Part shown: positions 1 through 23,857 of the stretch, one piece after another
How positions within the stretch are numbered: the first letter of the stretch is position 1
Layout: each line of letters starts with the position of its first letter
Origin: Candidatus Marsarchaeota archaeon
Lineage (GTDB): Archaea > Micrarchaeota > Micrarchaeia > Micrarchaeales > Micrarchaeaceae
Assembly (NCBI GenBank): GCA_023485505.1
Contig: JAMCZN010000041.1
Location: forward strand, 1 to 23,857
DNA length: 23,857 bases
Reading direction: 5' to 3'
Notes under the pieces: model-generated
What the model saw: the letters and a program-made list of their open reading frames with translations, nothing else
What the model was told of the DNA's origin: nothing
The model's database searches: none
Made by a program: the position numbers and the translations under genes

Positions 1-956
1 ACACCACCATTAGATATTATTCTTTTCGTTATAAGTCCTCTGTCTTCACATATTCGTATGAAAAGTAGTCTATTAATAAGTACATAGATTGATTCCTTAC
101 AAAATACCTGCTTATTCTCCTCCTCCTTATCATCTGGTCTGTTTGAAAGTGCTTTCCAAATATAATATCCTGAAAATGTTGAAAATTTCTTATATCTGCC
201 CTCAGTTTTTAATTCGTACCTTGCTATCTCGGCAGCTTGCTTTCTGTTATCTCCATTATGTTTTTTCATTTCTTCTAATTCATCTTTAGTTTGTTTATAC
301 TGCGCATAGTTGGCATAATATTCATCAAACGCAGAATAGGTGTACTGGCGCAATATATCATTTGAGATGTAATTTAGTTGTTCTATAAGTTTATCAAAGC
401 CTACATCCTCTGCTACATCTATTTTAGCGTAATATGGATCAAAAATACCATATTTTGCTTCGCTCCATATCTGTTCTTTTGTTATGTTATTCAAAAAAAG
501 AATCTGTTCTGTTTCTTTTGTAGAAATTTTGCTTTCTGTTGTTCTCTTTGAATTTATAAGATTCAAAAAGTCTATATCAGATTTTAGGATTTTTTCTCTA
601 CCAGTAATCTCCCATAATATGAACCTGTAACCATTGGTAAGACCTACAAAATGTGTTGAAGAATCTGCATATTTACCTGCTTGATCCCGCCATGTTTGGG
701 CGTCTAAATTCTCTTTTGGCCGTTTTGTCTCTATTACAACTATACGATTTTTGTTTTCATCAAGAAGTGTTATATCTGTCCTACTACGTTCAAACGTGTA
801 GTCCGACCCTTCATATCCTAAAACGCCCTCTATCAGATATTTAGCTAGTCTTGGACTAAAATCATGCTCAAGCGAATCTATAGTTATCTCGCTGTTTATC
901 TTCTTAAAAGCGAGTAAGATTTTGTCTGTGAAACTTAAATCTTGTTTAGAAATCAT
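1..956 (-). CDS. Restriction-modification enzyme, N-terminal part. It has an HsdR_N/Mrr-like PD-(D/E)xK nuclease domain and a helical spacer, and is probably type IIG or type ISP. The 3' end runs off the window.
   Basis: This gene is absent from the supplied ORF track because it has no stop codon within the window; I translated it by hand. ATG lies at 956-954 on the minus strand, and at least 318 codons are open down to position 3. The N-terminus is MISKQDLSFTDKILLAFKKINSEITIDSLEHDFSPRLAKYLIEGVLGYEGSDYTFERSRTDITLLDENKNRIVVIETKRPKENLDAQTWRD. The DITLLDE...IVVIETKRP segment is a classic D-x(n)-(D/E)-x-K nuclease core of the HsdR_N/Mrr type. About 190 aa downstream is the motif INRLLFIRICEDRGLI. 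I recognise this as the conserved helix that precedes the gamma-class N6-adenine methyltransferase domain in type IIG/IIL enzymes (MmeI-like) and in BREX PglX. No Walker A helicase motif appears in the 318 aa, which argues against a type I HsdR. Confidence 0.6.
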   Translation of the reverse strand, partial: MISKQDLSFTDKILLAFKKINSEITIDSLEHDFSPRLAKYLIEGVLGYEGSDYTFERSRTDITLLDENKNRIVVIETKRPKENLDAQTWRDQAGKYADSSTHFVGLTNGYRFILWEITGREKILKSDIDFLNLINSKRTTESKISTKETEQILFLNNITKEQIWSEAKYGIFDPYYAKIDVAEDVGFDKLIEQLNYISNDILRQYTYSAFDEYYANYAQYKQTKDELEEMKKHNGDNRKQAAEIARYELKTEGRYKKFSTFSGYYIWKALSNRPDDKEEENKQVFCKESIYVLINRLLFIRICEDRGLITKRIISNGG

Positions 957-965
957 TTTGCCAAC

Positions 966-2045
966 CTATTCTAATTTCTTTTGCCCTACCTCCTCACCTT
1001 TAAATATTCCGCTTTTCCACATTTTCTCAACGAAATAGCTAGTTATTTCCTTCTCTGGTAATTCTTTCCAGACAACTTTGTATTTGGTATTTTCAGTAAC
1101 CTCGCCGTTATCCCTTTCTACCAAACCCATCTTGACAAAGTTTTCCATAGCTGTTGAAACAAGTTGGGTTTTAAACTGAATTCTTTCTGTAGCACCGTTG
1201 CTATCTACTATATAAGGCAATGAGTAGAGCTTATTTAGATACTTAATTAACTTTGACAATTTTACTTCAAACACATTTTCTCCTGTCCTATACCACTCCA
1301 AAATTATATCCTTATCAGATTTTTTATTTATTTCAGGAAATATTTGCGCCCATAATAGTTGCATTACATATACTATCGGAGTTGCGCCATTATTCTCTTC
1401 AAATATTTTAAACATTCCAATTTCTTTATCTAGTTCTCCTCTGTAATAACTTATTTTTCCTCTCTTTATCTTATTTTCAATTTCACTAGAACTCAATGTT
1501 CCCCATTCATATGATATTCGTATCTGTTCCGTATTAGCTAATGGTTCAACAACATATACTAAAAGAATAAATTTTCGCTCAAATGCGCTTTTTTGTTTAT
1601 CAAGGAAATCAAATTTTAATACAGCCATTGCATCGGTACATCCCTGTGGAGCAAGTAATATTAAATCATGATTCTTTATGCCGATATTAGAAATGTTAAT
1701 ATCATATGATTTTAGTTGCTTAATTAGGTCATTTTCTATAAACGTCTTTAGATAATCTTCTTCAGAAACAAAAATTTGCCTGTTATTAGGATTCGGCAGC
1801 GACCTTTTGGCATCTCCAACTATTGCAAATTTTGGCAATTTTATTATTATATCTGGAGTAGGCGAATTTTTGTCATTTGGAATAATCCTTCCGCCAAAGT
1901 AAAACTCGCCACCTTCACTTTTTGTGAATTTGTACAAAGCAATAAGAGATTTTAATAAACGCTGGTAATTGTTTATATCAGCAGCTATCTCTCTCTTCTT
2001 GCTTTCCAAGCCCTCTGGATCTTTATCAGACATTTTGAATTTCAC
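966..2045 (-). CDS. Hypothetical protein of 359 aa (356 aa from the ATG at 2033). Candidate PD-(D/E)xK nuclease-fold protein, second gene of the island operon.
   Basis: Long ORF in the AT-rich island. The track start at 2045 is GTG. An ATG at 2033-2031 overlaps the stop of the upstream gene in the string ATGTCTGA, which indicates translational coupling. The segment SPTPDIIIKLPKFAIVGDAKRS fits the PD-x(12)-(D/E)xK spacing. I recognise no other family signature. Confidence 0.55.
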   Translation of the reverse strand: MKFKMSDKDPEGLESKKREIAADINNYQRLLKSLIALYKFTKSEGGEFYFGGRIIPNDKNSPTPDIIIKLPKFAIVGDAKRSLPNPNNRQIFVSEEDYLKTFIENDLIKQLKSYDINISNIGIKNHDLILLAPQGCTDAMAVLKFDFLDKQKSAFERKFILLVYVVEPLANTEQIRISYEWGTLSSSEIENKIKRGKISYYRGELDKEIGMFKIFEENNGATPIVYVMQLLWAQIFPEINKKSDKDIILEWYRTGENVFEVKLSKLIKYLNKLYSLPYIVDSNGATERIQFKTQLVSTAMENFVKMGLVERDNGEVTENTKYKVVWKELPEKEITSYFVEKMWKSGIFKGEEVGQKKLE

Positions 2046-3105
2046 CCTCGTAATTCTCAGTTAGAAAAGACAGCAATCGGTTAAATACTGTTGGAGTAAC
2101 TTGTGTCTGCGGTATTATATGTATTTCATTTGAAGCGGGAACCGTTATATCAAAAGAACCTCCAGAAACGTAATCCAATACATTCAATTCTATAAAAAAT
2201 TTGTTTAAAGAAATTATTGAATACCCCCATTTTGGCAATCCCTTTATTACTTCAATAAATTTAAGCGCATCATTTTCTTCTAGGAACAACTCACTCTTCA
2301 ATTTTATCTTTATAGGTTTTGCAACTACATCATCAAAACTTCTTGCCCTATTTTCTAAGGTGTTTTTATATAGTTCATCATTCCATGTTTTCAATAACTC
2401 TTCTAAAACAAAGACAAAGAACTTGGCGAAACCCATATTTCTATATGAGAATATCCCGTCCCTGCCTATCCTTAGTTTACTAACCGCATCTGACTCGGAT
2501 TTTCCCTTTAGATTAACTACGATGCTATCTACCCACATATGTTCACTAACAGCGTTCAAAAACAAGTCGGAGTAAGGAGTCTTAGCAAAACATAGCCTCG
2601 TTTCTTTTTTGCCGTAATATCTCTTGACAACATAGCGTTGGGCTTCTATGTCCGTCTCGGTTGTCTTTTCTATGCGTCCAAGTAGCTTTAATAGTTCTAC
2701 AGAGCTAAAGAATGTTCTTGATATTAAAGGATAGTAACTTCTGAAAAATGCCAATTGTACATTCTTAAAGTCTATATGTTTTGCATTACTAAGGATTATT
2801 CCAATAGGCCACTCTTTTAAATTTATCAACAAACAGCTTGGTTCTAAATCTTTCCCATATAATTTTAATCTGAATTTAAATATATCGCCAATTTCACTTT
2901 TATCAATTTCGAAAGTTGTACCGTCAAACGCAGCTGGCATGTGCTTTTTGAACAACTCTGCCATGCTATATCTTTTATCATAAGTGCAGATTGCAACTTT
3001 AGGAGGAGTACCGCTAACTTCACCAAATAGGCGTTCTATCGTAATAAAAAATTTACGCTTATTCTGATCTAGCATGCCGTATTCTTCTATTTTCATTGAA
3101 ACCAT
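2026..3105 (-). CDS. Hypothetical protein of 359 aa, first gene of the island operon.
   Basis: ATG at 3105-3103. An AT-rich TATA-like stretch lies 25-35 nt upstream on the minus strand, consistent with a leaderless transcript. The ORF is 1080 nt and uninterrupted in roughly 30% GC DNA, which is unlikely by chance because AT-rich sequence is stop-codon rich. I recognise no family. Confidence 0.5.
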   Translation of the reverse strand: MVSMKIEEYGMLDQNKRKFFITIERLFGEVSGTPPKVAICTYDKRYSMAELFKKHMPAAFDGTTFEIDKSEIGDIFKFRLKLYGKDLEPSCLLINLKEWPIGIILSNAKHIDFKNVQLAFFRSYYPLISRTFFSSVELLKLLGRIEKTTETDIEAQRYVVKRYYGKKETRLCFAKTPYSDLFLNAVSEHMWVDSIVVNLKGKSESDAVSKLRIGRDGIFSYRNMGFAKFFVFVLEELLKTWNDELYKNTLENRARSFDDVVAKPIKIKLKSELFLEENDALKFIEVIKGLPKWGYSIISLNKFFIELNVLDYVSGGSFDITVPASNEIHIIPQTQVTPTVFNRLLSFLTENYEGEIQNV

Positions 3106-3206
3106 TCTAAATTAGGTTGACGCTATTCTTTAATTCTAAGCATTTAACGCTCTTATGCCTTTCTGATTATGGTTGGCTCTATCATTAGGCACTTCTCAAT
3201 AAGCCT

Positions 3207-3247
3207 GATTGGACTCCTTGATGCTATTTACAAGCCGTAGTCCAATC
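3207..3247. repeat. Inverted repeat of 9 bp with a 23-nt spacer (GATTGGACT ... AGTCCAATC) in the intergenic region between the AT-rich island and the GC-rich RNA locus.
   Basis: Positions 3207-3215 are the exact reverse complement of 3239-3247. Confidence 0.5.
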
Positions 3248-3344
3248 CAATTATTGCCCCGATTAGGTTTATAATCTCGTTCCCGCTTCCGGATTTGCGC
3301 CTAGCCATAGTAGTATATCTCAGCAAAGAATTATCAGTTTTATG

Positions 3345-3650
3345 GTAAGGAAACCTATAATCCTTAAGCTACGCCAACACGTTCATCCTACAGATTCACG
3401 TGGGCTAGCGTCCCCACGGACAGCAAGCTGGCAACCCAGCAAGCGGCTGATTTTGCGGGGGGTCAAAATCAGCCTTAACGCCGCCATGTCTTACAAGGTA
3501 GCCGCGGCAGCCGTAGCCCGCCGTGCGACACCAAAGGTGTCTTCTGGGCGGGCGGAGGCTGCGTGGCGGGGTTTCTCTACACGAAACTCTACATGGACGG
3601 CTATAATATTGATGTGCAGTCATGTAGAGAGAAAATAGCCTCATTTTGAG
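3345..3650. ncRNA. GC-rich, highly structured non-coding RNA locus of about 300 nt. Class is unassigned; SRP/7S RNA or RNase P RNA are the size-compatible candidates.
   Basis: GC content jumps to over 60% for about 280 nt between AT-rich flanks. The only ORFs here are two overlapping low-complexity frames on opposite strands, which is typical of GC-rich RNA. Extensive nested complementarity is present. An 11-bp perfect hairpin spans 3445-3474. A 6-bp hairpin spans 3527-3541. A long interrupted helix pairs 3481-3486 with 3564-3569, 3508-3512 with 3557-3561 and 3516-3522 with 3547-3553. The CAGCAAGC octamer is duplicated at 3421 and 3437. CTCTACA occurs three times (3575, 3587, and inverted at 3622). 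A TATA-like box at about 3313-3320 and a T-rich tract after a hairpin at about 3636-3680 suggest plus-strand expression, but strand is not proven. Confidence 0.4.
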
Positions 3651-3700
3651 GGCTTGAGAGAGATGTGGTTTTTACAAACATTTCATAACGTAATATTCAA

Positions 3701-4861
3701 TCATGGCTGCATCCAGTCAATCTCATAATACTCGTATTCGCTCTTTGGAAGGCTAATGCGCCTTATCTTGTAATAGGTCACTGCAGTTTCCCTGTCGGCT
3801 ATGGCAACAATGAGCTCCAGCCTGTGCTCCTTCGCTTCGTTTATTATGGCCGAAAGCTCGGCTCCGCCTATGAACTCGTCTTCGCTTATGGACAGCATGG
3901 CGAACCTTGGCCTGTCCTTTCCGGGGGTCTCTATGTTCCCATCCTTCCTGTGGTACAGTACGAAATCCATCAGAAGCTTTTTCTTCCGGCTTTTTCCCGG
4001 GATGGCAAGGATGAACGTCTTCCTTACGGAATGCGCGACCCTTATGGCGCGTGCCCATTCTGAAATGAGGAGCTTAGCGTCCCTTGGGAACACGTGTATG
4101 ACGTGCTTTGAATGCACCCAGTCTTCGTTTCCCCTTATTGGCCTTGCGCCTGGAAAATAAATCCTGAAATGCGTGCCGAACTTGAAGCCCGTCTTCACAA
4201 CATAGCCCTTGCTCCTCCAGTCCGCATAAACCTGATACAGCTTTGGAAAATCCTTTCGTCTCTTTGTTGCCATTTTTATTATCTCCGATTTGCTGTAGTT
4301 CCTTACGTTTAGGGACTTGTTTTCCATAAGGAAAATGGTTTCGTATGCGTCAAGCTTGTTTAGTATGCCCCTTTCGCTTATCTTGTAGGTGCCGTATTGC
4401 CCGAACCATTGTTCGCTATATATCTCCTTGCCCTTTTCCGAATCGTCCACTATGCACATAAGGTCTTCGGGAAAGAATAGCCCTTCAAGCCTGTAGTTTT
4501 TGAGCTTGAATTGCGATGATGGGTAACCCTTTATTGGGGTTTTGTTCCCATCCTTTGACAATTGGATCTCTTCTGGCTTCTTTATTATCAGTCCCCTGTC
4601 CCTCCAGTCCTTGTATGTGAAATATCGTGCCATTAGCTTTCCGGAAAATCCGAACCTTTCGACAAGCCCGTTGAAGTGAAGTTTTTCCCCGTTGTCTCTG
4701 CATTCGGCATTTCTGACGTCAATAAGGTATAGGGCTTCTTCTGGGCTGAGGTGCAAAGTCCCATCTTTAAGAGTGCCTATATGGCCCTTCATCAGTATGT
4801 CTTTTGACGACTGGTCAGTAACGACTACCCTGTTCGTATCTCTTATTTCAAGTAAAAGCAA
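3701..4861 (-). CDS. endA: tRNA-splicing endonuclease EndA, 386 aa, multi-unit fused form.
   Basis: The N-domain motif HLSPEEALYL is present. The catalytic-domain motif is LYQVYADWRSKGYVVKTGFKFGTHFRIYFPG ... HSKHVIHVFP. An upstream degenerate copy, ARYFTYKDWRDRGLIIKKPEE, indicates an internal duplication with one pseudo-catalytic unit. The C-terminus reads LELIVAIADRETAVTYYKIRR. The track start is TTG. At 386 aa the protein is larger than the roughly 180-aa alpha4 and roughly 290-350-aa alpha'2 forms. Confidence 0.8.
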   Translation of the reverse strand: MLLLEIRDTNRVVVTDQSSKDILMKGHIGTLKDGTLHLSPEEALYLIDVRNAECRDNGEKLHFNGLVERFGFSGKLMARYFTYKDWRDRGLIIKKPEEIQLSKDGNKTPIKGYPSSQFKLKNYRLEGLFFPEDLMCIVDDSEKGKEIYSEQWFGQYGTYKISERGILNKLDAYETIFLMENKSLNVRNYSKSEIIKMATKRRKDFPKLYQVYADWRSKGYVVKTGFKFGTHFRIYFPGARPIRGNEDWVHSKHVIHVFPRDAKLLISEWARAIRVAHSVRKTFILAIPGKSRKKKLLMDFVLYHRKDGNIETPGKDRPRFAMLSISEDEFIGGAELSAIINEAKEHRLELIVAIADRETAVTYYKIRRISLPKSEYEYYEIDWMQP

Positions 4862-4942
4862 TCAACCACCTCTGTGTTTGTTGGCTTAGTATAAGGTTTG
4901 TTTCGTGTATTTTTATATGTGGCGGTGCTGATTTGCATAGTG

Positions 4943-5731
4943 TCATTTCAGTTGCAGCTCCACCTCTCCTTCTACGGCGTATATGCTGCTTATGACCTCT
5001 TTCTCGACCTCTGTCATCTTGGCAGGTATTATGAGTGCGGTCGGTCCGTTTGCAAAATTTAGTTTGCCTGCCCTTTTTACAGTTGTAAGGAGGTGCTGCT
5101 GCTCCGGCCATGCGAGCTTGTGCATTATGAACATCATTGTGTTGTCTTTTATGATCCCCCTCTTGTATTTTTTTTCTGCCTCGTACATTATCTTTACCGC
5201 TTCCTTCAGCTCGAGAGACGCATTCTTGAGAGGGTCGTAATCGAGAAGCACTATGCTGTGGAGATTGGCGTCGAAGTTCCTTTTTATCGTCTCATAGAAT
5301 GAGACTGGCTGATAATTGTGCGTCCACCTGGATATTGTGCATATCTGGCCGAACCTGTAGAAATCGAGGCCGCTCTCGCCCATGAGCGCCGGCAGCATCG
5401 AGCTTCCATGGTGTATCTTTACCTTCACATTGTACTTTTTGGCTTCAATCAAAAGGATTTTGTGAGTTGTGGCCGCAAGAGGGTCTCCGCCTACGAGCAG
5501 GACTATCTCCTTGTCCTTTGCCTTCTTTACGAATTCTCCCGCTTGCTCTTCAAGATCCTGCCTGTGGAGTTCCACTATCTTCTTTCCGATAAGTTCCTCT
5601 ATGTAGTCTCTCCTGTTGTCGGTTATGTGGGTGGTGTACCTTTCCATGTACACTTCTGACTTTTTGCACAGCTCTATCAAACCTATGGGAAAATCGAATT
5701 TTATCAGGCCTATTCCAGTTAGATACAGCAT
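4943..5731 (-). CDS. dph5: Diphthine synthase (diphthamide biosynthesis methyltransferase).
   Basis: The N-terminus MLYLTGIGL...YMERYT and the overall 262-aa tetrapyrrole-methylase-like pattern are typical of archaeal DphB/Dph5. Confidence 0.8.
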   Translation of the reverse strand: MLYLTGIGLIKFDFPIGLIELCKKSEVYMERYTTHITDNRRDYIEELIGKKIVELHRQDLEEQAGEFVKKAKDKEIVLLVGGDPLAATTHKILLIEAKKYNVKVKIHHGSSMLPALMGESGLDFYRFGQICTISRWTHNYQPVSFYETIKRNFDANLHSIVLLDYDPLKNASLELKEAVKIMYEAEKKYKRGIIKDNTMMFIMHKLAWPEQQHLLTTVKRAGKLNFANGPTALIIPAKMTEVEKEVISSIYAVEGEVELQLK

Positions 5732-5773
5732 GCGACCATTTTCAATACGTTAAACACGGACCTTAATCCAACC

Positions 5774-6736
5774 TTAATCCTTAACTCCATTGGTGGTTAT
5801 CTTTATAACACATTCCCCTTCTGGCTGGCTCGGAGAATCGACAAGCCTCACTATTCTCTTCTCTTCCTTGCTCTTCCTCATGTACAGCCTCGTAGTTGCA
5901 GCATGAGCGATGACGTTTCCGCCTATTGGCGTTGTCGGGTCGCCGAACATTATTCCGGGATTGTCCATTACCTGGTTTGTGACGTATACCGCAAGGTTGT
6001 ACTTGTCCGCAAGCATCTGCAGCCTGTGTATATGGGAGTTGAGCTTTTGTTGCCTTTCGCCAAGAGCGCCCCTGCCAAGGTATTCCGCCCTGAACAAAGA
6101 TGTGAGCGAATCCACTATTATCAGTTTTATGTTCTTTTCCTGTATTAGCTTGTCCGCCCTTTCAAGCGTAAGTATCTGTTGTTCGGTAGTCATGGCCCTT
6201 ACTACGACTATGTTTCCGAGCACCGTCTTTGGGTCAAGGTCTTCGGCCTTTGCAATCTCAGCTATCCTTTCCGGCCTGAATGTCCCCTCGCTGTCTATAA
6301 AGAAGACAGCCCCGTCAAGGCCACCCTTGTCCCTCGGAAGCTGCGCATTTACAGAGAGCTGGAATGCGATCTGTGATTTGCCGCTGGAGAACTTTCCATA
6401 TGCCTCTGTTATGCCATTGGTCTCAACTCCCCCGCCAAGCATCTCGTCAAGGTCCTTTGATCCAGTGGTAATCCTGCCTATGGCCTTCCTTTTCTCAAGT
6501 ATCTGTTCTCCAGTTTCATAATTTACTGTTGTCGATTCCTGCGCGGCGGCTATTGCCTTTTTTGCAGCGTCAACGCTGATTCCGGACAGTTCTGAAAGGT
6601 CATGCGGAGAATAAACGGCGATCTTATCAAGAGTGTCAACGCCCGCGCTCCTTAGCTTCTCGGCGGTAGTCTCCCCTATGCCGGGCAAGTCCTCCAGTTC
6701 TCTGATAGCCTTATCTTTGGCCATTAAAACACCCAC
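5774..6736 (-). CDS. radA: DNA repair and recombination protein RadA.
   Basis: N-terminal HhH segment (LEDLPGIGETTAEKLRSAGVDTLDKIA), Walker A (GKFSSGKSQ) and the RecA-fold core. Length is 320 aa. Confidence 0.9.
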   Translation of the reverse strand: MGVLMAKDKAIRELEDLPGIGETTAEKLRSAGVDTLDKIAVYSPHDLSELSGISVDAAKKAIAAAQESTTVNYETGEQILEKRKAIGRITTGSKDLDEMLGGGVETNGITEAYGKFSSGKSQIAFQLSVNAQLPRDKGGLDGAVFFIDSEGTFRPERIAEIAKAEDLDPKTVLGNIVVVRAMTTEQQILTLERADKLIQEKNIKLIIVDSLTSLFRAEYLGRGALGERQQKLNSHIHRLQMLADKYNLAVYVTNQVMDNPGIMFGDPTTPIGGNVIAHAATTRLYMRKSKEEKRIVRLVDSPSQPEGECVIKITTNGVKD

Positions 6737-6794
6737 AATAAGCGCTTATACTACGTCTATGAAGTTTATAGACCTTTGCTTGTTGTGCGATGAT

Positions 6795-7175
6795 TTATGT
6801 TGGCTTTCCGTTCTTATTCCGATTCGCTACCTTGCCAACAAAGTGGATTACAAGCAGCGCAATTGCAAACCATATGATGAAATCGAGGAATGCTCCAAAG
6901 TAATTATATGAAAAAACACATCCGGATGGCGGATGTCCGTATATCGTTTGCGGACAGAACACATTGCCTACTGAAAAGAAATCGAAGCCAAAACCAGACA
7001 TTGATGTCAGATATGGCGCTATCGCCAATCCGACCATCGCACCGATTACCGCCGATATTATTGTTTCGAAAATAAATCGCATAATGGGATATGGATTTAT
7101 CGGCTTTAAAACTTTTGAAAGCGTTTGGTTTCTAGATAAATCTGCTCTTTGTCTTGTTGCGAACAAAAACTTCAT
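6795..7175 (-). CDS. Small integral membrane protein, hypothetical.
   Basis: The 126-aa product has 3-4 predicted hydrophobic helices and no recognisable family. Confidence 0.4.
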   Translation of the reverse strand: MKFLFATRQRADLSRNQTLSKVLKPINPYPIMRFIFETIISAVIGAMVGLAIAPYLTSMSGFGFDFFSVGNVFCPQTIYGHPPSGCVFSYNYFGAFLDFIIWFAIALLVIHFVGKVANRNKNGKPT

Positions 7176-7235
7176 CCAATCAGAATATCGGTTAAATTAA
7201 CGGATATGCTTGTCATAGGAAAGCAATCACTATGC

Positions 7236-8039
7236 CTACAGCTCCCCATCTATGTAATGTTTTGACGCGGATATTGCAGAATCCCAAGGTGCCTTTTCTG
7301 CTACAAGGTGAAAGTCGTTCCCTTTTTCTAATATGTATTTATCGATACTACCAATATTGGCGCCTTGCTTTTGCATTTCTTTCAAAATATAGCTATATGA
7401 CGGCATCTTTATTGAAAGCACACCGACCGGACCATCAGTTAGATTCGCTATCGCATGGGCATAGCCGGCGGGTATGCCGACTACCGTTGCAGCGTCATAC
7501 ATGCCGCCAACTGCATAAAGAGATCCTGCTGTTGAAATTGAATCGGCAAATTTGTTTTCGCTTACCATAAACACTGGTGCCCCCAACCAACCAATCTTTA
7601 CTTCCATTCCGTTTGCAGCACAGTAATGCATGTGATAATGCAATGGTCCTGAAACCCCTGGAGGTATGATGTCGTATGTCACTTCAAATGGCGCTGATGA
7701 GCCTTTTGGAGTCAATGGGACGAACAATGCCCCATCGAGATACATATGGGCTCCCGTCGGTATTTCATACGGTTTTCTTACAAGCCGGAGAGTGCTCTCG
7801 TTTACAATGTCGGACATGCCAGCAAGCTCCATCGCCTTACGGACCATCCTTTCTATATAATCGCCCTTAAGAATTGGGCTCCTATTCGGAAAACTAACGT
7901 TTTCGTATTTTATTTCTGAGGGTACTGTTGGCATGTTATCAAGCATTTGACGAGTTTCCTGATATTTAAGCGTTTGGAATTGAAGTACTGTCAGCATTCT
8001 GCCGATTTTCAATAACGGATCCCCTCTTAAGGGCCTCAT
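7236..8039 (-). CDS. Cupin-fold protein. Possibly a metal-dependent sugar-phosphate isomerase or epimerase-like protein; function uncertain.
   Basis: The segment PPGVSGPLHYHMHY...ME resembles the cupin motif G(x)5HxH...E. The product is 267 aa. The likely start is an internal Met at 7997, which reduces the overlap with the upstream gene. Confidence 0.45.
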   Translation of the reverse strand: MRPLRGDPLLKIGRMLTVLQFQTLKYQETRQMLDNMPTVPSEIKYENVSFPNRSPILKGDYIERMVRKAMELAGMSDIVNESTLRLVRKPYEIPTGAHMYLDGALFVPLTPKGSSAPFEVTYDIIPPGVSGPLHYHMHYCAANGMEVKIGWLGAPVFMVSENKFADSISTAGSLYAVGGMYDAATVVGIPAGYAHAIANLTDGPVGVLSIKMPSYSYILKEMQKQGANIGSIDKYILEKGNDFHLVAEKAPWDSAISASKHYIDGEL

Positions 8040-8748
8040 TTACGCAGTTTACCAGAGCAAGTGCCTTCCTCGTGGCAGACCATCTCTGAATTTCACCGTC
8101 CTGTTGGGGATCCTTTGCCAAATAGCCCATTTTTACCAGATCTTCTATCGCTATGGGCTGTCTTCCAAACGAAAGCCCCCTCATCCTTGCCATCGTCACA
8201 TAGCCGCTGGCGCAGCAAGCTCCAATTATCAGCACATCCCTTACGGTAAGGCCGTTATCTATTGCCTCTTTAAGAAGCTCCTCGTTCGTGCGCTTATGGC
8301 CTTTTGCACCCCTTAAAAGCCCGCTCGCCGAACCTATTTCGACATATGTGCTTAAAATATCTGTCATGTCCTGCACTATCGCCCTGGAGCGCTGTGTTGC
8401 ATGGATCATGTGGTCGTCACCAATGCGTTCCACCAGTATGTTCCTTCTTGATATGTCGTATGGCGCGCTTCTGCGAGATTTGACTTTTTCTACATGCTCT
8501 GGTGCGTGCTGGTTTGCCATTTCAAAGAAATGCTTATAATCAGTTACGCCATTCCTGAGCAGCTTGTCCAATGCAAGCAGGCGTCCAAGAGCCATGTTCC
8601 CCTGAAGCCTTCGTTCACGGAAAACCTGCTTGTAAATACGGTATATTTGGCGCCATGGCATCGCCATTTCATTAACTTCAGCTACGGAATTAACGCCGTC
8701 TATCGGCACTTGCATTGCCCCTCTTGCGGTTGAAACCATGTAAATCAT
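7966..8748 (-). CDS. Hypothetical protein of 260 aa.
   Basis: Long ORF. The GLTVRDVLIIGACCASGYVTMARMRGL segment is glycine- and cysteine-rich. I recognise no family. Confidence 0.45.
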   Translation of the reverse strand: MIYMVSTARGAMQVPIDGVNSVAEVNEMAMPWRQIYRIYKQVFRERRLQGNMALGRLLALDKLLRNGVTDYKHFFEMANQHAPEHVEKVKSRRSAPYDISRRNILVERIGDDHMIHATQRSRAIVQDMTDILSTYVEIGSASGLLRGAKGHKRTNEELLKEAIDNGLTVRDVLIIGACCASGYVTMARMRGLSFGRQPIAIEDLVKMGYLAKDPQQDGEIQRWSATRKALALVNCVNEALKRGSVIENRQNADSTSIPNA

Positions 8749-8900
8749 CTTTTCCTCAGATTTTTCAGATATTTATGCGTGACTGCATCCGCTTGGACTC
8801 TATTTGCGTATTGGATTGCTTCAATTTCCGAGAGCAACCAATCAGATAGATATTTAAACAACCGGAGCATTAGCTATACCATCTTTAAAAGAAGAAATAG

Positions 8901-8926
8901 TGCCAGCGTGGAAATACACGCTGGCA
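8901..8926. repeat. Perfect 10-bp hairpin (TGCCAGCGTG gaaata CACGCTGGCA) in the 5' intergenic region of the DUF92 gene.
   Basis: The two arms are exact reverse complements. Confidence 0.5.
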
Positions 8927-9062
8927 AGGCGACCAGTTCTTCACGACCTTCCTACAGTAGAGAACCCGTAATAGAACTGCTGCAAACAGGTTTAAAAGCT
9001 TTACTGCAACAAGCCAAATAGGGGAATTATCAGTCGATATTCCAATAAAATGGAAGGTAAAT

Positions 9063-9848
9063 ATGGGTCTTTTGACACTAGATGTGAGGGGCATTTCCAT
9101 GGCGCTTTTGATAGCCCTTGCGATGCTCGCATTTGGGTATGCCACAAGCCCGGCAAGCCTCAACCATTTCGCCAAATCCTCGCTCGGTATATTCTATGTC
9201 ATAACCATGGTGTACTTCCTTTTCCTTTCAGCCATAGTCACTAGAGCGGGAAAGATGTATAAGCGGATCATAAACCAGTACCAGAGGCCGAGGGGCTTCA
9301 AGAACGTGCTTGCAAACGGGAGCGGCCCGCTAATTTTCATCATAATTGCCGCAATAGTGCAGGTCTCTTATGCCGGTTCCGGGATGTATCTCACCTCAAC
9401 CGGCTATGGATCCTACACTTTTGCACTTATAGTCGGATTCGTGGCCAGCGTAGCCGCAGTCACGTCCGATAAGTTCAGCAGCGAGATAGGCATACTTGAC
9501 GGAAAACCAACGTCATTGGTCACCTTCAAGAAGGTCAAGAAGGGGACTTCCGGCGGTGTGACGTGGGTCGGTCTTTTGTCAGGGCTACTTGGGGCATTTC
9601 TCATATCTCTTCCGTTTGCCCTTGAACAGGTCATGTACTATGGCACGCTTAGTGTCGCTCCGTTGGCCATAATAGTGCTTACGATGTCGGTGATAACGCT
9701 AAGCGGCTTTATTGGCACCATTGTAGACTCATTCCTGGGCCATTATGAAGAGAAGGGGATAGGCAACAAGTACACATCCAATTTCTTTTGCAGCCTTGCA
9801 GGTGGAGGGGTGGCGGTATTGTTAGTGCTGGTGCTTGGCCTGTTTTAA
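9063..9848 (+). CDS. DUF92/TIGR00297-family integral membrane protein.
   Basis: A multi-pass membrane profile and the glycine-rich motif KKGTSGGVTWVGLLSG, which is characteristic of the DUF92 family. Length is 261 aa. Confidence 0.55.
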   Translation: MGLLTLDVRGISMALLIALAMLAFGYATSPASLNHFAKSSLGIFYVITMVYFLFLSAIVTRAGKMYKRIINQYQRPRGFKNVLANGSGPLIFIIIAAIVQVSYAGSGMYLTSTGYGSYTFALIVGFVASVAAVTSDKFSSEIGILDGKPTSLVTFKKVKKGTSGGVTWVGLLSGLLGAFLISLPFALEQVMYYGTLSVAPLAIIVLTMSVITLSGFIGTIVDSFLGHYEEKGIGNKYTSNFFCSLAGGGVAVLLVLVLGLF

Positions 9849-10303
9849 CCCTTGGTTATGTTGAATGTCGCAGTTGTTCCGCAGGTTGCAGATGGTGCTG
9901 CGGAGTATGTGTTCATCACTATGGAGTAATTGCCAGATGGGAGCGAAGTCTCGTTTTCGGAGTAGCCGCACGCTCTTGTATTAACGGAGATGTTTCCCTT
10001 GCTTGATGAGACCACCACGGTAGCATTTGATGTTCCAGCAGTAAGCTGCACTATCATTGCACCGCCCGGCCACGCACAGCTCTTCTTTATGTATGCGTAG
10101 GAATGAGTCGTGGTAAGCTGATAATCGTTACAAGAAGTAAGAGAGGACGTGTTATTCGTCGCGCTGTTTGATGTTGTAGTGTGATTGGATGCGGAAACCT
10201 GAACTGCGGTGAACGAGGGCGCCCCATTTATAACGTATGCGCTGGCCACGCCCAGTATTGCGGCTATGATCATAGATGTTACGTAAAGCGCAACTGGTTT
10301 CAT
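9845..10303 (-). CDS. Secreted Ser/Thr-rich protein, hypothetical.
   Basis: N-terminal signal peptide MKPVALYVTSMIIAAILGVASAYV. Composition is Thr/Ser/Asn-rich with possible glycosylation sequons. Length is 152 aa. Confidence 0.45.
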   Translation of the reverse strand: MKPVALYVTSMIIAAILGVASAYVINGAPSFTAVQVSASNHTTTSNSATNNTSSLTSCNDYQLTTTHSYAYIKKSCAWPGGAMIVQLTAGTSNATVVVSSSKGNISVNTRACGYSENETSLPSGNYSIVMNTYSAAPSATCGTTATFNITKG

Positions 10304-10413
10304 TTAATCAACAGGGATTTGCATTGATTCTTTATAAGGCTTTCGTTAGGGCATTCAAAGTATCGTTGGTGTGATGGAATAGCGGCAAGCCTGCCATAAA
10401 ACAAAGAATAAAA

Positions 10414-10539
10414 CGCCAGGGTAGGGATTTGAACCCTAAAGCCCCGAAGGGCACCGGTTTGCCTGTTTCGCATCACTAATCAGCTCTTGATATTTTAAAA
10501 ACTCAAGACCGGCGCATTACCGGATTCTGCCACCCTGGC
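10414..10539 (-). tRNA. tRNA-Ser(UGA) with a 42-nt intron at the canonical 37/38 position.
   Basis: I folded the cloverleaf by hand. The acceptor is GCCAGGG/CCCTGGC with discriminator G73. The anticodon stem is CCGGT/ACCGG and the loop is CT-TGA-G. A long variable arm (GCCC-UUCG-GGGC) marks it as class II. The T-arm is TAGGG-TTCAAAT-CCCTA. The intron forms a canonical bulge-helix-bulge. Exon CTTG (positions 32-35) pairs with intron CAGG. The two 3-nt bulges are AG|T and CA|A. An intron-internal UUUU/GAAA helix is also present. Confidence 0.85.
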
Positions 10540-10596
10540 ACGTAAAAAGTTATGAATTACTGGTTTAAAGAACTATTGCAACAGCGGAATTGAGAG

Positions 10597-11457
10597 TCAT
10601 TTCCTTTTCCTCACAACAAAGATCATGCGATATTCGCCGGGCGTAAGGGGTTTGACGGTATAGTTTCCGTATACGGCAAGTACATCAAGACCGTTAGCTT
10701 TGCACATCTTTTCAAGCTCCTCTTTTGAATACAGCCTTACTTTCGTAATCTTCGTGCTTATCTTTTTCATGGAGTTCTTTCCGTCCTTGATCAGGGTGGT
10801 TTTTATCACCCATGTGTCTTTCCTTACCTTGTTTTCCACTATCCGGAACATGCCATTATCGAGATAATCCGCAACAATCGGCATCATTTTTTCTATCGTT
10901 GGATCCTTGTTGTGTGTGTCAAGTACCAATATGCCGCCAGGCCTAAGGACCCTTGCAAACTCCTTCACGGTCTTCATGTTATCGGATTCATTGAAATAGC
11001 CGAATGATGTGAACAGGTTTGCAACGACATCAAAACTGCCATTAGGATATGGAAGTCTCCTCATGTCCGCCACCATATACCTGTCCTTGAATTTCGGAGA
11101 GCGGGATTTTGCCGTTTCTATGAACCCTTTTTCGATATCCGCGCCATACACGTCGAAGCCTTCATCCCTTAGATAGACATCGTGCCTTCCGAGGCCGCAT
11201 GGAACATTGAGCACTTTGTTTGGGTGTTCGCCGAACTTCCTGCCCCAGAACCTGATTAGCATGGCGAAATACGCGGCTTCCATTTCGGCCCTTTGCAGCA
11301 CATGCCTGTCTGCTATGTGCCATAATCCAGATATTTCCCCTACTGTGCGCTTGGGCTTGTTCATCTTATCAGTATACTTTAATGCACATAATTTATCTAT
11401 TTGTTGTTTAAATCGGGATCTGGCCATTGAAGGTGTCAAATTTAAAAACCATTTCAT
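10597..11457 (-). CDS. Class I SAM-dependent methyltransferase.
   Basis: Motif I (VLNVPCGLGRHDVYL), then acidic loop, then FDVVANLF, then LRPGGILVL. The track start at 11517 would overlap the divergent neighbour by 45 nt, so an internal ATG at 11457, 11427 or 11364 is more likely. Confidence 0.7.
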   Translation of the reverse strand: MKWFLNLTPSMARSRFKQQIDKLCALKYTDKMNKPKRTVGEISGLWHIADRHVLQRAEMEAAYFAMLIRFWGRKFGEHPNKVLNVPCGLGRHDVYLRDEGFDVYGADIEKGFIETAKSRSPKFKDRYMVADMRRLPYPNGSFDVVANLFTSFGYFNESDNMKTVKEFARVLRPGGILVLDTHNKDPTIEKMMPIVADYLDNGMFRIVENKVRKDTWVIKTTLIKDGKNSMKKISTKITKVRLYSKEELEKMCKANGLDVLAVYGNYTVKPLTPGEYRMIFVVRKRK

Positions 11458-11472
11458 CGATAATATCTTATC

Positions 11473-12339
11473 ATGAACAAGATAACGGCGATACTCAGGC
11501 TTACAAGGATAGAGCACTCTTTGATGCTGATAGTCGCGGTAGTGGCCGCGGAGATGGTCTCTGGAGGCATTCCCTCTTTTCCAATACTGATAAGCAGCCT
11601 CGTATCTCCCGCGCTGGTAAGCATGGGCGCATTCGCGATAAACGACTTCTATGACGTAAAGGCAGATATTGCAAACAAGAGGTTTGAGAGGCCACTGGTG
11701 GCTAAGGCGATATCGCCGCAGGTTGCGATCATGGTCTCTCTCCTGTGCCTGGTTATCGGGACCACATTGAGCATGTTCATAAACCTCTATGCCTTCGCCA
11801 TTGCGATAATATTTGCGGCTCTTGCACTGCTATACAGCTACAAACTTAAGGACCTGCTCCTATGGGGCAACGTATACATAGCGTTCACAATGGTGATACC
11901 TTTCGTATATGGGGACCTGGTAGTTGCGCCTTCGATAAACATGGACATAGTGTTGATATCATTTGTCGTGTTCCTTAGCGGACTTGCGCGTGAGATACAC
12001 GGAATGATACGGGACGCAAAGGGCGACAAGAGGGCAAGGAGGTCAAGGAACCTTATCCAATATGTGGGGATAAACAATTCATCGGCAATAGCCCTGATAT
12101 TATATGCTGAAGCGATAGTGATAAGCATATTCATGTTCCTTTACAGCATGCCGTTCCTTTACAACATAGTTTACATAGTGCCAATAGCCATTTCTGACAT
12201 AATGCTTGCTTATGTCGCAGTTGGCTACAGGTTCAAGAGCAATAGAAGGTTCTTCGACATGTCAAGAAACCTCAGCCTGGGTGCAATGGGGCTTGCTTTG
12301 CTCGCTTATCTTCTAGCTTCCGTAGTATACCTTGTGTGA
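11473..12339 (+). CDS. UbiA-family prenyltransferase, probably a digeranylgeranylglyceryl phosphate synthase-like enzyme.
   Basis: Eight or nine transmembrane helices. The aspartate-rich motif AINDFYDVKADIANKR (NDxxDxxxD) sits at the cytoplasmic end of TM2. A second D-rich region is also present. Confidence 0.75.
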   Translation: MNKITAILRLTRIEHSLMLIVAVVAAEMVSGGIPSFPILISSLVSPALVSMGAFAINDFYDVKADIANKRFERPLVAKAISPQVAIMVSLLCLVIGTTLSMFINLYAFAIAIIFAALALLYSYKLKDLLLWGNVYIAFTMVIPFVYGDLVVAPSINMDIVLISFVVFLSGLAREIHGMIRDAKGDKRARRSRNLIQYVGINNSSAIALILYAEAIVISIFMFLYSMPFLYNIVYIVPIAISDIMLAYVAVGYRFKSNRRFFDMSRNLSLGAMGLALLAYLLASVVYLV

Positions 12340-12415
12340 ACCTGTCAGCGTCTGGAAAAATCAGATAAAAAAAAGAAAATAGCAGGAGCCCTATTCGGCC
12401 CCTGCCCCCAACCAC

Positions 12416-14203
12416 CTAGGAAGTTACCGTCGACTTTGGCAGATTCTTCTCAGTGCTCGTCTCCGTTTGGCCCGTTCTCAGGAAGCTTTTTACCAATTCT
12501 CCCACGGTCTTGCCGGCGTTTGCCGGATTTGTGAGTATTGATATCAGTTTGTCCTGGGTTTCTGGGCTCAGTCCGGCTACCTGCAACTCCTGCGCAAGGG
12601 CTATGCCCTGTTCAGGTCCGACCAGTATCTCACCGAGCAATCCGCCGCTTGTCAGCTTTTGCGGGTTATCGGTAATCAGGTTGATGTTCGCGCGTCCTGC
12701 CACCTGTGCCATCGCTTCTGCCCTCTTCAGATTGACGACCTGCCATGCATCAATCTTCTTGGCGTCAAGCGCCGCATGTCCGCCGCCAGTGGCATCCATG
12801 TATTCCTTCTGCGCCTTGGCCTGCTCCCTGGTGCCGTTTGCTTGCCCGACCAATTTTGCCTGGATGGCTTCTCCGTCCGCTTTACCCATTGCGGCTATCT
12901 TGGCGGCTTCTCCCTCTCCCTCCGCTCTTGCCCTTGCTCCGGCGCCTTCTCCCTCTGCCGTAAGCCTTGCCTTCGTTCCGGCTCCTTCCAGTTCTGCCTT
13001 CTCTTTCGAGGCCTGTGCCTCAAGGATGGTCTGCTGCTTGTTGGCCTCTGCCACCAGAATCTTTGTCCTGTTGTCCGCTTCAGCCTCCTTTATTCTCTTT
13101 TCCTTCTGGGCATCGGCATTGGTTATGGTCACCGTCCTGCTATAGTCGGCAGTACCCGTTTGCAGGGCCCTTTCCGCCCCTACCTTCTTCTCGTTGGTCT
13201 CCTTCGTTGCATCCTGCACCGCCTGTTCCATCTGCTGCTTTGCGACGCCAAGTTCCTTATCCTTCTGGAAATCCCTCTTTCCGGCCAGTTCTGAATTCTC
13301 GGCCTCTGCTATCTCAGCCTCCTTTTTCTGGGTTGCCACTACGACCCTCGCTTCCTTCTCCTGTTGTGCGACTATCTTCTTCGTATCTGCATCAACCACT
13401 GCCGCTCTCTGCCTTTGCAGGTTGTCTATGATCACGCTCCCGTCAGCATCTTTTATTACGGGAACCTCCACGTTTACAAGCTGCAATCCCCACTTAGGGA
13501 ACAGGTCTCTGACCTCCTTCTCCACCGCATGCTGCAGCTGATCCCTGTTCTTGAACAGGTCCATTATCGTGTGCTGCATTGCCGCTGTCCTGATGATTGA
13601 TTCGACCATTACCCTGAAGTCGTCATCGATCTCAATCCTCAGCCCGTTTGAATTGGCTCCCGGAGCGTTGCGCCCTTCATATGGCTCCCTGCTTCCAGTA
13701 ATCGTCGTCCTTTCTGCCGCCATTATCGGGTCTACCACGTGGACGAACGCCACCACATCGCACAGGAATTCTGCAAAATCCTTGTCGTTCAGTTTGATGT
13801 TTACTGCGCTTACCCTGAAGTTCGAAAGAGGTACGGTTATCGTTTTCTGGAATTTGCCGATCTTTGGATACACGGCGTTTGGAACCCTGTCCCTTTCACC
13901 GTAAACCGTGTGCTTTTCGTGGCTTTCCGGATCCTCCACCAGCACCGGGCGTTCTACTTCAACACCGGTTTCTGCGTCTTTCGTCTTCTTTGTTATCAGG
14001 AAGTACTCCTTTTTCCTTGCAGAATACTCGTGTACTCCGTGTCCGTCCGATACTACCACTGCGACGTTTGCTGGAATAACGTGTTGCCAACCAAACATAA
14101 TCTTAAGTCTGCTGGGCTGAACTATCCAGTTATCTTGTGCTAGCTTAGCAGATGCATCCTCCTGTGCATCGTTTCTGTTTTTTGTGTTGCTTTCTGTGGT
14201 CAT
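12416..14203 (-). CDS. Flotillin-like SPFH/band-7 domain protein with an EA-rich coiled-coil tail.
   Basis: An SPFH core (IPANVAVVVSDGHG...) is followed by about 250 aa of Glu/Ala/Lys/Gln-rich heptad repeats (AEGEGAGARARAEGEGEAAKIAAMGKADGEA), as in flotillin/YqiK. Length is 595 aa. No N-terminal transmembrane helix is apparent. Confidence 0.7.
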   Translation of the reverse strand: MTTESNTKNRNDAQEDASAKLAQDNWIVQPSRLKIMFGWQHVIPANVAVVVSDGHGVHEYSARKKEYFLITKKTKDAETGVEVERPVLVEDPESHEKHTVYGERDRVPNAVYPKIGKFQKTITVPLSNFRVSAVNIKLNDKDFAEFLCDVVAFVHVVDPIMAAERTTITGSREPYEGRNAPGANSNGLRIEIDDDFRVMVESIIRTAAMQHTIMDLFKNRDQLQHAVEKEVRDLFPKWGLQLVNVEVPVIKDADGSVIIDNLQRQRAAVVDADTKKIVAQQEKEARVVVATQKKEAEIAEAENSELAGKRDFQKDKELGVAKQQMEQAVQDATKETNEKKVGAERALQTGTADYSRTVTITNADAQKEKRIKEAEADNRTKILVAEANKQQTILEAQASKEKAELEGAGTKARLTAEGEGAGARARAEGEGEAAKIAAMGKADGEAIQAKLVGQANGTREQAKAQKEYMDATGGGHAALDAKKIDAWQVVNLKRAEAMAQVAGRANINLITDNPQKLTSGGLLGEILVGPEQGIALAQELQVAGLSPETQDKLISILTNPANAGKTVGELVKSFLRTGQTETSTEKNLPKSTVTS

Positions 14204-14397
14204 TTTATCACCAATACGAATGACCTTTTCCCGTTATTTACGCATATTTAATTGTTGAAATATTTTCCTTAATATTTGACTTTTTGTAAACTATGCGACG
14301 CAGCAACTTGCATATACGTGTTGGAAATGCAGTGGGAACCTTATAAATCAAGTAGTAAAAATCAAATTTGTTTGACAATTTTTGACCAAATGTAAAG

Positions 14398-14407
14398 TTT
14401 ATTATAT
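14398..14407 (+). promoter_or_regulatory. TATA box for the Lrp-like gene. It sits about 25 nt upstream of the ATG, consistent with a leaderless transcript.
   Basis: TTTATTATAT is followed by the ATG at 14428. TTTGAC repeats lie just upstream at about 14275, 14371 and 14382. Confidence 0.4.
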
Positions 14408-14427
14408 CTCTGGAGGAAAATAAGATT

Positions 14428-15444
14428 ATGGATTTCTTTACGAAAACCGAAAGGACGATCCTGGGCTCTCTGAGCGCCAATTCCAGGACATCCGTAACCG
14501 AGCTTGCAAAAGAAGCCAAGTGCTCAAGGGTAACCGCGGTAAAGAACCTGAATAGGCTTGAGAAGAGGTTCAACATCAGGTATACGCTGGAGATAGATGA
14601 AAGCAAGCTCGTTGGCTGCGAAAGGCACCTGCTGGCGATAAAATTCGTGAAGAAGCCTTCCGTCGCATTCCTTAAGGAGTTTTTCAAGAACGACGAGTTC
14701 GCCGAGGAGGTCTTTCTGCTCGATGGCCACTATGACCTTTTCATATTCGGATGGGCAGGGGATCCCGTAAGCTACATCAAATGGGAGACTTACCTTGCTT
14801 CAGAGCTTGCCGAGTTCAAGCCGGAGATAAGGTCAACAGAATTGGTAGTGTCCCTATTCGGATTCTGGCCGCTGAACGACTCTTTCGTGGACGAGATACA
14901 CGAATCCATAAAGCTGGACAAGGTTGACAGGAAGATGCTTGCCCTTCTTAACGAAGATTCCAGGATGTCACTATCGGATATGGCAAAAATGATGGAGATA
15001 GGGAGAGGAACGGTAAGATACCGCCTCTTCAGGCTAATGAAAAGCGGGATAATAAAGAGGTTCACGCTCGCTATCCAGAGCCCGCCGCAGAAATACCAAT
15101 TGCTTTACTTTGTGAACTATACCTTTAACAAGGGAGTGAGGGACAGGTTTCTCGAACTGAGAAGAAGGTACCAAAGCATGGACGACCAAGAGCATCCGAT
15201 ACTTGGCACTATACAGTTCGCAGCGCAGTTGAGCGGCAGTTTCAGGTCGTTCGGAATGGCAATCTCCAACACAGAAGAAGAGGCGATGGACAGCGTGATA
15301 GACATGAGCAAGGAGGTGTTGATGATGGACAACCCGGTAATCACCCATGCGCGGATCGTTAAAGTCATAAAGGGATTGCTGCCCCTAAGGAACCTGGATA
15401 TCAAGAGAAACTACATGAAAATAGACTGGATGCCAAACGACTGA
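14428..15444 (+). CDS. Tandem-duplicated Lrp/AsnC-family transcriptional regulator (two HTH plus RAM units in one polypeptide).
   Basis: Two HTH_AsnC-like segments are present: TERTILGSLSANSRTSVTELAKEAKCSRVTAVKNLNRLE at the N-terminus and DRKMLALLNEDSRMSLSDMAKMMEIGRGTVRYRLFRLMKSGII in the middle. Each is followed by a roughly 80-aa RAM-like domain. Length is 338 aa, about twice a normal Lrp. Confidence 0.7.
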   Translation: MDFFTKTERTILGSLSANSRTSVTELAKEAKCSRVTAVKNLNRLEKRFNIRYTLEIDESKLVGCERHLLAIKFVKKPSVAFLKEFFKNDEFAEEVFLLDGHYDLFIFGWAGDPVSYIKWETYLASELAEFKPEIRSTELVVSLFGFWPLNDSFVDEIHESIKLDKVDRKMLALLNEDSRMSLSDMAKMMEIGRGTVRYRLFRLMKSGIIKRFTLAIQSPPQKYQLLYFVNYTFNKGVRDRFLELRRRYQSMDDQEHPILGTIQFAAQLSGSFRSFGMAISNTEEEAMDSVIDMSKEVLMMDNPVITHARIVKVIKGLLPLRNLDIKRNYMKIDWMPND

Positions 15445-15544
15445 GATAAAAACAGCATGTTGGACGCGCGTCTATAGCCATGAAATGCGTAAATATCTGA
15501 AACTTCATAATATATATTGTGGATGAGAGAAGGTTGTGCTTGTC

Positions 15545-15657
15545 CTGGCGCAGCACGTACGCCCCTGTCGGGGATTGCGTTGCGTGGTGTCATGCGCTGC
15601 GCTGGGCTTATAATTATCATGCTCCCACCGAGCTGCCCCGCATGGGCGGCTTTTCTT
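15545..15657 (+). ncRNA. Candidate small structured RNA, or a structured 3' UTR/terminator element, in the convergent intergenic region between the Lrp-like gene and rps2.
   Basis: A TATA-like ATAATATATATT lies at 15507-15518. About 25 nt downstream begins a roughly 110-nt GC-rich segment containing several hairpins (GTGCT..AGCAC, CCCC-TGTC-GGGG, GCCC-GCAT-GGGC). It ends in the T-tract TTTTCTT at 15651-15657. The 10-bp palindrome GACGCGCGTC lies upstream at 15463-15472. Confidence 0.3.
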
Positions 15658-15687
15658 AACTACTTTTTAGAAATAGAGAACTAGACA

Positions 15688-16479
15688 TCAGACTTGCGAA
15701 CGCTCTGCCATTATTGGCGTCCTTCCGCCCTCTACCTTGGCTTCGAATTCCTGCACGCTGTGCTGGAACTCCGAATACTCCTTTATCTCTCCCCTTGCCT
15801 TCATGACCTCTCTTGCCAATAGGAAATAGATGAACGCAAGCGACCTCCTTCCGCGGTTGTTGGCAGGTATTATCAGGTCAACGAACTTTGTTGAGTTGTC
15901 CGTGTCGCTCAATGCGATTATTGGCACGTTCTTCATGCTCGCTTCCTTTACCGCTTGCTTTTCGTTTCTCGAATCGCTGATAAGTATGAGCTTTGGCTCC
16001 ATGTAGTCCTGCCTGTGGGGGTTCGTGAATATTCCTGGTGTCACTCTCCCCTTTATGAACGTGGCCCCTATTATGCTGGCGAACTTCTCGGCAGCGTATA
16101 TCGCGTATATCCTTGAAGCGGTGACCACTATCTCCTTTGGATTGTATGCCGCGAGCATTGTTGCGGCTGTTTTTATCCTTGAATCTATCGTCTTGAGGTC
16201 TAGCAGGTAAAGACCGTCCTCTCTTACCTTGTAAATGAACTTCTTCATTCCTGGGCTCCTCGTCTTTGTCGCTATGTGTATTCCGACTTCCAGATATTCA
16301 TTCTGGTCTACGAGGAAATCTCCAACGCTCCTTTGCGGTTCCGGCTCTGCTCTCTTTATCTCTTCCTTGATTTCTTCTATGTCGGTTGCCTGCTGCTCTG
16401 CTGCGTCTTCCATGCCTTCCGCTTCAGTTGTCTCTTGTCCTTCGACGATTTCCTCATTTTTTGCCATCATAAACACCAT
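15688..16479 (-). CDS. rps2: 30S ribosomal protein S2 (uS2) with an acidic N-terminal extension.
   Basis: The core YLEVGIHIATKTRSPGMKKFIY...LYLLDL... is typical of archaeal uS2. The annotated start at 16479 sits 2 nt from the tRNA-Pro 3' end. The true start is therefore probably Met4 or Met5 at 16470 or 16467. Confidence 0.85.
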   Translation of the reverse strand: MVFMMAKNEEIVEGQETTEAEGMEDAAEQQATDIEEIKEEIKRAEPEPQRSVGDFLVDQNEYLEVGIHIATKTRSPGMKKFIYKVREDGLYLLDLKTIDSRIKTAATMLAAYNPKEIVVTASRIYAIYAAEKFASIIGATFIKGRVTPGIFTNPHRQDYMEPKLILISDSRNEKQAVKEASMKNVPIIALSDTDNSTKFVDLIIPANNRGRRSLAFIYFLLAREVMKARGEIKEYSEFQHSVQEFEAKVEGGRTPIMAERSQV

Positions 16480-16480
16480 T

Positions 16481-16568
16481 TGGGGCCGCCGAGATTTTCA
16501 GCCGAAGCATTTGAACTCGGGTCGCTACCACCCCAAGGTAGAAGCCTACCAAGCTAGCAGACGGCCCC
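16481..16568 (-). tRNA. tRNA-Pro(GGG) interrupted by a 15-nt intron in the T-loop (non-canonical position 59/60).
   Basis: Folded by hand. The acceptor is GGGGCCG/CGGCCCC with discriminator A. The anticodon arm is CTACC-TTGGGGT-GGTAG with anticodon GGG. The T-stem is CCGAG/CTCGG and the T-loop is TTCAAAT. The T-loop is split by GCTTCGGCTGAAAAT, which lies at plus-strand positions 16494-16508. The pre-tRNA forms a perfect bulge-helix-bulge. Exon TTCA pairs with intron TGAA as the central 4-bp helix. Two AAT bulges carry the splice sites. The intron tip is GC-UUCG-GC. Removal gives a 73-nt mature tRNA. The D-stem is weak, with only three pairs plus a U10-U25 mismatch. Confidence 0.75.
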
Positions 16569-16599
16569 CAGCTAATCTCTTACGTACCATCCTTTTAAA

Positions 16600-16800
16600 T
16601 CATTTCTTGTTTATCGTTATAAATTCATCTATAAGCTCGACATTGCTTATGAACATCCTCCTGCAGCAATAGCGCTTTACGCCAAGGTCGTCGAGCACCT
16701 TTGCCGGATCTTCCTTTTCCTTTACCGTGCGCTTTTCGTATTCTTCCCATTTATCGGCAAGAACCGCGCCGCATGTAAAGCACCTTACAGGCATCATCAT
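16600..16800 (-). CDS. rpoN: DNA-directed RNA polymerase subunit N (Rpb10 homolog).
   Basis: [13 protein letters not shown]...RYCCRRM carries the zinc-binding CxxC...CC motif. Length is 66 aa. Confidence 0.9.
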
Positions 16801-16829
16801 TTAAATCACCATAATCGTTTGAAAATACA

Positions 16830-17339
16830 TCATCTATAAGAGGTCTGGAACCTTGCCCTCGCCTTTGGACCCTTGAACTTCTTCGGCTCTACCCTTCTCG
16901 GATCGTCCACCAGGAACGACCTGTCATAATTGAGGAATTCCCTCTTCAATGACTCGGTGCCTACGAACTCTACGAGGCCTTTTGCTATTGCGCCCCTTAC
17001 GGCCTGTGCCTGTGCGCTGACGCCTCCGCCGCTCACATTTACGAGTATGTCAAGCTTCCTTGCCGCGTCCCTTGCGGAATCAGATACCCTTAAAGGTTCT
17101 ATCATTAAGTCCCTTGCAGCGTTTGGCTTTATCACTTCTACGGATATGCCATTGACGCTTATCCTTCCCTTTCCCGCTTTGATATATGCCCTCGCTATCG
17201 CCTCCTTCCTTTTGGCTCTGGTAACTATGCTCTCCTTCTTTGACGACCTTTTCCTTGGCGCTGCCTTTTTCTTCTTCTGCGCCTGCTGCTCGGCAACGGA
17301 TTGTTGCTGTTCCTGCACGACTTCCAATTGTTCTGCCAC
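16830..17339 (-). CDS. rps9: 30S ribosomal protein S9 (uS9) with a Gln/Lys-rich N-terminal extension.
   Basis: The core is GKRKEAIARAYIKAGKGRISVNG...GGGVSAQAQAVRGAIAKGL, with a C-terminal ...SYR. It carries a roughly 35-aa low-complexity N-terminal extension. Confidence 0.9.
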   Translation of the reverse strand: MAEQLEVVQEQQQSVAEQQAQKKKKAAPRKRSSKKESIVTRAKRKEAIARAYIKAGKGRISVNGISVEVIKPNAARDLMIEPLRVSDSARDAARKLDILVNVSGGGVSAQAQAVRGAIAKGLVEFVGTESLKREFLNYDRSFLVDDPRRVEPKKFKGPKARARFQTSYR

Positions 17340-17343
17340 TATA

Positions 17344-17805
17344 TCACTTGCTTTCGTAACCGAGCGCTTTTGACAACTCGGATATTGTCATGTACCTGGA
17401 GTACATCTCCTTCGGGTTCTTTGACTTTATCTCTATTGGCTTCACTCCCTTCAATTGCGAAGGGACGCCATTGAATACCATCAATCTTTTATACGCGTCT
17501 TTTCCTGTGGACTTTCTGTGATATGGAAGCATGCCCCTGACTATCCTCCTTACGAGCATGTCCGACCTTCTTGGCCAGTATGGGGAGTGCTCAGGGTTCT
17601 CCTTTTCCTGCAGGGTGAGCCTTGTGCGGTACTTCGCAGCTATGTCCACCTTGTTGCCGCTGATTATGCACTGCTCTGCGTTTATTATCGCCACCTTCTT
17701 GCCCTGCATGAGGCGCTTTGCCACCTGACTCGCGAGCCTTCCGAGCACCTTGTTCGTGCCGTCGTAAACCTCAAATTCCTTAAGATCCTGTTTCATGAAT
17801 ATCAT
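17344..17805 (-). CDS. rpl13: 50S ribosomal protein L13 (uL13).
   Basis: The VYDGTNKVLGRLASQVAKRLMQGKKVAIINAEQ pattern. Length is 153 aa. It overlaps rpl18e by 4 nt. Confidence 0.9.
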   Translation of the reverse strand: MIFMKQDLKEFEVYDGTNKVLGRLASQVAKRLMQGKKVAIINAEQCIISGNKVDIAAKYRTRLTLQEKENPEHSPYWPRRSDMLVRRIVRGMLPYHRKSTGKDAYKRLMVFNGVPSQLKGVKPIEIKSKNPKEMYSRYMTISELSKALGYESK

Positions 17806-18146
17806 ACTATAAGTTTTATCCTCTGCCTTTTTGCCATATCCTTTATGTCAAGTATCTCACATCCTGAACCTTTCAGCTCCTTTAACGCGGTTGTAGAATA
17901 TTCTAGGGCTGCTATTGATATCTTGTGGTCCATCTTTCCGGTAGACAGCACCTTCCTAGGTATGAGCACGTTGTCGCCCTCCTTCGTATGCCTGTTGAGC
18001 TTTGTTATCGTGACCGCGGCCCTTTGCCTGGCTGGCTTTTGGAGGAGCCGGTTTACCCTCTTGAAGAAGTTTGCGTACCTTTCCCCCTTGGCTGCGCTCT
18101 GCGAAACCGCGAGCCATTCGCTTATCGTGTTTTTTTCTGTTGTCAT
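17802..18146 (-). CDS. rpl18e: 50S ribosomal protein L18e (eL18).
   Basis: The 114-aa product follows the eL18 pattern (KRVNRLLQKPARQRAAVTITKLNRHTKEGDNVLIPRKVL). It holds the conserved position between rpoD and rpl13. Confidence 0.85.
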   Translation of the reverse strand: MTTEKNTISEWLAVSQSAAKGERYANFFKRVNRLLQKPARQRAAVTITKLNRHTKEGDNVLIPRKVLSTGKMDHKISIAALEYSTTALKELKGSGCEILDIKDMAKRQRIKLIV

Positions 18147-18197
18147 GAGACACCTTTTGTCTGTTATCCGAATCTTTTTTCTTGTTTCCTGTTTTTA

Positions 18198-18282
18198 TGC
18201 GGAGGTAGGGATTTGAACCCTAGCAGTCCTACGACACTGAGCCCTCAACCCAGCGCATTTGACCAAGCTCTGCCACCTCCGC
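18198..18282 (-). tRNA. tRNA-Leu(GAG), class II, no intron.
   Basis: The acceptor is GCGGAGG/CCTCCGC with discriminator A. The anticodon arm is CTGGG-TTGAGGG-CTCAG, with one G-U pair. A long variable arm and the T-arm TAGGG-TTCAAAT-CCCTA are present. It lies between rpoD and rpl18e. Confidence 0.85.
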
Positions 18283-18295
18283 TTTAAGAGGTAAA

Positions 18296-18877
18296 TTACA
18301 GCTTTTTCGTTTCACTTTGGATCTCTTTAAGTTCCTCTTTTATTACCTCAAAAGCCTTATTAATTATTTCCCTGGCAGGCATCTGGCCAAAAGACTCGAC
18401 AATAAACTCGTACGAATCCTTTTCTTTTGGGTCTTGATTGTAAGATATCAGGGCTGGCTGGAACTTTGCATGCGTCTTTGCATTGCCCATAACTGCCTTG
18501 CCCTCCAGGCGCAGGTGCTGTTCGGCTGCAAGCTTGATTATAGGTATCCTTTCGTTTGCCGCTTTTATTTCGCGTTCCTTGCTTTCCAGTTCACCAGAAT
18601 ATACTGTCTTTGGGCCCGTTACGTCCAGGGTGAACAATATGACATCGTCATCCTTGAAGCCTTTTGGGGGCGTGGTTATCGGTATTAGTCCTATTCTGTG
18701 CGCTATGTATTCGTCGAATATGGCACTTGTGTTCTCGTATACTGTTATCTTGTCTATGGCGAACGTCTTTACGAACACCATCGCAGCCCTCCTGAGGGCG
18801 TTTGCATACGCGGGGCTGACCCCTTTCAGATTAAACCTGAAAATCTTGCCATTGTCCTCTATAACTTCTAATTTCAT
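18296..18877 (-). CDS. rpoD: DNA-directed RNA polymerase subunit D (Rpb3 homolog).
   Basis: The N-terminal pattern is ...NGKIFRFNLKGVSPAYANALRRAAM...IAHRIGLIP. Length is 193 aa. It heads the conserved rpoD-L18e-L13-S9-rpoN cluster. Confidence 0.8.
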   Translation of the reverse strand: MKLEVIEDNGKIFRFNLKGVSPAYANALRRAAMVFVKTFAIDKITVYENTSAIFDEYIAHRIGLIPITTPPKGFKDDDVILFTLDVTGPKTVYSGELESKEREIKAANERIPIIKLAAEQHLRLEGKAVMGNAKTHAKFQPALISYNQDPKEKDSYEFIVESFGQMPAREIINKAFEVIKEELKEIQSETKKL

Positions 18878-18990
18878 TTATTCACTCTGAAGAGCATTAC
18901 AAATAAAGAAACATTTGCAAGCTTAATAACTTACTGATTAATAAGCTTTAAGCAGTTAAATTTATTATAGGACAATATATAAAAATATAG

Positions 18991-19617
18991 ATGGTATTCT
19001 TGAGTTTCGAGAAGTTTCTTGATCTGGGGCTTGACAACAAGGATTTCAACAAGACCAGGTTTACAATGTGTCATAAGGAACGGCAAAATATATCAAAGGT
19101 AAGGCTGGATTCCGATTCGGGATGCAGGTACACGATTACGGGAGATACCCTCGCATTTTCCCATGAAGAGAGGCTAGGCACAAGATACATAGCCGCATTG
19201 TCGATGAGCTACGACGTGTTCCTTACGATATTTGACATCAACAATTCAATTGGCTTAGTATCCAGGTTCCTGAAGTTCGAAAAGGAACAGCAGACATTGC
19301 TCAAGGACCATATGAAACGCTTTAGGAGGGCGAACCTGGAAGCCAGGGTCATAGGCATGCAGAACGACGAAGGAGTTGATACCATGAACGAGGTAAACTC
19401 GTTCATAAAGGCGTCAAAGCTGCAAGTCAACGAGATAGACCTGTTCGGAAATGAGTTCAGAAATATAGCCATAGACCTTAAGACTGGGTTGACCTTTGAT
19501 GTCCTTGTCGAGAACAGGCAATACAAGCCAGGAGAGCTCATCAACAAGGCAACACAGGAACAAGTCGAGAGAGAATCGATAAGGTCTATTGGTGCGCCCA
19601 TAGTCTTCAAGGGCTGA
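18991..19617 (+). CDS. Hypothetical protein with weak CheD-like/deamidase-fold resemblance in the C-terminal half.
   Basis: The 208-aa product contains ARVIGMQNDEGVDTMNEVNSFIKASKLQVNEIDLFGNEFRNIAIDLKTGLTFDV. This loosely matches the CheD pattern (GGaxM...N...gi.i...dlGG..R.i.fd..tG.v.v). This is a low-confidence call. Confidence 0.4.
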   Translation: MVFLSFEKFLDLGLDNKDFNKTRFTMCHKERQNISKVRLDSDSGCRYTITGDTLAFSHEERLGTRYIAALSMSYDVFLTIFDINNSIGLVSRFLKFEKEQQTLLKDHMKRFRRANLEARVIGMQNDEGVDTMNEVNSFIKASKLQVNEIDLFGNEFRNIAIDLKTGLTFDVLVENRQYKPGELINKATQEQVERESIRSIGAPIVFKG

Positions 19618-19619
19618 TG

Positions 19620-20276
19620 TTAATCGGCGCGCTCTGTCAACTGGATAGTTGCCGTCCTTGCCGCGCCAGACCAGGACATATGGGTCAACGAATACTCTCT
19701 CCTCAACCTTCTTATTTCCCATCGCATGTTTTCGGCTACCTGTGGACTTTTCTCTATTTCAAGCCTTCTTTGCATCGCCCATATGTGGTAGTTCCTCAGC
19801 ATGCTCTCAAGTGCGATTCCCTTCGGATGTGCCCTCAGGATCGGCAACATCCGGGCACATAATATTTTTTCCTTGCTCTCATGGTCGTTAATGTAATCGA
19901 GCCAGTCCCCACCTTTGGCGCGCAACACCATTCTGCCTAATCGCTGCATCTCCATTCTTTGAAGTTCCATTAGTAACTCTGATAATTGCCAGTTTTCCCT
20001 CGCTATGGATATTACCACATTTACTGCCTCATTATCTACGGCATTTCTGAATGCGTTCCCTTTAGGAGTGCTAAACGGAGGCAATCCCGCAGCCAATATC
20101 CGCCTGTATTCATCCTTTGCCTGTTTCCTTAGCTCAGGCAGCGATATTTTAACGTTATGTTGGACACCAGATGTGTCCTCCAGTCCGGTACCGAATAAAT
20201 TGGCATGTGAATTTGCGCCAGATTTTGTCATGTTTTTGTTTGGTTTTTCGAGATATTTAAAAGTATTTATCCGCAA
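19620..20276 (-). CDS. Hypothetical protein.
   Basis: The 218-aa ORF converges tail-to-tail on the previous gene with a 2-nt gap. I recognise no family. Confidence 0.4.
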   Translation of the reverse strand: MRINTFKYLEKPNKNMTKSGANSHANLFGTGLEDTSGVQHNVKISLPELRKQAKDEYRRILAAGLPPFSTPKGNAFRNAVDNEAVNVVISIARENWQLSELLMELQRMEMQRLGRMVLRAKGGDWLDYINDHESKEKILCARMLPILRAHPKGIALESMLRNYHIWAMQRRLEIEKSPQVAENMRWEIRRLRREYSLTHMSWSGAARTATIQLTERAD

Positions 20277-20304
20277 AAATTCCGCAATTTCCAGTCAGAG
20301 GAAG

Positions 20305-20316
20305 GTATATATATTA
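20305..20316 (+). promoter_or_regulatory. TATA box of the TFE gene.
   Basis: GTATATATATTA lies about 43 nt upstream of the ATG at 20359. The track's 20335 start is a TTG located only about 20 nt after the TATA and is unlikely to be used. Confidence 0.45.
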
Positions 20317-20358
20317 GTTCAATCATAATTTTATTTGAGAATAACAGACGGGTTTCAT

Positions 20359-21168
20359 ATGCCAAAACAAACCACCACCAAGCATAGGCACTCTAACACA
20401 AAAACGCCGGCCAAAAAGGCAACAAAGACAAGGAGTTTTAATGGTTCTAAGGCAGCCAATGCAAGGCACACAAGCGGATCAAAGCCAACAAGGCCTTCAA
20501 GGCCGACAAGCGCTTCAAGAATGCAGGTGAGGAGTAGCATACTCCCAAAGGGCACTGCCAAATCAATAACAGGCAAGGTGGCTGCCGCTGGCAAAGAAAC
20601 AGACAATCATGTTGAATCAAAGTCAAAGAAGGCGATGGCATACAAATACACACCGGAAGAGGTGACGATGGCCATAGGTCAGCTGTCACAAAACAACGAT
20701 GCCGCCGATTACCTGAAGAAGAACGTAAGCAAAAGGGCCCTTGATGTCATAAACATGCTTAACACGCCGAAGACGGACGAGGCGCTTGCAGAAGAGCTCG
20801 ATCTTAAGATAAACGCAGTAAGGAGGATACTCAACATTATGCAGGGATACGGGATAACCAACTACTACATAGCAAAGAACGTCAACGGTTGGCTCTCTTT
20901 CGCATGGTACCTTAATGTCGACAAGTTCAGCCCTTTCTTCGAATATGTCAACAACCTTGAAACAAGCAAACCATTGGTAAACGACCAGTGCAATGATTAT
21001 TTTGTATGCTCCAAATGTTACGACCAGACAAAGCTCGTCTTTACTTTTGATGCCGCTTTTGAAGGAGATTTCAGATGCACATCCTGTGGCGCAAAGCTCG
21101 ATATGATTGACAGGAATGCAGCCACAAAGCTGACAACAACCCAGGAAGTAAGCAACCCCACAGTTTAA
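20359..21168 (+). CDS. tfe: Transcription factor E (TFIIE-alpha homolog) carrying a roughly 95-aa basic low-complexity N-terminal extension.
   Basis: The winged-helix region is DYLKKNVSKRALDVINMLNTPKTDEALAEELDLKINAVRRILNIMQGYGI. The C-terminal zinc ribbon is CSKCYDQT...CTSCGAKL. The segment preceding the conserved domain is K/T/S/R/P-rich (PKQTTTKHRHSNTKTPAKKATKTRS...). Confidence 0.75.
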   Translation: MPKQTTTKHRHSNTKTPAKKATKTRSFNGSKAANARHTSGSKPTRPSRPTSASRMQVRSSILPKGTAKSITGKVAAAGKETDNHVESKSKKAMAYKYTPEEVTMAIGQLSQNNDAADYLKKNVSKRALDVINMLNTPKTDEALAEELDLKINAVRRILNIMQGYGITNYYIAKNVNGWLSFAWYLNVDKFSPFFEYVNNLETSKPLVNDQCNDYFVCSKCYDQTKLVFTFDAAFEGDFRCTSCGAKLDMIDRNAATKLTTTQEVSNPTV

Positions 21169-21256
21169 GTGTGGTGTTGTTCCTGAAATTCCAAATGGCT
21201 TTATACCTTATTGTATCATAAGTAGTGAACATACTGGACTTATTCTGCTGATATGT

Positions 21257-21331
21257 AGCGGGGTGGGGTAGTCTGGAGTGCCCGTCGGGCTCATAACCCG
21301 AAGATCGGTGGTTCAAATCCACTCCCCGCTA
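21257..21331 (+). tRNA. Initiator tRNA-Met (CAU).
   Basis: It has the A1:U72 pair (AGCGGGG...CCCCGCT-A). The anticodon stem is TCGGG/CCCGA with three consecutive G:C pairs next to the loop CTCATAA. The T-arm is GGTGG-TTCAAAT-CCACT. The archaeal initiator hallmarks are the A1:U72 pair and the three G:C pairs. A T-rich tract follows. Confidence 0.85.
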
Positions 21332-22010
21332 TTAATCCTTATTTTGTTTGGAGAAATGATATTTTAGTTTTGTTGTTCTTTCTTTGTTTTACCTTGATTA
21401 GCCCAAACATGATGCTTCTGCTCTACCCCACAATTCCACTAATAAATCCTAAGTTCTTAAAAAATTCCATTATTATATTGGTATTTTGGTTTGATTGAGA
21501 TGTAATATTATAAGAGAAGCCACGAATACCGGAACTTTGGGGTGTATACCCTTGTTTGTCCACTTACAAACATACAGTACTAACAATGCAATATATCACA
21601 AACTCGATAAGCTGAGGGCAGCGCAGTATGCCGCAGGTTCACTAAGCAATCTATTCAACTCACATTTCGGAGCTGGTGCTGTTTTACCGAACGACGCACA
21701 GACTGGACTCCTTACAGTCCACACTATTGGGATTGCTACAAGCAAGAGGCCAGAAACCAGGAATGCTAGGAAATAACCTATTGCAGAATATTGCCGAATT
21801 AGAATACCTATAGTTCCAGCGGCAAACCACAGCGGGGGCCTGCCACGACCTTAGCCGATCTGCAAAATGAAATTGCACAAAACTACTCCGATATCCTTTA
21901 CTTCCACTAAACGTTGGTCTAACTATATTTATAATAGTTGACATATAGATTAATCTCGGAATCTACGCGTAACTACGTTACGGTGTAAGGATCCCTGTTA
22001 TACAGGTGAG

Positions 22011-22514
22011 TTGGTGGAACAAGACACATCTTACGAAATGCTTTGGCAGGTCACGCAAAAAGAAAAGCAATCAAATGAACTGCAGCCGTTGCCAAAGACC
22101 TTCTATGATGACGTATCTTCTTATCTGAAACAGTTCGACAAGAAGGAACTGTCTGACGATGAGGCAAATACCAAGAAAAACACGCTAAAGCTCCTCAATG
22201 AACTCTACGACAGGAGGAAGCAAAAGGTACTTATATATGTAGCGTACAAAAAACAACTACCACAGCCAGCGATATTGAAGGAGCAGGAGTTCTACAACTT
22301 GATCCTCGAAGAAACAAGCAAGAACACCATAAACATAAGCTCAATCCAGAAACAGGATACAAAGGTCCTTAGGACACTGCAGGCTTTGCCTGAGATAATC
22401 CTGCCGTCCGGAAGGAAGCTCGGTCCCGTGGAAAAAGGGCAATTGATAGAAGTAAGCAACAAGGAAGATGATATTAAGTTTTTGATAAATACAACAATAT
22501 GCGAACAAATCTAG
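22011..22514 (+). CDS. Hypothetical alpha-helical protein, possibly a GINS-family (Gins51-like) replication protein.
   Basis: The 167-aa ORF lies directly upstream of rpl44e. The track start is TTG. GTG at 22014 or ATG at 22038 are more likely. A TATA box lies at about 21924-21936. The GINS assignment rests only on size, helical character and gene neighbourhood. Confidence 0.4.
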   Translation: MVEQDTSYEMLWQVTQKEKQSNELQPLPKTFYDDVSSYLKQFDKKELSDDEANTKKNTLKLLNELYDRRKQKVLIYVAYKKQLPQPAILKEQEFYNLILEETSKNTINISSIQKQDTKVLRTLQALPEIILPSGRKLGPVEKGQLIEVSNKEDDIKFLINTTICEQI

Positions 22515-22521
22515 TGATTTT

Positions 22522-22806
22522 ATGAAGATCGTAAGGGAAATGAACACGTACTGTCCAAAATGCAACGAGCACACTTTGCACAGCGTCAAGCTTTATTCAA
22601 AGGGTCCGACCTCCGGTCTGAAGATAGGGAACAGAAGGGCGGTAAGGAAAAGAACCGGTTACTTCGGAAAGGTAAAGGGTCAGGCTGCCGTGAAGAAGGT
22701 GGCAAAAAGGCAGAAGGTAATACTCACATGCAAGACGTGCAAATACTCTGTAGAGCGCGTCATAGGTTCAAGAACCAAGAAGAGGCTTGAGTTCACAGTC
22801 GCGTGA
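22522..22806 (+). CDS. rpl44e: 50S ribosomal protein L44e (eL42).
   Basis: MKIVREMNTYCPKCNEHTLHSVKLYSKG...KRQKVILTCKTCKY carries a C4 zinc ribbon. Length is 94 aa. Confidence 0.9.
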   Translation: MKIVREMNTYCPKCNEHTLHSVKLYSKGPTSGLKIGNRRAVRKRTGYFGKVKGQAAVKKVAKRQKVILTCKTCKYSVERVIGSRTKKRLEFTVA

Positions 22807-22813
22807 TTCCAGA

Positions 22814-23608
22814 ATGGAGGGCAAGAACACACCAAGAGTTGGAGAAATTGTCATAGCAAACATATCCAAGATAATGCCTTTTGGTGCTTATTGTAGGTTG
22901 CCGGAATACAACAACCTTGAAGTATTCCTTCCAATCAAGGAAGTATCCTCTGGATGGATAAAGAACATCCACGAATTCATACACGAAGGCCAGAAGATAG
23001 TGTGCAAGGTCGTTTTCTTCGACAAGGAACGGCAGACAATGGACGTGTCCATAAAGAAGGTCACCCCCCAGGATTCAAAGCAGAAAATAAATGAGTTCAA
23101 TCTTGAGCGAAGGCTTACCGGACTTTTCCTGCAGGCGGTAAGGCAAGCCGCCATGGACCAGAAGAAGGCGGAGCTCCAAAGCATAGCTACCACCGAGTTT
23201 GGCACATACACAAACCTTATGAGGAATGCTACTGACTCGACAAAAGAGTTTGCCGGTTCTAAACTGCCCAAAAAAGTAAAGGACAACATGCTTGTGCTTA
23301 TAGAATCCAGCAAGAAAAAGAAGAGATATGTGGTGTCATACATAATGCGCCTGTCCACGTTCAATACTATTAACGGGGCCACCGAACTTAGGGGCATAAT
23401 ATCCGCAATAAAGCATACTGGCGTGGAGGTCAGTTACGTAAGCGCGCCAAAGTACCACCTTATGGCTGAAGGCGAGGACTATGCAGATGCTGAAGCGAAG
23501 ATAAAACGCGCCGCAGAGGCGGTAAAGGGCAAGCTCAAGAAAGGGAACTTTGAACTTGAGAAGGAAAAGCTCAAGAAGGACAAGGAAGACATAATGGCAA
23601 CGCTGTAA
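22814..23608 (+). CDS. eif2a: Translation initiation factor 2 alpha subunit (aIF2-alpha).
   Basis: The S1 domain is GEIVIANISKIMPFGAYCRLPEYNNLEVFLPIKEVSSGWIKNIHEFIHEGQKIVCKVV, followed by a helical domain and an alpha/beta domain. The track start at 22787 is TTG. An ATG at 22814 gives the normal N-terminus. Confidence 0.85.
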   Translation: MEGKNTPRVGEIVIANISKIMPFGAYCRLPEYNNLEVFLPIKEVSSGWIKNIHEFIHEGQKIVCKVVFFDKERQTMDVSIKKVTPQDSKQKINEFNLERRLTGLFLQAVRQAAMDQKKAELQSIATTEFGTYTNLMRNATDSTKEFAGSKLPKKVKDNMLVLIESSKKKKRYVVSYIMRLSTFNTINGATELRGIISAIKHTGVEVSYVSAPKYHLMAEGEDYADAEAKIKRAAEAVKGKLKKGNFELEKEKLKKDKEDIMATL

Positions 23609-23692
23609 AAATAACTAATTACGTTGCGATTTCCACAGAAGTTTACACAAGGGTTAATAATTGGATGAATGAATAATCATGATGTTGGTGTG

Positions 23693-23857
23693 ATGGAAGA
23701 GTCAAAGATAGTGGTGTATAAGGAGATCAAGCTCAACAAGCCGGTTCTTGTGGTCGGATTGCCCGGAATAGGCAATGTTGGCAAGCTAATAGCCACCCAT
23801 TTGAAGAAGGAATTCAAGGCGGAGAAGATAGCGACGCTTTATTCGCCGCATTTTCCC
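23693..23857 (+). CDS. PAC2-family protein (COG1938, proteasome assembly chaperone-like), N-terminal fragment. The 3' end is beyond the window.
   Basis: MEESKIVVYKEIKLNKPVLVVGLPGIGNVGKLIATHLKKEF...LYSPHFP matches the conserved N-terminus of archaeal PAC2-like proteins. It holds the conserved position downstream of the aIF2-alpha gene. Confidence 0.6.
   Translation, partial: MEESKIVVYKEIKLNKPVLVVGLPGIGNVGKLIATHLKKEFKAEKIATLYSPHFP

Follow-up and report, generated by a model that had tools for sequence, protein, structure and literature searches.

A candidate nuclease-based defence cassette adjoining a truncated type IIG gene in a Candidatus Marsarchaeota archaeon

Introduction

Discovery pipelines are trained on cultivated bacteria, and for this reason little of the defence repertoire of DPANN archaea and CPR bacteria has been charted. 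Among the described systems closest to the locus considered here are HEC-02, which combines an ABC ATPase with a NERD nuclease, and Lamassu/ABC-3C; these are nuclease-based, multi-gene systems found in or beside restriction-modification (R-M) loci (bioRxiv 10.1101/2024.01.29.577857). Other points of comparison are the Eco57I/MmeI type IIG enzymes, the DpnI/Mrr-like type IIM/IV nucleases, and the archaeal integrase elements that insert into tRNA genes and carry defence cargo. In RnlA, of the anti-phage toxin-antitoxin system RnlAB, a single polypeptide joins TBP-like N-terminal domains to a HEPN RNase. The folds of RdgC, CENP-L/N, and the TBP-like domains of RnlA bind DNA or RNA substrates in characterized proteins (PMC9235857; PMC8266594), and RdgC is a recombination-associated DNA-binding protein (PMC9235857).

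Organization of the AT-rich contig end

The window analysed is the whole 23,857-nt stretch of contig JAMCZN010000041.1. Its GC content is 0.333 over positions 1-3105, 0.39 over 3106-3340, and 0.465 over 3651-23857, and no 500-nt interval outside the AT-rich island fell below 0.388. An earlier note on this DNA had given the contrast as approximately 30% against 47%; the contrast holds, with the lower value corrected to approximately 33%, and the foreign composition claimed for the region is borne out (33% at 1-3105 versus 46% in the rest). Three closely spaced, co-directional ORFs, A, B, and C, were found on the minus strand at 1-3105, as that note had described:

2026-3105, minus strand: gene A, 359-aa ORF from an ATG; first gene of the A-B cassette
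966-2045, minus strand: gene B, 359-aa ORF from a GTG; overlaps the end of A
1-956, minus strand: gene C, 318 codons, running off the left edge
3141-3163, minus strand: putative archaeal promoter of an A-B(-C) transcript; 23-nt element upstream of A with a TTAAAT TATA-like box

The probable start of A is at 3096 (356 aa), the fourth codon, where close homologues begin, and that of B is the ATG at 2033 (355 aa), again as in close homologues. A and B overlap by 8-20 nt, and 9 nt separate the stop codon of B from the ATG of C. The putative promoter resembles the region upstream of A in L004 (91% over 23 nt), which is the sole intergenic similarity to that locus; related loci are designated here by L and a number.

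Gene C as the front part of a type IIG enzyme

Judged by its full-length relative in L017, in which a nuclease, an NPPY methyltransferase, and TaqI_C are present, gene C is the front part of a self-sufficient, single-chain Eco57I/MmeI-like type IIG enzyme. Its truncation reflects the contig end at which the window begins, beyond which the source contains no sequence; the identical database entry, P0001, is marked 'partial' (319 aa) and lies on a 66.7-kb contig. With residues numbered on the 319-aa translation of 1-959, the nuclease motif is located as follows:

723-776, minus strand: nuclease motif D62...E77-T-K79 of gene C, in columns nearly invariant in alignment A5

Like the Eco57I/MmeI enzymes, C has a long helical spacer and, at its N-terminus, a PD-(D/E)xK head (D...ETK), and its 69%-identical relative shares with them a gamma-class N6-adenine methyltransferase and TaqI_C; the nuclease head of C differs in scoring below the Pfam HSDR_N_2 threshold (residues 57-122, E 2.9e-4; 21.3 bits, where the cut-off is 25). 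As C in the window covers residues 1-318 only, the methyltransferase and target-recognition domain (TRD) are known from relatives alone. The 69% identity is over residues 1-318 of the L017 protein, whose single 1024-aa chain carries an HSDR_N_2 nuclease head, motif I (DPACGSGGF), motif IV (NPPY), and TaqI_C, with Pfam matches to N6_Mtase (E 1.3e-25), Eco57I (E 2e-32), TaqI_C (E 4.7e-6), and also MmeI_Mtase; these features uphold the earlier designation of C as type IIG-like. N6_Mtase is present too in P0008, a protein 56% identical to C, and the relative in L002 is divided into two ORFs, the second of which contains TaqI_C (E 4.2e-19).

Genes A and B as one inherited unit

Gene B lies immediately downstream of A, overlapping its 3' end, in 12 of 12 distinct loci. 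The same arrangement was found in the distant locus L027, where the upstream gene matched the A profile with an hhalign probability of 97.5 (E 6.8e-12), and the pairwise identities of A and B co-vary (r = 0.93 over 55 pairs). A-B is thus a translationally coupled, conserved, and independent cassette. Seven clusters are close to B, a profile search recovered 195 representative clusters of the B family at E≤1e-3, and all members that were looked up are labelled 'hypothetical'. The placing of A and B outside any annotated family was confirmed, searches against Pfam, NCBIfam, PADLOC, PHROGs, and the PDB yielding nothing significant for either protein. With PADLOC-DB v2, neither A, B, nor C gave any match at E≤1, and 127 B-family members gave a few scattered weak matches, the best being to HEC-02B (6.6e-5, in two members).

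Structure prediction returned a confident model for A with three tandem TBP-like/KA1-like alpha+beta domains, which resembles the RdgC, CENP-L/N, and RnlA-TBP-like folds. Its invariant motifs are YPLISR, WVDS, RINRxG, DYxSG, and IIPQTQ. A differs from RdgC and CENP-L/CENP-N in sequence (5-12% identity), with TM-scores of just ~0.3; its invariant motifs are not known from RdgC, and without a match to Pfam RdgC it does not belong to that family by sequence. Unlike RnlA, A is a separate TBP-like protein, partnered with a candidate PD-(D/E)xK DNase-type protein, B.

The conserved features of B mark it as a candidate PD-(D/E)xK nuclease carrying a winged helix in its C-terminal part:

1806-1856, minus strand: PD-(D/E)xK motif P64-D65...[D/E]78-x-K80, from alignment conservation
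1704-1718, minus strand: QxxxY motif Q110-x-x-x-Y114, following the ExK strand as in HsdR_N/RecB-type nucleases
1011-1190, minus strand: winged-helix domain, residues ~286-345

In alignment A4 (127 B-family sequences), P64 and D65 are invariant and K80, Q110, and Y114 are each at least 90% conserved; the PD-(D/E)xK motif is present in 136 of 149 B-family members. An hhalign comparison placed Q110 and Y114 in register with Q93-x-x-K-Y97 of the C head, in a match that was not significant (E 0.2). The nuclease domain of B had no Pfam or PDB match at threshold, and the AlphaFold2 model of B was poor (pLDDT 54, and below 50 in the N-terminal half that includes the nuclease-motif domain); it is the motifs alone that make the nuclease fold a candidate assignment. 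DpnI has the domain arrangement predicted for B, a PD-(D/E)xK domain with a winged helix. However, the DpnI/Mrr-like type IIM/IV nucleases show no significant sequence similarity to B and have no upstream partner, whereas B is always paired with an obligate upstream A.

Neighbourhoods of A-B and its relation to gene C

The neighbourhood sample is small, at nine informative loci; as a raw count, an R-M or DNA methyltransferase gene lies within ~5 kb of A-B in eight of them, as follows:

Window, L017, and L004: type IIG
L009: MjaI restriction endonuclease and methyltransferase
L012: N6_N4 methyltransferase
L016: C5 methyltransferase and Vsr
L020: type III Mod/Res
L011/L019: type ISP

L014 has neither an R-M nor a mobility gene near A-B. 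Mobility genes in these neighbourhoods are integrases in L004, L017, L012, and L023 and, in L011, a transposase; in 10 of 11 loci the GC content of A-B is below that of the flanking DNA. The defence-like, mobile neighbourhood proposed for these genes is supported accordingly.

It had been suggested that A and B are dedicated partners of the type IIG enzyme, such that A, B, and C would form one restriction system in which A-B supplied accessory, specificity, or nuclease subunits; a softer version would make A-B a generic accessory of whatever R-M system adjoins it. Consistent with such readings, A-B adjoins a co-directional C-family gene in two genomes, with a gap of 9 nt in the window and 33 nt in L017, and does so despite the two cassettes being from different subclades (33-39% identity); a type IIG gene also lies 3 kb downstream of A-B in L004, and some R-M gene is nearby in 8/9 loci. 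Such a type IIG neighbour, found beside A-B at two loci in two orders and near it at a third, could still point to a functional connection and not to mere coincidence of location. Nevertheless, the C-family genes of L002 and L003 are without A or B, and A-B is found without a C-family gene in L009, L012, L014, L016, L020, and L011/L019; it occurs with MjaI-type II, type III, type ISP, and C5 systems and, in L014, alone. The L017 orthologue of C is moreover complete, a single chain uniting nuclease, methyltransferase, and TRD. The order of A-B and C is not conserved, and DNA similarity ends at the module borders. With no consistent co-occurrence across genomes, an obligate A-B-C restriction system was rejected, and any version of the shared-system reading is considered distinctly improbable. 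The present analysis thereby corrects the reading of A and B as type IIG subunits.

Exchange of cassettes within tRNA-Arg elements

L004 and L017, from Micrarchaeota relatives, each contain an element of ~11 kb, inserted in tRNA-Arg, with A-B and a type IIG gene among its genes. In both, a tyrosine integrase abuts the tRNA-Arg gene, 29-31-nt direct repeats of the 3' part of the tRNA mark the two borders, and A-B is close to one att end; they match the archaeal tRNA-inserted integrase elements with defence cargo in their integrase and tRNA-Arg repeats. Unlike these, the window shows no integrase or att repeat: neither a repeat of 3345-3650 nor a tRNA-Arg fragment is visible within it, and its left border, together with any element, runs off the contig. 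Gene order is A-B-C in the window, C-A-B-105aa-HerA-like 637aa-140aa-integrase in L017, and A-B-105aa-637aa-150aa-(different type IIG)-integrase in L004. Among genes, the DNA of the window matches L004 across A-B only (981-3101, 75%) and L017 across C only (3-919, 69%), and similarity to these relatives stops exactly at the borders of the modules. The backbones of L004 and L017 (105-aa gene, HerA-like ATPase, integrase) are 67-81% identical to each other, whereas their A-B cassettes are only 35-39% identical. Cassette shuffling is thus documented within small tRNA-Arg elements of Micrarchaeota.

The residence of A-B in integrase-bearing, tRNA-inserted elements, near an att end in L004 and L017 and two genes from an integrase in L023, raises the alternative that it is a non-immune module for the upkeep of the integrative element, either an RdgC-like recombination modulator with a RecB/HsdR_N-like nuclease acting in replication, excision, or repair, or an addiction pair of the toxin-antitoxin kind. 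The recombination association of RdgC (PMC9235857), the SbcC/SMC-like ATPase that precedes A-B in L012, and the overlap of the two genes, which resembles a toxin-antitoxin layout, would each fit such a role. Yet A-B has been swapped between subclades while the L004 and L017 backbones were conserved, which is the behaviour of cargo and not of core genes; no integrase lies within 8 kb of A-B in L009, L014, L016, or L020, no relatives were found among 2.9 million viral contigs, and the recurrent R-M adjacency is better explained by the logic of defence islands. A maintenance role is accordingly regarded as rather unlikely.

The ATPase in question, a 797-aa SMC_N/AAA_23 protein (SbcC/SMC-like) encoded immediately before A-B in the L012 group, also bears on whether A-B might be a reduced, SMC-based system of the Lamassu/ABC-3C kind, with B as its middle-component or kleisin-like subunit. 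A few B-family members do match MC7, LmuC, and JetB/DUF4194, but always below the curated thresholds (for MC7 at best E 2.6e-4 and 21 bits, where the cut-off is 27) and over only ~50 residues of winged-helix or helical region. In addition, B is most strongly conserved in a nuclease motif, a feature that middle components lack. The ATPase occurs in just one of the 12 distinct loci. It is absent from the window, and with no SMC/ABC ATPase (LmuB) there, assignment to Lamassu/ABC-3C was rejected; a reduced system of this kind is very improbable. A-B resembles HEC-02 and Lamassu/ABC-3C in being multi-gene and R-M-adjacent, and in the weak matches of a few B-family members to HEC-02B, MC7, and LmuC; it differs in that 11/12 A-B loci have no ATPase and in that neither system has a protein like A.

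Proposed function

On balance, the stretch 1-3340 is probably, if by no means certainly, the edge of horizontally acquired mobile-element cargo in which two independent modules have been joined, A-B being a nuclease-based layer of defence or exclusion beside R-M. The first module would be C, with its PD-(D/E)xK head, helical spacer, gamma-class NPPY N6-adenine methyltransferase, and TaqI_C target-recognition domain. The second would be the A-B cassette, a candidate mobile, nuclease-based defence cassette as inferred from its features and context, brought together with C by chance in an operon-like array. A, with tandem TBP-like domains resembling those of RdgC and CENP-L/N, both DNA-encircling, is proposed to bind or sense nucleic acid and to recruit or license B. 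The HsdR_N-like PD-(D/E)xK domain of B would then cut DNA, its winged helix adding DNA recognition. Since no methyltransferase type was observed to be consistently linked to A-B across loci, self-sparing would presumably depend on modification (type IV/IIM-like) or on the sensing by A of a DNA feature specific to the invader. A-B would thereby add to whichever R-M system shares the island a further, separately working layer that uses a nuclease for defence or for the exclusion of mobile elements.

A bolder version of this proposal, advanced tentatively and with a low probability of being correct in full, is that A-B constitutes an unrecognized two-component immune system centred on archaea and CPR bacteria. 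A would be a sensor of the RdgC/CENP-LN kind that encircles DNA and by which B, an HsdR_N-type nuclease with a winged helix, is loaded or licensed on invading DNA; the pair would spread as a swappable cassette of tRNA-inserted elements and operate beside any type of R-M. On this version, the RdgC/CENP-LN fold would for the first time have a role in defence. Were A-B to function in defence, it would represent a new effector-sensor pairing, that of a TBP-like-repeat protein with an HsdR_N-like nuclease, and would bring the RdgC/CENP-L/N fold into immunity. The interest of the cassette lies in its strict pairing, in the size of the B family (~195 clusters), and in its repeated location beside R-M genes and integrases in ultrasmall archaea.

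The structured element beside the island

One further feature adjoins the AT-rich stretch on its right:

3345-3650, no strand assigned: GC-rich, strongly structured non-coding element

Its GC content is 0.54, and its minimum free energy compared with shuffles gave z values of -5.9 and -6.1. These values agree with the structure attributed to it in the earlier note, whose designation of it as an RNA gene can be kept as putative only: no Rfam family was found at the gathering score or at E≤1, and just a chance match to mir-614 at E≤10. No homologue was found in any compared locus. The idea that the island had integrated into this element could not be borne out from the window, there being no Rfam identity and no repeat, with the far boundary off the contig. 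Equivalent cassettes in relatives do sit in integrase elements within an RNA gene, that of tRNA-Arg.

Composition and Gene Layout of the Island

The AT-rich stretch that had been noticed earlier at the left end of the window is compositionally distinct, with a GC content of 0.333 over positions 1-3105 and 0.39 over the spacer at 3106-3340 versus 0.465 from 3651 to the end; every 500-nt window elsewhere has a GC of at least 0.388. As also proposed earlier, the stretch is filled by the reading frames of three co-directional genes:

2026-3105, minus strand: gene A, reading frame of 359 aa
966-2045, minus strand: gene B, 359 aa when read from GTG; the start in close homologues is the ATG at 2033
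1-956, minus strand: gene C, reading frame open at the window edge

The overlap between A and B spans 8-20 nt, and the stop codon of B lies 9 nt from the ATG of C. The database copy of C (P0001), located on a 66.7-kb contig, is identical over its 319 aa and is marked 'partial', and hence the window starts at a contig end and the source has no DNA downstream of C. Looking up the exact sequences of A and B, also with an alternative start of B, returned no contig, and the diphthine synthase nearby led to one of just 1.3 kb. Upstream of A, 23 nt with a TTAAAT box are the sole intergenic sequence in common with a related locus (L004) and plausibly form a promoter.

By Orthology, Gene C Encodes the Head of a Type IIG Enzyme

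Searched against Pfam, C returned a below-threshold match to HSDR_N_2 and nothing else; its assignment as a type IIG restriction-modification enzyme was instead confirmed by orthology. A 1024-aa protein from a Micrarchaeota genome (L017) shares 69% identity with C across all 318 residues, and carries HSDR_N_2 (56-121), N6_Mtase/Eco57I/MmeI_Mtase (391-714) and TaqI_C (814-973) domains, the motifs DPACGSGGF and NPPY, and a D...ETK nuclease motif common to C of the window. In a second relative (P0008, 56% identity), the chain runs on into an N6_Mtase/MmeI_Mtase domain, and the next ORF carries Eco57I and TaqI_C. Because nuclease, methyltransferase and TaqI_C reside in one chain in the L017 relative, C is, as read from its relatives, the front part of an ordinary type IIG enzyme that needs no partner; its methyltransferase and recognition domains would lie beyond the window edge. 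At locus L002 (899-4048 and 6999-11892), the C-family enzyme occurs as two ORFs of 555 and 475 aa, reflecting either a frameshift or a genuine split, and this split gene adjoins a Tn7-like gene set (TniQ, TnsA-like, Mu-transposase_C, TniB).

A and B as a Unit Separate from C

Out of 5.8 billion clusters, just 15 were homologous to A and seven to B, none with a Pfam domain, and relatives of the two were found to share contigs. Twelve distinct A loci were collected from context look-ups and pattern scans, in Micrarchaeota, Pacearchaeota, Nanoarchaeota, Thermoplasmatales, Methanomassiliicoccaceae and one CPR bacterium (Buchananbacteria). B lies directly downstream of A, and overlaps it, in all 12, including one in which an IS element cuts B short. 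With a full HMMER search by profile, the B family widened to 195 representative clusters (67 at E<=1e-10); the named members that were looked up are all 'hypothetical' and come from Asgard (Borrarchaeum), Aenigmatarchaeota and Korarchaeota MAGs. Even with a distant B relative of approximately 21% identity (P0081), the overlapping upstream gene is recognised by the profile of A (probability 97.5, E 6.8e-12). Across loci, the pairwise identities of the two proteins are correlated (r=0.93), and the two are co-inherited. Relatives of either protein were not found among 2.9 million viral contigs. Descent of A and B from a common gene was also considered, given their equal length, and rejected (hhalign probability 0.2).

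The earlier note had cast A and B as dedicated partners of the type IIG enzyme within one multi-component restriction system. The idea of dedicated partners found no support, and the proposal of a single system has been weakened. It retains some weight, as A-B is juxtaposed with a type IIG gene three times, but the modules are distributed independently: C-family genes occur without A or B at L002 and L003, the majority of A-B loci lack a C-family gene, and the orthologue of C is complete by itself. The DNA similarity of the window follows the same division, extending exactly over A-B with L004 (981-3101) and exactly over C with L017 (3-919). A and B are therefore a unit independent of C.

Fold and Motifs of the Two Proteins

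Both proteins had been described as of unknown family, and this stands: B has no significant match in Pfam, PADLOC or the PDB, and PDB sequence searches with profiles of A and B, including a 127-sequence profile of B, returned nothing. Protein A has predicted tandem TBP-like domains resembling those of RdgC and CENP-L/N, and its conserved arginines include R130, R212, R215 and R255. In an alignment of 127 diverse B members, P64-D65 is invariant and the motifs [D/E]78-x-K80 and Q110xxxY114 are conserved, a set that corresponds by sequence to the signature of the HsdR_N/RecB-type PD-(D/E)xK nucleases. An AlphaFold model of B built from eight sequences was poor (pLDDT 54 overall) and weak over the nuclease domain, and with database matches insignificant, it is these motifs that identify B as a candidate nuclease. 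Profile comparison of its N-terminal half with the nuclease head of C aligned the ExK and QxxKY motifs in an insignificant match (E 0.2). Other weak matches of the family are scattered, on the nuclease side among HSDR_N, AHJR-like, TdeIII and NERD-type HEC-02B proteins, and elsewhere among winged-helix and kleisin-interacting proteins (DUF4194/JetB, MC7, LmuC).

Neighbourhoods and Mobility of A-B

Restriction-modification or DNA methyltransferase genes of differing kinds lie within approximately 5 kb of A-B in eight of nine informative loci.

Restriction-modification and methyltransferase genes near A-B
Window: type IIG, adjacent to A-B
L017: type IIG, adjacent to and upstream of A-B
L004: a different type IIG, 3 kb downstream of A-B
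L009: MjaI endonuclease and N6_N4 methylase
L012: N6_N4 methylase; SMC/SbcC-like ATPase directly upstream of A-B
L016: C5 methylase with Vsr
L020: type III Mod/Res and a DUF2779/Cas4-like protein
L011/L019: type ISP
L014: none nearby

The DUF2779/Cas4-like protein of the nanoarchaeal locus L020 (8357-9895, 512 aa) lies between the type III Mod/Res pair and A-B. Integrases are present at L004, L017, L012 and L023 and a transposase at L011, and in 10 of 11 loci, A-B is poorer in GC than the DNA around it. At L004, a 10.6-kb integrase element inserted in tRNA-Arg lies between perfect direct repeats of 30-31 nt from the 3' part of the tRNA (7787-7817 and 18365-18395), and at L017, one of 11.1 kb (4979-16153), also inserted in tRNA-Arg, lies between perfect direct repeats of 29 nt (4979-5007 and inside the tRNA-Arg at 16123-16200). 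The two elements have a common backbone of 67-81% identity, consisting of a 105-aa gene, a HerA/terminase-like ATPase of 637 aa, a 140-150-aa gene and the integrase. Since this backbone is kept while the A-B cassettes come from separate subclades (35-39% identity) and the type IIG genes are placed differently, A-B appears to be swappable cargo. The tRNA-Arg att sequence of the two elements is absent near the island border of the window. A second att remnant of 23 nt was observed in L017 at 4463-4485.

Proposed Function

Unannotated, strictly paired and mobile, and marked by a nuclease signature that is conserved and by the lifestyle of a defence island, A-B represents a credible new candidate system, the function of which we infer. 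The analysis shows the pairing and joint inheritance of the two genes, their mobility and restriction-modification neighbourhood, the catalytic-type motif and the fold of A. Most likely, A-B acts by itself as a nuclease-based cassette for defence or for the exclusion of mobile elements, in which A would bind or sense nucleic acid and, presumably through physical interaction, control B, and B would cut DNA. As no methyltransferase type is consistently linked to A-B, discrimination of self would come either from modification-dependence, as in DpnI or Mrr, with which B has its domain logic in common, or from recognition by A of a DNA feature specific to the invader. Literature on RdgC-like components of defence systems was not found to describe an equivalent.

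The location of A-B inside integrase elements and the biology of RdgC would also suit a function in maintenance of the element, recombination or addiction, but this function fits poorly with the cargo-like swapping of A-B and with loci that have no integrase. Weak matches to MC7, LmuC and JetB, together with the SMC-like ATPase of L012, had suggested a Lamassu-like system; membership in Lamassu/ABC-3C was rejected because the ATPase is missing in 11 of the 12 loci. That ATPase, a 797-aa SMC_N/AAA_23 (SbcC-like) ABC protein, is encoded directly 5' of A-B in a Thermoplasmatales lineage (L012, 5572-7965; also L013, L018 and L025), where it may form with A-B a three-gene variant of the cassette.

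The Right Boundary and Flanking Core

The right edge of the island had been proposed to abut a structured RNA gene. The element at 3345-3650 is GC-rich (0.54), non-coding and, whichever strand is folded, strongly structured (MFE z about -6 for each); no RNA family was matched in Rfam at three thresholds, to E<=10. BLAST against all fetched loci found no homologue, and no repeat in the window marks it as an att site. A hairpin-pattern scan of the viral contigs gave a sole match (L028), which proved unrelated.

Next to this element, a 386-aa tRNA-splicing endonuclease, EndA (3701-4861, minus strand), matches over its full length (E 5.6e-164) PDB entry 4FZ2, the three-unit enzyme of epsilon2 type from ARMAN-2, 'Ca. 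Micrarchaeum acidiphilum'. As this match points to a probable Micrarchaeum-like DPANN host, contrary to the public record's 'Marsarchaeota' label, the nearest relatives of the island (Micrarchaeota, Parvarchaeum) would come from the same broad group as the host and not from a distant phylum. An Rfam tRNA match of 45.7 bits over 126 nt (10414-10539, minus strand), not called by ARAGORN, is probably an intron-containing tRNA, consistent with the broad-specificity EndA nearby. Further into the core, a 595-aa ORF (12416-14203, minus strand) has a local GC of 0.52-0.59 and a strongly negative AT skew.

Follow-up and report, generated by a model that had tools for sequence, protein, structure and literature searches.

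We analysed a window of 23,857 nt, the whole of the stretch taken from contig JAMCZN010000041.1 of a Candidatus Marsarchaeota archaeon, in which three minus-strand genes, here called A, B and C, lie together in a low-GC island (Table 1). A preliminary description of this DNA reported A and B as two consecutive unknown genes, and the ORF coordinates (3105..2026 and 2045..966) confirm it. Gene C begins 9 nt after the B stop codon, so the three genes probably form one operon. C is 69% identical over 318 aa to a 1024-aa protein at a homologous locus, L018; that protein has HSDR_N_2, Eco57I, N6_Mtase and TaqI_C domains and matches the PADLOC Type IIG model at 5e-61. C itself matches HSDR_N_2 with an E-value of 2.9e-4, under the curated cut-off. 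The island abuts core chromosomal genes at ∼46% GC (tRNA-intron lyase, diphthine synthase and RadA), and we infer that it was horizontally acquired. An Rfam search of the GC-rich stretch beside the island gave no match.

Table 1. Features of the A-B locus, in window coordinates
Feature	Coordinates	Strand	Description
Gene A	2026..3105	-	Longest ORF from ATG 3105, 359 aa; annotated start ATG 3096, 356 aa; MCL5430559.1
Gene B	966..2033	-	ATG 2033, 355 aa; MCL5430558.1
Gene C	1..956	-	Type IIG restriction-methyltransferase enzyme, N-terminal part (>318 aa); truncated by the end of the window
Start/stop overlap ATGTCTGA	2026..2033	-	B start codon ATG 2033-2031 overlaps A stop codon TGA 2028-2026
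Shine-Dalgarno-like GAGGGTGA	2042..2049	-	8 nt upstream of B ATG; putative ribosome-binding site
B N-terminal PD-(D/E)xK nuclease-like domain	1419-2033	-	∼residues 1-205
B candidate catalytic motif PDIIIKLPKFAIVGDAKRS	1800..1856	-	P60-D61, 12 residues, D74-A75-K76
B C-terminal winged-helix region	999-1418	-	∼residues 206-345
Low-GC island (32-34% GC)	1..3300	.	Carries C, B and A; from composition

A and B are a conserved, co-inherited two-gene cassette. B lies directly downstream of A in all 16 distinct core A loci, with constant order, and six remote pairs (∼22–29% identity) are also adjacent and in the same order. When three of the upstream genes among these six were checked by hhalign they resembled A (probabilities of 99.5 for L032, 98.9 for L029 and 97.6 for pNG100), and two haloarchaeal downstream genes resembled B (97.3 for pNG100, 97.7 for Natrinema). 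Across 136 comparisons, the pairwise identities of A correlate with those of B (r = 0.93). Purifying selection is strong on both genes, with pN of 0.10–0.13 against a saturated pS of ∼0.8 between the window and L001.

The start/stop overlap reported earlier within ATGTCTGA is real. A single 8-nt overlap is on its own little proof of coupling; conservation across junctions adds weight. The start codon of B stands at −8 from the end of the A stop codon in 10 of 13 distinct junctions, again an 8-nt overlap, the start being ATG in nine of these and GTG in L014; the junctions compared span A-B pairs with protein identity down to ∼30%. The Shine-Dalgarno-like box GAGGGTGA is encoded within the conserved C-terminal YEGE codons of A, and homologous junctions have a similar box (GAGG, GGTGA or GGAGA) at the same place. 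Conservation of both overlap and upstream box across the family supports the translational coupling that had been proposed, with ATGTCTGA as its putative site.

The preliminary description also pointed to a candidate PD-(D/E)xK core in B, and this has held up. The motif PDIIIKLPKFAIVGDAKRS is present with PD-x12-DxK spacing, and it is conserved among 126 full-length family representatives reaching down to ∼17–20% identity: P60, D61 and the acidic residue at position 74 (E/D) are found in 126/126, K76 in 120/126. The AF2 model of B (pLDDT 80) has a core running helix, three strands, helix, strand in a mixed sheet, the order expected for PD-(D/E)xK nucleases. D61 stands just before beta2 (62–65), and D74 and K76 at the end of beta3 (70–75), matching the superfamily pattern of a conserved acid at the start of beta2 and (D/E)xK in beta3. 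Both a nuclease-like predicted fold and conserved motif residues, on which the earlier proposal had been made to depend, were found. We regard B as a good PD-(D/E)xK nuclease candidate, predicted to cleave DNA.

The C-terminal part of the B model consists of winged-helix domains resembling those of ORC/Cdc6, plasmid RepA and KITE (JetB). A nuclease core joined to winged-helix domains is also the DpnI-type layout within the PD-(D/E)xK superfamily. However, B has no sequence-level match to Pfam, NCBIfam or PDB nuclease families, its structural scores are modest, and DpnI-type enzymes have no obligatory unrelated partner gene, whereas B has A. Sporadic weak Pfam matches of B-family members were to HSDR_N, AHJR-like and RE_TdeIII, and scanning 150 relatives of B and 27 of A yielded only sporadic sub-threshold family matches. 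The motif is intact in the Halosegnis marinus copy and eroded in that of Haloarcula marismortui pNG100; in all, the PD...ExK residues are eroded in three of four haloarchaeal copies, so nuclease activity does not extend to the whole of the wider B family.

Protein A is modelled (AF2, pLDDT 87) as three alpha+beta TBP/KA1-like domains. In structural comparison RdgC ranked first and CENP-L second, and KA1 and RnlA N-terminal domains also matched. RdgC and CENP-L/Iml3 share with A the tandem arrangement of TBP-like alpha+beta domains, but A has three of them and the sequence identity is 5–12%. RdgC is a DNA-ring protein; A is likened to it by predicted fold alone, has no RdgC Pfam match and falls outside the RdgC sequence family. 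RnlA and LsoA end in a helical HEPN domain, which A lacks: its third domain is modelled as alpha+beta with a five-strand sheet rather than as a helical bundle, and only the N-terminal-type TBP-like domains of RnlA align with A. No recognisable catalytic motif was found in A. The structural matches would reflect a common alpha+beta module rather than function, and any role assigned to A is a guess. A supposed link between Kiwa KwaB (DUF4868) and RdgC was dropped, as the Kiwa paper makes no mention of RdgC.

Searches of Pfam, NCBIfam, PADLOC and PHROGs gave no match for A or B, save weak winged-helix matches in B; for PADLOC there was none at E ≤ 1. PDB sequence searches with four profiles gave no match either. 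Viral relatives of the pair were sought in IMG/VR and among GenBank phages, with none found, and a viral origin was rejected on that ground.

The neighbourhoods of the pair bear out the suggestion that its homologues might co-occur with restriction-modification or other defence genes. Restriction genes lie within 10 kb in 11 of 13 core loci, an enrichment judged against an assumed background rate. The Type IIG gene adjoins A-B in the window, L015 and L018 and is 3 kb away in L001. Elsewhere the neighbours are Type III systems (L012 and L021), the MjaI endonuclease with its methylase (L010), a C5 methylase (L017), an N6_N4 methylase with an LmuB-like SMC ATPase (L007), Mrr (L014) and a Type ISP enzyme (L006). 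BrxL is found at L004 and L015, and integrases or a transposase at L001, L006, L007, L014 and L018. No defence neighbours were found at L009, L029 and L031. The haloarchaeal copies are plasmid-borne: that of Halosegnis is beside DUF1156 genes and an HNH endonuclease, that of Halosimplex has an SMC ATPase, an exonuclease and a DUF3883 gene nearby, that of Natrinema is beside ParA with nothing defence-like among its neighbours, and that of pNG100 is surrounded by hypothetical proteins only. Between the window and L018, the 69% identity of the Type IIG genes compares with 34% for A and 40% for B; the modules therefore shuffle independently.

We give about half of our belief to the reading that A and B are two subunits of a self-contained, mobile, nuclease-based and previously undescribed anti-invader cassette, as domain predictions and gene context suggest. 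The operon of A, B and, where present, the Type IIG gene would be transcribed from upstream of A, and ribosomes ending on A would re-initiate on B, giving a fixed A:B ratio. The two proteins would form a complex: B would bind DNA through the winged helices, with cleavage at a metal-dependent D61/D74/K76 site, and A, as a partner that binds DNA, senses or restrains, would determine when B cuts. Foreign DNA might be discriminated in a Type IV-like manner, or cutting might be triggered by DNA structure or an infection cue. No methyltransferase is part of the pair, and the pair recombines independently of neighbouring ones, which makes discrimination independent of a cognate methylase the more likely; the neighbouring methyltransferases belong to different classes and are each accompanied by a nuclease of their own. 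Type IV restriction enzymes, which need modified DNA, likewise have no cognate methyltransferase, a likeness that fits but is not diagnostic, and no known modified-base reader domain was found in A or B.

A broader proposal is more tentative still: A and B may form the heart of a new two-component immune system that occurs in DPANN and other archaea, on haloarchaeal plasmids and in at least one CPR bacterium. A partner with three TBP-like domains would control a PD-(D/E)xK/winged-helix nuclease, and in ARMAN-type archaea the pair would have been built into the same operons as Type IIG enzymes, short BrxL or HerA-like ATPases, giving hybrid systems of several layers. To our knowledge, such a three-TBP-like-domain partner is a protein type present in no described defence system. 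Archaeal immunity beyond CRISPR and classical restriction-modification is poorly charted, and A-B is a concrete, well-delimited candidate: its catalytic hypothesis (D61, D74, K76) is clear, its obligatory partner has an unusual fold, and its coupling signal is conserved. According to a 2026 survey of 7747 archaeal genomes, nearly one-third had no detected system beyond those two (PMC12988326). Relatives occur in the cultivable haloarchaea Halosegnis marinus and Haloarcula marismortui (pNG100), so mutational and challenge experiments are feasible.

An unlikely alternative, which overlaps the anti-invader reading and differs from it chiefly in the target (self or invader), is a toxin-antitoxin, addiction or abortive-infection module. 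B would be a DNA-cutting toxin and the coupled upstream A its antitoxin or sensor, stabilising the island or plasmid or killing infected cells. Type II toxin-antitoxin systems and RnlA-RnlB are likewise two overlapping, co-inherited genes on mobile DNA, and A-B is carried on islands and plasmids, once beside ParA (Natrinema); at L006, A is intact and next to a transposase B is truncated. However, Type II pairs are small, usually <150 aa, with a DNA-binding domain in the antitoxin. A and B, at 356 and 355 aa, are ∼3 times the usual size, A lacks HTH, RHH, AbrB and HEPN domains as well as any other recognisable repressor domain that binds DNA, and neither protein matches a toxin-antitoxin model or any other in PADLOC. 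From RnlA-RnlB the pair differs also in its nuclease, predicted here to have a PD-(D/E)xK DNA-type fold.

It is quite improbable, in our judgement, that the pair lacks autonomy and serves the neighbouring restriction or BREX-like machinery (Type IIG with or without BrxL) as accessory subunits. Packing is operon-tight with the Type IIG gene in the window (the 9-nt gap); at L015 the genes run Type IIG, A, B, BrxL, separated by 6, −8 and −4 nt; L004 is A-B-BrxL; and L001 and L018 have both a Type IIG gene and a HerA-like ATPase. Against this, some copies of the pair have unrelated Type II, Type III or C5 systems as neighbours and others have none; the Type IIG gene, which has its own nuclease motif, may precede or follow the pair, and its divergence is independent of that of A and B. 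BREX was considered in particular, since at some loci A-B shares an operon with a short BrxL (PADLOC 9e-118) and with a large gamma-class N6-adenine methyltransferase enzyme. The BREX core is PglZ, BrxC/PglY and PglX. PglZ and BrxC were found neither at L004 and L015 nor at any other locus, no BrxA or BrxB match was found, A and B match no BREX model, and the L015 methyltransferase scores as Type IIG (E = 0) rather than PglX (1.7e-16). BREX membership was rejected; RdgC and TBP-like components go unmentioned in a 2026 BREX survey.

ATPase-containing systems were also compared with the pair. The LmuB-like SMC ATPase directly upstream of A-B at L007 recalls Lamassu, the HerA-like ATPase at L001 and L018 matches mad8 of MADS weakly, and among B-family members one weakly matches the ABC-3C middle component MC7 and five match DUF4194 (JetB). 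Such ATPases are in a minority of loci, however, and A and B match no LmuA, LmuC or mad1-8 model. Lamassu and ABC-3C have an obligatory SMC-like ABC ATPase; an LmuB-like one adjoins our pair at L007 only and is missing from the other loci. MADS requires mad6-8 (bioRxiv 10.1101/2023.03.30.534895), and membership was rejected, the weak mad8-like ATPase being present in just two loci.

To a role outside defence, in maintenance or DNA processing (replication, segregation, recombination) for a mobile element, we assign the same low probability as to accessory subunits. The pair is on haloarchaeal plasmids, one copy is beside ParA and a Rep_1 gene lies upstream at one locus; the winged helices of B resemble those of ORC/Cdc6, plasmid RepA and KITE (JetB), A resembles the DNA-ring protein RdgC, and some plasmid copies can do without the nuclease motif. 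Yet most core-family copies are chromosomal island genes whose neighbours are restriction genes, not genes for replication or partition; the catalytic motif is essentially invariant in core members, and the winged-helix similarity is generic.

Finally, the preliminary description gave both genes an identical length of 359 codons and offered very old paralogy as one explanation. Mechanical ORF calling does yield 1080 nt for each minus-strand ORF, 359 aa plus stop, but B reaches 359 codons only from GTG 2045-2043, a codon inside GAGGGTGA; the ATG at 2033, on which the coupling argument itself relied, gives 355 aa. GenBank has B at 355 aa and A at 356 aa from ATG 3096, matching the methionine at which the closest A homologues begin, and lengths are unequal in 17 of 17 homologous pairs. 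With the coincident longest-ORF lengths as its sole support, the idea of ancient equal-length paralogues retains practically no probability and was rejected: BLASTP finds no A-B similarity (E > 1), hhalign of the family profiles, the comparison recommended earlier, gives a probability of 0.2%, and the two predicted folds are different and unrelated. The identical length is thus an artefact of start-codon choice, the GTG start of B being spurious, and it illustrates how a longest-ORF convention can yield a false signal of equal length.

The preliminary description had given A (the upstream gene) and B (the downstream one) an identical 359 codons. This equality proved to be an artefact of taking the longest ORF: the GTG opening the 359-codon second ORF (2045–2043) sits within the Shine-Dalgarno-like GAGGGTGA. 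Counted from the ATG at 2033 in ATGTCTGA, on which the coupling argument of that same description relies, the second protein is 355 aa. GenBank, on a 66.7-kb contig of a Candidatus Marsarchaeota MAG, lists each as "hypothetical protein": B as MCL5430558.1 (355 aa) and A as MCL5430559.1 (356 aa, from ATG 3096, a methionine that is the start also in the closest A homologues). Among homologous pairs (A 348–380 aa, B 344–376 aa) lengths were equal in none of 17. The proposed start/stop overlap was confirmed, and the junction is kept across homologues. In 10 of 13 distinct junctions the start codon of B (ATG in nine, GTG in L014) is at −8 relative to where the stop codon of A ends, and all 10 have a GAGG, GGTGA or GGAGA box inside the last codons of A; the codons for the C-terminal YEGEIxNV of A thus double as the predicted ribosome-binding site and the start of B. 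For translational coupling, a step predicted from sequence, this is good comparative support.

Coordinates of features in the window and at loci elsewhere carrying A-B homologues, with gene content of those loci
Location	Feature	Coordinates	Strand	Remarks
Window	C, next gene in row	from ATG 956, running off the window	-	starts 9 nt past B stop
Window	Second ORF (longest-ORF rule)	2045..966	-	1080 nt
Window	ATGTCTGA	2033..2026	-	ATG of B overlaps TGA of A by 8 nt
Window	GAGGGTGA, Shine-Dalgarno-like box	2049-2042	-	8 nt upstream of B's ATG
Window	First ORF, A (longest-ORF rule)	3105..2026	-	1080 nt
Window	GC-rich (~60%) intergenic stretch	3385-3615		between A and tRNA-intron lyase gene, at island boundary
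Window	tRNA-intron lyase	3701-4861	-	386 aa; matches N-terminal and catalytic domains
Window	tRNA	10414-10539	-	126 nt by Rfam, 45.7 bits; missed by ARAGORN
L001	Conserved trio	11145-14103		directly downstream of A-B; Type IIG enzyme and integrase nearby
L018	Conserved trio	12158-15101		directly downstream of A-B; Type IIG enzyme and integrase nearby
L018	Type IIG enzyme	6857-9931		Micrarchaeota MAG
L004	Short BrxL	1973-3418		A-B-BrxL; overlaps B stop by 4 nt
L015	Short BrxL	5988-7433		Type IIG enzyme, A, B, short BrxL; gaps 6, -8, -4 nt
L006 / L020	Truncated B with transposase	11040-13094		Methanomassiliicoccaceae MAG; Type ISP enzyme (L006)
L033	Remote A-B pair	824-3078		NC_006389.1, pNG100
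L012, L021	Type III Mod and Res
L010	MjaI endonuclease and its methylase
L017	C5 methylase
L007	LmuB-like SMC ATPase, integrase, N6_N4 methylase
L014	Mrr, integrase, M78/DUF4411 pair
L009, L029, L031	No recognisable defence genes nearby

Between the window and the L001 pair (78–83% identical), pN was 0.13 for A and 0.10 for B at a saturated pS of ~0.8; both genes are under strong purifying selection. The suggestion that they are ancient paralogues is refuted: BLASTP found no similarity between them, the pairwise hhalign comparison of the two family alignments gave a probability of 0.2%, and their predicted folds are unrelated.

Word-indexed searches returned 15 A relatives and 5 B relatives, none with an annotation. 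An exhaustive profile search of 1.84 billion representatives placed B relatives in 233 clusters at 50% identity, nearly all of 320–375 aa with full-length matches. A with the IIPQTQ motif occurs in 6 of 185,579 species genomes, its hosts being Pacearchaeota, Micrarchaeota, Nanoarchaeota, Thermoplasmatales, Methanomassiliicoccaceae and one CPR bacterium (Buchananbacteria). Viral collections yielded no relatives of either gene. The cassette is a rare one, found for the most part in small-genome archaea that have not been cultivated, and its genes are always annotated as hypothetical. Its two genes stay together: B lies directly downstream of A in 16/16 distinct core loci encoding A, and the genes preceding two remote B relatives (~22–29% identity) are A relatives (hhalign probabilities 99.5 and 98.9). 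Over 136 comparisons the pairwise identity of A tracks that of B (r = 0.93), which shows that both genes have been inherited and have diverged as a unit. A and B are very probably functional partners.

A candidate PD-(D/E)xK core had been proposed for B, and it stands as a prediction: the model shows a nuclease-like fold, and the acidic and lysine residues of the motif are conserved. The AF2 model (pLDDT 80, pTM 0.80) has a long N-terminal helix (6–39), strands at 43–46, 62–65 and 70–75, a helix at 91–108 and a strand at 122–129, which in the model is the classical PD-(D/E)xK order. P60-D61 directly precedes strand two, and D74 and K76 are found where strand three ends. Among 126 full-length family representatives, reaching down to ~17–20% identity, P60, D61 and E/D74 (116 E, 10 D) are present in every one, K76 in 120, Q106 in 116 and Y110 in 125. 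Foldseek gave no significant E-value for the B model (best 0.013); its top list was mostly restriction-like nucleases (R2 endonuclease domain, PaqCI at probability 0.96, BsaXI, EcoT38I, YaeQ). Family members gave weak, sporadic matches to HSDR_N, AHJR-like, RE_TdeIII and DUF4194/JetB. B is likely a nuclease-fold protein with an intact site, best placed by fold order and motif as a new PD-(D/E)xK family of predicted activity; its nuclease plus winged-helix layout recalls DpnI.

A is modelled by AF2 (pLDDT 86.7, pTM 0.86) as three alpha+beta domains of TBP/KA1-like type. Even a 27-member alignment gave no family or PDB sequence match, and no catalytic signature was seen. R215, R255 and D311 (numbered on the 359-aa version) are invariant out to haloarchaeal copies, and D193 nearly so; domains 1 and 2 are basic (pI ~9) and domain 3 acidic (pI 4.7). 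The likeness of A to RdgC and CENP-L is confined to the fold, and on testing A belonged to neither the RdgC nor the RnlA family. That the pair is a toxin–antitoxin or addiction module, whose two-gene architecture and mobile carriers it shares, seems unlikely, given that both proteins are very large and A carries no repressor-type domain. A-B was also compared with classical type II toxin–antitoxin systems, BREX, MADS and Lamassu, on a defining feature of each, and belonged to none of them.

The first 3.3 kb of the window have 32–34% GC vs ~46% in the rest, which holds core genes (tRNA-intron lyase, diphthine synthase, RadA and ribosomal protein S2); the island bearing A, B and C thus appears to have been acquired. 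C encodes the N-terminal portion of a Type IIG restriction-methyltransferase. The C product carries a D...ExK nuclease motif of its own and a sub-threshold HSDR_N_2 match, and shares 69% identity with the complete 1024-aa L018 enzyme (HSDR_N_2, Eco57I, N6_Mtase, TaqI_C).

Of the 13 core loci whose flanks could be used, 11 have restriction genes within 10 kb, immediately adjacent in six, which upholds the link to such genes; against an assumed background, we judge this proximity far above that of a random locus. The methyltransferases nearby are of different classes, mostly accompanied by a nuclease of their own. The window and L018 copies of the Type IIG gene are 69% identical, those of A only 34% and of B 40%, and the Type IIG gene lies on opposite sides of A-B in the two loci. 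A-B is therefore an autonomous module recombining within defence islands and does not supply a nuclease that one given methylase lacks. The comparison also suggests that lineages recently exchanged the restriction gene independently of A-B. The operonic packing seen in the ARMAN-type clade would suit a role of A and B as accessory subunits of the Type IIG or BrxL machinery, which we consider improbable since those partners vary or are missing at other loci.

Some loci carry further genes. The trio at L001 and L018 comprises a protein of 105 aa (81% identity from one locus to the other), a 637-aa HerA/DUF87-like ATPase (PADLOC mad8, 1e-13) and a 140–148-aa protein, and may either extend the A-B system or form an uncharacterised module in its own right. 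The short BrxL at L004 and L015 (481 aa; PADLOC 9e-118) is an ATPase without the Lon domain; PglZ and BrxC are absent from both loci, and this BrxL stands outside any recognised BREX type. At L006/L020, A is intact and B is cut to 166 aa, followed by a 95-aa ORF and a DDE transposase; this looks like a decaying copy.

More distant pairs were found by tblastn on plasmids of cultivated haloarchaeal strains (L033–L036): Haloarcula marismortui pNG100, Natrinema sp. DC36, Halosegnis marinus and Halosimplex aquaticum (hhalign probabilities 97–98 for the members tested). The PD...ExK residues are eroded in three of the four, to PT...DVI in pNG100 and PD...AK[V/I] in Natrinema and Halosimplex, and intact only in Halosegnis marinus. 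Natrinema and Halosimplex have in common an extra upstream gene (440–461 aa, 25% identical). This erosion, the plasmid carriage (one copy adjoining ParA), the ORC/RepA/KITE-like winged helices of B and the RdgC-like fold of A all speak for element maintenance or DNA processing, which we nonetheless regard as a long shot.

A-B is a putative nuclease-based cassette on defence islands with a type of partner unseen in described systems. The operon would be transcribed from upstream of A, with termination-reinitiation at ATGTCTGA fixing the A:B ratio. The two proteins would assemble into a complex in which B contacts DNA through its winged helices and cuts at a D61/D74/K76 metal site, its access or activation governed by A. 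Since A-B includes no methylase gene, self/non-self discrimination would probably be independent of a cognate methylase, either in a Type IV-like manner or in response to a structure or an infection cue. We give this defence scheme as a whole about even chances; with its function predicted, A-B is a coherent, testable candidate and a solid lead for specialists in archaeal immunity.

Two RNA-related features were noted elsewhere in the window. The tRNA match missed by ARAGORN therefore probably has an intron. Rfam returned nothing at E ≤ 1 for the GC-rich stretch, whose predicted folding on either strand is much more stable than that of shuffled controls (z = −5.3, −5.4); a structured RNA that has escaped annotation may be encoded there, perhaps one at which the island integrated.

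Follow-up and report, generated by a model that had tools for sequence, protein, structure and literature searches.

The 23,857-nt stretch of DNA analyzed here (the window) carries, at positions 3250-3664 of the + strand, a non-coding element composed of the stub of a divergent ORF, a structured core, and a repeat-bearing tail. The element is fused to the 3' side of endA and lies at the edge of a low-GC island. The GC content of the element peaked at 62.5% (3400-3599), in agreement with the initial annotation; of the two flanks described there as AT-rich, however, only the left one (32-41%) is truly so, while the right one, which contains endA, ranged from 40% to 53%. The cargo side of the island (1-3249) has a GC content of 32-35%, compared with 41-53% in the remaining window, and the GC step is located at approximately position 3250.

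The cargo side contains two 359-aa ORFs (966-2045 and 2026-3105), which had no match in Pfam, NCBIfam, or PADLOC. A possible further ORF running off the left end of the window was seen by eye; the one frame that was translated was not open. Translation of the - strand at 3228-3308 gave a remnant of the divergent first cargo ORF, a stub of 26 codons (MARRKSGSGNEIINLIGAIIGLDYGL*). The same cargo ORF in the homologous locus L114 encodes 132 aa and starts with MARRKSGSGNEIIDLIGAII.

Two ORFs overlap the structured core, a 98-aa ORF on the + strand (3342-3638) and a 79-aa ORF on the - strand (3405-3644), either of which might encode a small protein. These frames are open, and the ORFs of the window and of the homologous locus L088 begin alike, with MVR(K/R)P(I/V)ILKLRQH. 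However, the frame shifts between the conserved blocks of the window and L088, the core of L077 contains no ORF of at least 60 aa, and no gene was called at the element in L105, L109, L114, L122, or L125; moreover, a Pfam search of both ORFs gave no match and the substitutions in the stems are compensatory. The small-protein reading is refuted because frame conservation is absent, the chance that it is correct being negligible, and the overlapping ORFs are junk, as had been proposed.

Our folding analysis showed that the minimum free energy of 3345-3650 was -130 kcal/mol, far more stable than that of 100 dinucleotide shuffles (-97.6 +/- 4.6 kcal/mol, z = -7.1); the opposite strand gave z = -5.8. 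The locus is borne out as a conserved, heavily base-paired, non-coding element.

Helices of the structured core

The core begins with a 5' hairpin, UAAGGA/UCCUUA (3346-3366; helix 1 of alignment A5), which was 91.5% paired and had both sides changed in 2/6 pairs. The 5' end of the backbone is recognizable by the conserved UCCUU; an AAGGG/CCCUU version of the hairpin was found in L107 and L122, and in the L077 group UCCUU faces a downstream AAGGA instead, as judged by eye. The minimum free energy fold also contains a possible closing helix, P1 (3349-3576), in which GGAAACC (3349-3355) pairs with GGUUUCU (3570-3576) in competition with the 5' hairpin. Its counterpart in L088, GGAGACC/GGUCUCU, shows one compensatory pair despite a 170-nt insertion, which argues weakly for P1 as a real closing helix.

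Four hairpins follow. H1 (GCC-AA-CACG...CGUG-GGC, 3373-3405), which is helix 2 of A5, was 86% paired with 4/8 pairs changed on both sides. H2 (3410-3421) is a 4-bp stem with a C(C/A)AC tetraloop; in an independent MAFFT alignment, A6, it was 95.5% paired compared with 14-43% when slid, three of its four pairs change on both sides, and its covariation score was reached by 0/500 shuffles. The second CAAC tetraloop hairpin, H3 (GCUGG-CAAC-CCAGC, 3427-3440), had compensatory changes at 5/6 positions across 14 homologs (64 Watson-Crick, 1 G.U, and 1 A.C cells). H4 (3445-3474) is the perfect 11-bp hairpin that had been noticed at first sight: GGCTGATTTTG (3445-3455) pairs with CAAAATCAGCC (3464-3474) across a G-rich loop. 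All 128 of its cells in 13 homologs were Watson-Crick, with compensatory changes at 6/11 positions; in three of these 13 lineages (L094, L114, and L119) the loop is C-rich and roughly reverse-complemented.

The most conserved part of the element is H6 (3501-3567), which covariance model R1 found in every homolog. As the initial annotation had proposed, it is a long interrupted helix with three co-linear blocks around GACACC-AAA-GGUGUC. The 5' side reads GCCGCGGCAGCC / GUA / GCCCGCC / GUGC, followed by the apical GACACC-AAA-GGUGUC hairpin (3527-3541) with its C-AAA-G loop, after which the 3' side reads UUCUG / GGCGGGC / GGA / GGCUGCGUGGC. Compensatory positions numbered 5/6 in the apical stem, 4/7 in the middle stem, and 2/7 in the basal stem. 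The internal loop, GUA (3513-3515) opposite GGA (3554-3556), is purine-rich across the homologs (A30 G27 U14 C3), and the apical loop is mostly C-GAA-G or C-GUA-G. By inspection, the register of the GUA/GGA loop is wrong for a K-turn or a bulge-helix-bulge motif.

Whole hairpins were gained and lost among the homologs: H4 is missing in L125 and H2 in the L077 group, while L088 and L094 carry the 170-nt insertion. Over alignment A5, 92.2% of cells were paired, compared with 30-47% in slid controls, and 31 of the 61 pairs changed on both sides; 0/500 shuffles reached the observed values. H3, H4, and H6 combined had 22/37 compensatory positions. Helix-preserving covariation is therefore strong in A5, in A6, and in H3, H4, and H6, and the compensatory changes that mark structured non-coding RNAs in general are present.

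Linkage to a tRNA-targeting tyrosine integrase

The structured element adjoins every sampled integrase of one family of tyrosine recombinases (Phage_integrase, PF00589); it always occupies the gene-free gap that follows the integrase gene and lies on the other strand. Significant R1 matches were located beside the integrase in L077, L088, L106, L107, L114, L117, L119, and L122-L125 (n = 11), plus L130, and weak co-linear matches in L105 and L109, with one structured element per locus. The element was absent at integrase-free tRNA-Glu sites (L075 and L079) and at 75 other endA loci. Within 4 kb it was missing from 78 of 80 Micrarchaeota endA loci, and by endA synteny L077 alone among the 80 loci carried it. 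Reading from the tRNA, the integrase comes first, then the repeat-bearing tail, the structured element (on the other strand), and variable defence cargo; this order never changes.

The integrases abut tRNA-Glu, tRNA-Val, tRNA-Gln, or tRNA-Ala genes. L130 is a complete element of 3,849 bp between perfect 22-bp direct repeats of tRNA-Val; T-arm copies were found 3.7 and 5.9 kb downstream in L106 and L109, respectively; and L122 and L123 are identical rightwards from the last ~37 nt of tRNA-Ala, whereas their left flanks differ. Both a tRNA-adjacent integrase and a far 3'-end repeat, which define tRNA-integrating tyrosine-integrase islands, are thus found in this family. An intact element consists, in order, of the 3' part of the tRNA gene (att), the tyrosine integrase, sometimes a small toxin-antitoxin-like ORF pair, a tail whose short repeats are lineage-specific and which closes with an inverted repeat, a 180-380-nt multi-hairpin module on the other strand, and variable defence cargo that reaches to a second tRNA 3' end. 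The dif-site recombinase XerA was considered as a model for the integrase, which scored far below the XerA cut-off.

The cargo includes cas1-2-4, OLD/GajA-type nuclease, PD-Lambda-3/HEPN-like, Eco57I/MmeI restriction-modification, and toxin-antitoxin genes. A relationship to CRISPR or tracrRNA was rejected; cas1-2-4 lies next to the L094 copy, but it is one cargo among many, and the window has neither an array nor a cas gene. We also looked for a conserved protein partner besides the integrase. A small ORF pair, RelE/ParE-like as read from sequence motifs, is located between the tail and the integrase in some elements only, and the ORFs 5' of the structured element are unrelated to each other. 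The invariant parts of the mobile element are the integrase and the structured module alone. The module accompanies small (~3.7-6 kb) integrative defence islands of Micrarchaeota and is previously undescribed. With 666 close homologs in the integrase family alone, the element is probably a common one among Micrarchaeota.

The window copy is very probably a relic of this invariant backbone module. Positions 3250-3664 align with L114 (6417-5961) at 81% identity over 457 nt (E = 6e-121), and the homology ends at approximately 3664, directly before the terminal inverted repeat and integrase of L114. The window copy has no integrase, terminal inverted repeat, or tRNA end; since its partner integrase is gone, it is probably non-functional or decaying.

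The mobile distribution also bears on the proposal that the element is the RNase P or SRP RNA, in highly divergent form, of a DPANN lineage that has undergone reduction. It resembles these RNAs in its size (~230-300 nt), GC-rich helices, possible closing helix, and archaeal host, and the string TCAAAATCAGCCTTA, which is present at 3463-3477 and not at 3461-3475 as first reported, resembles the CR-V motif at 11 of 15 positions. We compared the element with the Rfam models RNaseP_arch and RNaseP-T (P1-P4, CR-I to CR-V), in which the 3' strand of CR-V/P4, ACAGAAnnnGGCUUA, is conserved and paired over a long range. The string in the window, however, is the 3' arm of the local hairpin H4, has no such long-range pairing, and is not conserved in L077, which reads CAAAACGCCUAU / GCAAAACGCCUAU at this position. 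No Rfam family matched the window, L077, L088, or L094, either at the gathering score or with the cut-off relaxed to E <= 10; only tRNAs and noise-level microRNA matches came back for the window and its homologs, so the element is outside the catalogued RNA families. Archaea_SRP did not match these four sequences, the long helix 5 is missing from the predicted and consensus folds, and neither the conserved P4/CR motifs nor the helix-8 motif was found. A housekeeping RNA is a single essential gene that is present in all relatives and vertically inherited. In contrast, this element is sporadic, being missing within 4 kb from 78/80 syntenic endA loci and also from empty tRNA-Glu sites, resides in att-repeat-bounded elements that move with their integrase at four tRNA genes, and tolerates the turnover of H2, H4, and the 170-nt insertion. 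A housekeeping role is thus extremely improbable. A conspicuous GC-rich fold in a DPANN genome could pass for a divergent RNase P or SRP RNA, and a likely misannotation is corrected here.

The tail (3570-3664) contains CUCUACA at 3575-3581 and 3587-3593, as had been reported, and an inverted copy at 3623-3629, 1 nt from the position first given (3622). It also holds an AT-rich stretch, CUAUAAUAUUGAUGUGCAGU, and a block, GAGAGAAAAUAGCC...UUUUGAGGGCUU, and is nearly identical in L114, L088, and L122-L124. The number of CTCTACA copies in the whole window was not above chance (4 vs 2.3 expected; 19/100 shuffles reached 4); the local clustering, however, recurs in the homologs. The three copies had been interpreted as a conformational switch between two mutually exclusive regulatory hairpins, and in the window both direct copies are indeed possible partners of the inverted one. 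The two hairpins are not conserved across homologs, however, because ACGAGGGAAAA occupies the position of the inverted copy in L088 and L122-L124; furthermore, copy number and orientation vary between loci (3 to 6 copies), and different integrase lineages carry different versions of the motif, L119 (tRNA-Gln type) being an example. A switch is therefore highly improbable. The copies are part of an integrase-proximal repeat array, a pattern that fits protein-binding repeats better. We considered integrase arm sites; in the homologs compared, the repeats cluster in the tail alone and never near the tRNA att end.

Another possibility is that the element is an RNA cofactor or guide of the integrase, analogous to the bridge or seek RNAs of IS110/IS1111, whose loops would base-pair with donor DNA and, as target, with the 3' end of the tRNA, or which would act as an RNA-based directionality factor. 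The strict one-to-one linkage with the integrase over four tRNA targets, the multi-loop architecture, and the reduction of the invariant parts to integrase and module are consistent with this idea, as is the location of a structured module in the non-coding end of a mobile element, beside the recombinase. However, the recombinase is a tyrosine integrase and not a DEDD/serine-type IS110 transposase, and, to our knowledge, classical tyrosine integrases require no RNA. A search of the RNA or tail against the local tRNA 3' half in 12 loci found 0-2 matches or complements of at least 8 nt per locus, at non-homologous positions and not beyond chance (~0.6 expected); short split guides would be only 4-7 nt long. 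In addition, the core does not track target identity, since the cores of L114 (tRNA-Glu) and L122 (tRNA-Ala) are highly similar. We consider a guide function very unlikely.

Islands that integrate at tRNA genes by a tyrosine integrase and carry variable cargo include the tycheposons of Prochlorococcus and mobilizable genomic islands. As in those systems, the integrase directly follows the tRNA gene, a partial tRNA repeat closes the opposite end (22 bp in L130), copies are found in tandem arrangement or in differing contexts, and the cargo is variable and consists mostly of defence genes. Unlike them, the Micrarchaeota elements reside in DPANN hosts, are very small (3.7-6 kb), and have only the integrase and a large structured non-coding module as invariant parts; we know of no such module described for tycheposons or mobilizable islands. 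In bacteria, the int-alpA and STAXI motifs, both in Rfam, are conserved non-coding structures that show covariation and are linked to the integrase genes of mobile elements; a function in single-stranded DNA (ssDNA) has been suggested for STAXI, and both motifs were identified by comparative genomics. The present element showed no sequence or structure match to either in Rfam scans; it is archaeal, much larger, and multi-domain, and is located downstream of and convergent with the integrase. What emerges is a family of minimal, mobile defence islands of Micrarchaeota that share, as their only constant components, a tyrosine integrase and a large non-coding module with covariation.

A metagenome scan with the H6 arms gave 24 matches, two of which were true homologs (L088 and L094). 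L087/L102 and L084 have hairpins that look similar but stand in other contexts, and the remaining matches are GC-rich bacterial coding DNA. A fuzzy search with the same arms hit the radA coding sequence.

Folded RNA or single-stranded DNA

The element would act as a folded single strand, read on the + strand of the window. Unpaired A outnumbered unpaired U (312 vs 222, p = 0.001), and these A-rich unpaired positions and the purine-rich internal loop favor the + strand; however, the folding-energy difference between strands (mean 3.9 kcal/mol towards the integrase strand, p = 0.06) does not favor the + strand, and the counts of G.U and A.C pairs were uninformative on this point. The description of the locus as unmistakably RNA-like was too strong, given that folding energy does not fix the strand and G.U pairs are nearly absent. 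In stems delimited by eye, the helix cells comprised 419 Watson-Crick, 2 G.U, and 3 A.C pairs (n = 424), whereas tRNA stems from these organisms had 22/323 G.U (6.8%; Fisher p = 6e-7); the covariance-model alignment gives ~2.5-4% G.U. So few G.U pairs are uncommon among RNA families and agree with pairing in DNA; the finding also cautions that covariation alone is no proof of RNA.

This scarcity of G.U makes folded ssDNA a serious competitor of the RNA reading: the element would be a cis-acting site formed when the + strand is single-stranded. Possible roles include a complementary-strand or transfer origin (sso, ssi, or oriT) and a structure-specific recombination substrate (attC or the folded CTX attP), and the tail repeats with the AT-rich stretch would be protein-binding iterons. 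Besides the nearly pure Watson-Crick helices, the equal folding energy on both strands agrees with this proposal, and the reverse-complementing of the H4 loop in three lineages is a DNA-type event. The GNA triloop is exceptionally stable in DNA, and the H6 apical loop is mostly of the C-GAA-G or C-GUA-G form. Being one of two invariant parts of a very small element would suit a cis-acting site, and the AT-rich tail segment is flanked by direct and inverted short repeats. The sso and ssi of rolling-circle plasmids and ssDNA phages are strand-specific, cis-acting, multi-hairpin structures of 150-300 nt with conserved loops and nearly all Watson-Crick pairs; the present element is likewise multi-hairpin, nearly all Watson-Crick, and of similar length.

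The elements here, however, lack a Rep gene or any sign of ssDNA intermediates. No conserved Rep, relaxase, or other ssDNA-generating gene was recognizable, and neither a Rep (HUH) nor a relaxase domain was found in the complete 3.85-kb L130 or in the cargo of other elements, although a helper element might supply such a function in trans. No circular or viral form was found in viral-contig scans with three patterns, two of which were empty while the third gave two matches, both within ORFs lacking a model match. The twin CAAC tetraloop hairpins, A-rich junctions, and multi-way junctions are also more RNA-like.

The element also resembles integron attC and the folded CTX attP, in which a tyrosine recombinase is paired with a folded hairpin of Watson-Crick pairs only. 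H6 recalls the attC layout (stem, unpaired spacer, stem, and variable tip), and the variable cargo begins next to the folded hairpin element, as in integrons. Archaeal integrons are identified by at least two attC-type hairpins less than 4 kb apart between cassettes (PMC9668308); in contrast, R1 counts gave a single copy per element and no attC-like array between cassettes. The integrase does not carry the signature of integron integrases either: TIGR02249, the model for the additional domain specific to IntI, scored 31.9 and 28.9 bits, where the cut-off is 265. As its att site, the family demonstrably uses the 3' end of the tRNA, and the module is a multi-hairpin domain, unlike the single hairpin of attC. 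On balance, we regard an ssDNA function as possible but somewhat unlikely.

We favor the account in which the window holds a relic of a module whose intact copies specify a non-coding RNA linked to the integrase, with a probability of roughly 0.45 for the account as a whole. The most likely nature of the element, at about even odds, is a non-coding RNA transcribed towards the integrase gene. Only tentatively do we propose that such an RNA may control the integrase or excision. One route would be antisense transcription that converges on the integrase gene, running through the tail into its 3' end; another would be binding to the integrase, or to a different protein, that recognizes the tail repeats as well.

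A stronger version, which we find rather doubtful, is that the element is an obligatory nucleic-acid partner of the integrase, either an integrase-binding RNA that would control or direct integration, excision, or cargo exchange, or a folded-DNA substrate for swapping defence cargo. If true, this would be a new coupling of structured nucleic acid to a tyrosine recombinase, in DPANN archaea; we know of no described function for a structured nucleic acid tied so tightly to such a recombinase. Whichever applies, RNA regulator, recombinase cofactor, or folded-DNA origin or recombination site, the answer would reveal how defence genes are moved by symbiont archaea with reduced genomes. Counting against the RNA reading, the homologous loci shared no conserved promoter motif at a fixed distance from the element, and several of them have a same-strand ORF that runs up to the element's 5' end and stops there.

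A covarying non-coding module

The GC-rich multi-hairpin stretch at 3250-3664 (+) of the window is the relic of a non-coding module that is new and covaries strongly. The structures reported in the initial annotation were found in place: a perfect 11-bp hairpin (H4; 3445-3455 pairs with 3464-3474), a long helix interrupted into three blocks at 3501-3567 (H6), which encloses GACACC-AAA-GGUGUC (3527-3541), and three copies of CTCTACA, at 3575, at 3587 and, inverted, at 3623-3629. The GC content did exceed 60% (62.5% in 3400-3599), and the description of the flanks as AT-rich fits the left side (32-41% GC) better than the right (40-53%). The minimum free energy of the plus strand was -130 kcal/mol versus -97.6 +/- 4.6 in shuffled sequences (z = -7.1); the minus strand gave z = -5.8. 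The two overlapping ORFs, previously regarded as junk, had no Pfam match, and the homologous ORF in locus L088 shifts frame between conserved blocks, which indicates that the region is non-coding.

The neighboring genes, which encode a 386-aa tRNA-splicing endonuclease (endA) and RadA, are archaeal, and the endonuclease shares 60-71% identity with proteins from Micrarchaeota MAGs. One of 80 sampled endA loci (L077) carried a homolog of the element, 2.8 kb from endA; the remaining endA loci did not. A metagenome scan using the conserved H6 arms recovered copies in L088 and L094. Compensatory changes were already visible among these three copies, from which the conserved region was seen to run both upstream and downstream of the originally annotated segment.

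In a covariance-model alignment of 11 copies, 92.2% of cells were paired, versus 30-47% when the partners were slid, and 31 of 61 pairs had changes on both sides; none of 500 shuffles reached the observed pairing, number of double-change pairs, or covariation score. Independent checks agreed: for H2, a MAFFT alignment gave 95.5% pairing and compensatory changes in three of four pairs, and counts made for the other helices gave compensatory positions in H3 (5/6), H4 (6/11) and the apical (5/6), middle (4/7) and basal (2/7) stems of H6. The recurrent features were a conserved 5' UCCUU, twin 4-5-bp hairpins with CAAC loops and a UUUAAG linker, a hairpin of 9-11 bp whose loop is homopolymeric in G (or C), and a long helix whose internal loop is rich in purines (GUA/GGA and variants). 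Variable features included an additional three-way junction (L088, L094 and L114), a 170-nt insertion (L088 and L094), and the loss of H4 in L125 and of H2 in the L077 group.

The element is not a housekeeping RNA and is unassigned to any known family. At the gathering score, Rfam 15 detected three tRNAs and nothing else in the window, and at E <= 10 the only match over 3100-3900 was to a microRNA at noise level; the homologs scanned (L077, L088 and L094) likewise matched no such family, so that the earlier suggestion of a divergent RNase P or SRP RNA was not borne out. A look-alike of RNase P CR-V was rejected, as it is the 3' arm of H4 and is not kept in L077.

Association with tRNA-integrating defence islands

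In L077 and L088, tRNA-Glu is followed directly by the gene for a tyrosine recombinase (Pfam PF00589) and, just past it, the element; the L094 copy adjoins cas1-cas2-cas4. The family to which the integrase belongs counts 666 close homologs, and contigs of eleven members were examined (ten first, then L130). A covariance model based on the copies in the window, L088 and L094 detected the element in every examined family locus that reaches past the integrase, on the strand opposite to the integrase and in a gene-free gap of 380-570 nt; the matches were significant in L106, L107, L114, L117, L119 and L122-L125, and weak and co-linear in L105 and L109. The element was absent from tRNA-Glu sites without an integrase (L075 and L079).

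Family members were found at four tRNA genes (tRNA-Glu, tRNA-Val, tRNA-Gln and tRNA-Ala). L130 contains a complete 3,849-bp mobile element flanked by perfect repeats, 22 bp long, of the 3' end of tRNA-Val; besides the integrase and the structured element, it carries a small ORF pair and PD-Lambda-3_B/HEPN-like cargo. Cargo at other loci included an OLD/GajA-type nuclease, Eco57I/MmeI-type restriction-modification, toxin-antitoxin pairs, HerA-like ATPases and cas1-2-4. The ORFs lying 5' of the structured element were mutually unrelated, and only the integrase and the non-coding module were invariant. Together, these two form the backbone of small defence islands that integrate at tRNA genes in Micrarchaeota. 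Many metagenome contigs (L070, L088, L094, L111-L113, L118 and L120) end within or just past the integrase or the element, as expected where a conserved backbone gives way to strain-variable cargo.

L122 and L123 have unrelated left flanks and share an identical sequence that begins within tRNA-Ala, ~37 nt before its end, and spans the integrase, element and cargo. L122 and L124 share 100% identity over the host flank, tRNA, integrase, tail (the repeat-bearing stretch on the integrase side) and 3' two-thirds of the element; across its 5' domain, identity falls to 0.90, 0.78 and 0.70, and the cargo is unrelated. The two have identical integrases but differ in H4 (L122 5101-5150) by a double change that is fully compensated (GGCUGAUUUUG/CAAAAUCAGCC versus GGCUUGUUUUG/CAAAACAAGCC), which places a recombination boundary inside the structured element.

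The small ORF pair, conserved in some elements only, occupies the tail-to-integrase interval (L106 6890-7482, L119 4867-5378, L130 1112-1539 and L111 5890-6081). The first ORF (86-87 aa) begins MQTQ..HYPRLDTVLMVEE, and the second (~95 aa), which had no PADLOC match, carries the motifs from which the pair is predicted to be RelE/ParE-like. Additional copies of the tRNA T-arm (GGGTTCAAATCC), one or two per locus, were present at L077 6861 and 6903, L105 6031 and 6076, L106 6034 and 6076, L107 6034, and L125 3912 and 3954. These copies, 25 and 67 nt past tRNA-Glu and within the 5' end of the integrase ORF as annotated, are probably scars of repeated integration, in which case the true start of the ORF would be further downstream.

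The integrase failed the NCBIfam cut-offs for both XerA and integron integrases. Archaeal integrons are recognized by an IntI domain and attC arrays (PMC9668308), and the Micrarchaeota element differs from them on both counts. Viral-contig scans found no free viral or circular form, and a full-text literature search found no such element described in Micrarchaeota or with tyrosine recombinases.

RNA or folded DNA

Neither folding energy nor the counts of G.U versus A.C separated the strands. Unpaired positions were A-rich on the plus strand (312 A versus 222 U, p = 0.001) and the H6 internal loop was purine-rich (A30 G27 U14 C3); this composition favours the plus strand as the one that would fold. 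We favour an integrase-linked non-coding RNA, at a probability of about 0.5. The main rival, which we consider less likely, is a cis element of folded single-stranded DNA. G.U pairs were nearly absent (2/424 cells versus 22/323 for the stems of tRNAs at the same loci, p = 6e-7), although the stems of the element were delimited by eye, a procedure biased against wobbles at the stem ends, and the covariance-model alignment gives 2.5-4% G.U. Ten lineages have a G-rich H4 loop; in the other three, L094 (2075-2102), L114 (6185-6212) and L119, the loop is C-rich and approximates its reverse complement. The stem is unchanged, and the hairpin looks as if it had flipped. The scarcity of G.U and the reverse-complemented loop would both fit a DNA hairpin.

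A bridge-RNA-like guide was unsupported: matches of at least 8 nt to the tRNA 3' half were no more frequent than chance, and the core does not change with the identity of the target. The CTCTACA copies had been proposed to form a conformational switch. CUCUAC-type repeats are confined to the tail (3570-3664 in the window), beside the integrase 3' end, with none near att, and the motif varies with integrase lineage (e.g., L119), which suggests putative protein-binding sites rather than a switch.

The window copy and its surroundings

Window 3250-3664 matches the intact L114 element (81% over 457 nt). Past the end of homology, L114 has an inverted repeat of 12-12-12 layout, which is perfect (UUUCUCUACAUG...CAUGUAGAGAAA), followed by the integrase; the window has the 3' end of endA instead. 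On the other side, a 26-codon stub is left of L114's divergent 132-aa ORF, followed by about 3.2 kb of DNA at 32-35% GC (1-3249). Two tandem 359-aa ORFs in this island had no match in Pfam, NCBIfam or PADLOC and may be novel defence cargo. Another ORF seemingly runs off the left edge of the window; the single frame translated there was not open.

In the endonuclease (3701-4861, -), two stretches match the N-terminal domain and two the catalytic domain; this architecture of several units in a single chain is conserved across Micrarchaeota. A 45-nt intron interrupts a tRNA gene (10414-10539, -) that Rfam detected and ARAGORN missed, which is consistent with an archaeon whose splicing endonuclease has broad specificity. 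A 39-nt tandem repeat (2.2 copies, 12902-12988) lies inside a 595-aa ORF (12416-14203, -), where the GC content of the window is highest. In two metagenome contigs (L087 7715-7850 and L102 10369-10672), a GC-rich hairpin cluster absent from Rfam separates rpsJ from rplC in a bacterial S10 operon that is AT-rich; the cluster has the same module as H6, made up of stem, GUA, GCCCGCC ... GGCGGGC, GGA and stem, and its basal stem covaries.

Follow-up and report, generated by a model that had tools for sequence, protein, structure and literature searches.

An epsilon-type, three-unit tRNA-splicing endonuclease and two intron-bearing tRNA genes in a Micrarchaeota contig

Introduction

The locus described here raises the questions of which architecture its tRNA-splicing endonuclease, EndA, has and whether that architecture is needed for the removal of a tRNA intron at a non-canonical position in the same stretch of DNA. 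We analysed the whole stretch of 23,857 nucleotides, called the window below. The epsilon2 class of endonucleases was described in 2011 (Fujishima), crystallised in 2012 (Hirata) and solved with RNA in 2025 (Miyata). A preliminary description of the window had likened EndA to this three-unit type and had proposed that a tRNA-Pro gene with an intron at 59/60 is a substrate for its relaxed specificity. We find, with a probability of about 95%, that EndA is a housekeeping BHB tRNA-splicing endonuclease of the known epsilon2 class from a Micrarchaeota-type archaeon, while the tRNA-Pro intron has a strict motif.

Results

The endA gene and the class of its product

The reading frame of endA is intact (Table 1), and the protein is already in NCBI (MCL5430560.1), labelled 'tRNA-intron lyase'. 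The gene has housekeeping surroundings, with RadA and a TP_methylase-family methyltransferase, presumably diphthine-synthase-like, as its neighbours, and no second endonuclease gene was found in the 23.9-kb window. A hairpin beyond the endA stop codon may serve as a terminator judging by its sequence; the consensus scan that found it gave a count of such sites in the region not exceeding the shuffled expectation. Pfam matched tRNA_int_endo (PF01974, 5.9e-30, best stretch 205-288) and tRNA_int_endo_N (PF02778, 3.3e-12, best stretch 10-66), each in two stretches.

A phmmer search of the PDB matched EndA collinearly to the epsilon2 enzyme of ARMAN-2 (4fz2_A/9w2k, E = 5.6e-164, residues 2-386 against 3-387), with 240 of the 384 aligned residues identical (62.5%). 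The AlphaFold2 model (pLDDT 85.3, pTM 0.79) gave the same picture in Foldseek, with TM-scores of 0.94/0.94 and an rmsd of 2.3 Å to 4fz2_A across the entire chain and a TM-score of 0.92 to the RNA complex 9w2k_B. The proposed likeness to the epsilon-type enzyme is thus supported, and all catalytic, loop, clamp and dimer-interface residues are kept. EndA is a single chain with full-length homology to a type of about 385-395 aa, and it runs from alphaN through linker 1, alpha and linker 2 to betaC; in the predicted structure, alphaN packs against betaC.

Table 1. Features of the window, with EndA units matched to ARMAN-2 EndA
Feature	Position	Strand	Details
Terminator-like hairpin CCUCAAAAUGAGG then CUAUUUUCUC tract	3630..3651	-	Consensus scan; 50 nt 3' of endA stop
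endA, epsilon-type (three-unit) tRNA-splicing endonuclease	3701..4861	-	386 aa; TTG start; stop codon 3701-3703
betaC structural unit, residues 300-386, with D356 and W383	3704..3964	-	ARMAN-2 301-387, 75% identity
Linker 2, residues 288-299, PGKSRKKKLLMD	3965..4000	-	ARMAN-2 289-300, 75% identity
Catalytic alpha unit, residues 125-287	4001..4489	-	ARMAN-2 126-288, 65% identity
Linker 1, residues 95-124	4490..4579	-	ARMAN-2 98-125, 32% identity; least conserved EndA segment
alphaN unit, residues 1-94	4580..4861	-	ARMAN-2 3-97, 55% identity; N-domain-like sheet and helices
tRNA-Ser(UGA), class II, long variable arm, G73	10414..10539	-	126 nt; 42-nt intron at canonical 37/38
Canonical intron of tRNA-Ser(UGA)	10460..10501	-	Strict hBHBh'; BHB scan h = 8, h' = 4, L = 42
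tRNA-Pro(GGG)	16481..16568	-	88 nt = 73 nt + 15-nt T-loop intron at 59/60; read directly
T-loop intron U-GCUUCGGC-UGAA-AA	16495..16509	-	Strict hBHBh'; BHB scan h = 5, h' = 2, L = 15

Units and functional residues

The preliminary description had seen two catalytic-domain cores in EndA, one degenerate and one intact. Both motifs are present, and BLASTP aligns their Y-x-Y-x-DWR-x-(R/K)G-x-(I/V)-(I/V)-K segments to one another (E = 5e-4), but their interpretation as two cores is the view of 2011, and the crystal structure has since redefined the ARMAN-2 units as alphaN, alpha and betaC (PMC3488258). The supposed degenerate core, ARYFTYKDWRDRGLIIK (residues 78-94), is the end of alphaN and aligns to alpha4/beta6 of the ARMAN-2 alphaN, the final helix and strand, which pack onto the betaC sheet in the ARMAN-2 structure (PMC3488258). 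This unit is without catalytic triad positions and ends after the helix-strand motif. The second segment, YQVYADWRSKGYVVKTGFKFGTHFRIY (residues 209-235), belongs to the core that had been called intact, and here the claim holds: Y235 is followed further downstream by H250 and then by K281, so that each chain has one Tyr/His/Lys triad, located in the alpha unit. The lowest AlphaFold2 confidence falls in linker 1, at residues 101-110.

The alpha unit also carries S251, K227, R274 and a loop at 157-167 with Y159 and K160; these residues, like the triad, are identical in ARMAN-2. This loop, GTYKISERGIL, corresponds to the ARMAN-specific loop GTYKVSEHGNL, and R274 and W383 provide the Arg/Trp clamp. 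K160, K227, Y235, H250, R274, K281, D356 and W383 are equivalent to K161, K228, Y236, H251, R275, K282, D357 and W384 of ARMAN-2; across 47 homologues with identities of 63-73%, none of these eight varies, and neither does Y159 or S251. Mutagenesis and the RNA complex have shown the roles of the ARMAN-2 alpha-unit residues (PMC3488258, PMC12397907). K228 and D357 are both needed for the activity of that enzyme, D357 also for its assembly (PMC3488258, PMC12397907), and K241 and K244, whose equivalents are Arg in the window enzyme, are dispensable (PMC3488258).

Could EndA instead be an alpha'2, two-unit enzyme with an unusually long linker or an N-terminal extension, as in Archaeoglobus/Thermoplasma? 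Its 386 aa are not far beyond the 289-315 aa of alpha'2 enzymes, and Pfam returns N-domain and C-domain matches only. The argument from length by which alpha4 and alpha'2 had been dismissed is weak and insufficient by itself; the exclusion of alpha'2 holds by homology. Two-unit and one-unit enzymes match EndA only at residues ~160-290, with E = 1e-23 or weaker (about 1e-23 for alpha'2 chains), whereas the epsilon protomer matches end to end, and the model reaches TM-scores of only 0.52-0.55 against two-unit chains (alpha'2 2gjw and 1rlv, the chimeric A. fulgidus 3p1y and the M. kandleri subunit-fusion 5x89). EndA has neither two tandem complete alpha-like units nor an Arg/Arg clamp, and the specificity loop that alpha'2 enzymes do without is present; in second place its clamp has Trp, which is the state of the epsilon2 and (alpha-beta)2 types, and not the Arg of alpha'2. 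In phmmer, NEQ261 (3iey_B, residues 320-370, E = 0.0015) and PAE0789 (2zyz_A, E = 0.046), both of them structural beta subunits, match its C-terminal unit, if weakly. Comparison with structures of each architecture, which had been suggested as a check, thus gives three units rather than an alpha'2 with a long linker, a reading that we consider highly improbable. We give equally little credence to a paralogue without activity, to a pseudogene or to an artefact of assembly in which separate alpha and beta genes are fused. The source is a metagenome-assembled genome, and the start codon is TTG, but the frame is uninterrupted, the size fits that of hundreds of homologues from independent assemblies (368-406 aa among the best 120 of the 1,549 database proteins with E <= 1e-5), no catalytic or interface residue varies in the 47 homologues and endA is the one endonuclease gene of the window.

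Intron-bearing tRNA genes

The window combines endA with a canonical and a T-loop tRNA intron, just as had been described. Neither Rfam nor ARAGORN at default settings picked up the tRNA-Pro(GGG) gene, which sits in a cluster of ribosomal-protein and RNA-polymerase-subunit genes, with S9 and L13 upstream and S2 downstream. Once the intron was removed in silico, ARAGORN called a tRNA-Pro(ggg) of 73 nt, joined after position 59. In its BHB, the T-stem CCGAG/CUCGG serves as h, UUCA(54-57)/UGAA forms the central helix and two base pairs capped by a UUCG loop make up h'; the bulges are A58-A59-U(i1) on the 5' side and A-A-U60 on the 3' side. The central helix was read from complementarity, geometry and conservation; the RNAfold minimum-free-energy structure keeps the T-stem and the UUCG mini-hairpin and does not close the A/U-rich 4-bp helix. 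Orthologues with the intron at the same position occur in four close relatives (L001, L002, L004 and L012), and these introns have a conserved core and a variable interior.

The tRNA-Ser(UGA) gene matched the Rfam tRNA model with 45.7 bits and a 45-nt insert in the anticodon loop. ARAGORN called the product spliced in silico tRNA-Ser(tga), whereas ARAGORN -i alone mis-parsed the gene as Ala. In its BHB, CUUG(32-35)/CAGG forms the central helix, A36-G37-U and C-A-A38 form the bulges and UUUU/GAAA forms h'. Homologous introns of 40-42 nt are found at the same tRNA-Ser position in six related loci: four (L024, L033, L042 and L046) are tRNA-Ser(UGA) by their spliced products, and the other two (L002 and L012) are Ser(tga) according to ARAGORN -i, with spliced products labelled Gln(ttg).

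Both introns have 3-nt bulges and a 4-bp helix, and their removal in silico restores a tRNA. Strict BHB-like patterns are common as such: the two strands of the window hold 1,899 of them when introns of 11-300 nt are allowed. Only the Pro and Ser candidates, however, yielded on splicing in silico a complete tRNA, joined in its interior, at the default ARAGORN threshold. The other matches were either tRNAs that are intact, mostly tRNA-Met, and whose junction was spurious or close to an end, or alternative junctions in the tRNA-Ser intron region. Low-threshold ARAGORN candidates for Cys (7144-7310), Gly (9880-10051), Arg (11691-12631) and Ile (21514-21904) were rejected for implausible introns or a position inside ORFs, and the BHB scan of the window recovered none of them. 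For the annotation, the gain is that endA can be named as epsilon-type, that tRNA-Pro(GGG) is added and that the tRNA at 10414-10539 is Ser(UGA), not Ala.

Relatives of EndA and their linked tRNA genes

Relatives of EndA are found in 400 GTDB species genomes. Of the top 80, most carry a Micrarchaeota label, among them the complete genome of Ca. Micrarchaeum sp. A_DKE. In Micrarchaeota, the three-unit enzyme is the standard endonuclease and not a peculiarity of two acid-mine organisms, and the EndA described here is one of hundreds of epsilon2 orthologues. T-loop introns at 59/60 likewise recur in Micrarchaeota. In 32 of 80 related loci, endA is followed within about 2.5 kb by a convergent tRNA-Lys(CUU) gene; 13 of these 32 genes have a strict-BHB intron of 13-43 nt at 59/60, and 19 are intron-less. 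The tRNA-Pro(GGG) intron at 59/60 measures 14-15 nt in the window and the four close relatives.

In this window, the tRNA-Lys slot beside endA is filled by a low-GC insert, and a structured element (3410-3553) lies between endA and a low-GC gene pair. The GC-rich stretch 3385-3625 had some resemblance by eye to RNase P or SRP RNA motifs, but Rfam gave only noise at E <= 10 in a 606-nt region, and the stretch lacks the P4/CR-I nucleotides that are universal in RNase P, so this reading was dropped. Relatives have tRNA-Lys(CUU) in the same slot. The stretch was also tried as a tRNA-Lys(CUU) split by one or two BHB introns: none of 9,585 spliced variants gave a tRNA, and BLAST with tRNA-Lys sequences gave no match. 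Nor was it supported as a conserved neighbour of endA: nhmmer and blastn found no match in 80 related loci (1.38 Mb). Three copies of the structured element aligned poorly in MAFFT. A metagenome scan for its hairpin-loop motif returned mostly chance matches and a single true relative (L187), and two scans of viral contigs for the motif gave nothing useful. Two 359-aa ORFs proved not to be paralogues of each other, and neither had a match in Pfam or PADLOC.

Discussion

The single EndA chain is composed of three units. The first, alphaN, is made of an N-domain joined by a helix and a strand from a C-domain; the second, alpha, is a catalytic subunit in its entirety; the third, betaC, is the rest of the structural C-domain. 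By homology with the ARMAN-2 enzyme, packing of alphaN on betaC would form a pseudo-subunit, and a dimer of two chains would imitate the four-subunit architecture of other archaeal endonucleases, with its two active sites spaced for both bulges of the BHB motif. The conserved interface residues suggest that an epsilon2 homodimer forms, and we infer its catalysis by analogy. In each site, Y235, H250 and K281 would cut between bulge nucleotides 2 and 3, the cleavage site reported for such bulges (PMC12397907), leaving a 2',3'-cyclic phosphate. The first bulge base would be clamped by R274 and W383 of the partner chain, and Y159 and K160 of the lineage-specific loop would hold the bulge backbone, an arrangement that in ARMAN-2 gives tolerance for relaxed motifs. 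A comparably broad specificity of EndA is probable by extrapolation from an enzyme of 62.5% identity. Its likely substrates in the window are pre-tRNA-Pro(GGG) and pre-tRNA-Ser(UGA), both of which EndA would be expected to process.

Does the T-loop intron need such specificity? [quoted passage not shown] However, relaxed specificity refers to relaxed BHB motifs and not to intron position as such: alpha4 and alpha'2 enzymes cannot cut relaxed motifs (hBH, HBh' or altered bulges), and position itself is no barrier to them (PMC3239211, PMC6379350). The tRNA-Pro intron is a strict hBHBh' motif, and the T-loop introns of ARMAN-2 pre-tRNA-Pro(GGG) have also been described as strict (PMC3239211). Since both introns of the window have the strict 3-4-3 form, neither requires relaxed specificity, and no relaxed-BHB substrate was found in the window. 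The intron had been correctly recognised in the preliminary description, but its role as a relaxed substrate does not stand, and we regard a dependence of the tRNA-Pro intron on the epsilon-type specificity as unlikely. What the window shows is an association, at the level of the lineage, of enzyme type with intron placement; a dependence of tRNA-Pro on broad specificity is not demonstrated.

A tentative idea, which we hold to be possible though somewhat doubtful, is that position 59/60 in the T-loop is a lineage-wide hotspot of intron gain and loss in Micrarchaeota and that endA is physically linked to one of the T-loop-intron substrates of its own product. If so, the presence or absence of introns in orthologous tRNA genes would reflect ongoing turnover at one preferred site. 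Such turnover could come from selection against the use of the 3' part of tRNA genes as an integrase target.

Compared with known endonucleases, the alpha'2 enzymes (A. fulgidus 1RLV/2GJW and T. acidophilum 2OHC) share with the epsilon2 type the catalytic chemistry and a single-chain homodimer that imitates a tetramer. They differ in having two complete N+C units, whereas the window EndA has three partial ones; in addition, they clamp with Arg/Arg, lack a specificity loop and require a strict BHB. The (alpha-beta)2 enzymes (A. pernix 3P1Z/3AJV, N. equitans 3IEY and P. aerophilum 2ZYZ) resemble EndA in their catalytic alpha and structural beta units and the Arg/Trp clamp, and the window alpha unit matches them at E = 1e-12 to 1e-15 in phmmer. 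Like epsilon2 enzymes, they are associated with non-canonical tRNA introns, and a Lys-bearing lineage-specific loop near the active site gives them broad specificity, although this CSL is not homologous to the ARMAN-specific loop (PMC3488258). They consist of two separate polypeptides without an alphaN, in contrast to the three units in one chain of EndA.

The closest known systems are those of the ARMAN organisms. ARMAN-1 EndA (JF433956, 390 aa), the second three-unit enzyme, is 62% identical to that of ARMAN-2 (PMC3239211), a divergence in the same range as that of the window EndA; a 388-aa protein labelled 'mine drainage metagenome' (P0111, 63% identity) may be the ARMAN-1 enzyme or a close relative of it. 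The window enzyme differs from ARMAN-2 EndA in its divergent linker 1 and in the Arg residues in place of K241 and K244. With the epsilon2 EndA of ARMAN-2 (Candidatus Micrarchaeum acidiphilum, PDB 4FZ2/9W2K) it shares the size class, the unit order, the triad, the loop Tyr-Lys and the clamp. The likeness extends to the tRNA genes: 59/60 introns have been reported in Pro(GGG) and Cys(GCA) of ARMAN-2 (PMC3239211), and the tRNA-Pro(GGG) gene, with one T-loop intron in the window and two reported for ARMAN-2 (53/54 and 59/60), is interrupted at 59/60 in both.

The tRNA-splicing endonuclease

Homology and a predicted fold identify the endA product as a new, uncharacterised member of the known, structurally solved epsilon2 class, which is universal in this lineage. 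Among all PDB chains, the protein had a single outstanding match, 4fz2_A (also 9w2k), at an E-value of 5.6e-164, and the two align end to end (residues 2-386 versus 3-387). 4FZ2 is the ARMAN-2 (Candidatus Micrarchaeum acidiphilum) tRNA-splicing endonuclease, of the epsilon2 type (Foldseek description; PMC3488258), and 9W2K is the ARMAN-2 enzyme in complex with bulge-helix-bulge (BHB) RNA. In contrast, the matches of two-unit alpha'2 enzymes (1r0v, 2gjw, 2ohc) and one-unit alpha subunits (1a79, 2cv8, 3iey_A) were confined to the central catalytic part (residues ~160-290; E = 1e-9 to 1e-23), and the last 60 residues gave weak matches to structural beta subunits, one from Nanoarchaeum (3iey_B, E = 0.0015) and one from Pyrobaculum (2zyz_A, E = 0.046). 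In a global alignment with ARMAN-2, 240 of 384 positions (62.5%) were identical; the unit limits in the table were transferred from the crystal structure paper (PMC3488258). All residues with an assigned role, established in ARMAN-2 by mutagenesis and the RNA complex (PMC3488258, PMC12397907), are kept identical in this alignment, and they do not vary among 47 homologues sharing 63-73% identity with the query.

An AlphaFold2 model built from the 47-homologue alignment (mean pLDDT, 85.3; pTM, 0.79) matched 4fz2_A with a TM of 0.94/0.94 and an rmsd of 2.3 Å and 9w2k_B with a TM of 0.92 (Foldseek), whereas the query-normalised TM was just 0.52-0.55 against the other, two-unit chains, namely, alpha'2 2gjw and 1rlv, the chimeric A. 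fulgidus 3p1y, and the M. kandleri subunit fusion 5x89. The three-unit, epsilon-type architecture proposed in the preliminary description is thus borne out by the end-to-end homology, the retained residues, and the predicted fold, and the scenario that would have overturned it, a two-unit enzyme with a long linker, is excluded. The length of the chain, which had been put forward against alpha'2, does not by itself exclude that type; the homology does.

In Pfam, the protein matches PF01974, the C-terminal, catalytic domain of the tRNA intron endonuclease family (5.9e-30; best stretch, 205-288), and PF02778, its N-terminal domain (3.3e-12; best stretch, 10-66); both domains are matched in two stretches. 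Two catalytic cores had also been described. Both motifs exist, ARYFTYKDWRDRGLIIK at residues 78-94 and YQVYADWRSKGYVVK from residue 209, followed by TGFKFGTHFRIY and then H250, and they can be aligned to one another (BLASTP, E = 5e-4 for the pair), but judged by the ARMAN-2 alignment, the supposed degenerate core is the last helix and strand of alphaN. In the ARMAN-2 crystal structure, that helix (alpha4) and alpha10 sandwich the betaC sheet (PMC3488258), and alphaN and betaC therefore make up a pseudo-subunit, a view that supersedes the 2011 "two catalytic units plus one structural unit" (PMC3239211).

By homology with ARMAN-2, two EndA chains would dimerise, with the two alpha active sites spaced like the two bulges. 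Tyr235 would activate the 2'-OH, His250 would protonate the leaving group, and Lys281 with Ser251 would stabilise the transition state. The first bulge base would be sandwiched between Arg274 and Trp383, and Tyr159 and Lys160 of the lineage-specific loop would hold the second bulge nucleotide by its backbone. An RNA ligase would then join the exons; none was identified among the window ORFs scanned with Pfam.

Distribution of the enzyme

Exactly this protein has been deposited before, under accession MCL5430560.1 and the title "MAG: tRNA-intron lyase [Candidatus Marsarchaeota archaeon]"; its contig measures 66.7 kb. A search of a large protein database at E <= 1e-5 recovered 1,549 relatives, of which the top 120 have 368-406 aa and 63-73% identity over practically their full length. 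In a GTDB scan with one genome per species, 400 loci encoded a relative, and the best 80 (60-71% identity) were mostly labelled Micrarchaeota; among them were a Mancarchaeum bin and Ca. Micrarchaeum sp. A_DKE, whose genome is complete. This lineage thus has the three-unit enzyme as its standard endonuclease. A few bins among these 80 carry the labels Marsarchaeota, Methanothrix, or Acidiferrales, which looks like noise from labelling or binning. We found no discussion of the three-unit enzyme outside ARMAN-1 and ARMAN-2 in the literature searched. The source MAG carries the NCBI label "Candidatus Marsarchaeota archaeon," its best 80 EndA relatives being mostly labelled Micrarchaeota, and other "Marsarchaeota" bins (FK_Sedi_* of one study) also carry the three-unit enzyme; the label of the source MAG is probably wrong or of a different convention.

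Features of the window and of related loci (L numbers). Residue rows refer to the EndA protein.
Feature	Position	Strand	Remarks
endA	3701..4861	minus	386 aa, TTG start
alphaN	residues 1-94		55% identity to ARMAN-2
Linker 1	residues 95-124		32% identity
alpha	residues 125-287		65% identity
Linker 2	residues 288-299		75% identity
betaC	residues 300-386		75% identity
Catalytic triad	Y235/H250/K281		ARMAN-2 Y236/H251/K282
Clamp	R274/W383		ARMAN-2 R275/W384
Other role residues	K227, S251, D356		ARMAN-2 K228, S252, D357
ARMAN-specific loop	GTYKISERGIL		ARMAN-2 GTYKVSEHGNL; holds Y159, K160
359-aa ORF, first	2026..3105	minus	
359-aa ORF, second	966..2045	minus	
GC-rich stretch	3385-3625		~62% G+C
Hairpin A	3553-3516	minus	
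Hairpin B	3474-3445	minus	loop UUUUGACCCCCCGCAAAA
Hairpin C	3421-3410	minus	GUCC-GUGG-GGAC
Three hairpins, L081	7290-7430		
Three hairpins, L187	2949-2814		
Tyrosine integrase, L187	3126-3956	minus	
tRNA, L187	4055-4147	minus	24-nt anticodon-loop insert
tRNA-Ser(UGA)	10414-10539		126 nt, 45-nt anticodon-loop insert; Rfam alone
Ser(UGA) intron	10501..10460		42 nt, h = 8, h' = 4
tRNA-Pro(GGG)	16568..16481		
Pro(GGG) intron	16509..16495		15 nt, h = 5, h' = 2
tRNA-Leu(GAG)	18198-18282		default ARAGORN + Rfam
tRNA-Met(CAU)	21257-21331		default ARAGORN + Rfam
tRNA-Pro(GGG) orthologues	L001 2212-2299; L002 2578-2664; L004 2166-2253; L012 2202-2289		
tRNA-Lys(CUU) examples	L026 7112-7201; L068 6799-6888; L069 11121-11227; L078 11709-11799		

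The region downstream of endA

The 600 nt downstream of endA hold a GC-rich stretch without a convincing ORF, which is strongly structured (RNAfold z values of -5.1 for the plus and -5.8 for the minus strand). Its three collinear hairpins, on the minus strand at 3410-3553, recur in two further loci, in L081 upstream of a gene pair homologous to the window's two 359-aa ORFs and in L187 between a tyrosine integrase and a Shedu-type gene; the loops are kept across all three, e.g., UUUUGACCCCC(N)GCAAAA, and the stem differences are compensatory. The element matched no Rfam family and was not found beside endA in 80 Micrarchaeota loci; RNase P RNA, SRP RNA, and a BHB-split tRNA were rejected as identities. 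The element appears to move with integrated defence-type cargo and not with endA, and it may be an RNA, an ssDNA origin, or a recombination site. In L187, the integrase adjoins an intron-bearing tRNA; short ATGTAGAGTAA-like repeats come next, and then the structured element, the Shedu (SduA_C) gene, and a nuclease-like gene, a layout resembling a tRNA-integrated defence island.

Beyond the GC-rich stretch, G+C falls to 0.32-0.34 in window positions 1-3105, versus 0.43-0.52 elsewhere. The two 359-aa ORFs here are unrelated to one another, had no Pfam or PADLOC match, and form a conserved two-gene module with just 15 database homologues. Since its neighbours elsewhere (loci L084, L085, and L087) include GmrSD, a type IIG/BREX-like methyltransferase, MjaI restriction-modification, an SMC-like ATPase, and integrases, the pair is a candidate uncharacterised defence pair. 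The first ORF gave a confident AlphaFold2 model (pLDDT 86.7), for which no close structural relative was found; RdgC, RnlA N-domains, and CENP-L/N were weak fold matches (TM <= 0.34).

Intron-bearing tRNAs

Read directly, the tRNA detected by Rfam alone belongs to class II and has the anticodon UGA and the discriminator G73, which makes it tRNA-Ser(UGA), with a 42-nt intron following position 37; ARAGORN -i misreads it as "Ala(tgc)," with the intron inside the anticodon. The tRNA-Pro(GGG) gene was missed entirely by Rfam and default ARAGORN and partially detected solely at a lowered ARAGORN threshold, but its sequence is complete, with the T-loop UUCAAAU split by 15 nt following position 59. 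Its location in a ribosomal-protein/RNA-polymerase-subunit cluster (Rpb3-like subunit, L13, S9, and S2) marks it as the working tRNA-Pro(GGG). Downstream of tRNA-Met, a stretch of ~670 nt (21340-22010) has ORFs of at most 93 aa and gave no Rfam match; a low-threshold ARAGORN "tRNA-Ile(tat) with 296-nt intron" there was unsupported by the BHB scan.

That scan sought strict hBHBh' motifs, in which two 3-nt bulges are separated by a 4-bp central helix and bordered by outer helices. Each candidate was spliced in silico, with cleavage between bulge nucleotides 2 and 3 as in the ARMAN-2-RNA structure (PMC12397907), and the product was passed to ARAGORN. The pattern alone is common by chance, as there were 1,899 motifs on both strands, and just two of these restored a full tRNA with an interior junction, Pro(GGG) and Ser(UGA), the latter confirming the canonical (37/38) intron reported for the window. 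In tRNA-Pro(GGG), the central helix is UUCA(54-57)/UGAA, the bulges are A58-A59-U and A-A-U60, the T-stem is the outer helix, and the intron interior is a GC stem with a UUCG loop. In the minimum-energy structure from RNAfold, the T-stem and the UUCG mini-hairpin are retained but the A/U-rich 4-bp helix is open, so the motif rests on its exact geometry and conservation. The orthologous genes of four close relatives have a 14- to 15-nt intron, also at 59/60, with an identical BHB core (UUCA-AA / UGAA-AA) and varying but still hairpin-forming interiors (gcaauggc, gaauuuc, and gagaaauc versus gcuucggc in the window).

We repeated the BHB and ARAGORN scan on 80 related loci (1.38 Mb in total). ARAGORN found 91 uninterrupted tRNAs and 23 with anticodon-loop introns, and the BHB scan added 17 whose T-loop is interrupted by an intron at 59/60 (4 Pro(GGG) and 13 Lys(CUU)). 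In 32 of the 80 loci, a tRNA-Lys(CUU) gene in convergent orientation is located 8 nt to ~2.5 kb downstream of endA; 13 of these genes, a lower bound as strict motifs of 11-150 nt were sought, carry a strict-BHB intron of 13-43 nt at 59/60, and 19 do not, making the intron polymorphic among orthologues. We found no published description of this polymorphism in an incomplete literature search. In the window, the tRNA-Lys slot downstream of endA is empty, the gene being absent.

Intron position and relaxed specificity

The preliminary description correctly placed an intron at 59/60 of tRNA-Pro but called it exactly such a substrate for relaxed specificity, which does not hold. Both introns of the window have strict 3-4-3 motifs, and a relaxed search covering 3-nt bulges found no relaxed-motif intron in the 23.9 kb. 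It is on relaxed motifs that alpha4 and alpha'2 enzymes fail, while introns at various positions are still recognised (PMC3239211, PMC6379350), and hence, the T-loop intron is no such substrate. Enzyme class and the placement of introns are correlated at the level of the lineage.

In ARMAN-2, pre-tRNA-Cys is reported to have a relaxed 59/60 intron, and pre-tRNA-Pro(GGG) two T-loop introns, at 53/54 and 59/60 (PMC3239211). The 53/54 intron occurs in none of the tRNA-Pro(GGG) genes of the four relatives, and that of the window likewise differs from its ARMAN-2 counterpart in having the 59/60 intron alone.

Follow-up and report, generated by a model that had tools for sequence, protein, structure and literature searches.

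The question raised by positions 16481 to 16568 of the archaeal DNA analysed here (the whole stretch of 23,857 nucleotides, hereafter the window) is whether they hold a working tRNA gene whose T-loop is interrupted by an intron, and which enzyme would remove such an intron. The initial annotation had read the stretch as a tRNA-Pro(GGG) with a 15-nt bulge-helix-bulge (BHB) intron in the T-loop at position 59/60, and this core reading has the support of the sequence itself, of 37 orthologues, and of what has been published on the sister organism ARMAN-2. Read from 16568 to 16481, the stretch is considered, with a probability of about 0.9, to be a functional intron-bearing tRNA-Pro(GGG) gene of a Micrarchaeota (DPANN) archaeon, whose intron would be removed by the genome's own epsilon2 endonuclease. 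Pfam matches to RadA, RNA polymerase subunit D, L13, S9, S2, TFE, and aIF2-alpha give the window an archaeal context, and the closest relatives of the neighbouring S2 protein are all labelled Micrarchaeota.

The tRNA gene and its surroundings

The span given by the initial annotation is exact to the base; its coordinates stand, and the strand has to be specified as minus, as judged from the sequence. The gene and its parts are as follows.

16481..16568, minus strand (read 16568→16481): pre-tRNA-Pro(GGG) gene, 88 nt, with G1 at 16568 and A73 at 16481
16510..16568, minus strand: 5' exon, tRNA positions 1-59, comprising the acceptor 5' strand, D-arm, anticodon arm, variable loop, T-stem CCGAG, and U54-A59
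16495..16509, minus strand: intron, 15 nt, UGCUUCGGCUGAAAA, between A59 and U60, with boundaries placed by the BHB rule
16481..16494, minus strand: 3' exon, positions 60-73, comprising U60, CUCGG, the acceptor 3' strand CGGCCCC, and A73

The DNA of the gene consists of the 5' exon GGGGCCGTCTGCTAGCTTGGTAGGCTTCTACCTTGGGGTGGTAGCGACCCGAGTTCAAA, the intron TGCTTCGGCTGAAAA, and the 3' exon TCTCGGCGGCCCCA. Divided by element, the pre-tRNA reads GGGGCCG UC UGCU AGCUUGGUA GGCU U CUACC UUGGGGU GGUAG CGAC CCGAG UUCAAA[UGCUUCGGCUGAAAA]U CUCGG CGGCCCC A. The anticodon GGG lies at 16534-16532, and no CCA is encoded after the discriminator A73. When the 15 nt are taken out in silico, ARAGORN calls the 73-nt product tRNA-Pro(ggg); this call and the intronless orthologues described below uphold the earlier claim that a 73-nt tRNA-Pro(GGG) is left once the insert is removed. 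The spliced tRNA has U8, A14, G18G19, G53-C61, UUCAAAU, G37, and A73. The identity elements generally known for recognition by archaeal ProRS, namely the GGG anticodon with G35, G36, and G37, A73, and the pairs G1-C72, G2-C71, and G3-C70, are all present, as judged from the sequence, from ARAGORN, and from stem covariation.

Two genes flank the tRNA closely on the same strand.

16600..16800, minus strand: ORF of 66 aa ending in ...RYCCRRMF, which we take to be rpoN (RNA polymerase subunit Rpo10) from recognition of its sequence; it ends 31 nt upstream of the tRNA
15688..16479, minus strand: rps2 (ribosomal protein S2; Pfam Ribosomal_S2), immediately downstream of the tRNA

The GGTG ribosome-binding motif of rps2 begins 4 nt past the tRNA discriminator base, and a GGTG-N-ATG arrangement 3' of the tRNA is common to most orthologous loci. 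The listed rps2 start at 16479 is probably not the true one, which is more likely the ATG at 16470 or at 16467, both at a spacing that suits the GGTG motif (window 16465-16481). The orthologous loci have the same kind of coding end 8-40 nt ahead of the tRNA. Its neighbours thus enclose it in an rpoN-tRNA-rps2 unit, in which 3' processing of the tRNA would make the 5' end of the rps2 mRNA.

The bulge-helix-bulge motif

From 5' to 3', the T-arm of the precursor consists of CCGAG (h), UUCA (H), an AAU bulge, GC-UUCG-GC (h'), UGAA (H), a second AAU bulge, and CUCGG (h). It forms a strict hBHBh' (3-4-3) motif, in which a 4-bp helix lies between two 3-nt bulges, one on each strand, with a further helix on either side. 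In the following list, 30/30 for the bulges refers to the sequences with a 59/60 intron, the window counted in.

16512..16515, minus strand: 5' strand of the central helix, UUCA, exon, T-loop 54-57; 4/4 pairs with UGAA, and paired in 25/25 distinct orthologous sequences
16509..16511, minus strand: 5' bulge, A58 A59 / U, with the 5' splice site between 16510 and 16509; a 3-nt bulge in 30/30
16501..16508, minus strand: inner helix h' and loop, GC-UUCG-GC; 15 forms of the inner stem among orthologues
16497..16500, minus strand: 3' strand of the central helix, UGAA, intron; kept in 28/30 introns
16494..16496, minus strand: 3' bulge, A A / U60, with the 3' splice site between 16495 and 16494; a 3-nt bulge in 30/30

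The outer helix h is the 5-bp T-stem CCGAG/CTCGG, and h' is short, with 2 bp (GC/GC) closed by UUCG; Marck and Grosjean are said to have accepted in 2003 a minimum of 2 bp for h'. Each strand runs in the order helix, 4-bp helix, 3-nt bulge, helix, and the handedness is that of the canonical 37/38 arrangement, with the T-stem replacing the anticodon stem. Each motif part named by the initial annotation (TTCA/TGAA, two AAT bulges, and a GC-TTCG-GC tip) is found in the sequence.

BHB motifs are cleaved between the second and third nucleotides of each bulge, and this rule, applied to both bulges, sets the splice sites after A59 and before U60. The insert had earlier been written as GCTTCGGCTGAAAAT (RNA GCUUCGGCUGAAAAU) and placed after TTCAAAT. 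Because of a repeated T, removal of GCTTCGGCTGAAAAT and of TGCTTCGGCTGAAAA yields the identical product, and to that extent the description holds; the placement does not, as it would correspond to 60/61. The 59/60 junction, which the same annotation also stated, fits TGCTTCGGCTGAAAA between A59 and U60, the sole version that obeys the BHB rule.

A chance origin of this motif is unlikely, since about 0.2% of random 15-mers placed at the site give a 4/4 central helix with at least two inner pairs, and since the frame recurs in 29/37 orthologues. Minimum free energy (MFE) folding proved uninformative as a test of the BHB. In the nearest-neighbour energy model, the A/U-rich central helix is open in the MFE fold, which is more stable than the BHB conformation by 0.3 kcal/mol (-8.2 vs -7.9). 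An open central helix in the MFE fold is usual for BHB motifs; with the helix open, thermodynamics by itself does not predict the BHB.

Orthologous genes upstream of rps2

A scan of a genome collection with the S2 protein yielded 41 loci, and a tRNA-Pro lies just upstream of rps2 in 37 of them. These 37 orthologues, from other Micrarchaeota assemblies, were parsed for introns together with the window gene, giving 38 sequences.

No intron: 2/38 (L001, L002)
59/60 intron only: 16/38, the window among them
53/54 intron only: 5/38
53/54 intron and two extra bases at the 59/60 site: 1/38 (L039)
Both 53/54 and 59/60 introns: 14/38

Among the 37 orthologues, 29 have the 59/60 intron in the same BHB frame, with differing and compensating inner stems, and 20 have the 53/54 intron. 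All 30 sequences with a 59/60 intron share the 4/4 central helix and the two 3-nt bulges, and their introns are 12-32 nt long. UGAA is replaced in two of these introns, by UGAG and UGGA, and G·U pairs are retained in both. The inner stem ranges from 0 to 5 bp in its 15 versions, one intron having no inner stem. In a MAFFT alignment of 25 distinct T-arm-plus-intron sequences, 263/263 cells are in standard pairs (100%), compared with 20-54% when the partners are slid by 1-3 columns, and the first two inner pairs alternate between GC, CG, AU, UA, and GU. In the central helix, changes are confined to the intron side, the 5' strand being the invariant T-loop.

Five loci (L004, L005, L014, L016, and L023) have exons identical to those of the window gene at 73/73 positions (5' exon 59/59), and their introns differ and are 13-18 nt long. 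Four distinct introns are found in them, namely AGGAAUCCUGAAAA, AGGUUUCUGAAAA, UGCCAACGAGGCUGAAAA (common to L014 and L016), and AGCUAACGCUGAAAC. The BHB frame alone is constrained in the intron, as expected for a sequence that is excised. The T-arm of the intronless L001 and L002, CCGAG UUCAAAU CUCGG, is exactly the predicted spliced form. When 23 distinct mature sequences were spliced in silico, the cloverleaf was paired in 96.3% of cells, with 8 compensatory pairs in the acceptor, anticodon, and T stems; these compensatory pairs indicate that the gene evolves as a working tRNA.

The insert might be thought to escape splicing and to give the mature tRNA a larger T-loop or an additional arm. 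Such retention is extremely improbable. Among genomes with identical exons, the insert differs freely in length and sequence, while the spacing of the 3-nt bulges and the four nucleotides paired with U54-A57 do not change; a pattern of this kind marks an endonuclease site and not a functional part of a tRNA. Moreover, pairing of U54-A57 would abolish the T-loop, and the insert is absent from some orthologues. The source is a metagenome-assembled genome, which could raise the suspicion of an assembly or sequencing artefact; the likelihood of this is close to negligible, as 29 other genomes, each assembled independently, show this architecture with intron sequences specific to their lineages.

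In one subclade, two loci have only a 3' remnant of tRNA-Pro just upstream of rps2 (~3380-3402 in L018 and ~3955-3975 in L020). Each begins at roughly the 3' part of the intron (59/60), with …UGGAAAUCUGGGCGGCCCG in L018 and …AAAAUCCCGGUGGCCCA in L020. Upstream, on the opposite strand, lies an intact tRNA-Pro(GGG) gene with no intron, at 3140-3214 in L018, 3727-3800 in L020, and 3251-3325 in L024; in L018 and L020 its distance from the remnant is ~200 nt, and in L024 the gene is relocated and the remnant absent. A split or permuted tRNA was considered for L018 and L020 and rejected, as no matching 5' half occurs in those loci and an intact intronless gene lies on the other strand. The 3' pieces are best taken as remnants, left by what looks like a rearrangement that broke the gene at the intron.

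These two loci also give some weight to the view that the window gene is a disabled pseudogene, in which the 15-nt insert is never removed and tRNA-Pro(GGG) comes from another gene: there, a remnant stands beside rps2 and an intact intronless gene lies nearby, and the window covers 24 kb of its genome. On the other hand, the window gene is complete with intact stems, its exons equal those of five loci with differing introns, its insert keeps a perfect BHB frame, as ~0.2% of random inserts would, and compensatory stem changes occur among its orthologues. Disablement is therefore very unlikely, and an intron-bearing gene that is spliced is the preferred reading.

The orthologues offer some further observations. 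The central helix of the 53/54 intron pairs with the 5' strand of the T-stem, and the intron partner follows or tolerates T-stem changes: the pairing is CCUG/CAGG in L007, a compensatory change, and CUCG/CGGG in L028 via a U·G pair. The T-loop region of L039, UUCGAAAAU, has two bases over the normal number, exactly at the 59/60 intron site of its relatives; they may be what an imprecise loss of the intron left behind, or else a very short insert. A deep subclade (L031-L037, L041 and L036) has the anticodon AGG in place of GGG, in the loop UUAGGGR or CUAGGGC, together with one added base in the D-loop; its introns are the same, at 53/54 and/or 59/60. tRNAs with A34 are unusual in archaea. A tRNA-Pro(AGG) has been reported in ARMAN-4 and ARMAN-5 (Fujishima et al.; PMC3239211).

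The D-arm

The D-stem of the window gene is not a regular 4-bp stem and consists of 3 bp (G11-C24, C12-G23, and U13.G22), with U10·U25 mismatched. The initial annotation had pointed out this mismatch correctly, and had advised a check for a sequencing error or a second tiny intron. A sequencing error was rejected, as C9-U10 is common to 29/38 sequences: U8-C9-U10-G11-C12-U13 occurs in these 29, and A9-G10 in 7 others, giving G10·U25. A second tiny intron in the D-arm was rejected as well, since the spliced length is already 73 nt and C9-U10 is so widespread. Among the 23 distinct mature sequences, position 10-25 is unpaired in 15/23, and pairing is found at 11-24 in 23/23, at 12-23 in 21/23, and at 13-22 (U·G) in 23/23. 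The mismatch is, on this comparison of sequences, a trait of the lineage. It does not disqualify the gene because 3-bp D-stems occur in working tRNAs. Very weak D-arms are also known from ARMAN-2, in which tRNA-Pro(CGG) and tRNA-Pro(UGG) have a single Watson-Crick D-arm pair (Fujishima et al.; PMC3239211).

An alternative D hairpin of 6 bp with a 3-nt loop is possible in the derived C9-U10 forms (window 16545-16560, minus strand; positions 9-22), with the pairs C9-G22, U10-A21, G11.U20, C12-G19, U13.G18, and A14-U17a. It is favoured by the energy model over the cloverleaf D-arm and is 87.7% paired in the orthologues, with no covariation, and it consumes the universally conserved G18, G19, and A14. 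The standard 3-bp D-stem is kept as the working model.

Detection by tRNA finders

Default ARAGORN, run on the window, reports tRNA-Leu(GAG) and tRNA-Met only and misses the unspliced tRNA-Pro(GGG). With lowered thresholds, it gives a misfolded and truncated 69-nt 'tRNA-Pro' at 16495-16563, which is unusable. The Rfam tRNA model matches tRNA-Leu(GAG), tRNA-Met, and an intron-bearing tRNA at 10414-10539 in the window; at the unspliced tRNA-Pro(GGG) there is no match, even at E<=10 on a 451-nt slice. Among the orthologues, the intronless L001 and L002 score 51 and 49 bits with Rfam, and the intron-bearing genes of L004, L014, L010, and L017 go unreported. The remark in the initial annotation that standard finders miss such genes is thus well founded, with default ARAGORN and Rfam both failing here. 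CCU and CCC account for 31% of the proline codons in 15 of the window's genes with Pfam support, which creates a demand for a GGG decoder. If a genome of this kind were annotated without intron-aware tools, its decoder of CCU and CCC would seem to be missing.

Two other tRNAs of the window were noted. At 10414-10539 (minus strand) lies a class-II tRNA with a 42-nt canonical 37/38 BHB intron, whose central helix is CUUG/CAGG and whose bulges are AG/U and CA/A, the slash marking the cut by the BHB rule. Cut in this manner, it has the anticodon UGA, and its G73 and long variable arm identify it, on sequence features, as tRNA-Ser(UGA). Default ARAGORN misses this tRNA, low-threshold ARAGORN names it Ala(tgc), and Rfam gives it 45.7 bits. 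The tRNA-Met at 21256-21332 (plus strand) shows, in the Rfam alignment, an A1-U72 pair and an anticodon stem with three G-C pairs at its base; we take this to be the pattern of an archaeal initiator tRNA.

The splicing endonuclease

A candidate enzyme for the removal of the intron is encoded in the window.

3701..4861, minus strand: EndA, an epsilon2-type tRNA splicing endonuclease of 386 aa, 11.6 kb from the tRNA; Pfam tRNA_int_endo and tRNA_int_endo_N

The protein (MCL5430560.1) has its N-terminal Pfam domain at residues 10-66 and its catalytic domain at 205-288. Its residues 2-386 align with residues 3-387 of ARMAN-2 EndA (PDB 4fz2) at E 5.6e-164, and it has the three-unit single-chain layout (alphaN, alpha, and betaC; about 390 aa). 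The initial annotation had placed such an endonuclease ~12 kb off, which agrees with the position of this full-length epsilon2 homologue. [quoted passage not shown] In the ARMAN-2 enzyme, Y236/H251/K282 and K161 in this loop were shown to matter (Hirata et al. 2012), and the loop lysine K161 confers broad specificity. Since it is homologous over its full length to the ARMAN-2 enzyme of known structure, the window EndA is predicted to form a homodimer and to have cleavage activity.

The statement in the initial annotation that introns at this position require a relaxed-specificity endonuclease goes too far. In reviews, what links the (alpha-beta)2 and epsilon2 enzymes to broad specificity is their action on relaxed motifs (hBH, HBh'), not position as such, and the motif here is strict 3-4-3. 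With a strict motif, it is not established that this intron needs an enzyme of relaxed specificity, even though one is encoded in the window; no test of a narrow-specificity enzyme on a strict T-loop BHB was found in the literature.

Proposed processing

The tRNA is probably transcribed jointly with rpoN and rps2, since it starts 31 nt after the rpoN stop and the GGTG of rps2 follows by 4 nt. In the precursor, U54-A57 would pair with UGAA near the 3' end of the intron to form the strict BHB between the T-stem and the GC-UUCG-GC hairpin. With U54-A57 paired, the T-loop could not form, and the precursor should be inactive until it is spliced. The epsilon2 dimer would then cut both bulges, after A59 and before U60, which would give pieces of 59 nt, 15 nt, and 14 nt. 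Subsequently, the exons would be joined by an RtcB-type RNA ligase into the 73-nt tRNA, with the 15-nt intron released. RtcB is the RNA ligase of splicing in archaea; no RtcB ligase gene was seen within the window. End processing and the addition of CCA to the 73-nt tRNA would complete the maturation.

Comparison with known systems

ARMAN-2 (Candidatus Micrarchaeum acidiphilum): The closest known case is the pre-tRNA-Pro(GGG) of ARMAN-2, whose T-loop is interrupted by introns at both 53/54 and 59/60 (Fujishima et al. 2011, NAR 39:9695, Fig. 1C; PMC3239211). Compared by its published description, it shares with the window gene the tRNA, the anticodon, the phylum, a strict hBHBh' 59/60 intron, and an epsilon2 EndA, whereas it carries two adjacent introns and the window gene has the 59/60 intron only. 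In addition, the ARMAN-2 epsilon2 enzyme cut a 13-nt 59/60 intron from pre-tRNA-Cys in vitro (Fujishima et al. 2011; PMC3239211). The intron of that pre-tRNA-Cys resembles the window intron in its 59/60 position, its tiny size, and the full-length homology of the enzyme (E 5.6e-164); in contrast, it has a relaxed hBH motif and needs the ASL lysine, and the window intron is strict 3-4-3. The window gene is the orthologue, in a related genome, of this already described ARMAN-2 tRNA-Pro gene.

Crenarchaeota/Thermoproteales and Nanoarchaeota: Introns at 53/54, 56/57, 59/60, and other positions in these groups have the same motif and belong to the same position class, with endonuclease and ligase likewise inferred (PMC4090602). 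Their endonuclease is a heterotetrameric (alpha-beta)2 enzyme, unlike the single-chain three-unit epsilon2 enzyme of the window lineage. Non-canonical BHB introns were described by Marck and Grosjean 2003 and Sugahara 2008 (reviewed in PMC4090602). Both 53/54 and 59/60 are on the published list of non-canonical sites, in line with the earlier remark that introns at 59/60 are known in a few archaeal lineages.

Implications for tRNA introns in Micrarchaeota

The new biology of the locus is small, as 59/60 introns, the ARMAN-2 tRNA-Pro, and the epsilon2 endonuclease are all published. No survey of tRNA introns across Micrarchaeota was found in the searchable literature, and the distribution of genes with zero, one, or two introns may be undescribed so far, which would be an extension of known facts. 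In a rough neighbour-joining tree built from about 200 aa of S2 and lacking support values, the 59/60 and 53/54 introns occur in both the GGG and AGG clades, intronless and single-intron genes are scattered, and the nearest relatives of the window are the intronless L001 and L002. The pattern tentatively suggests two old introns with repeated losses.

A further reading is that the 59/60 intron, with its 53/54 partner, is kept widely in Micrarchaeota tRNA-Pro(GGG) because it is functional and not a neutral passenger. It is allowed by the introns in the GGG and AGG clades, by the turnover of intron sequence with identical exons, and by the break-point at the intron in one subclade that lost the gene at this site; slow neutral loss would account for the pattern just as well, and functional retention is unlikely. 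If it were true, a T-loop held closed until the cut would make maturation of tRNA-Pro in the rpoN-tRNA-rps2 transcript dependent on EndA; alternatively, the intron would shield the gene against integrating elements. The added value of the locus is comparative: the 38 sequences, with 0, 1, or 2 introns, identical exons, and fast-changing intron interiors, make up a usable natural series for the loss versus the retention of BHB introns.
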